DNA from: Octopus bimaculoides
Lineage: Eukaryota
DNA length: 64,000 bases
Assembly: GCF_001194135.2 (NCBI RefSeq)
Contig: NC_068989.1
Span: forward strand, 68,957,636 to 69,021,635
Direction of reading: 5' to 3'
Each line of letters starts with the position of its first letter. Position 1 is the first letter of the stretch. Position numbers and translations under genes: made by a program. The notes beneath the pieces are model-generated. The model saw only the letters and a list, made by a program, of their open reading frames with translations, was not told the origin of the DNA and made no database searches. Below, piece by piece: positions 1 through 64,000 of this stretch.

Positions 1-103
1 TTTCCTGGGTCGATAGATTAAGTACCAGTGAAACACTGGGGTCGATGTAATCGACTATCCCCATGCCCCAAATTTCAGGCCTTGTGCCTATAGTAGAAAG
101 GAT
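1..103 (+). mobile_element. SINE family A, 3' part (ends ...ggccttgtgcctatagtagaaaggatt + (AAT)n tail)
   Basis: Matches the 3' half of the near-complete copies at 16059-16270 and 53938-54157. Confidence 0.85.
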
Positions 104-502
104 TAATAATAATAATAATAATAATCATCATGATGATGATGAGCTGGCAGAATCGTTAGAATGTTGTACTAAATGCTTAGCGCCATTCCTCAGTTAACTC
201 TCAATGCGTAAATCCACTTATAGTTATACACATGCACTATGAATGGTAAGATCCAATTAATCGCTATAAACGACAGGATTATTAGTTAATTAAATGGTTA
301 ATTAATTTATGCATATTTTGTCATCATCTATGTGTTAATTAGTCTGAAACAGTCTATTGATTTCGAGAAGAATATATTAAATAACTCCGATTCGAAGTTA
401 TCAAGAAAACGTCGACATTTGATGTCTGAACTAAACTGATTGCTTCGTAGTGGACTCCTTTGTCGTATCTTGCATAGTGTGGAAAATGTGTGTGTGTGGG
501 TA

Positions 503-542
<40 letters not shown>

Positions 543-728
543 AGAGAGAGGCGGAAGATAGAGAGACTCCCTTGTTATTTCTGCATCAAAGCACTCTGTA
601 TATTTTATTTTACTTCATTTATTTATTACTTTTGTCGCTGGTGATTGCATCCTTTGCTGAGGGTACGTCGGTAAAAGATACACACACGAATACAAACATT
701 CATATATACATATACATGTTGCACTCAT

Positions 729-768
<40 letters not shown>

Positions 769-978
769 AAACATCCAGGTACATAAGCACAACATGCATG
801 AGCATGAAGGGCTCTGCACAGTTTCCGTCAACCAAATTTCACTCACAAACTCGTCATTAGTGAACTCAATCTTATAGCCAGAAAACATTTGCTCACGATA
901 CTGCGCAGTAGGATCGAGCTTAGAACAACATGATAACAGCTAAATCAACTGCTGAAAATAACGGCACAATAACGCCAA

Positions 979-1107
979 AGTTGACTTCGCCTTGCTTTCT
1001 TTCGGGGTCGATTAAATAAATACCAGTTGAGTACTAGGGTTCATGTAATCAACTAACCCCCACCTCCAAAAATTTGAGGCCTTGTGCCTATAGTAGAACG
1101 GTTTATT
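979..1107 (+). mobile_element. SINE family A, 5'-truncated copy
   Basis: gttgacttcgcc...ggggtcgat...ggccttgtgcctatagtagaa followed by an (ATT/GTT)n tail; homologous to 16059-16270. Confidence 0.8.
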
Positions 1108-1220
1108 ATTATTATTGTTGTTGTTGTTGTTATTATTATTATTACTAGTATATTCATATAACACCCAAACAAAGAAAAGCAACGTAACAAGTTTCTTGTG
1201 TATCATGTTCACATCACAAG

Positions 1221-1276
1221 AAGGCAGTGGATTGGTCGCCGTGGAGCGAACATCGGCGAATCGTACAAAATTGCAG
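1221..1276 (+). CDS. Candidate small internal exon (unverified)
   Basis: GC-rich 56-nt island bounded by acaag| and cag|gtaaat. All three frames are open (KAVDWSPWSEHRRIVQNC / RQWIGRRGANIGESYKIA / GSGLVAVERTSANRTKLQ). No partner exons identified. Confidence 0.25.
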
Positions 1277-1536
1277 GTAAATAACTAATAGATTCATACA
1301 AGACAAATAAAACCAAGTGTGCTTTTGAAGTTGATCTTGCAAAAATCTGTATCGATAACATACATATGTGAAATTACGCCATTAACAATGTAACACTGTC
1401 ACTTTCAGTTTGTTTGGAACAATGGACGAATTATTCCTCTTAACTGTTTTGTTATTTTGTTTTGATTATTCTCTCAGGTAAACTTTAGACGTGTGTGTTG
1501 CACATGGTATGTATGAATGGATAAGCATATATATAC

Positions 1537-1569
<33 letters not shown>

Positions 1570-1680
1570 TGTATGTATGTATGCATGTATGTATGTATGT
1601 ACATGGACACACACATACACACACACGTATATATATACACGGATGCACACACACACACACAGACATATATATACATACAA

Positions 1681-1734
<54 letters not shown>

Positions 1735-2177
1735 NNNNNNNNNNNNNNNNNNNNNNNNNNNNNNNNNNNNNNNNNNNNNNNNNNNNNNNNNNNNNNNNNN
1801 NNNNNNNNNNNNNNNNNNNNNNNNNNNNNNNNNNNNNNNNNNNNNNNNNNNNNNNNNNNNNNNNNNNNNNNNNNNNNNNNNNNNNNNNNNNNNNNNNNNN
1901 NNNNNNNNNNNNNNNNNNNNNNNNNNNNNNNNNNNNNNNNNNNNNNNNNNNNNNNNNNNNNNNNNNNNNNNNNNNNNNNNNNNNNNNNNNNNNNNNNNNN
2001 NNNNNNNNNNNNNNNNNNNNNNNNNNNNNNNNNNNNNNNNNNNNNNNNNNNNNNNNNNNNNNNNNNNNNNNNNNNNNNNNNNNNNNNNNNNNNNNNNNNN
2101 NNNNNNNNNNNNNNNNNNNNNNNNNNNNNNNNNNNNNNNNNNNNNNNNNNNNNNNNNNNNNNNNNNNNNNNNNNNNN

Positions 2178-2227
<50 letters not shown>

Positions 2228-2924
2228 GTGTGTGTGTGTGTTATGTTGCTCTTTCTCACCTAAATAGATATCCGGTGTTTTTAACAGGCAGCATTGTGAC
2301 ACATGATGTAAATAGCACCAGAATCGGGAAACAGAAATGAAGACAAAAAAGTCGGTCAGCTGAAAATAGACAGTGATTCGCCGCTGCTCACTAAAATATA
2401 GACAGGTTAAAATAGATATAATTTGATTAAATGGAGGTGAAACTAGATATAGATCACAGCTTTTTCGTCAAGATGGCAATGGTGTTAGTAAGTGGTTGTG
2501 ATTCTAAACCAAATAGATGAGCATGATAGAGTCAATAACACTTTCGACTGACAAAACCAGATCTTATCACTAGAAAACCCTTCTCTAAATGATTGAACCG
2601 TTCATTTATTGTATTAACTGCGATTAAGAATCTAAAATTATGGCCAGTATAGTGCAATTTTCTCTTAGGGTTGTTTTTCGGAGATTGAAAATGGAGCGGA
2701 TTGTTTACTATGTTTAATAAAATTAAGATGGCTTCCTAGCTTTTAAACTTGTCATGCATCAGAATGAAGAAAAAAAGTTATGGATACGAAATTATTCTAT
2801 CGTTTCATTAATGCCTTTGATACCAACCCACCTGAGACAGACAGCATCCAGGATCTCGGATGCTAATTTCAAGTTTAAAATGATCTAAATTAAAAGGTTC
2901 CGTCAAAACATTAAATAAAAAAAA

Positions 2925-3170
2925 ACAGGAAAAATAATCCAGAATCTTTGTCCGGTACCGGATCGATCCCAAAATCTAATCAGTTACGTGCGAGTTACGA
3001 AGCCAAATATCCCTGAAAGTTTCATCCGAATCCATCCAGCGGTTCTTCGGATATCTTCCCACGGACAAATAAGCAAGGAGGGGGGAGGGGGAGGGGGAGA
3101 AGAAGAAGAAAGTGAGAGAGAGAGACAGCAGGGAATGCATCACAAAACGAATCATTTACTTGTTCGTTCT
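2925..3170 (+). mobile_element. Non-autonomous Helitron/Helentron-like (HINE/DINE-type) element remnant
   Basis: tccggtaccgga palindrome, then aaagtttcatccgaatccatccagcggtt...acggacaaa and a microsatellite. This architecture is typical of invertebrate Helitron-associated non-autonomous repeats (recognised from memory). Confidence 0.5.
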
Positions 3171-3918
3171 CTTAGATGAATGTCTTCCAGGATCGCTATA
3201 ACCAAAACACTATGACATGCTTTGAAGTGCTAAAACAGCACACGCAATTTTGTAAAGNNNNNNNNNNNNNNNNNNNNNNNNNNNNNNNNNNNNNNNNNNN
3301 NNNNNNNNNNNNNNNNNNNNNNNNNNNNNNNNNNNNNNNNNNNNNNNNNNNNNNNNNNNNNNNNNNNNNNNNNNNNNNNNNNNNNNNNNNNNNNNNNNNN
3401 NNNNNNNNNNNNNNNNNNNNNNNNNNNNNNNNNNNNNNNNNNNNNNNNNNNNNNNNNNNNNNNNNNNNNNNNNNNNNNNNNNNNNNNNNNNNNNNNNNNN
3501 NNNNNNNNNNNNNNNNNNNNNNNNNNNNNNNNNNNNNNNNNNNNNNNNNNNNNNNNNNNNNNNNNNNNNNNNNNNNNNNNNNNNNNNNNNNNNNNNNNNN
3601 NNNNNNNNNNNNNNNNNNNNNNNNNNNNNNNNNNNNNNNNNNNNNNNNNNNNNNNNNNNNNNNNNNNNNNNNNNNTGTAAGTATATAGGTAGGTAGGTAG
3701 GTAGGTAGGTAGGTAGGTAGGTAGGTAGGTAGGTAGGTACGAAGGCATATAAATATGCACGTATGTCTTATTATATACAAACGTTGTTGAAACTATACAC
3801 ATATTTGCATTCATATCATTATAAGTGTATGAATTTATGTATTCCTGGTTTGATTTTTTTCAAGATATGGGTATTTGTTAGTGCATGGTTGTTTATGCAT
3901 GTATGTGTGTATGCATGC

Positions 3919-3956
<38 letters not shown>

Positions 3957-4544
3957 NNNNNNNNNNNNNNNNNNNNNNNNNNNNNNNNNNNNNNNNNNNN
4001 NNNNNNNNNNNNNNNNNNNNNNNNNNNNNNNNNNNNNNNNNNNNNNNNNNNNNNNNNNNNNNNNNNNNNNNNNNNNNNNNNNNNNNNNNNNNNNNNNNNN
4101 NNNNNNNNNNNNNNNNNNNNNNNNNNNNNNNNNNNNNNNNNNNNNNNNNNNNNNNNNNNNNNNNNNNNNNNNNNNNNNNNNNNNNNNNNNNNNNNNNNNN
4201 NNNNNNNNNNNNNNNNNNNNNNNNNNNNNNNNNNNNNNNNNNNNNNNNNNNNNNNNNNNNNNNNNNNNNNNNNNNNNNNNNNNNNNNNNNNNNNNNNNNN
4301 NNNNNNNNNNNNNNNNNNNNNNNNNNNNNNNNNNNNNNNNNNNNNNNNNNNNNNNNNNNNNNNNNNNNNNNNNNNNNNNNNNNNNNNNNNNNNNNNNNNN
4401 NNNNNNNNNNNNNNNNNNNNNNNNNNNNNNNNNNNNNNNNNNNNNNNNNNNNNNNNNNNNNNNNNNNNNNNNNNNNNATCTAAATAAAATATTAAATGCA
4501 GTGCAAAACAGGAAAAAAAAAATAACAAATAAAACAAAAATTCA

Positions 4545-4731
4545 CTACTACTACTACTACTGCTGCTGTTGCTGCTACTGCTGCTGCTGCTGCTACTGCT
4601 GCTGCTACTACCACTACCACTACCACTACCACCACCACCGCCACCACATCCACCACCGTCGCTACCGCCACCACCACTACTACTGCTGCTGTTACTGTTA
4701 CCACTACCACTACCACTACTACTACTACTAT

Positions 4732-4775
<44 letters not shown>

Positions 4776-4777
4776 TT
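4545..4777. repeat. Compound trinucleotide microsatellite (CTA/CTG/CCA)n
   Basis: Directly visible. Confidence 0.95.
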
Positions 4778-4879
4778 GAACTTGAGTGCTATCGTGTCCA
4801 CTATAGGCCCAAGATACTCTCCTCTTATTATTTATGTAACTGAAACTTCGAAGTTTTGTGACAGCATATGCATTATGGC

Positions 4880-5300
4880 TTCATAGATCTAATATAGAGA
4901 TTTGAAAGTCTTTGTTCAAAAGCTCCCTGCAGATGTGTTTGAAATTCAGAAAAGAAATAAGAGGGGGATAACTACTGTAAAACTCAGCCAATCTAAAATG
5001 GTGGTGGTGGTGGTGGTGCGAAATAACGTTCAATAAGACAGGACAAGTTGGGCTAAAACAAAAGCTGTGTCGTAATCTTGTAATATGACGTAAGCTCAAA
5101 TTTCGTAAAAGGTGTAAAGCACTGGCATTTAGTCTTGGGTGACTTCTGAACTGAATGCTGATTTCGCTTTGAAAGTGTTGATAGAATGTTTTCCACAAAG
5201 TACAAATACTGTAGCGCTCACAGCGGTGTTGAAGAGAATAAAGTTTGAGCTTGGTGAGATGATTCCCAATAAACAAGGGCTATTATGCCATTTGCACACA
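4880..5300 (-). mobile_element. Decayed CR1/L2-type LINE, RT C-terminal region
   Basis: Minus-strand peptide KLKLYSLQHRCERYSICTLWK resembles the L.LYSL.RRR.RY....WK motif at the end of CR1/L2-group ORF2; frameshifted. Confidence 0.55.
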
Positions 5301-6418
5301 AGGACACTATTTCTTTTGGATATTTTCATCATCACATTGCACCCTTGTTAAACTCCCTTTGTTTTCATTCCAAATTTTTCTCCGGAATGAATTTATATTT
5401 GTCTTCCGAAAGAAACCTCTGGGACCGTCATTGATTGGCCCCTTATCCTCAGTCGATTGTTGACTAATTTCAAATGAATATTTTTCTTTCGTCAGCTCCC
5501 TTTCAATACCGGATGTTTCTTACCGACGGTTTTACGTAATTCCTGTTTGTAAACACATTAATCTATACACAAAACTTCTCTTGTTCCTACGTCAAACATT
5601 GTCTTTGTTTTGTGTATGTAAATTGCTGTATGCGTGCATACTTGTATACTTGTATGTATATGTGTATGTCTGCATGCATGTATGCATGTTTGTATGAATT
5701 GATGCGTATAAATATATATATGTACCCATGTATGTATGCATGCCTCTGTGCATACTTCTATGTGTGTGTGTGTTTGAATGCATGTATGTATGCTTGTATG
5801 CATTTATGCATGAGTGTATGTATGTATGTATGCATGCATGCATGCATGTATGTATGTAAGTATGTATATATGTATGTATGTATGTATACGCATGTATGTA
5901 TGATTTATTTGGAATATGTATATATATTTTTTGCAAAATTCAAGCTGAGAAGACTCAAGTGATGACTGCTCTAAGGGACTTTTGGAATTGTGAATTACTT
6001 AGACTGTGCATATATATATATATATATATANNNNNNNNNNNNNNNNNNNNNNNNNNNNNNNNNNNNNNNNNNNNNNNNNNNNNNNNNNNNNNNNNNNNNN
6101 NNNNNNNNNNNNNNNNNNNNNNNNNNNNNNNNNNNNNNNNNNNNNNNNNNNNNNNNNNNNNNNNNNNNNNNNNNNNNNNNNNNNNNNNNNNNNNNNNNNN
6201 NNNNNNNNNNNNNNNNNNNNNNNNNNNNNNNNNNNNNNNNNNNNNNNNNNNNNNNNNNNNNNNNNNNNNNNNNNNNNNNNNNNNNNNNNNNNNNNNNNNN
6301 NNNNNNNNNNNNNNNNNNNNNNNNNNNNNNNNNNNNNNNNNNNNNNNNNNNNNNNNNNNNNNNNNNNNNNNNNNNNNNNNNNNNNNNNNNNNNNNNNNNN
6401 NNNNNNNNNNNNNNNNNN

Positions 6419-6451
<33 letters not shown>

Positions 6452-7121
6452 CACACACATATACTTATGTGTCTGTGTGCGTTTTATATATGCACATATC
6501 CAGGTAGCCAGTGCTTACATGCATGTGTATGCACGTACATGTAATATTGCATTGTGTATCTGTATGACTACATACACATACATGTAAAACAAGATTATAC
6601 ATGCATGCATAAATACATGCATTTTGTTGAGACGTTCTATGAACCTCAGAGACGATAAAGAAGTCGCTGTCTTGTACAGCATACATTCTGTACCAAGCTA
6701 CCAGGTCCTTCCCTAACCCAACCCTACATACCTATCCACCTTTTTCTCTACTTTGTTGCCTACTCCCCTTCATACTTGCCTATTTATCTAACAAACTTAT
6801 CTAGCTACTTGACAGCCTATATACCTATTTGAATGCACACACACACACACACACACACGCACGCGCGCGCACACACATTTATCTATCCATATATATGTAT
6901 ATATATATATATACATATATTATACTATTATACAAAAACACATATCTACATTCATTGATGCATGCATACATATATGCATGTAAGCATTCATACAATAAAT
7001 GTTGTTATACCTGTGTGTAATATACATGATTATGTAATTCTTTCTAACTGTATATATATATATCTACAGATACGCCTATATTCATATATATTATTTATTT
7101 ATATGTATATGAATCTATACA

Positions 7122-7216
<95 letters not shown>

Positions 7217-7602
7217 GGAAAGGCTTCAAATTCGTAGCGTCAACACTATGACATAAAAATTAGCAACGTAAGCGCGTGAAACATGACCATAAAATAGACG
7301 ACCATAAAGCAGACGACCACCCTTCTGCAGATAGAGCTGACCTCAGAGATTAAACTCAATGTTTGCCGTGGAATGCCAGCTAACTTCTAGTGTACTGTTA
7401 TGACATTGATTTGTAGAAACGAAATAACAAAAGTAAATATATAGAACTACCACCAGCTCGTTACTTTGGCGTACATATATCTGCAGGTGTTTTGTTATAT
7501 ATTTAGGTATATCCACGCAAATTTTATTAGTCTGATGTTGGCTATAGCTACCTATACTCAACTACTGTAAACTAACTATTCATATGTAAATTTACTTATA
7601 TA

Positions 7603-7767
7603 GGAGTGGCTGTGTGGTAAGTAGCTTGCTTACCAACCACATGGTTCCGGGTTCATTCCCACTGCGTGGCACCTTGGGCAAGTGTCTTCTACTATAGCCT
7701 CGGGCCGACCAAAGCCTTGTGAGTGGATTTGGTAGGCGGAAACTGAGAGAAGCCCGTCGTATATATG

Positions 7768-7812
<45 letters not shown>

Positions 7813-7929
7813 NNNNNNNNNNNNNNNNNNNNNNNNNNNNNNNNNNNNNNNNNNNNNNNNNNNNNNNNNNNNNNNNNNNNNNNNNNNNNNNNNNNNNNNN
7901 NNNNNNNNNNNNNNNNNNNNNNNNNNNNN

Positions 7930-7971
<42 letters not shown>

Positions 7972-8005
7972 CTTGTGTGTCTGTGTTTGTCCCCCAAAGA
8001 CATTC
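7603..8005 (+). mobile_element. SINE family B (tRNA-like head, internal TA/TG microsatellite), contains a gap
   Basis: ggagtggctgtgtggtaag...ggttcattcccactgcgtggcaccttgggcaagtgtcttctactatagcctcgggccgaccaaagcc; shared with 14160, 21395 and 23170. Confidence 0.9.
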
Positions 8006-8084
8006 AACGACCCTCGACTACAACGAATTAGGTACGGCATAATAAAGAGGTTTTCTTTATGAAATTATGCTATGTCTCTGTTTC

Positions 8085-8265
8085 TACTTCCGGTCAATAT
8101 GCTTTCATTTATTTTTAACCCCTTAAACTACATGTTAACCCTAGCTTGTGCCACTGGTGCTGTACTGTTACCTCAAACAACTTTATTCATTCAACAACTG
8201 AATAGACTTTGTTCTAACTTATATATTAAGAATGATATCCACGTGTGGAGTTTTAGTCAGTATCT
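8085..8265 (+). repeat. Diverged member of the CACGTG-core repeat family (X-like unit)
   Basis: tttaac..ccctt..tta.cc.agct.tg..cactgg.gct and cacgtgt.ga.tttt align by eye with 58690-58890 and 62860-63085. Confidence 0.5.
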
Positions 8266-8659
8266 TTCCAGATTTCCCATAGAAATTATAGTAGCCAGCA
8301 CTGATTTTGTTAAGTCGTTTCGTATCCGAGACGAGACGAGACCTTCGTATGGAGAGGGAAGGGCAGAGAGAGAGAGAGAGAGAAATACACACATCATAAA
8401 TACGAATCTGATTATGTAGAACTCTAACACGTTCAAATTCTGGCGTGATTTAAGAGCACTGCTAACAACAGTAGTACACGGTATTGGCTTATAAAATCGT
8501 TTAATATACTTCATAGTATATTATGGTTCCATAACGAGGTGTCGTGTTCCTACAAGTCATTGATATTCAATTCAGGCAGGAAAAGCTAGCTACACGAGAC
8601 AAACCGGTATTTCAGTACAGAGAGGGAATTAATGTTCCATCCTCTTGAGAGAGGCCATC

Positions 8660-8810
8660 GTCGTCCAGCAATGTTCGATCAATTGGATTATCTGCTCCTG
8701 AATTAATGTGCAAAATTGCTGAGTATTCCACAGACAGTGTACCTTTAAGGTAATTCTCAGACAGACTATATGTATGACAAGGCTAACTTTTTGAATTACA
8801 CGCAGTTTCC
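8660..8810 (-). mobile_element. 3' tail fragment of SINE family C
   Basis: The reverse complement resembles the tails at 28085-28150 and 30900-31085. Confidence 0.55.
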
Positions 8811-9887
8811 GTCCACACATTTTCGCTTATAAGGTCACCCTGAAGCCTAGACAAGAAATGACATTTGCCCAAGGTGCGAAACAGTGAGATCGGACCTGGT
8901 GCCTCGTGGCTGTGAAGCGAACCTCACAAACCATTCGGCCACCTATTTCACTTCTCTTAACAAACAGTAATTTGAATTCTATGAATTCAAATTGGTGACA
9001 CTTACACACACACGACGAGCATTTTTTACACAGTTTTCTTCTAATATATATATAATAAATACGTGTGTGTTTCTGCACATATTTATGTGTGTGTTCGTAT
9101 ATATATATATATATATNNNNNNNNNNNNNNNNNNNNNNNNNNNNNNNNNNNNNNNNNNNNNNNNNNNNNNNNNNNNNNNNNNNNNNNNNNNNNNNNNNNN
9201 NNNNNNNNNNNNNNNNNNNNNNNNNNNNNNNNNNNNNNNNNNNNNNNNNNNNNNNNNNNNNNNNNNNNNNNNNNNNNNNNNNNNNNNNNNNNNNNNNNNN
9301 NNNNNNNNNNNNNNNNNNNNNNNNNNNNNNNNNNNNNNNNNNNNNNNNNNNNNNNATATATATATATATATATATATATAAACGACAGGCTTCCGCACAG
9401 TTCTTTTTCTACCACGTTCGCTCACAGGATTATTGACCGGCGTCTCGGGGTTAAATCAAGGTTATTGCAGAAGATTGGGTGCCTCGTTGTGGGACTGAAC
9501 GTGAAATCGCTTGGTTTTGCGAAGCGAGCTTAATTAATTAACTTAACAACACCTTCACACACACGCACAGTCAGCCAAGCTCCCCCATACTTGACATTCC
9601 AAATGAAGAAAGAAAATGTGTGAAATTATTTCACCTCACTGATGTCGCTAACGGTGAAAAAGTATAAATGTCACAGCTTTCTATTGTGAGTCGATACTTG
9701 CTCCCTTAACTTACATCATTAATGCCATTAGGAAAGAAAGAAACAGACATAGCTATGTCATATTCTCACCATCGCCCACCACCATCATCACTACCCTATT
9801 ACACGTAAAAATTAAAAAAGTGGGGCGCCCTGTGGCTAAATAAGAGAAATCAATATTGTATAATAAACAGTGTTGAGGGCGATGGAT

Positions 9888-10050
9888 TGGAAGAATCGTT
9901 AGAGCGTCGGACAAACTGTCCGGTGATATTTAGTTATCAACCTTTCCATTTTGATTAAAATTCCGTCCAAATCAACTTTGCCTTTCATCTTTCCGGGATC
10001 GATAATATAAAGGATTGAAGTACCAGTCTAACTTGGCTCTGGAATCGATT
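9888..10050 (+). mobile_element. SINE family A, diverged copy
   Basis: gaatcgttagagcgtcggacaaa...caactttgcctttcatc...gatcgata. Confidence 0.65.
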
Positions 10051-11528
10051 TGATCGATTGCTTAAGTGTGTGTATGTGTGTGTGTGCACGCTATATATAT
10101 ATATATATATATNNNNNNNNNNNNNNNNNNNNNNNNNNNNNNNNNNNNNNNNNNNNNNNNNNNNNNNNNNNNNNNNNNNNNNNNNNNNNNNNNNNNNNNN
10201 NNNNNNNNNNNNNNNNNNNNNNNNNNNNNNNNNNNNNNNNNNNNNNNNNNNNNNNNNNNNNNNNNNNNNNNNNNNNNNNNNNNNNNNNNNNNNNNNNNNN
10301 NNNNNNNNNNNNNNNNNNNNNNNNNNNNNNNNNNNNNNNNNNNNNNNNNNNNNNNNNNNNNNNNNNNNNNNNNNNNNNNNNNNNNNNNNNNNNNNNNNNN
10401 NNNNNNNNNNNNNNNNNNNNNNNNNNNNNNNNNNNNNNNNNNNNNNNNNNNNNNNNNNNNNNNNNNNNNNNNNNNNNNNNNNNNNNNNNNNNNNNNNNNN
10501 NNNNNNNNNNNNNNNNNNNNNNNNNNNNNNNNNNNNNNNNNNNNNNNNNNNNNNNNNNNNNNNNNNNNNNNNNNNNNNNNNNNNNNNNNNNNNNNNNNNN
10601 NNNNNNNNNNNNNNNNNNNNNNNNNNNNNNNNNNNNNNNNNNNNNNNNNNNNNNNNNNNNNNNNNNNNNNNNNNNNNNNNNNNNNNNNNNNNNNNNNNNN
10701 NNNNNNNNNNNNNNNNNNNNNNNNNNNNNNNNNNNNNNNNNNNNNNNNNNNNNNNNNNNNNNNNNNNNNNNNNNNNNNNNNNNNNNNNNNNNNNNNNNNN
10801 NNNNNNNNNNNNNNCAGTTTATCTTTGAATGTAATGTGATGTGTCACAAATGCAAGTCTTTCTAAGGAAATCTTTCACTTTCTTGGCCATTGACTTCAAC
10901 CGGAAATCACAGGTACGAAGAAAAAAGTTAAAAAAAGAAAAAACAGCAAAAGCAGGAATCGAACCTACACTTCTTCACTTAGTCGTTTATACGTCCATGG
11001 AGGAAGGTCAAAGGTTATAAACTTGCATGAACTCCCTGGGAACACAACGACAGAAAAAAGTCATTGACGACTGGGGCGTTTAGCCCGGGCTGTTTACCTA
11101 TTTTCCTTGTCAAATTGCCATGAATACACCGTTCTCTGAATAAAGGTTATAAACATTTTTATTATGAAACAAGAACGAGGGCGGCGATGAGAATTTGTGA
11201 CAATAAAGCTTAGCGCACACACACATATACGTATGCGCACACACACATATGTACGTATGCACACGCATACGTACATATTTATATATACGTCATTATCGAT
11301 CGGTATGTTTTTTTATGACAAAATGTATAGAAAGATATGTGAGGATACCATATTGTTGAAGTTATGTCTTACGTGAAAAAGATTACAAACAGGGAAGAGA
11401 AAGGCATTAGAGAGCGTAAAATAAAGAGGAGAGAAAGACTGATAGACTTAATTGATGAGAGGGAGAGAAGAAAATAAAAGTAGTAAGGGTAAGAGGTGAG
11501 AACTAATGAATGCAAGAGCTTGATAGAG

Positions 11529-11579
<51 letters not shown>

Positions 11580-12187
11580 AGAGTGAGAGTCAGTAAAGCA
11601 ACTGATGAGAAAAAATAAGAAAAATAATGAAGGTGCGAGAAAGAGAGGGGGAGAATGAGAAAAGGGATGAAACTGAAATAAAATAGTGAGGGAGAGAGAA
11701 AGAGAGAACAATGAGAGTGAGGTTATATGGGGAAAATATTAGGGGACAAATAAGAGTGACATGAGAAAGGAGAGTGGAAAAGAAAAAAAAAGCGATAGAG
11801 GAAGGGTCGATTGTTTATCCGTAAAAGAAAAGAGAAAATTAGCAACTGGAGGAAAAGAAAAAAAATTTCACTTAAAAAGAAAAATCGGTTAAATGTTAAA
11901 TATGAATATAAACATTAAAGGAGTTGAGAATGAGTGAGGCTATTCAAAATACAAAGTAATGAAGCGGTTATTTAAGACAATAAGAAGAAAATGCATACGA
12001 GATGGATTAGTAAGAGAAAAACAAAACAAGAGAGAACAGAGGATTGAGAGATAGAGAGAAAGAATAAGTTTCAAATTGGAGAAAATGTTGATGAGAGTCA
12101 GGAGAGAAGCGGACGGAGTGTGAAACGAAAATGAGAAAGAGAGAACGGAAGAGGAGATGAAGGAGAATATAACTAGCGATAACATAG

Positions 12188-12247
<60 letters not shown>

Positions 12248-13594
12248 TCTCATAAAGCTGTCATGAAGTCTCAAATGGTGCTGGACGTGACAGAAAAATC
12301 GTGCTTGATGAACTTCTATGTGTAAAAATATTCACACATTAATTGTATACACAAAGAGATATTGTAGATATTAAAAATAATATAGTTGTAAAGAAACTAA
12401 TGTGGCAAGGTTATTTAAAGTTGTGTAGAAGACGTCAGAAATAAAAAGGAGAGACAGAGGCGAGGGAGAGTTTGAAGAGTAAAGAAGAAAAAACAACTTG
12501 AAAGACATGAAGACGAAGGTGGGAGTGAATAAAGAATAAACAAGAATTGGGTTAATAAAAATCTTTTTCCTTTGCCACGCCCACTTCGGTATGGCCCGAT
12601 TTTTTTAACCAATGAAAACAGAGCAGGTTTTTCTCATCAGGCGTTTGACAAGTTCTCAATTATTTCCCTTTATAGCGCTATTTAATATTCATCTTTTTAT
12701 CTCGATCGCCAGAATTAATCTTGTTATTCTCTTTACCGGAGACGGAAGTTCTAAAAATTATTCAGTTTTCTCTTCGAGTTATTTCTTTTATATCAGCGAT
12801 TTTTAAATAGAAAAGAAAAAAAAACATTGAAAAGGAAATTGAATATTTCTTTTCGCTTTTAATAATTTTCTAGCATTAATTTTTGATCCTATTAAAAGTT
12901 GAATAGCGAGTTTCTAAACTTCAATCGATTAGTGTTTGTTTCGAGTTGGAGATGCATTTACTTAGAGATATTTTTTTAATACTATAATTTATATGAAGGA
13001 AATCACGCCTACACATTTTAAATTTAACGGAGCAAGTTCTATGATTCTTGAAATAACCAAATTACATCGAATTACATACATCGATTTGAGGCTAACAACT
13101 TCATTTCGGATCACAAACGCGGCTAGCAACATTTACATCACTTTCTATTTCCAAATCCAATATCCGATTAAATATTTTTCTCTTAAATACATGATCAGTT
13201 TTTCTTTTTCTTAAAAAAAAAAGTAGTTGAATGAGGCAAAAACTGGTATTTATAACTATCGACTTAAAGAGGAATGCATCAAACTAGATTGGTTTAAAGT
13301 CTGTCGTTATTTGCTGTCTTGTTTGGGCTGTAAGGTTAAAATGCAGTTTGGTGGTTTAAAAAATGGCCATAAATTGACCAGAGGTGAAGACAGTAACATC
13401 CCATTATTTCATAAAGCGAACAGCTGAAATTTTATGATTTTATATAGTACCTTCTAGTAATATCTTATGTGTTTCAGAAATAGCAGCTGAAATACAACGT
13501 TCCAACGTAACTATATCCAGCATAAATGTGATTGTTTTCATCTTATACCAAATATATGCTATGTTCTACACATTAGTTATGTAACACAGATCTC

Positions 13595-13680
13595 ATTGCC
13601 ATCACTTCCGGCCAATTGCTTTTAAAACCCTAAACTGCATGTTAACCAGCAATAAGCTCACTGCTTTACTTTATCCAAAT
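13595..13680 (+). repeat. Diverged member of the CACGTG-core repeat family (partial)
   Basis: acttccggccaattgcttttaaaaccctaaactgcatgttaacc is closely similar to 8085-8140; this copy lacks the CACGTG core. Confidence 0.5.
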
Positions 13681-39679: not shown

Positions 39680-39713
<34 letters not shown>

Positions 39714-40444
39714 GACTCTATTCTTTCTTTCTATCAGCTCTTTCACGCTCATTCCACTCTTCGTATTTTCGTTCCCCCTCTCTCACATTTCCTGACCTTC
39801 TCTTCATGCTCACCTTCCCTCTTCTTTCACTTCACTCTGTCCCTTTCATTTTTTCTCGCCCCTCCTAATTCTTCTATCCCTCTGCCTCTACCTCTCTCAC
39901 TTCTCTCCCCACGTTACCGATGTTCGGCCAAGCTCGACCTTTCTTTCTTGGTTCGACTACCATCCACGCAACATATATATTCCTCCCTTTGCCTGTCAAA
40001 CCTTATGTCTCTGCCGTAAGGCTTTACTTCCACACACACCAGCTTAATTTAATTCGTCCTTAGTCGAAAGACACCCGTTGTTAATGTCCTGTTATTTGTA
40101 TTTGTGTACCATTTCTACGTTTTTTTTTTTCTATCCTTGTTTTCGTATACATTCGCTGCTTTCTTCCAAGGAATCTAATGCTCTTGGCTTAGTTTTTCCT
40201 TGGGTCTGGCCAGATTGGAGCAATCCTGAGTATAACCAGCCGAAATTGCAAAGATAATCTGAAACTCGACTGAGGAAAGAAAACTCTAAATGACCCGTCC
40301 TTCTTTTCTTTGCATCGTCTGTCTGGATGTTTTGCGTTCTTGTCCCATTTTTGTATTATATATATGTGTGTGTGTGTGTGTGTATGTGTGTGTATACATA
40401 TATACATATATATATATAAGAGACCAAAGTGTACGTACGCCGCT
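39645..40444. mobile_element. 800-bp element bounded by a perfect 31-bp inverted repeat (Penelope-like pLTR remnant or MITE)
   Basis: agcggcgtacgtacactttggtctcttatat (39645-39675) and its exact reverse complement (40414-40444); pyrimidine-rich interior. Confidence 0.6.
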
Positions 40445-41302
40445 ATATATATATTCGTCACACCCCGAAACCCAGAATCACTCTTGAGGAAAGGGCAAAG
40501 AGCTCCCACTATTTATTGTACTTAATGATGTATGTGATACAAAATAAAATAATAAAATATAAATATGAAATTAAAATGTAATATAAATATAAATATTCAT
40601 TAACTGATTGATTAATCAAATGATTATTCAAGCAATCGATTAGTTAACCAATTGAAGAGTAATGAAGAAGTGAATCTGAACTAGTGCGTGTGTTTATTAT
40701 TGGCATAATGACCTACCCAAGATACAACCGATTCATATAAATTTAGATACACATATGTAAATGAATTTCCGTCACTTTGGACGATGAACATCGAGTTGCT
40801 CGAGCAACTCAAGTGGTTGACTATTCCATAGACGCACTATGTGACAAGGTTAGACTTTGGACCAGGTACAATTCACCCGATAGGCGTCTACACAGTTCCT
40901 GTCACAAGACTTAGAAGGACATGAGAGTATGGTTAAAAGACATTTTCCCAAGATGTCATACTGTGGCATCGAACCCGAGACCTCATGACTGCTAAGTGAC
41001 TTCGGCTATTTGGCTATTGCTGCGTTCACAATGTGCATTTGTACACGCGCGCACATACTCACACACGCACACACACGCACACGCACGCACGCACACGCGC
41101 ACACACACACATACACACACACACACATACACACACANNNNNNNNNNCACACACACACAGACACAGACACACACACACACATACACACACACACACATAC
41201 ACACACACACAGACACAGACACACACACACACATACTCGTATTGCTCCAAAGTGGTCAGTTATTACAAAGGAGATAGTCATTTTTCATATTTAACAGACT
41301 GA

Positions 41303-41500
41303 CAGAATCGTTAGCGTGTCGGACAAAATGTTTAGCAGTATTTCATCAAACTCTTTACGTTTCGGGTTCAAATTCTGTTGATGTCAAATTTGCTTTTCAT
41401 CTTTTTGGTGTCCATAAAAATAAAGTAATAGTCAAGTACTGGAGTTGATGTAATGTACATATTTCTTCTCCTCAAAATTATCAGCCTTGTCTCAAAAGTA
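41303..41500 (+). mobile_element. SINE family A, diverged
   Basis: gacagaatcgttagcgtgtcggacaaaatg...ggttcaaattc...tttgcttttcatc. Confidence 0.7.
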
Positions 41501-42139
41501 GGAAGAAAAACATCTGTGTATTTGTATGCACACGTCAATGTACTTGTTTGTAAACACGTATGTATGTTTGTGTAGTATAACATGCCGTGTTAAGCGATTA
41601 ATAATCCTTATGCGCTACAAACTTATCAGTGCTCTTAACAAACAACGGAGATTTAAGCTACATAAACACATATTGTTGCCCTTGTAGGATTAATGTTATT
41701 TATTCACTGAAGCATAAAATCCTTACATTTCATAATCTAAATCAGAAGTGGCCGCCATTTTAACATTCCAATACTCTAATTTTTTTTTTCATATACAACT
41801 TCAGCTGTACCATAAAAATAGTCTCCACCGCCATTCAATTTTTACAATTGTAGAGAGAGAGCGACAAAAAATTTCAGATTCAACATTCTTTACAAATATT
41901 TCAACATCAAACATGGGTCCTACACCAATTGAAATCATGTTAGTTATTAAAACGAAAACGGTAAAACATTAAGTGTACAAAGATGTCATTACCACTTACT
42001 TTACTTTACTAACATCAATAACCATCTAAAATATGGGAAGCTTTTCTGTCGCACATATTATAATAGTGTATATTATATTTATTTTATGTAGTATATATAG
42101 TATCATGTATATACAAACTGGGAAAGTTACTGACTGTAA

Positions 42140-42320
42140 TATTGGTTTCAAATTTTGGTACAATGCCAGAAGTTTCGGGAAAGGGACCAACTCGATTACA
42201 TCGACCCCAAGATCAATGGCAAAGTCGACCTTAGCGGAATTTGAATGCAGAACGTAAAGACGGATGAAATGCCGGTTAGCATTTTGCTCGGCGTTGCTAA
42301 CGATTCTGCCAGCTCGTCGC
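42140..42320 (-). mobile_element. SINE family A
   Basis: Reverse complement of the family A consensus, ending ...gattctgccagctcg. Confidence 0.8.
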
Positions 42321-42829
42321 CTTACACTAAATGTCATCACTGCGCTTGAAACAGCATTAGATTAACATGATAATGTGTGTGATATTCATAATGCATATAC
42401 AAAAATGGAATAGTGTTCAATCTCGTATGAACAGGGTACGACCAAAAATCCCCAGAACTACCAGTCTTGATGAATGTTTCAACAACAAACACAGTGTGCA
42501 CTGATCTAAACTAAAATGGTGACAAAAAAGAAATGATAAAATATTAGCTACATGGTGGAACCATTATCACAAGCGGCACAACAATGACCGTGTAAAATAT
42601 GGGATTTTTTTGCCGCACCCTTTACTTGTTTCAGTCATTGGACTGTAGCCAAGCTGGGGCGCTACATTGAAGGGTATTGTCGTACAAATCCATCCGCAGT
42701 CCTTATTAATTTTAAGTGTGGTGCTTCTTCTCTCTCCTCTTCTCGTCTCTAACAATTCACGAAAGAAAATATTTGTTCATGTCTGCACGTTGTTCGGAAA
42801 CGACAGGTGTAAATGTAACTCTGACAAAT

Positions 42830-43450
42830 ATTCCTAGTTCTGAAAACTATTCACAGAGTAGTGATCACCAAAAATTAATAATGTCATCAGGCATTTGTTA
42901 CTGAAAGAAGCTCATTAAATAATATTTTTACTTATATTAATTAATTATATTTTAAATAATGAATTTGTTTCCTAACGAATAAGTACCTCTTGTATATTCT
43001 AAGACATATGTAAGAATTTTGTTCTCTAAGTGAAAATGGATTTATAAAGCTGATTATATAATCTCCTGCTTTAGTAAAATCACAAAAACGATTTTCAAAT
43101 GGTTCATAAAATAAACTTGATATTTTTTCAACATATTTTTTTAAAACGCAGTTATCTTTAACATATTCATTCTGCTCTTTTAAATGCGGAAATTGGTTTA
43201 AATATTCATTTCTTAGCTGGGCGATGAACAATTTAATTTCATTTTAAATGCCTTGATATTTACTTAATCGAGAAACAATTTGTTCTAATAATGTAGTTTT
43301 AAATTTAGATCAGTAAGATGGCTGTAAGTAAAAGTATTAAATCAATCAATTGTTATCATATAAAAGAGCTCTTTCTTTGAGTGACTTATTTTTCTCTTCT
43401 AAAAATTCATAAACACCATATTCCAGATCTGAAATTTCGGAATAATCTTT
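42830..43450 (-). mobile_element. Decayed hAT transposase (SPIN/GTF2IRD2-like) fragment
   Basis: Peptides YEFLEEK, KLFIAQLRNEYLNQFPHLK..FYEPFENRFCDF....FINPF and LLIFGDHY resemble the C-terminal half of GTF2IRD2-like hAT transposases; broken frames. Confidence 0.7.
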
Positions 43451-44795
43451 GAACTGTTTAATGTATTTGTTCTAATTCTAATTACATGCTGTTAAGTTCA
43501 ACTCTCACTGAGGTCAACTTTGCCATTCGCTTTTCATGGTCGATAAAAAAAAGTATCAATCCAGTGGATTGGAGGAACTGTAAGAATGTTGAACCAGGTG
43601 CCTTGTGGTGTTTGTTCTACTTCTTTGTGTTGAGTTCAAATCTCGTTATGGCCTACTTGGTTAGTAGACTTAACCCATCACCCGGTTTAACAACACCTGG
43701 TACATTAAGGTGTGTTATTAGTGGAGTCCAACTTGTAAGCATTCAGGACAGTTTCTGGTTTCAGGACACCTTCCCCGCTTCCTTCCACCAATCTTGAAGA
43801 ACTTGTAGCATTGCCTCCTCTCCTGACTAAAAGATATTATAAAAGTTGAATTTTTCCACATAACTCTTGATGTATATAATACAACAAAGTTCAAATGGAG
43901 GATGATCTAAACAGTTTCAAATTGTCCTAACGATACTGTCTATCGATGACACTATTAGCAGAAGCATTGATGAATTTACTGAAATTTACAGATCCTCCTA
44001 GAACAATTATACGATTTTATCTTGACCGAAATAGCTGATCCTCTTGTTTTTCAGTGAAGAGATTCAAGACCGTCATGTTCCTCAAAAGCGTTAAATTTAC
44101 ATCAGTTTCTCTGAGCCATATCACATATGTTGGTAGATTCGGCCAAAACGACCAAGCGACTCCATTTAATTGAACAATACAACCATTACATCAATTTAAA
44201 TGCAGTCCTCAGCTGCATAAATACAGAGAATTAAATTAAATTAAAACAAATGGACACATTAGTATAATTTTGCCTAAAACCTCCAAGAAGGTAAGGAGAT
44301 AGACATGCTGTCTCTTAGAAGCTACTAAGGTATTTTGATTTTAATCACCTTATATATATATATATATNNNNNNNNNNNNNNNNNNNNNNNNNNNNNNNNN
44401 NNNNNNNNNNNNNNNNNNNNNNNNNNNNNNNNNNNNNNNNNNNNNNNNNNNNNNNNNNNNNNNNNNNNNNNNNNNNNNNNNNNNNNNNNNNNNNNNNNNN
44501 NNNNNNNNNNNNNNNNNNNNNNNNNNNNNNNNNNNNNNNNNNNNNNNNNNNNNNNNNNNNNNNNNNNNNNNNNNNNNNNNNNNNNNNNNNNNNNNNNNNN
44601 NNNNNNNNNNNNNNNNNNNNNNNNNNNNNNNNNNNNNNNNNNNNNNNNNNNNNNNNNNNNNNNNNNNNNNNNNNNNNNNNNNNNNNNNNNNNNNNNNNNN
44701 NNNNNNNNNNNNNNNNNNNNNNNNNNNNNNNNNNNNNNNNNNNNNNNNNNNNNNNNNNNNNNNNNNNNNNNNNNNNNNNNNNNNNNNNNNNNNNN

Positions 44796-44839
<44 letters not shown>

Positions 44840-44974
44840 TGTGTGTGTCTGTGTGTGTAGTACTGGGGTCGATTTGTTCGATTAAACCCTTCAAGGCAGA
44901 GCTACAACTTGACCGTGGTAATTTGACTGAAACAAGGAAAAAGTGTAAAAGAGAATATATGTAAATATATTGAT

Positions 44975-45269
44975 GCATTTCAGCGTCTGGTAATTTACTA
45001 TGTTCAACTGAACGCATTTTCTCCTTAAATACTTTTAAATACGTCACAGACCATCTCCCACATCCATTAATCCTCCCCTATACACTCAGCAATGATCTTG
45101 ACAATGAACTCATCAGAACACGTGATGTCATCACCAGTGTAGATATGGAGAAGGCCTAATGTGGTTCAAGGCATTTTGCCCATTGATAATATCTAGTTAA
45201 TCTCATCAATGGATAATACCTCATTGGGGTCCCTCTAAATATGAAATAAATTATAAACCTGCAGATGTT

Positions 45270-45328
<59 letters not shown>

Positions 45329-45824
45329 CAAACATACATACATACATACATACATACATACATACATACATACATACATACATACAGATATATATATATA
45401 AAGTATATATATATATATATAAATATGTATGTATGTATTTATATTCTTTTAAATATTGAAATGCGTCACAGACTACCCCCCTCTTCCTTTTCATTTCATT
45501 AACATCTCACCTGCACATTGTTGTATTACAGTCTGACGTGGTCTTGGCAATGAAATTTAGGATAGACATGATGTCATTACCAGTGTGTACAAAAATGATT
45601 GTATATCTCAATGACCGTTGATAATCTGTTAATTTCTTGGCAAGAGCCCTTCACTGAGGTTTTCCTCGATATTAAGATTGTAATCAGTAATAAACCAGCT
45701 TATACTGGAGATGTTTATTCTCTAAAAGTAATAGATACATACATACATACAAAGAGAGAAAGAGAAAAAAGAATTTAAAAAATGGGAAGACGAGAGAGAG
45801 AGAGACATATACATATATATGCAT

Positions 45825-45877
<53 letters not shown>

Positions 45878-47030
45878 TTTCCTTCCTCCGCTTTTTCCTT
45901 CTTTGGACTTTCTTTGTTTCCGACGAAGAGCTCCGCTCGAAACGTCATATTCTCTTTCTTTCCTTTCCCGAGCGTCTAGTAACACAATCTGTATCACGTC
46001 CTCGCGTTGTTGTTTTTTTTTTGTTGTTTTTTTTTTGTCTTTTTCCTTTTTTGAACCTATATATATATATTCGCGAAATGAATCAGTAGCAGCACAGATT
46101 TCGTGAGGGACGGGTTAATAGATCCCTTATAATGGTGATACGTGCTGATGAAGCTAAGGCATATTAATATCAATGCAGAAACTAGTCCACGTAAATCCAC
46201 ATAAACGTAAGTTGATTGACTTAACCATTTTTGCCTTCATATTGATTTCTGTAGTAATTACCAGTGTAATTTTTGGCGATTTAATAACGGGTTTTGGCTG
46301 TTATTTCAAGCTGGTAGACATACTTAGTATGTCCTTTGATTAATCATAATCCCTCAGCTTTTTAAATGCTATTTTTGGCCAGCAGTCGCCTGTATCGTTG
46401 ATTCTGTTATTATCATTCTTAAATTAGTGACATTGGATAATAATAGAATTAATGGTACATTTTGTAAATTGATTTTACAACATACATATATAGTAATAGA
46501 TACAAACATACATACAAGGAGACAAAGAGAAAAAAGAATGAGGAATGGGAAGAAGAGAGAGACAGAGAGACAGAGAGACAGAGACAGAGAGACAGAGAGA
46601 CAGAAAGACAGAGACACAGAGACACAGAGACAGAGAGAGAGAGAGAGAGAGACTTATATATTCAAGTTCATTCCGATACATTTGACCATGACAGTGAAAA
46701 TTCTACACGTGTTACCAAAACAGACGTTTTTACCAGAGGTTAAAATGATGAGATTTTAAGCTCCAGTGAACATAGCTGGATAATCCTTTGTAAAGGGTTC
46801 GTTAAAGCCGAGTAATTTGCCGCTGAAATTAAGCTAGCAACAACACTGGGATTATCTAACTGTATACAACAGCACCAATGTTATCATATCTTATTATGTT
46901 CGTTGTTGTTGATGGTGATGGTGGTGGAGATTATGTTTGTTAGTGATGAGGGGATAAGGGAACAGGTGAATGAATGACTACTTAAATAATTGTCAGAACA
47001 TCAATGACATTGTCTCTATATTTGTAACAG
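44975..47030 (-). repeat. Three-unit cassette copy A (T1 45040-45272, T2 45445-45735, X 46678-46890); inverted duplicate of 58495-60520
   Basis: The reverse complement aligns block by block with 60233-60508, 59845-60149 and 58690-58890 in the same order. Confidence 0.9.
45920..45946 (+). ncRNA. Minimal type I hammerhead ribozyme motif (Penelope-type), probably inactive
   Basis: CCGACGA-A-GAGC tcc GCTC-GAAAC-GTC: core C(U>C)GANGA, 4-bp helix II, GAAA, palindromic ACGT helix III and GUC triplet. It lies in a pLTR-like block (about 45885-46062) between TA microsatellites. Confidence 0.65.
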
Positions 47031-47113
47031 TAATGCGATAAAGGATAGATGAAATTTAAATGTTTAAACTACTGCATTTCAAATAACCTTGGGTGAATAC
47101 AACCAAGGGTCTA

Positions 47114-47285
47114 ATACCGCCTTAAAGCGTGAGCATGCTGAGCAGTTGTCCAAAGGCCTCACAAGTCTGGTCTAGGGGTTCAATTCTGGTTTGTGTATGC
47201 TGTGGCTTGCTTACAAGTAAATAACTATTATAGGACCTAATGTACTAAGTTGTCCAGGGGCCTATAATGCTTCAAAGACGGCTAT
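47114..47285. mobile_element. Degenerate Harbinger-like MITE
   Basis: Imperfect TIRs ataccgccttaaagc / gcttcaaagacggctat; internal gttgtcca..ggcct repeats. Confidence 0.4.
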
Positions 47286-47915
47286 GCATCGGTCAGTTTT
47301 TCTTTTAAATTTTTTAGCAGTTTCAGTACTGCAGACATTCTGGGGGCATAGCTTTCGAAGTTTCTTTTAGTAAATAAATACTCCTCTCAGTACTTCATTT
47401 AATACTGTTCTTCTCTTTGATAGCACGTTGCCAACTCTAGAGAATGCTTGGTTCTTGCGATTATCTGGTCTTAATTGCCATTTGGTAATTGTGACACATC
47501 TTCTAAAGGCGAAGATAATTTTAATAAACGAAAAATGAAAAACAAAAAAAAAAAACAAGACAATTGCAGCAAAGCTGCGTGATAGTGGTGTCAGACGTAG
47601 CCTGCAGACCATCATATAATTTGTTTTATTCTCCTCTTCCGTTTTACTTTGACATGCGCATTGCGTTTTTATTTTTATGTTCAGTATGCACATGCACATT
47701 GCATGTTCATACTTCGCTCTCCGGTTCCTATTCAAAACTGTTTATATATCACAACCATCTCACGAACGTGCGTTCATGAGGAGCGCTTCGGACTCCGATG
47801 ATTGTGAAATAAAAGATTATGCTGTATCGTATTTGATATACCCTTATATGTCTATGCCGTTCAGGCACATACCATTGGGCACACTGCGTTATTTCTCTTA
47901 GCCCATTTCTGTTTA

Positions 47916-47976
<61 letters not shown>

Positions 47977-48692
47977 GGGGTGAGGGAGAAAGTACCTACA
48001 TGATAATGAATGCCTTTTACATGTCTTTTGATAAAACATATTACCGACGTGTATCAGTGAGTAGTAAATCCATCCAATAGATTACATACTTCAGTGAACA
48101 CAAAATATTAATCTCAGATGAAGTAAAACCAAATGTGTGTTTGCTTGTGTTTTTTTAGTTGTTCTTTCATTCTAGCCAGCTCACCTGATGCGTTAAACAC
48201 ACGCAAACACACACACATACGCTCATAGACTAACACACAAATACGCCTAGTCTTGCTCTCACTTTTCTTCCAACCCTCTCTTTCTCCATCTCTCTCCTTC
48301 TCTCTCTCCCTCTCTTCTTCTCTTTTTCTTTCTTCTTTTCTATACTTCTGCTTCCCACGCATGCGGGCTCGCTGTCTCTTTCTCATTCGAACGGAAGCAG
48401 ATTAATCAGTTATAAGAAATAAACTAGCAATATTTTTTGTTTTGTTTTTTGTTTTTAATCAGCGAAACATTTGCGTAGATCGAGATTCTGTAAAAGAATC
48501 ATCTTGTTATCAAAATATTAAATAATATCAAAATTTAATAAAAGCATTATCATATTGCGATGGTTGACTTTAGAAAGACTAATGATGTCAAGATGACATA
48601 AAACTGACATGGTAATGCTTACAAGTTTCTATTTACAGAAACTTAAAAGGTGTTCATAAATCCTATCGAAAACGGAACGAGAGGCTGACATA

Positions 48693-49492
48693 CAGTAATC
48701 ACTCGCCATATCGCGATTCACCTATCGCGATTCACCTATCGCGCCCTCAGTACATCGCGGATTTTTCTGGCTATTATATGTACATTTATATCGCGGACTC
48801 CTCAATATATCGCAGGTTTCTGCGGCCGATAGGTATTTATATTTTTATTTAGATTTTAATTATTTCTGTGGTAAAAAAGGCATCTTCACGCCTAAAAATT
48901 AATAAATTATTAAATGAAAATACAGTACAGTATAACACATTAATTAAAATATATTGAAAAAAAATATGTAGTGTTCTGTAGATGAGTAAACAAAGAATCG
49001 CACATACTGTATGGAAAACGAAATTCGGGAGGTGAGTGTGTAGTGTTGTCTTGCATTTATAATAAAATGAATATATACAAATTATAAAAATAATGAAAAA
49101 ATATATATAGTACAGTATCATTTCTACTTCACGGATTTTGACCCATTGCGGGTGTTTTTGGAATGTATCATCCGCGATAACTGAGCGATTGGAAATCCTC
49201 TTAGCCCCTTGTGGAGCATAGGGCCAGTTTCCATGGCGTATGTGTTTCCCCCAGCTGGACGGGACGCCAGTCAATCGCAACTTTTTACTCAAGAAACAGG
49301 AAGAAAGAGTGAGAGAAAGAGTACAACAGGGGTCGCCGCCACCCCCTGTCGGATCCTCGTGGAGCTTTAGGTGTTTTTTGCTCAATAAAGACACACAACG
49401 CCCGGTCTGGGAATCGAAACTGCAATCTTCCGACCGCGAGTCGGCTGCCCTAACCACTGGGCCATTGCGCCTCCACAATTGAGGGATTACTG
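48693..49492. mobile_element. Tigger/pogo-like MITE interrupted by a SINE
   Basis: TA-CAGTAATCACTC ... GAGGGATTACTG-TA (TIR 11/12); cgcgata subterminal motifs. Confidence 0.85.
49186..49476 (-). mobile_element. SINE family C (tRNA-Arg-like head + Meta-like tail) nested in the Tigger-like MITE
   Basis: Head nearly identical to 27886; tail gcgattgactggcgtcccgtccag; candidate TSD aactgag / aattgag. Confidence 0.88.
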
Positions 49493-50094
49493 TAAATTAA
49501 TTCAGCCTCCAATTTCCTCTCATCTAGCCATACTGTTCAGGNNNNNNNNNNNNNNNNNNNNNNNNNNNNNNNNNNNNNNNNNNNNNNNNNNNNNNNNNNN
49601 NNNNNNNNNNNNNNNNNNNNNNNNNNNNNNNNNNNNNNNNNNNNNNNNNNNNNNNNNNNNNNNNNNNNNNNNNNNNNNNNNNNNNNNNNNNNNNNNNNNN
49701 NNNNNNNNNNNNNNNNNNNNNNNNNNNNNNNNNNNNNNNNNNNNNNNNNNNNNNNNNNNNNNNNNNNNNNNNNNNNNNNNNNNNNNNNNNNNNNNNNNNN
49801 NNNNNNNNNNNNNNNNNNNNNNNNNNNNNNNNNNNNNNNNNNNNNNNNNNNNNNNNNNNNNNNNNNNNNNNNNNNNNNNAATGCCAAACTCCTATCCTAC
49901 TATGAAAAAACGTCAGCGGAAAGTTTTGTAGTTCACCCCATCGCTTCTCCCTTGACGTAAAAACTTGTGTGGGTAAGATCTTTCTTAGTTTAGTGGATAA
50001 ACACTTTCCCCGAATGCATAGGTTCAGAACAATATTTAATAGAATACTTTATGAGTTTTTTTTTTTTGTACTTTTCGGGCGCGAACCTATGTAA

Positions 50095-50343
50095 GGTCAA
50101 TCATCGTATGTGTGTGTGTATGTGTGTGTGCATCTATGTGTTTGTGTTTGTATTTGTCTATTGCCACTTGACAGCCGGTGTTGGTGTGCTTATGTCCCCG
50201 TAACTTAGCGGTGGTTCGACAAAAGAGACCGATAAAATAAGTACTAGGCCTAAAAAAATAAGTCCTGAGGCCGATTTGTTCCACTAAATCCCTTCAAGGT
50301 GGTGCCCCACCATGGCTGCAGTCAAATGACTGAAACAAGTAAA
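50095..50343 (+). mobile_element. SINE family B, 3' part
   Basis: cttgacagccggtgttggtgtg...gtaacttagcgg...catggctgcagtcaaatgactgaaacaagtaaaa. Confidence 0.85.
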
Positions 50344-51589
50344 AAAAAAAATGGGGTTCGAGAAAGACTAGTGAAATTCTTCGCCAATAGTTAGTGAGTA
50401 TAAATAGCTGAAAATTGAAATAAATTGATTTGCTCTGAAAAAGATAAAAATTCGGAAGATTCGGAAGCAGGACACTAATTGGAATGTTCTCTTCAGTAGA
50501 ATTTTCGTCTCTCACGGTGCGCACTGGTTTATTCCAAATTTAAGTTATTTTAATTGACACTGGGTTAAGCATGAATTTAATTATATCCGACATCAAAATA
50601 TTAAAGCTAGATCTCAGTCCATTCATCTAAGGCGAAGAACTAACCATAAATTCATTCTCTCTATTCGAGAAGTAAATTTTCAGGGTCATTGACAAATAGG
50701 TCTTCGTCCACCAGTGTTTTACATCCAGTTGTCAATGAGCCAGCAAAGGAACCTCTGCATAGTTGCACGACCTGCGAGGATCAGGAGCCAGAATTCTATT
50801 AAGTGACATTCTACTGTCTTTAAAAATGTTCAGTACATAATGTAGTCGTATATATTTAAAAACAAAACAAAATGTAGGGGATAGTCACGCAGTGACGTAA
50901 TGCTGAGTGTGCCGCCATCGGAGGGGAGCTACTTTATACACATGTGTTTACTTTAGTTGAATGTATGTTAGATTTAAAGAAGTGGGTGGCCAAAACCACT
51001 TTATGCCACTGTTGTTACGGCATCAATGCTTTTTATTATACGCCTGCTAAATCAGATTGTTGTGAGGTTAAATAACAGTCTAATCCCCTGCCCTTAAAAC
51101 GCACCCTTTATCTATTTCTTCAATCGATACGATAATGCACATTTCTATACCCTTATACCAAGGACCTTCGAGAAAAAATTTACGAGCAGGAACAAGACTG
51201 CTTTATGGCCCAATTTTCCTGAGAGAGTGTTAAGAGCTTAGAAGCCCGTAAGATATTCACGGCCTTTCTTCGTCCTCTGGACCAGTTGCCCATCACCACT
51301 CTCTTACAGGCCGTGTTTATACCCATTTATTCCACTCATTTTTCCTCCTCCAACTGTCATCCCACTTCTTGCCCGTAAAAAAGCTTAACTTTTTTGTTCT
51401 CCGACCTAGAGCGAATGGGAATATTCCGGAACTGCTCAACCATGTTTCGTGTCCAATCAAAGATTTACAACAATTTGGAAGTAACTTTAACCTTTACCTT
51501 TCTCATCTTATCTTTACCAACCAACAAAGGAACCTTCATACGATCTCTCGACCAGCATAACATAGCAGTCAAACCTCCTTCAAATCATA

Positions 51590-53123
51590 TGTTAACTATT
51601 TTTCACACTTTCAGGTCTTTCCTTTTTAAACATAATATCCCGCTCATTAATATTCTTGTCTCTGCGTCTGATGGAGCCCCTTCGATGATATGAAGATACA
51701 GGAGTTTTTCATCTCTGCTAAAGCGTGAAATTTCCCACTTGATACTAACTGCTTATTGTTTGACATACTGGCAGCATTTAGTGGCAAAAAATATGAACAG
51801 TAGATTGAATGATGCGCTTCAGTTAGTTATCAAGACTGTGAACAAATTGAAGTCCAGTCCCTTGTCTGATCGAATTTTCCGTCAACTCTGAGAAATGATG
51901 AGGACCATACTAAATTCTTATACCATACCGAAGTGCGGTGGCTGTCAAAAGGAAACTGTGTTTTACGCTTTGTTGAACTGTTTTACTGTTTATATAATAT
52001 CTTTTTCTTTGAAAATACTCCACTATCCGCTTCATTGGTGGCTGCAAGGAGCAATATCTTTTTTCTTTCTGATATATTCACAAAATAAAAATTATTTGAA
52101 TAAATTATTGCAAAGAAACAGAAAAACTCTCATTGATTGTAAATAATTTATCACTACCTTCATTTCGAAATTGGTGTTGTTTAAGACTAACAATTCAAAA
52201 CGTCAATTCCATCAATTTCCACAACTTGATTCTTTGAAAGTTGAATTGATTGATGAGTATTTAACTACATATCGTAACTATTTACAATTACTGCACGATA
52301 ACATGGTGGAGTGATTTCAAGATGTTGCTGCGCTGAATATTCCAAATTGGTATAGCAATCCGTTTGGGGTTGATGCAGTCATTGCGAGGATGATGTTCAG
52401 GAGGAATTGATAGAATTACAAATTGACAATGACGCCACAATGCGATATCATCGTAATGGCAAAGAAGGTTTGTGATACCATCAGAGTATACTGAATTCCT
52501 ACCCCAATCTGTGGTAACATCTGAAATTACTTTTGCTTGCCTTCCCCACTTCATACCTGGTTAAACCTGGTTTTAACCATGTTGGAACTTTATTTTCCCA
52601 TAAAAGAATTAGACTGGATGTAATACAACGAGGAGACTTGCGGCTAAAGTTGACAAGTTTGAAACCGAATGTATCTGCACTAGCTGCATTGCACCAGACA
52701 CATGGTTCTCATTAAAAAGTTTTATTCTTTTCCTTTATAATACAATCATTAATTATTTTTGCATCGGTAATTCTAATCAATGGTTCATTTGGGGAAAATG
52801 AATATCAGTGTAAAAGAAAGCGCAAGTTTCCAGAAGCTAATCTGTCTGCATAATATAGAGTTAACGCTAGAATTTTATTTACACTAATGGCAAAACTAAA
52901 CCCACAATAAAGGATTTGTAAACACCTGAATATTTAGTCCAAATGGCACCAACAGGGCAACGATATAGTGTGTGTGTCAAATGATACAGGGGGGCTGCTA
53001 GGGGATTTTGTGTTTGTGGGGGGTTGTGTCAGGGTTTTTTTTTACACAGGTGGGCGATGGAGCATTTCTTGACCGATAGGTGGGCGCTATTGCAATTTGG
53101 TGCGAAAAGTTTGTGAAACACTG
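51590..53123 (+). mobile_element. Decayed hAT (Buster/Charlie-like) transposon: transposase remnants and 3' TIR
   Basis: SDGAPSM, HLVAKNMN.RL..ALQ.VIK.VNK.K...L.DRIFRQL, ELIELQ, LLLAFPTSYLV...KRIRLDVIQRGDLRLKLT.L.PN....HQ.H.SH*; terminus tttgtgaaacactg (CAGTGTTTCACAAA on the minus strand). Confidence 0.85.
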
Positions 53124-53499
53124 ATATAGACTAACATATATTCAGGCCAACGAGAGGGTTTTTATGTTTTTATGCTAGAAGCAGTAACAGTTCGAGCGAC
53201 CAATCCTACATAAGTCAACTTTATCTTTCAGGCTCGATCAATAAAGTACCAGTTATGTACCAGAGTCGACTATTTTCTTTCTCTAGCTCCTTTCTGTCTG
53301 TCTCTTTCGTTCTGGAAGAATTCGACTGGGGTTCAGACATAGAGAGGAATGGGCTCCGACACATCTCAAAATGCTTAAAGCACCCCTTATATTATAACGG
53401 CACTCCCACAACTCTATGAGAGAGTTACAAGCCAATGCTATGAAATGGCAATTTTATGATACGGCTTGTTATTGAAGACAACGCTTCGTGCAAAATTCT

Positions 53500-53900
53500 G
53501 TTACGGTTGTAGTAATTTGAAGAGGTGACCAGACGTAACAGAGTAATTGTAATTAGCAAGACTGTTTGGATAAGGCTGTTCAGAAGGCTAGTAGAGAAAA
53601 GGTTGGATTTGCGAAAGGTTAAGAGTTTCATAACTGGTAACTGAAAGGATTAACACGAACCGTTATGAAGTTTATCATGACTACGACGAGTTGGAAATAA
53701 TGCATATCTAAGTTCTGTTAGAGAGTTTCTTGTTATAGTTGTAATAGGCTTACTATTAAGTTGCAGTGAAGGAGACAGTGAGATGAAAGCTCATACATGG
53801 TTTGCTATTGAAGCCAAGTTAGTTGTCTACCAAGAGTAGGGAAAAAGATAGAGGGAATAAGAAAGATTTTACCCCAGTGAAAGTTGCCGAGCAAAGAGAA
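53500..53900 (-). mobile_element. Possible L2-group LINE 3' relic
   Basis: Weak peptide resemblance (TRRSH, LLNSL) to L2 ORF2 C-termini; heavily decayed. Confidence 0.3.
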
Positions 53901-53937
53901 TGTTTTGCTACAGGTGTCTTATATTAATAACTGTGTT

Positions 53938-54157
53938 AAGGCGGCGAGCTGGCAGAATCGTTAGCACGCCGGGCTAAATGCTATGCGGTATCTCGTCTGT
54001 CTTTACGTTCTGAGTTCAAATTCCGCCGAGGTCAACTTTGCCTTTCATCCTTTCGGAGTCGATAAATTAAGCACTACGCAGTTGCGTACTGGGGTCGATC
54101 CAATCGACTGGCTCTCTCCCCAAAATTTCGGGCCTTGTGCCTAGAATAGAAAAGATT
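53938..54157 (+). mobile_element. SINE family A, complete young copy
   Basis: Full head (A/B boxes) through ggccttgtgcctagaatagaaaagatt. Confidence 0.93.
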
Positions 54158-55026
54158 AATAACTGTTAAAATTAGAACTCAATCAGAAACAATGGAATCG
54201 GATGAGGTATTTAAAAAAGAAAAAAAAAATTGATGCTGTATCACCTGAGACGGCAGCAACAATGAAAAGTAACATGCAGACCGAGATTTCGACTCCTGGT
54301 TGCGAATTCATAGTCCCTTTCACACAATTCCTTTTAATTTTCCAAGGAAAGCACAATAATTCGCCACAACAGTTCTATTTCAAATTCAAAACTATATCTA
54401 TTTTAAAAATATATATATTGAATGCCTATCCAGTTTCATCAACGATAGAGGAGACTAAACGTCTGCTTAGCAGGTCTCCAGATTGCTAATAACCTATTCA
54501 AAAATATTTTAACAATTTAATTAATGAGGTTAATTACTCGGAGACGTCTGATAATTAGTGATGTCTCTCTTTAGCATCTAGTTATAGATTATCTCAACAT
54601 CAACACACGAAATTTTAACTAAGATTAATTATTAACAGCAAGACGATCGTCAACCTGTTCATTCGTTTCTGTAATCAAGTTTATTACAATCTCGACTCTT
54701 CGACGCTTTTCCCGTTAATCCCGCCTCTTCTGTTTAAATCAACAAACTATTAATAACCTCTCTCTCTCTCTCCTTCTCTCTCTCCCGCCTTCTTTCCCTT
54801 TCTCACACACATACACACATGTATGAGCCTGTGCATATANNNNNNNNNNNNNNNNNNNNNNNNNNNNNNNNNNNNNNNNNNNNNNNNNNNNNNNNNNNNN
54901 NNNNNNNNNNNNNNNNNNNNNNNNNNNNNNNNNNNNNNNNNNNNNNNNNNNNNNNNNNNNNNNNNNNNNNNNNNNNNNNNNNNNNNNNNNNNNNNNNNNN
55001 NNNNNNNNNGTATGTAGATGTATATA

Positions 55027-55072
<46 letters not shown>

Positions 55073-56173
55073 ACACACACACACGCGCGCACGCACACAC
55101 ACGCACACACATATATATATATAACTGAACATTAAAAACACGCACAGATACACACACGCATACATACATACATCTCTTTTCTTCACAGACACACACACAC
55201 ACACACACACATATATATCGTTCTTATTTTCTTTATGACTCTCTTTTTCTCCCTTCCCCTGTCTCTTTCCTTCTCTCTCTCTCCTTCTACCCCCCCCCTC
55301 NNNNNNNNNNNNNNNNNNNNNNNNNNNNNNNNNNNNNNNNNNNNNNNNNNNNCCCCCCCCCCTCTCTTCTCTTCTCTTCTCACCACTCATTTACTCACTA
55401 ATATCTCTTCTACTCTCTCAGATCTATCTGCTAGCTTCTTTCTAAGCATCATGCAATAAACTGCGTCGCGAAACTTAATTTACTCTTTTAATGAATCTTG
55501 ACTTTTTTTTTCTCTGTTTTTCTTTTTTCTTCTTCTTCTTCTTTTAAACTATTTTAGTACTCTTTTATAGAACTGTGACTTTTCTATTCTGGTAACATAA
55601 TGCCTTCTTGTTATTGCATCATGAACTTCCTAAATATTTTGGTAAAACTTGACCTTCTTAACTATCCTGCAGATTAATAGATAAATAAATAAATAAATGA
55701 ATAAATAAATAAATAAATAAATAAATAAATCGATCAGTTATTCTTCGTAACCGATTGACCTTCATCCACGTGTAAAAGACAAAGAAAGGGAAAGAGAAAT
55801 TAAGGAGGAATTTCGAAGAACAGCTAGGGAGAGAAGAAAAACAGCGAAACAGACAGAAACAAAGCGGGGGAGAGAGGCTGTCTGTCTGTATGTCTGTATG
55901 TCTGTGTTATTTGTGAATATTTGTGTGTGTATAACTATATCTGTTAGCATGTTTGTATGTTTATGATTGTGTGTGTGTGTGTGTGTGTGTGGGTGTGTGG
56001 GTGTGTGTGTGCCGATATGTCTGTCAGCTGTGTGTGCATATATGTCTATATGTGTTTTCTATGTGCGTTCGCATATCTGTGTGTGTTATCTGTCGTGTTT
56101 GTGTGTGCGTATCTATTCTGTTATCTATGTGTGCGTTTGTGTTTCTATGTCCGTTACTTATGTGTACGTCTGT

Positions 56174-56220
<47 letters not shown>

Positions 56221-56282
56221 CTCTTTACTACCTACAAGAGGCTACACACAGAGGAGACAAACAAGGACAGACAAACGGATTA

Positions 56283-56445
56283 AGTCGATTATATCGACCC
56301 CAGTGCGTAACTGGTACTTATTTAATCGAACCCGAAAGGATGAAAGGCAAAGTCGACCTCGGCGGAATTTGAACTCAGAACGTAGCGGCAGACGAAATAC
56401 TGCTAAGCATTTCGCCCGGCGTGCTAACGTTTCTGCCAGCTCGCC
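56283..56445 (-). mobile_element. SINE family A, young copy
   Basis: Near-identical reverse complement of 53938-54110. Confidence 0.92.
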
Positions 56446-56604
56446 TCNNNNNNNNNNNNNNNNNNNNNNNNNNNNNNNNNNNNNNNNNNNNNNNNNNNNN
56501 NNNNNNNNNNNNNNNNNNNNNNNNNNNNNNNNNNNNNNNNNNNNNNNNNNNNNNNNNNNNNNNNNNNNNNNNNNNNNNNNNNNNNNNNNNNNNNNNNNNN
56601 NNNN

Positions 56605-56654
<50 letters not shown>

Positions 56655-57831
56655 TGTGTGTGTGTGTGCGTGTGTGTGCGCGCGCGCGTATGCTATCTGT
56701 GTGTATATGTATGTATATGTGGCTGTGTGGCTATGTTATCTGTATGTGTCTGATGGCTGTCTCTGTTATTTGTATGAATATATGTGTATATTTGTGTGTT
56801 ATCTGGGCGTGTATGTTTGTGTATATATATATATCTGTTATGTTTATGCATATGTATCTGTGTGTGAGTATGTCTATGTGTGTTATCAATGTGCGCGCGC
56901 ATATCTGTGCGTGACATCTGTTGTGTTTGCGCGTGTGTATTTATTCTGTTATCTACGTATGCGTTTGTGTTTCTATGACCGTTACTTGTGCGTGCGTGCG
57001 TGCGTGCATATGTGTATATTTTTGTGTTATCTGGGCGTGTATGTTTGTGTATATGTATATCTGTTATGTTTCTCTGTATGTATCTGTGTGTAACTATGAG
57101 TCGGCTCAAGTAAAAATTTTTTAAAAAAATAAATTTTTTTAACATAATACCCCCCCCCCACACACACACACACACATGTAGTATTGTTTCATCCCGGATT
57201 AATATGTTGTGTTCACTGAAATATGTAATCTAATAAGTAATTTGTAATGCAAAAAAAAAAAGAAAAAAACTGGAAAGAACAGTCACTGACGTGGCTAAAT
57301 ATTTCATATATGTCTATGTGTATGTGTGTGAGTATATGTATACATACGTAAGCATGTATGTATAAACATATATATGTTTGTGTGCATGTATGTATACATG
57401 CATAAAACTAAGTATGTATAAGCGTAAATGTGCGAGTGTTGTGTATGTGTATGTGTGTGTGAGCAAGCCGAAACTTCGAAGTCACTGTCAACTTTTCCCT
57501 TATAAAAATTTAATAAACATGTAGTCTACTAAAAATTCATTGAATAATACTTTGGTCTGCTGTTAAATTGTTTCCTTTTCCGTATATTATTTTATATAAA
57601 AACAAGCATTAAGTATCTAAAGGCCAAAATGGCCGAAATCTGGCATTCATCGCAAGGATGGATTTTCGTCTTCCTCTGATATATATTATCTGTTTTTTAA
57701 AACATAGTACGTGCACAAGAGATGTTATCTGAGGACAAATACTGCAGTGACTGGTCTATCAACAGTGTATATACATTAAGTATGATACAGTGATCGCTAT
57801 TTTAATTTCCTGAAGAGATATCTAAACAAAC

Positions 57832-57957
57832 AATAGAGGTTTCTCACTTCCAACTGTTGGATGACCGTTGACTCTATCAAGTTTACGTGAAGCGCCGATC
57901 ACGTGAACTTGATAGAATCAACGGCCATCCAACAGTTGGAAATGAGAAACCTCTATT
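57832..57957. repeat. 126-bp near-perfect palindrome (59-bp arms, 55/59 identity, 8-nt loop)
   Basis: aatagaggtttctcac...tttacgtga-agcgccga-tcacgtgaac...gagaaacctctatt. Confidence 0.92.
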
Positions 57958-58494
57958 CTTTGTCTCGAGCTAATCGACTTTTTTGTTTTCCACATGAAAC
58001 GGAAAATAAGGCTGGAGAAGAAATGCCTGTCGCAAAGTGTGTTTCTTAAAAGATGGAAGTCTGTAGCAAGTATGTTGCGAGTGAAAGAACCGATCTAAAC
58101 GAGAACCAATAAAAGGACAAAGCAAAGTCTTCAGTGTGAGTATGTGGTTTGTGGGGTCGACCCGGTCCTCCGTTTCATTTTTTGTAAATCACTCATTCTC
58201 ATTTAATTGTATATATTTTGATTGTTTGTTCATTCATACATTTCATCTCATTCGATCCCCTGACCCAATGTTTGTTTTGTCTGTCCTCCTATCGTCCCCT
58301 CTTTTTCTCAACCTCATGGTTAATAAAGAAATTGACTCTATCAAGTTTACATGCCCTTTGACAGAACTTTTCTTTTTTTCGTCTTGCAGGGTATCCAGCG
58401 AAAACCACCCTCCTTATCAAACAGGTTTGGTACGGTTGCCAGTTTAGTCGCCATCAGCCCGACCATGCAACAGTTTGTATTGGGTTACATGCTA

Positions 58495-60179
58495 CCAATA
58501 TTACAAACAGTGACCTGATTTACATACATACGTACATACATACAGACATAGACGCGTACATATCAAGTAAATTATTTAAGTCAATGACCTTTTCTCCAGT
58601 CCTTCGTTACCACTATGAACACAACCCCTACTACTACTAACACCACCACCAACAACAACAATAACAAACATATTAAAGCAACACAGTAACATCAACATCG
58701 TTGGAACAGTCAGATAATCTCTGTGAACTTGCTAGTTTAATTATAATGACAAATTAGTCGGCTTTAACGAACCCTATACATAAGATTATCCAGCTATGTT
58801 CACTGGAGCTTAAAATCTCTTCGCTTTAGTCTATTGTAATAACGTCTGTTTCCAAAGCACGTGTAGAATTTTCACTGTCATGGTCGGACTTTGTAGAAAG
58901 TAGTATAATGTACGAGAAATTTTTTATATGTATGTGTCTGTATATTCTTTTATTCTTTTATTTGTTTCAGTCATTTGACTGCGGCCATGCTGGAGCACCG
59001 CCTTGGGGGTGGGGGGTGGGGGGGTCTTAGTTGAACAAATCGACCCAAGGACTTATTTTTTAAAGCCTAGTACTTAATTCTATCCGTGTCTTTTGCCGAA
59101 CCGCTAAGATACTNNNNNNNNNNNNNNNNNNNNNNNNNNNNNNNNNNNNNNNNNNNNNNNNNNNNNNNNNNNNNNNNNNNNNNNNNNNNNNNNNNNNNNN
59201 NNNNNNNNNNNNNNNNNNNNNNNNNNNNNNNNNNNNNNNNNNNNNNNNNNNNNNNNNNNNNNNNNNNNNNNNNNNNNNNNNNNNNNNNNNNNNNNNNNNN
59301 NNNNNNNNNNNNNNNNNNNNNNNNNNNNNNNNNNNNNNNNNNNNNNNNNNNNNNNNNNNNNNNNNNNNNNNNNNNNNNNNNNNNNNNNNNNNNNNNNNNN
59401 NNNNNNNNNNNNNNNNNNNNNNNNNNNNNNNNNNNNNNNNNNNNNNNNNNNNNNNNNNNNNNNNNNNNNNNNNNNNNNNNNNNNNNNNNNNNNNNNNNNN
59501 NNNNNNNNNNNNNNNNNNNNNNNNNNNNNNNNNNNNNNNNNNNNNNNNNNNNNNNNNNNNNNNNNNNNNNNNNNNNNNNNNNNNNNNNNNNNNNNNNNGT
59601 ATATATATATATATATTTGCATATATGTATATATTCAGAGAGAGAGAGAAATAGAGAGCTGTATATATATAGATATATGAATGTATATATGTATGTAATT
59701 ATGTTTTTCTTAGAGTTTTATGCAAGTTCTTCGAATGTATGTATGTATGTATGTATGTATGGATGGATGGATGGATGGATGGATGGATGTGTGTGCGTGT
59801 ATATATATATATATGCATGTATATGTATGTATGTATGTATGTATGTACCTATTACTTTTAGAAAATAGACATTCCCAGTATAAGCTGGTCTATCACTAAT
59901 TTCAATCGTAATATTGAGGGAGACCTCAGTGGAGTACTCTTGCCGGGAAATTAACAGATTATCAACGGTCACTGAGATATGCAATCACCTTTGCATTCAT
60001 CCGCACGCTGGTGATGACATCACGTGTATCTTAAATTTCATTGCCAAGACCACGTCAGACTGTAATAGAACAATGTGTAGGTGAGATGTTAATGAAATGA
60101 AAAGAAGGAGGGGGTAGTCTATGAAGTATTTAAGTATTTAAAAGAATATACATACATACACACGTACATACATACGTAC

Positions 60180-60212
<33 letters not shown>

Positions 60213-60520
60213 TGTATGTATGTATGTATGTATGAAACATCTGCAACTTTACAACTAATTCCATATTTAGGGAGACCCAACTGATTTGTTCTTCTCGAAA
60301 GATTAATGAAATATTATCAATGGATAATATACCTTGAAATACATTTGGGTTTGTTCACATCTACACTGGCCGTGACATCACGTGTCCTGATGATTTCATT
60401 GTCAAGATCATTGCCGAAGATGCAAGTGATGGTGTGCAAGTGGGTTATTAATAGAATTAGGAGGTGGTCTGTGACGTATTTCGGTATTTAAGAGAAAATG
60501 CAATTACCATAGACGTACAA
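58495..60520 (+). repeat. Three-unit cassette copy B (X 58690-58890, T2 59845-60149, T1 60233-60508)
   Basis: Inverted homology to 44975-47030; the units are also mutually homologous around agattatc..tcactg and cacgtgt..tttcattg. Confidence 0.9.
58945..59112 (-). mobile_element. SINE family B, 3' part, inserted in cassette copy B
   Basis: cttttatttgtttcagtcatttgactgcggccatgctggagcaccgcc is the reverse complement of the family B 3' end. Confidence 0.85.
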
Positions 60521-60953
60521 GCACACCCGTATGTTCATTCATATATAGATATATCCATATATACATACATATATCATACATACATATGTACATACACACT
60601 TATAGATATTCTTAGAAAACGTGTAGAAATGCAGACATACGTCCATACATAAATGAGATTTGCAACTCGATTTCAAGTAATGCCAACGCTTGGTTGTTCT
60701 ATTACACAAGAGAAGCACTGATACGGCTGTTCAGTACTGCTAGGGACTTACACTATCTTGTACAGATGTGGCATTGATGGGCGACTTTTTCAGTAGGTGT
60801 TATTGTTTTACATACACACACATATATATATATATATATATACATAAAAACATATACATAAATATATATAGAGAGAGAGACTTAGAAATATTTATATATA
60901 TNNNNNNNNNNNNNNNNNNNNNNNNNNNNNNNNNNNNNNNNNNNNNNNNNNNN

Positions 60954-60992
<39 letters not shown>

Positions 60993-61419
60993 TTGGTGTG
61001 ACTTTAAACTGCAACCGATAGCGTGACACTTGTACGGGAGTTCCAAGGTTTTGAGGAGTGTGGAACCACCACTTAGCTATTATTGTTCCCAGATCTACTC
61101 TGACCTGGGAATAGCACTTGTTAGGGTTCCAGCTACGTGTTAATTAGCACGTGAACCACTAGCAGTGAAGGAACCCTAGCTATCGTTAGAATTTCCGTCT
61201 TGAGGAAGGTAACCTCGTATAAATAGAAAACCTGATGTGCAGTTGGTTTCTGCAGGTTTCAACTTCAGTTGTTCCTCTAAGTCTTATAGCTGATTGCGCT
61301 GAGAAGTGAGTTCGGCGTTGTGCAACACTTTATCCGCTGAAAACAAATTCACGCACAAGAACTTCTTGGACTCTCGGAACGTTAGCGCAGACTTACTGAG
61401 TTTAGGAAGTAGTCTTCTG

Positions 61420-61452
<33 letters not shown>

Positions 61453-61814
61453 CATGCATGCATCATACAGATACATGATTGTCGTTTTTATACAAGCAGC
61501 CATTTTGCTTTCTTTCAGTTACTGTTATTAATCCTTTTGATTTCAGCGTCGATGGAAACATACTATCATGTAACCATAGCAGAAAATTGACAAAATTGCT
61601 TATTTTCTTTTTCTTTTTCTGTTATCGACCAATCAGATCGCCTACTTTTGACACGTTTCTTTTTTCGATGAACAACTGAACAACTCCTAGAACCTATTTT
61701 TCTCGAATTTAAGGTACTGTTTTCTAAACATTCAGTCAAGTTTTAAAGGAATGCAATAGAATTCCACGCTTCACAAAACGCCGAACTCTCACAATTAACA
61801 CGCACGCAAATGCA

Positions 61815-61852
<38 letters not shown>

Positions 61853-61974
61853 TACATACATACATTCTCTCGTGCACCCATGTGCTTATATACACATTTG
61901 AACATAGAATGTAAAAAGCTGGAAGAAATACCAGCTCTCTAGATTCTCNNNNNNNNNNNNNNNNNNNNNNCGAA

Positions 61975-62119
61975 GCCATCAACCCCAGTACCTGACTGGT
62001 TCTTTATTTTATCAGCCCTCAAAGGGAGGATGTGCAAAGTTGGCATTTGAACTCAGGGGCTAAAGATCCGGTAGAAATGCCGTAATCCAATGTACTAACG
62101 ATTCTGCCAGCTGACTAGC

Positions 62120-62190
<71 letters not shown>

Positions 62191-62845
62191 TTTTTCTAAT
62201 TTTGGCACAAAGTCGGAAATTTGGAGAGAAGGTGGTAAGTCGATTACATCGACGCTAGTACTTGTCTCGTACTTAATTTTATTGACCCTGAAAGGATAAA
62301 AGACAAAGTTGATTTCGGCGTTATTTGAACTCAGACCGTAAAGGGTCGGAAGAAAGACCGCAAAACATATCGTCTGATGCACTAATGATTCTACCAGCTC
62401 ACCGCTTTGCTTCAAATTTGGGCACGAGGCCAGCAATTTTGTGGAGAGGCAGCAAGTTGATTACATTGACTCCCCACACCCTCTCCCACTCTCAGTAGTT
62501 GAGTGAGACTTATTTTATCGATTTCAAAAGAATGAAAGGCAAAGTCAACTTGCCAGAATTTGAAATCAGAACGTAACGAGCCAGGGAAAATGCTGCGAAG
62601 TATTTTGTCCGACATACAAATGATTCTTTCAGATCATCATTCTAACAATGAGAACAACTACAGTGACAATCGTAATGTCTTCTGAATTGAGCACAAGGCT
62701 GGAAATATGGAAGAAAAAAAAAGGTGAGTCAATGCCCTAAACTCCAGTTGACTTTAGCAGGTTTGAAATCAAAACGTCACGAGCCGGAACACATACTGCA
62801 AATAATTTATTTCGCAACATTGCAACGAATCTGCCAGCTCATTAA
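61975..62845 (-). mobile_element. Tandem array of about 4 head-to-tail SINE family A copies
   Basis: Repeated gaaaggc/gacaaagtt...atttgaa(c/a)tcagaac...ctgccagctc blocks, with an (AAT)n tail at 62119-62190. Confidence 0.8.
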
Positions 62846-62859
62846 TAATGCAACATAGT

Positions 62860-63085
62860 AATATTAGTGTTGCTGTAACAATCAGATAATCCCAGTGTAG
62901 TTACTAGCTTAATTATAACGGCAAATTAGTCGACTTTAACGAACCCTTTACATAAGATTATCCAGCTATGTTCACTGGAGCTTAAAATCTCTTCATTTTA
63001 ACCTCTCGTAAAAACGTCTGTTTTAGTAACACGTGTAGAATTTTCATGGTCAGACTTCGCAGAATTCACTAGAATATACGAGATT
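62860..63085 (+). repeat. Third copy of unit X (possible start of cassette copy C)
   Basis: ctttaacgaaccctttacataagattatccagctatgttcactggagcttaaaatctc is nearly identical to 58760-58820 and to the reverse complement of 46750-46810. Confidence 0.92.
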
Positions 63086-63091
63086 ATGTTT

Positions 63092-63137
<46 letters not shown>

Positions 63138-63175
63138 TGTATACATATGTATGTATGTAAATATGAATGCATAAA

Positions 63176-63212
<37 letters not shown>

Positions 63213-63851
63213 GCGTGTACACATATATACATACATACAAATTATAAAATCTGGTAATTAATCATATATTAATTAATATCGATTAATTATCAGGAGGCCA
63301 GCACATCTAAAGAATCAAAGAGATTCAGAAATAGTATCTGCAATCTCAGGGGATTAAGGTACATTTTTAAAAAATAACGTTGACCACTAACGTGNNNNNN
63401 NNNNNNNNNNNNNNNNNNNNNNNNNNNNNNNNNNNNNNNNNNNNNNNNNNNNNNNNNNNNNNNNNNNNNNNNNNNNNNNNNNNNNNNNNNNNNNNNNNNN
63501 NNNNNNNNNNNNNNNNNNNNNNNNNNNNNNNNNNNNNNNNNNNNNNNNNNNNNNNNNNNNNNNNNNNNNNNNNNNNNNNNNNNNNNNNNNNNNNNNNNNN
63601 NNNNNNNNNNNNNNNNNNNNNNNNNNNNNNNNNNNNNNNNNNNNNNNNNNNNNNNNNNNNNNNNNNNNNNNNNNNNNNNNNNNNNNNNNNNNNNNNNNNN
63701 NNNNNNNNNNNNNNNNNNNNNNNNNNNNNNNNNNNNNNNNNNNNNNNNNNNNNNNNNNNNNNNNNNNNNNNNNNNNNNNNNNNNNNNNNNNNNNNNNNNN
63801 NNNNNNNNNNNNNNNNNNNNNNNNNNNNNNNNNNNNNNNNNNNNNNNNNNN

Positions 63852-63899
<48 letters not shown>

Positions 63900-64000
63900 T
63901 ATGTAGTTACAGGACGTCACAAAATGTAAACATGAAATACGATGACAAAATTTTGTATGCGAACAACGAGAGAAACAAATGGAAAACAAGATAAGTAACA

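What the first reader, a model, noticed from the sequence alone, without database searches (positions are those of the whole stretch)
44975..63085. Locally amplified three-unit cassette (X-T2-T1): inverted duplication plus a third start
Seen: three non-TE-like blocks of 200-290 bp, separated by microsatellites, occur in the order X, T2, T1 at 58.7-60.5 kb (+) and mirrored at 46.9-45.0 kb (-). Flank homology extends the arms to about 2 kb, about 11.5 kb apart, and X recurs at 62860. The three units are themselves homologous (agattatc..tcactg; cacgtgt..tttca(t/c)tg(t/c)ca), so an ancient unit was triplicated and the triplet then duplicated. T2 carries an AG|GTGAGA donor-like site in both copies (60081; 45510 on minus). 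One frame gives a shared G.DITC...FI.K peptide in T1 and T2. The opposite strand gives cag/tag acceptors and a signal-peptide-like HLLILLITHLHTITCIFG-NDLDNEIIRTRDV in T1b, and X copies differ by a frame-preserving 6-nt indel. Most copies contain stops or frameshifts in either orientation. Inference: either exon relics of a lineage-specific, tandemly evolving multigene family (possibly secreted peptides), a spliced ncRNA cluster, or a repeated cis-regulatory module. I cannot tell which from sequence alone.
Basis: partly seen in the sequence, partly recalled or inferred. Interest (0 to 1): 0.75.

Follow-up and report, generated by a model that had tools for sequence, protein, structure and literature searches.

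The report
Conserved non-coding repeat cassette in octopods
The repeated blocks are real, non-coding, and occur in the same order upstream of the same orphan gene in a distantly related octopod (Argonauta), so they look like an old, conserved array of regulatory or non-coding-RNA modules rather than exon relics or a fresh duplication; their genome-wide copy number could not be checked.

Summary
Two head-to-head arms (48150-45014 minus; 57160-60501 plus) each carry four collinear units, X', X, T2 and T1. A third X lies at 62843-63083.

The units are 74-91% identical between arms. The 1.0-1.3 kb spacers between them show no similarity.

No unit has an open frame. Substitutions show no codon periodicity. 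The unit translations matched no protein in the database searched. No Rfam family matches and RNA folding is unremarkable.

The key new result is conservation. A 329-aa ORF 19 kb away (24589-25578, minus) is a cephalopod-only orphan gene. Upstream of its Argonauta hians orthologue, on the gene strand, lie two tandem X'-X-T cassettes with the same subtype order and X'-X spacing. Their signature motifs occur almost nowhere else in either sequence.

Best reading: an old array of constrained non-coding modules, duplicated separately in each lineage. They are most likely cis-regulatory (CACGTG, ACGT-core and GATTA motifs). Spliced non-coding exons are the main functional rival.

A decayed dispersed repeat family is not excluded, because no octopod genome could be searched. 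The inverted orientation depends on scaffolding across N gaps.

The parts
48043..48150 (-). X'b: outermost unit of arm b. Signature GATTAAT..GTGTTCACTGAAGTATGTAATCT.
   Evidence: BLAST 48078-48150 matches 57232-57160 at 82%. Two-species X-core profile E = 0.002. Alignment with the Argonauta X' units.
46684..46926 (-). Xb. The core at 46681-46791 carries block A (GGATTATCCAGCTATGTTCACTGGAGCTTAAAATC) and block B (ACGTCTG..CACGTG..TTTTCACTGTCATG|GT). It is preceded by a (CAN)n stretch.
   Evidence: E = 1.6e-31.
45442..45751 (-). T2b.
   Evidence: nhmmer E = 1.8e-68. 84.5% identical to T2a.
45009..45274 (-). T1b.
   Evidence: nhmmer E = 8.9e-71. 74-82% identical to T1a.
57160..57232 (+). X'a: outermost unit of arm a.
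   Evidence: (E = 0.0033).
58641..58917 (+). Xa (core 58778-58888), preceded by (CAN)n at 58620-58665.
   Evidence: E = 1.1e-29.
58929..59113 (-). SINE copy inserted between Xa and T2a, cut off by the gap. It is not part of the cassette.
   Evidence: Matches other SINE copies at 14414-14569 and 50200-50351. Sequence read.
59114..59598 (.). Assembly gap (485 N) between Xa and T2a. The adjacency across it is scaffold-level only.
59832..60153 (+). T2a. Carries TGATGACATCACGTGT, TTTCATTGCCAAG, CCACGTCAG, AG|GTGAGA and GGTAGTCTATGAAGTATTT.
   Evidence: (E = 1e-74).
60233..60510 (+). T1a.
   Evidence: E = 8.3e-80.
62843..63083 (+). Xc: a third X, closest to Xb (89-91%), with a 6-nt deletion in block B. 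Any T2c would fall in the gap 63395-63851 or beyond the window end.
41684..41735 (+). Possible degenerate extra block A (GGATTAAT..ATTCACTGAAGCATAAAATCC) with no block B. Borderline.
   Evidence: Profile E = 0.019. Sequence read.
24589..26074 (-). Neighbouring orphan cephalopod gene (ORF 24589-25578) and its conserved proximal promoter or leader (25579-26074). This is the synteny anchor and the putative target.
   Evidence: 71% identical to the Argonauta hians hypothetical protein. Nucleotide alignment 24576-25932 and 25937-26074 to L001. Four-species upstream alignment.

Best explanation
The finding is an old, octopod-conserved array of non-coding sequence modules.

All modules derive from one ancestral unit of about 110-130 nt with two blocks:
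- Block A: (G)GATTAT(C), then GT(T)CACTGRAG, then AATC.
- Block B: an ACGT-core site, then CACGTG, then TTTCAYTGYCAWG.

Before Octopus and Argonauta split, this unit had already diversified into an ordered cassette X' - X - T... upstream of a cephalopod-specific orphan gene. Afterwards the cassette was duplicated separately in each lineage. It is head to head, with a further X, in this genome. It is in direct tandem in Argonauta.

The units have stayed recognisable while the DNA between them has been replaced or has decayed.

The mechanism I think most likely is that the units are cis-regulatory modules. They would be clustered binding platforms for bHLH(-ZIP) factors at the CACGTG palindrome, for bZIP/CRE-type factors at the ACGT-core sites (TGACATCA, CCACGTCA, GTGACGTA, ACGTC), and for a homeodomain factor at GATTA. 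They would act on the neighbouring gene or drive local non-coding transcription.

Shown: repetition, order, synteny, motif retention, and the lack of coding or RNA-structure signal.

Inferred: selective constraint, factor binding, and the target gene.
For: 1. Synteny.
- The X profile hits the Argonauta locus L001 only upstream of the orthologous gene and only on the gene strand: 1821-1928 (E = 1e-18) and 5970-6075 (E = 3e-18), plus weaker hits.
- With a two-species profile, X' at 692-786 and 4462-4570 score 3e-17 and 1e-15.

2. Subtype order and spacing are conserved.
- X'-to-X distance is 1.13 and 1.51 kb in Argonauta, and 1.32 and 1.59 kb in the window.
- The X' signature (GTGTTCACTGAA.T.T.TAATCT) is shared between species and differs from that of X.
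- T-like units ending in TTTCAYTGTCAAG follow X in Argonauta at 2139, 6313, 6562 and 6760.

3. Motif specificity.
- TTTCAYTGYCAAG with up to 1 mismatch: 6 hits in L001 against 0.22 expected, all plus strand, within 1913-6772. In the window, 6 hits against 0.49 expected, and these are exactly the X, T2 and T1 units.
- GTTCA[CG]TG[GA] occurs only in X and X' units, apart from one reverse-strand hit at L001 722 inside the first Argonauta X'.
- 6 of the 13 CACGTG sites in the window lie in 1.7 kb of units (P = 1e-7). In Argonauta it is 5 of 8 (P = 1e-7). CpG as a whole is not enriched.

4. Islands of conservation.
- Units are 74-91% identical between arms (z > 75).
- The 1.0-1.3 kb X'-X spacers are not microsatellite and show no similarity (z = 0.1).
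- Identity within units peaks over the motif blocks, at 0.93-0.95.

5. Neutral benchmark.
- Fourfold sites of the neighbouring ORF differ at 41% between the two species (K = 0.59).
- Apart from TEs, only the promoter and X align between the two upstream regions.

6. Coding and known-RNA readings fail.
Against: - No octopod genome could be searched, so the number of X, X' and T copies elsewhere is unknown.
- SINE families shared by the two species also give cross-species hits of 85-89% in these loci. Cross-species similarity alone is therefore not proof of constraint.
- Over the whole 113-nt X core, Octopus-Argonauta identity is about 70%, against 59% at fourfold sites. Fisher P is about 0.08, which is weak. 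The 87% figure for blocks A and B was chosen after seeing the data.
- Only block B of the T units is found in Argonauta. The T 3' block GGTRGTCTGTGACGYATTT is absent there.
- A borderline extra block A at 41684-41735, on the other strand, hints at some dispersal.
- The transcription-factor assignments are recalled consensus motifs, not tests.
- There are no expression, chromatin or binding data.
- The decapod-like loci L002-L004 carry no such units in the upstream sequence held (10 kb in L002, about 1.1 kb in L003, 0.24 kb in L004).
Confidence: 0.4

Rival explanations
1. The units are non-coding exons of a spliced long non-coding RNA, or alternative 5' leader exons of the neighbouring gene. 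Arm b would be transcribed on the gene strand. Arms a and c would form a divergent paralogous transcript.
For: - Island-like conservation separated by unalignable spacers is the usual exon-intron pattern.
- In all five X copies of both species the conserved core starts right after an AG (acAG|GATTATCC, aaAG|GATTATCC, taAG|ATTATCC). It ends at G|GT (TGTCATG|GTC, TGTCAAG|GTTTG), where conservation stops.
- All four Argonauta T units end in CAAG|GTTTG.
- T2 has AG|GTGAGA in both copies.
- A mini-ORF in X keeps its ATG and its stop across species: ATGTTCACTGGAGCTTAA against ATGTTCAGTGG(A/T)GCTTGA.
- In Argonauta, and in the gene-proximal arm here, the units are on the gene strand.
Against: - Octopus T units have no GT after block B (CAAG|ACC, CAAG|ATC).
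- In T2, 92% identity continues past the proposed donor.
- X' lacks consistent AG and GT boundaries.
- In Argonauta the X unit is split by a microsatellite of about 110 bp.
- The gene has its own proximal promoter, conserved as far as the decapod-like contigs.
- There are no transcript data. AG and GT are frequent by chance.
Confidence: 0.22
2. The units are relics of an old repeat with no present function. This could be a composite SINE- or MITE-like element with internal microsatellites (comparable to the dipteran 'mini-me' elements or bivalve microsatellite-associated repeats), or a decayed local satellite. They would be kept similar by orthology, slow decay or gene conversion.
For: - Blocks of 100-290 bp separated by microsatellites, and copies in both orientations, at 74-91% identity. 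This is typical of old TE copies.
- Cephalopod genomes are more than 50% repeats (PMC9023564), and O. vulgaris about 66% (PMC13282606).
- SINE families are shared between the two species in these same loci.
- A possible stray block A lies at 41684-41735.
- Weak A-box and B-box-like strings occur on the antisense strand of X. This comes from my own reading of the sequence and was not tested.
Against: - If the cassette were one mobile element, or a young segmental duplication, the internal spacers should be as similar as the units. They are unalignable.
- No tRNA-like head is found by ARAGORN or Rfam.
- No shared sharp termini or target-site duplications are visible.
- Copies lie only upstream of the same gene in both species. 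In Argonauta all are on one strand and within 6.1 kb of a 26 kb locus, while the real SINE there has 12 or more copies spread throughout.
- Subtype order and spacing are conserved.
- Independent insertion next to the same gene in both genomes would need tens of thousands of copies.
Confidence: 0.32
3. The units are exon relics of a tandemly evolving family of small secreted peptides.
For: - Short shared peptides exist: G.DITC..FI.K on the sense strand and NDLDNE(I/L)IRTRDV on the antisense strand.
- In one frame X ends in DYP(A/V)MF(T/S)GA-stop, with the stop kept in both species.
Against: - Stops occur in every frame of every unit, and T2b carries a frameshift relative to T2a.
- There is no excess of third-position changes (5/4/4).
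- No protein hit at E <= 10.
- No gene is annotated over the Argonauta array.
- The 'peptides' coincide with the palindromic DNA motif TGATGACATCACGTG.
Confidence: 0.03
4. The mirror arrangement is a scaffolding artefact and the arms are really in direct tandem, as in Argonauta.
For: - The arms lie in different contigs separated by four N gaps.
- The Argonauta cassettes are direct repeats.
Against: - Three separate contigs (X'a-Xa, T2a-T1a, Xc) agree in orientation with one another.
- Arm b agrees with the gene strand, as in Argonauta.
- Either way the paralogous units are real, because they differ by 9-26%.
Confidence: 0.15

Closest known systems
Clusters of conserved non-coding elements or tandemly duplicated cis-regulatory modules (homotypic or 'shadow' enhancers) near a target gene
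   Same: - Short islands conserved in order and orientation next to an orthologous gene in two distant species.
- They are surrounded by unalignable DNA.
- They are dense in palindromic factor-type motifs.
- The modules are duplicated.
   Different: - Function is untested.
- Conservation is about 70% over the core, far below the 95% threshold used for coleoid CNE candidates in PMC9023564.
- The modules are built from one reiterated unit and joined by microsatellites.
- They were found only in octopods here.
Microsatellite-associated composite repeats (dipteran 'mini-me' elements; bivalve pearl/CvA/HINE-type elements). Named from my own knowledge, not tested against their sequences.
   Same: Conserved blocks of 100-300 bp alternate with microsatellites, and copies occur in both orientations.
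   Different: - Those families are high-copy and dispersed, with whole-element homology between copies.
- Here the non-microsatellite spacers do not align between copies.
- Here all copies sit at one syntenic locus in the sequence available.
Arrays of alternative first exons, each with its own promoter motif (for example clustered protocadherin or UGT1A variable exons)
   Same: Reiterated units on the gene strand upstream of a gene, each with a conserved motif followed by a GT.
   Different: - The units are non-coding and only about 100 nt long.
- The GT is not conserved in the Octopus T units.
- The gene has a conserved proximal promoter.
- No splicing evidence exists.
Ordinary inverted segmental duplication
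   Same: Two head-to-head arms with collinear homologous blocks.
   Different: - Homology is confined to four short islands per arm.
- The cassette itself is older than the duplication and is shared with Argonauta.

Membership tests
Protein-coding exon family | An open reading frame kept across copies | tested here: not met
   Stops in all six frames of all seven units, and an 8-nt indel shifts T2b relative to T2a.
Protein-coding exon family | Excess of third-position or synonymous substitutions | tested here: not met
   5/4/4 by codon position, and 4 synonymous against 8 non-synonymous codon changes in the best shared frame.
Protein-coding exon family | Homologous proteins exist | tested here: not met
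   No hit at E <= 10 among 5.8 billion proteins. The short query segments give this search low power.
Transposable element (SINE, MITE or composite) | Many dispersed genomic copies | not testable with these tools
   No octopod genome is searchable here. There are no further copies in about 50 kb of window or 19 kb of L001 outside the arrays, apart from one borderline block A. Two metagenome scans returned 0.
Transposable element (SINE, MITE or composite) | Copies homologous along their whole length, with common ends and target-site duplications | tested here: not met
   Spacers inside the cassette are unalignable. Homology fades into microsatellite or SINE sequence without shared sharp ends.
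Transposable element (SINE, MITE or composite) | A head derived from tRNA, 7SL or 5S | tested here: not met
   ARAGORN found 0 tRNAs. Rfam gave no hits in the units even at E <= 1.
Structured small RNA or miRNA cluster | A match to a known family, or unusually stable folding | tested here: not met
   Rfam sub-threshold hits fall only in microsatellites. Fold z-scores run from -0.69 to +0.35.
Conserved non-coding element or cis-regulatory module | Conserved at a syntenic position in a distant species | tested here: met
   X and X' lie upstream of the orthologous gene in Argonauta hians, on the same strand, in the same order and at the same spacing.
Conserved non-coding element or cis-regulatory module | Evolves more slowly than neutral DNA | tested here: inconclusive
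   Units against spacers between arms: z > 75 against 0.1. X core 70% against 59% at fourfold sites, P about 0.08.
Conserved non-coding element or cis-regulatory module | Bound by factors, open chromatin, or reporter activity | not testable with these tools
   Only motif content is available (CACGTG enrichment).
Spliced non-coding exons | Conserved AG..GT boundaries and transcript evidence | tested here: inconclusive
   AG..GT bounds the X core in 5 of 5 copies, but not the Octopus T units or X'. No transcript data.
Inverted segmental duplication | Two arms with collinear homology in opposite orientation | tested here: met
   Four collinear units per arm. The orientation rests on scaffolding.

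The most novel reading that the evidence does not exclude
An octopod-specific regulatory or non-coding-RNA locus built by reiterating one two-block unit of about 120 nt. The unit order X'-X-T would have been held for the whole Octopus-Argonauta divergence, and the cassette amplified independently in both lineages. It would control, or be co-transcribed with, a cephalopod-only orphan gene. It might include a conserved five-codon upstream ORF (MF(T/S)GA-stop) in the X unit.
Probability: 0.25. Interest if true: 0.55.

Novelty: new member of a known kind. Interest (0 to 1): 0.4.

Why it matters
Few conserved non-coding elements are known in cephalopods, and their regulatory DNA is largely uncharted. 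PMC9023564 found only 1187 coleoid candidates.

This cassette is compact, recognisable by motif and conserved in order. It lies next to a gene with no relatives outside cephalopods. That makes it a concrete, testable candidate for lineage-specific regulation, whether as an enhancer array or as a non-coding transcript.

Its independent amplification in two families would be a small case study of how regulatory modules multiply. If the units instead prove to be a dispersed repeat, the finding reduces to an ordinary old repeat cluster.

Tried and rejected
- Coding: six-frame translation, a protein search with a concatenate of all open segments, and a codon-position test were all negative.
- Known RNAs: Rfam at gathering score on the whole window, and at E <= 1 on the cassettes of both species, matched only microsatellite-derived miRNA families in the spacers. 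ARAGORN found nothing.
- RNA structure: no stability signal on either strand of X or T2. My own shuffle script timed out.
- Genome sampling to estimate copy number: I used a reverse-transcriptase fragment from 34.7-35.3 kb as a protein query, hoping to fetch random octopod loci. It found nothing and spent the last protein search.
- Metagenome scans for block A and block B returned 0 hits.
- The supplement of the O. vulgaris repeat annotation paper holds no consensus library.
- Similarity between the units and the neighbouring gene or its promoter: none.
- The decapod-like loci L002-L004 carry no units.
- The T-unit 3' block is not present in Argonauta.
- The apparent reverse-strand similarity between spacers (z = 8.3) is only a (TG)n run.

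Full report
CONTEXT

The window is 36% G+C and has 24 N gaps (7775 N). It is full of microsatellites and SINE copies. It comes from an octopod. The only long ORF that looks like a real gene (24589-25578, minus strand, 329 aa) is 71% identical to a hypothetical protein of Argonauta hians. It is 53-56% identical to two proteins from unnamed ENA and Logan contigs. A full HMMER scan of 1.84 billion cluster representatives found only that one cluster. Pfam and the PDB give nothing above threshold. The gene is therefore a cephalopod-restricted orphan.

THE OBSERVATION

A dust-filtered self-BLAST and repeat finding confirm the reported blocks:
- T2 plus its spacer: 45353-45751 matches 60234-59832 at 84.5%.
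- T1: 45014-45324 matches 60501-60181 at 74%.
- X: 46684-46926 matches 58885-58641 at 79%, and matches 63052-62859 at 89%.
- Xa against Xc: 80%.

Profile searches find exactly four T units and three X units in the 64 kb. T1 and T2 align along their whole length. X shares with them only ordered motifs, and the profiles do not cross-hit.

The donor-like AG|GTGAGA, the 6-nt deletion in Xc and the short shared peptides are all present.

EXTENSION OF THE ARMS

A profile built from X cores of both species picked up a fourth unit, X'. It lies 1.3-1.6 kb upstream of X in both arms (48043-48150 minus; 57160-57232 plus; 82% identical).

The arms are therefore 48150-45014 and 57160-60501, head to head and 9.0 kb apart. 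Xc lies 2.3 kb beyond T1a on the plus strand.

GAPS

- Arm b lies in one gap-free contig (44796-49541).
- In arm a, X'a and Xa share one contig and T2a and T1a share another.
- The 485-N gap between those two contigs has a truncated SINE on its left and (TA)n on its right.
- The relative orientation of the arms depends on scaffolding over four gaps.
- The 9-26% divergence between arms rules out a haplotig or collapse artefact.

NOT CODING AND NOT A KNOWN RNA

- Every frame of every unit has stops, and T2b is frameshifted relative to T2a.
- In the G.DITC..FI.K frame, substitutions fall 5/4/4 by codon position.
- A concatenate of all open segments hit nothing at E <= 10.
- Rfam and ARAGORN find nothing in the units. 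Sub-threshold Rfam hits are microsatellite hairpins.
- Fold stability is ordinary.
- The shared 'peptide' is the translation of the palindromic DNA motif TGATGACATCACGTG.

THE ARGONAUTA LOCUS

I fetched 10 kb on either side of the Argonauta orthologue (L001). The X profile hits it only upstream of the gene and only on the gene strand:
- 1821-1928 and 5970-6075, E about 1e-18.
- With the two-species profile, X' units at 692-786 and 4462-4570, E = 3e-17 and 1e-15.

Each X is preceded by a (CAC/ACC)n stretch, as in the window. It is followed by short T-like units ending in TTTCAYTGTCAAG|GTTTG at 2139, 6313, 6562 and 6760.

The 13-mer TTTCAYTGYCAAG, which I derived from the Octopus units, has 6 matches in L001 against 0.22 expected. 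All are on the plus strand within 1913-6772.

The X' signature is shared between species and is distinct from that of X. The X'-to-X distance is 1.1-1.6 kb in all four cassettes.

So the subtypes and their order predate the split. Copies of the same subtype within a species are closer to each other (84-92%) than to the other species (about 70%). This means the cassette was duplicated, or homogenised, separately in each lineage. It is tandem in Argonauta (1771-2171 matches 5920-6345) and head to head here.

The abundant Argonauta SINE has 12 or more copies scattered over all 26 kb, whereas the X, X' and T units are confined to 0.7-6.8 kb.

The decapod-like loci have no such units in the upstream sequence held. 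They do share the gene's proximal promoter region.

CONSTRAINT

- Between the two arms, the units score z > 75 in local alignment. The non-microsatellite X'-X spacers (1.0-1.3 kb) score z = 0.1.
- Identity within units peaks over the motif blocks.
- CACGTG is retained in 6 of 7 Octopus units and in 5 Argonauta units. This is 6 of 13 and 5 of 8 of all occurrences in the respective sequences. CpG in general is not enriched.
- The neutral yardstick is 41% difference at fourfold sites of the neighbouring ORF.
- Against that yardstick, the 70% identity of the whole X core is only weakly significant (P about 0.08). The case for constraint therefore rests mainly on the island pattern, the motif retention and the conserved order.

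INTERPRETATION

The data fit an old array of constrained non-coding modules.

I favour cis-regulatory modules (0.40). Block B carries an E-box palindrome and ACGT-core sites. Block A carries GATTA and GATAA-type cores. The T units add CRE-like TGACATCA, CCACGTCA and GTGACGTA. These factor assignments come from general knowledge of consensus sites and are not tested.

Spliced non-coding exons are the main functional rival (0.22). The X core is bounded by AG and GT in all five copies of both species. It also holds a mini-ORF whose ATG and stop are both kept. The T units and X' do not follow that pattern, and no transcript data are available.

A functionless old repeat family remains a serious rival (0.32). 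Its decisive test is genome-wide copy number, which I could not run. The unalignable internal spacers, the absence of a small-RNA-derived head or common ends, and the syntenic clustering argue against it.

Coding exon relics are essentially excluded.

VERDICT

- The coding reading is rejected.
- The regulatory and non-coding-RNA readings are strengthened by cross-genus synteny.
- Function is unproven.
- Interest is moderate.

Noticed in passing
window 24589-26074 (minus); L001 9380-10943: The 329-aa ORF is a cephalopod-only orphan gene. It has one cluster among 1.84 billion representatives and no Pfam or PDB match above threshold. Relatives end in a hydrophobic C-terminal tail that is missing from this exon. 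About 500 bp upstream of the ATG is conserved in four cephalopods, including GGATTAAC and TTCACGTTAC blocks.
   Followed up: partly
window 26060-26150 (minus) and L001 8834-9340: Trinucleotide runs, (GTA)n and (GTT)n, sit at the same position just upstream of the conserved promoter region in both species. (CAN)n runs precede X in both. These microsatellites appear to persist at orthologous positions.
   Followed up: no
window 58795-58812, 46774-46757 (minus), 62967-62984; L001 1839-1856, 5986-6003: There is a mini-ORF inside X. ATGTTCACTGGAGCTTAA (MFTGA-stop) in Octopus corresponds to ATGTTCAGTGG(A/T)GCTTGA (MFSGA-stop) in Argonauta. Both the ATG and the stop are kept, with TAA changed to TGA. 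The substitutions are too few to test.
   Followed up: partly
window 45727-45805 and 46492-46568: A 78-bp direct repeat (87% identical) covering the junction (CT)n..(TATG)n..ctattact brackets about 690 bp of unique sequence between Xb and T2b. This suggests an insertion or a local duplication within that spacer.
   Followed up: no
window 60146-60233, 63093-63242, 59795-59857: Spacers made of (ATAC)n followed by (GTAT)n form perfect hairpins. They give sub-threshold Rfam hits to microsatellite-type miRNA families (mir-297, mir-466, mir-3149, mir-1277). These are composition artefacts, not evidence for miRNAs.
   Followed up: yes
window 32727-33104 (minus): An intact N-terminal HTH_48 / HTH_Tnp_IS630 domain of a mariner or Mos1-type transposase (Pfam E = 6e-14).
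   Followed up: partly
window 34700-35290 (plus): A reverse-transcriptase fragment of a non-LTR element, broken by at least three stops. It had no word-sharing relatives in the protein index.
   Followed up: partly
window 16058-16271, 53938-54165, 56281-56445, 62169-62408, 62488-62635, 23851-24027, 33472-33666, 41299-41454, 42200-42324, 7-123, 973-1119: A SINE-like family of about 220 bp has 11 or more copies in the window. A second family is at 7613-7786, 14173-14292, 21397-21471 and 23187-23360, and a third at 14363-14569, 21513-21728, 50132-50351 and 58929-59112. Parts of these families also match the Argonauta locus at 72-91%.
   Followed up: partly
window 18621-18942, 20107-20278, 35321-35481, 57826-57963: Four self-complementary (palindromic) stretches of 138-338 bp, 72-88% complementary. 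The last one lies in the X'a-Xa spacer. They may be foldback or MITE-like elements.
   Followed up: no
window 27884-28079 and 49292-49476: An inverted repeat, 84% identical, overlaps a 209-aa ORF (48849-49478, minus) in the centre between the two arms. It is probably part of an unclassified repeat.
   Followed up: no
L001 20616-20939: A tandem repeat with a period of about 50 bp, 90-93% identical, downstream of the annotated Argonauta gene range (L001 10001-16351).
   Followed up: no
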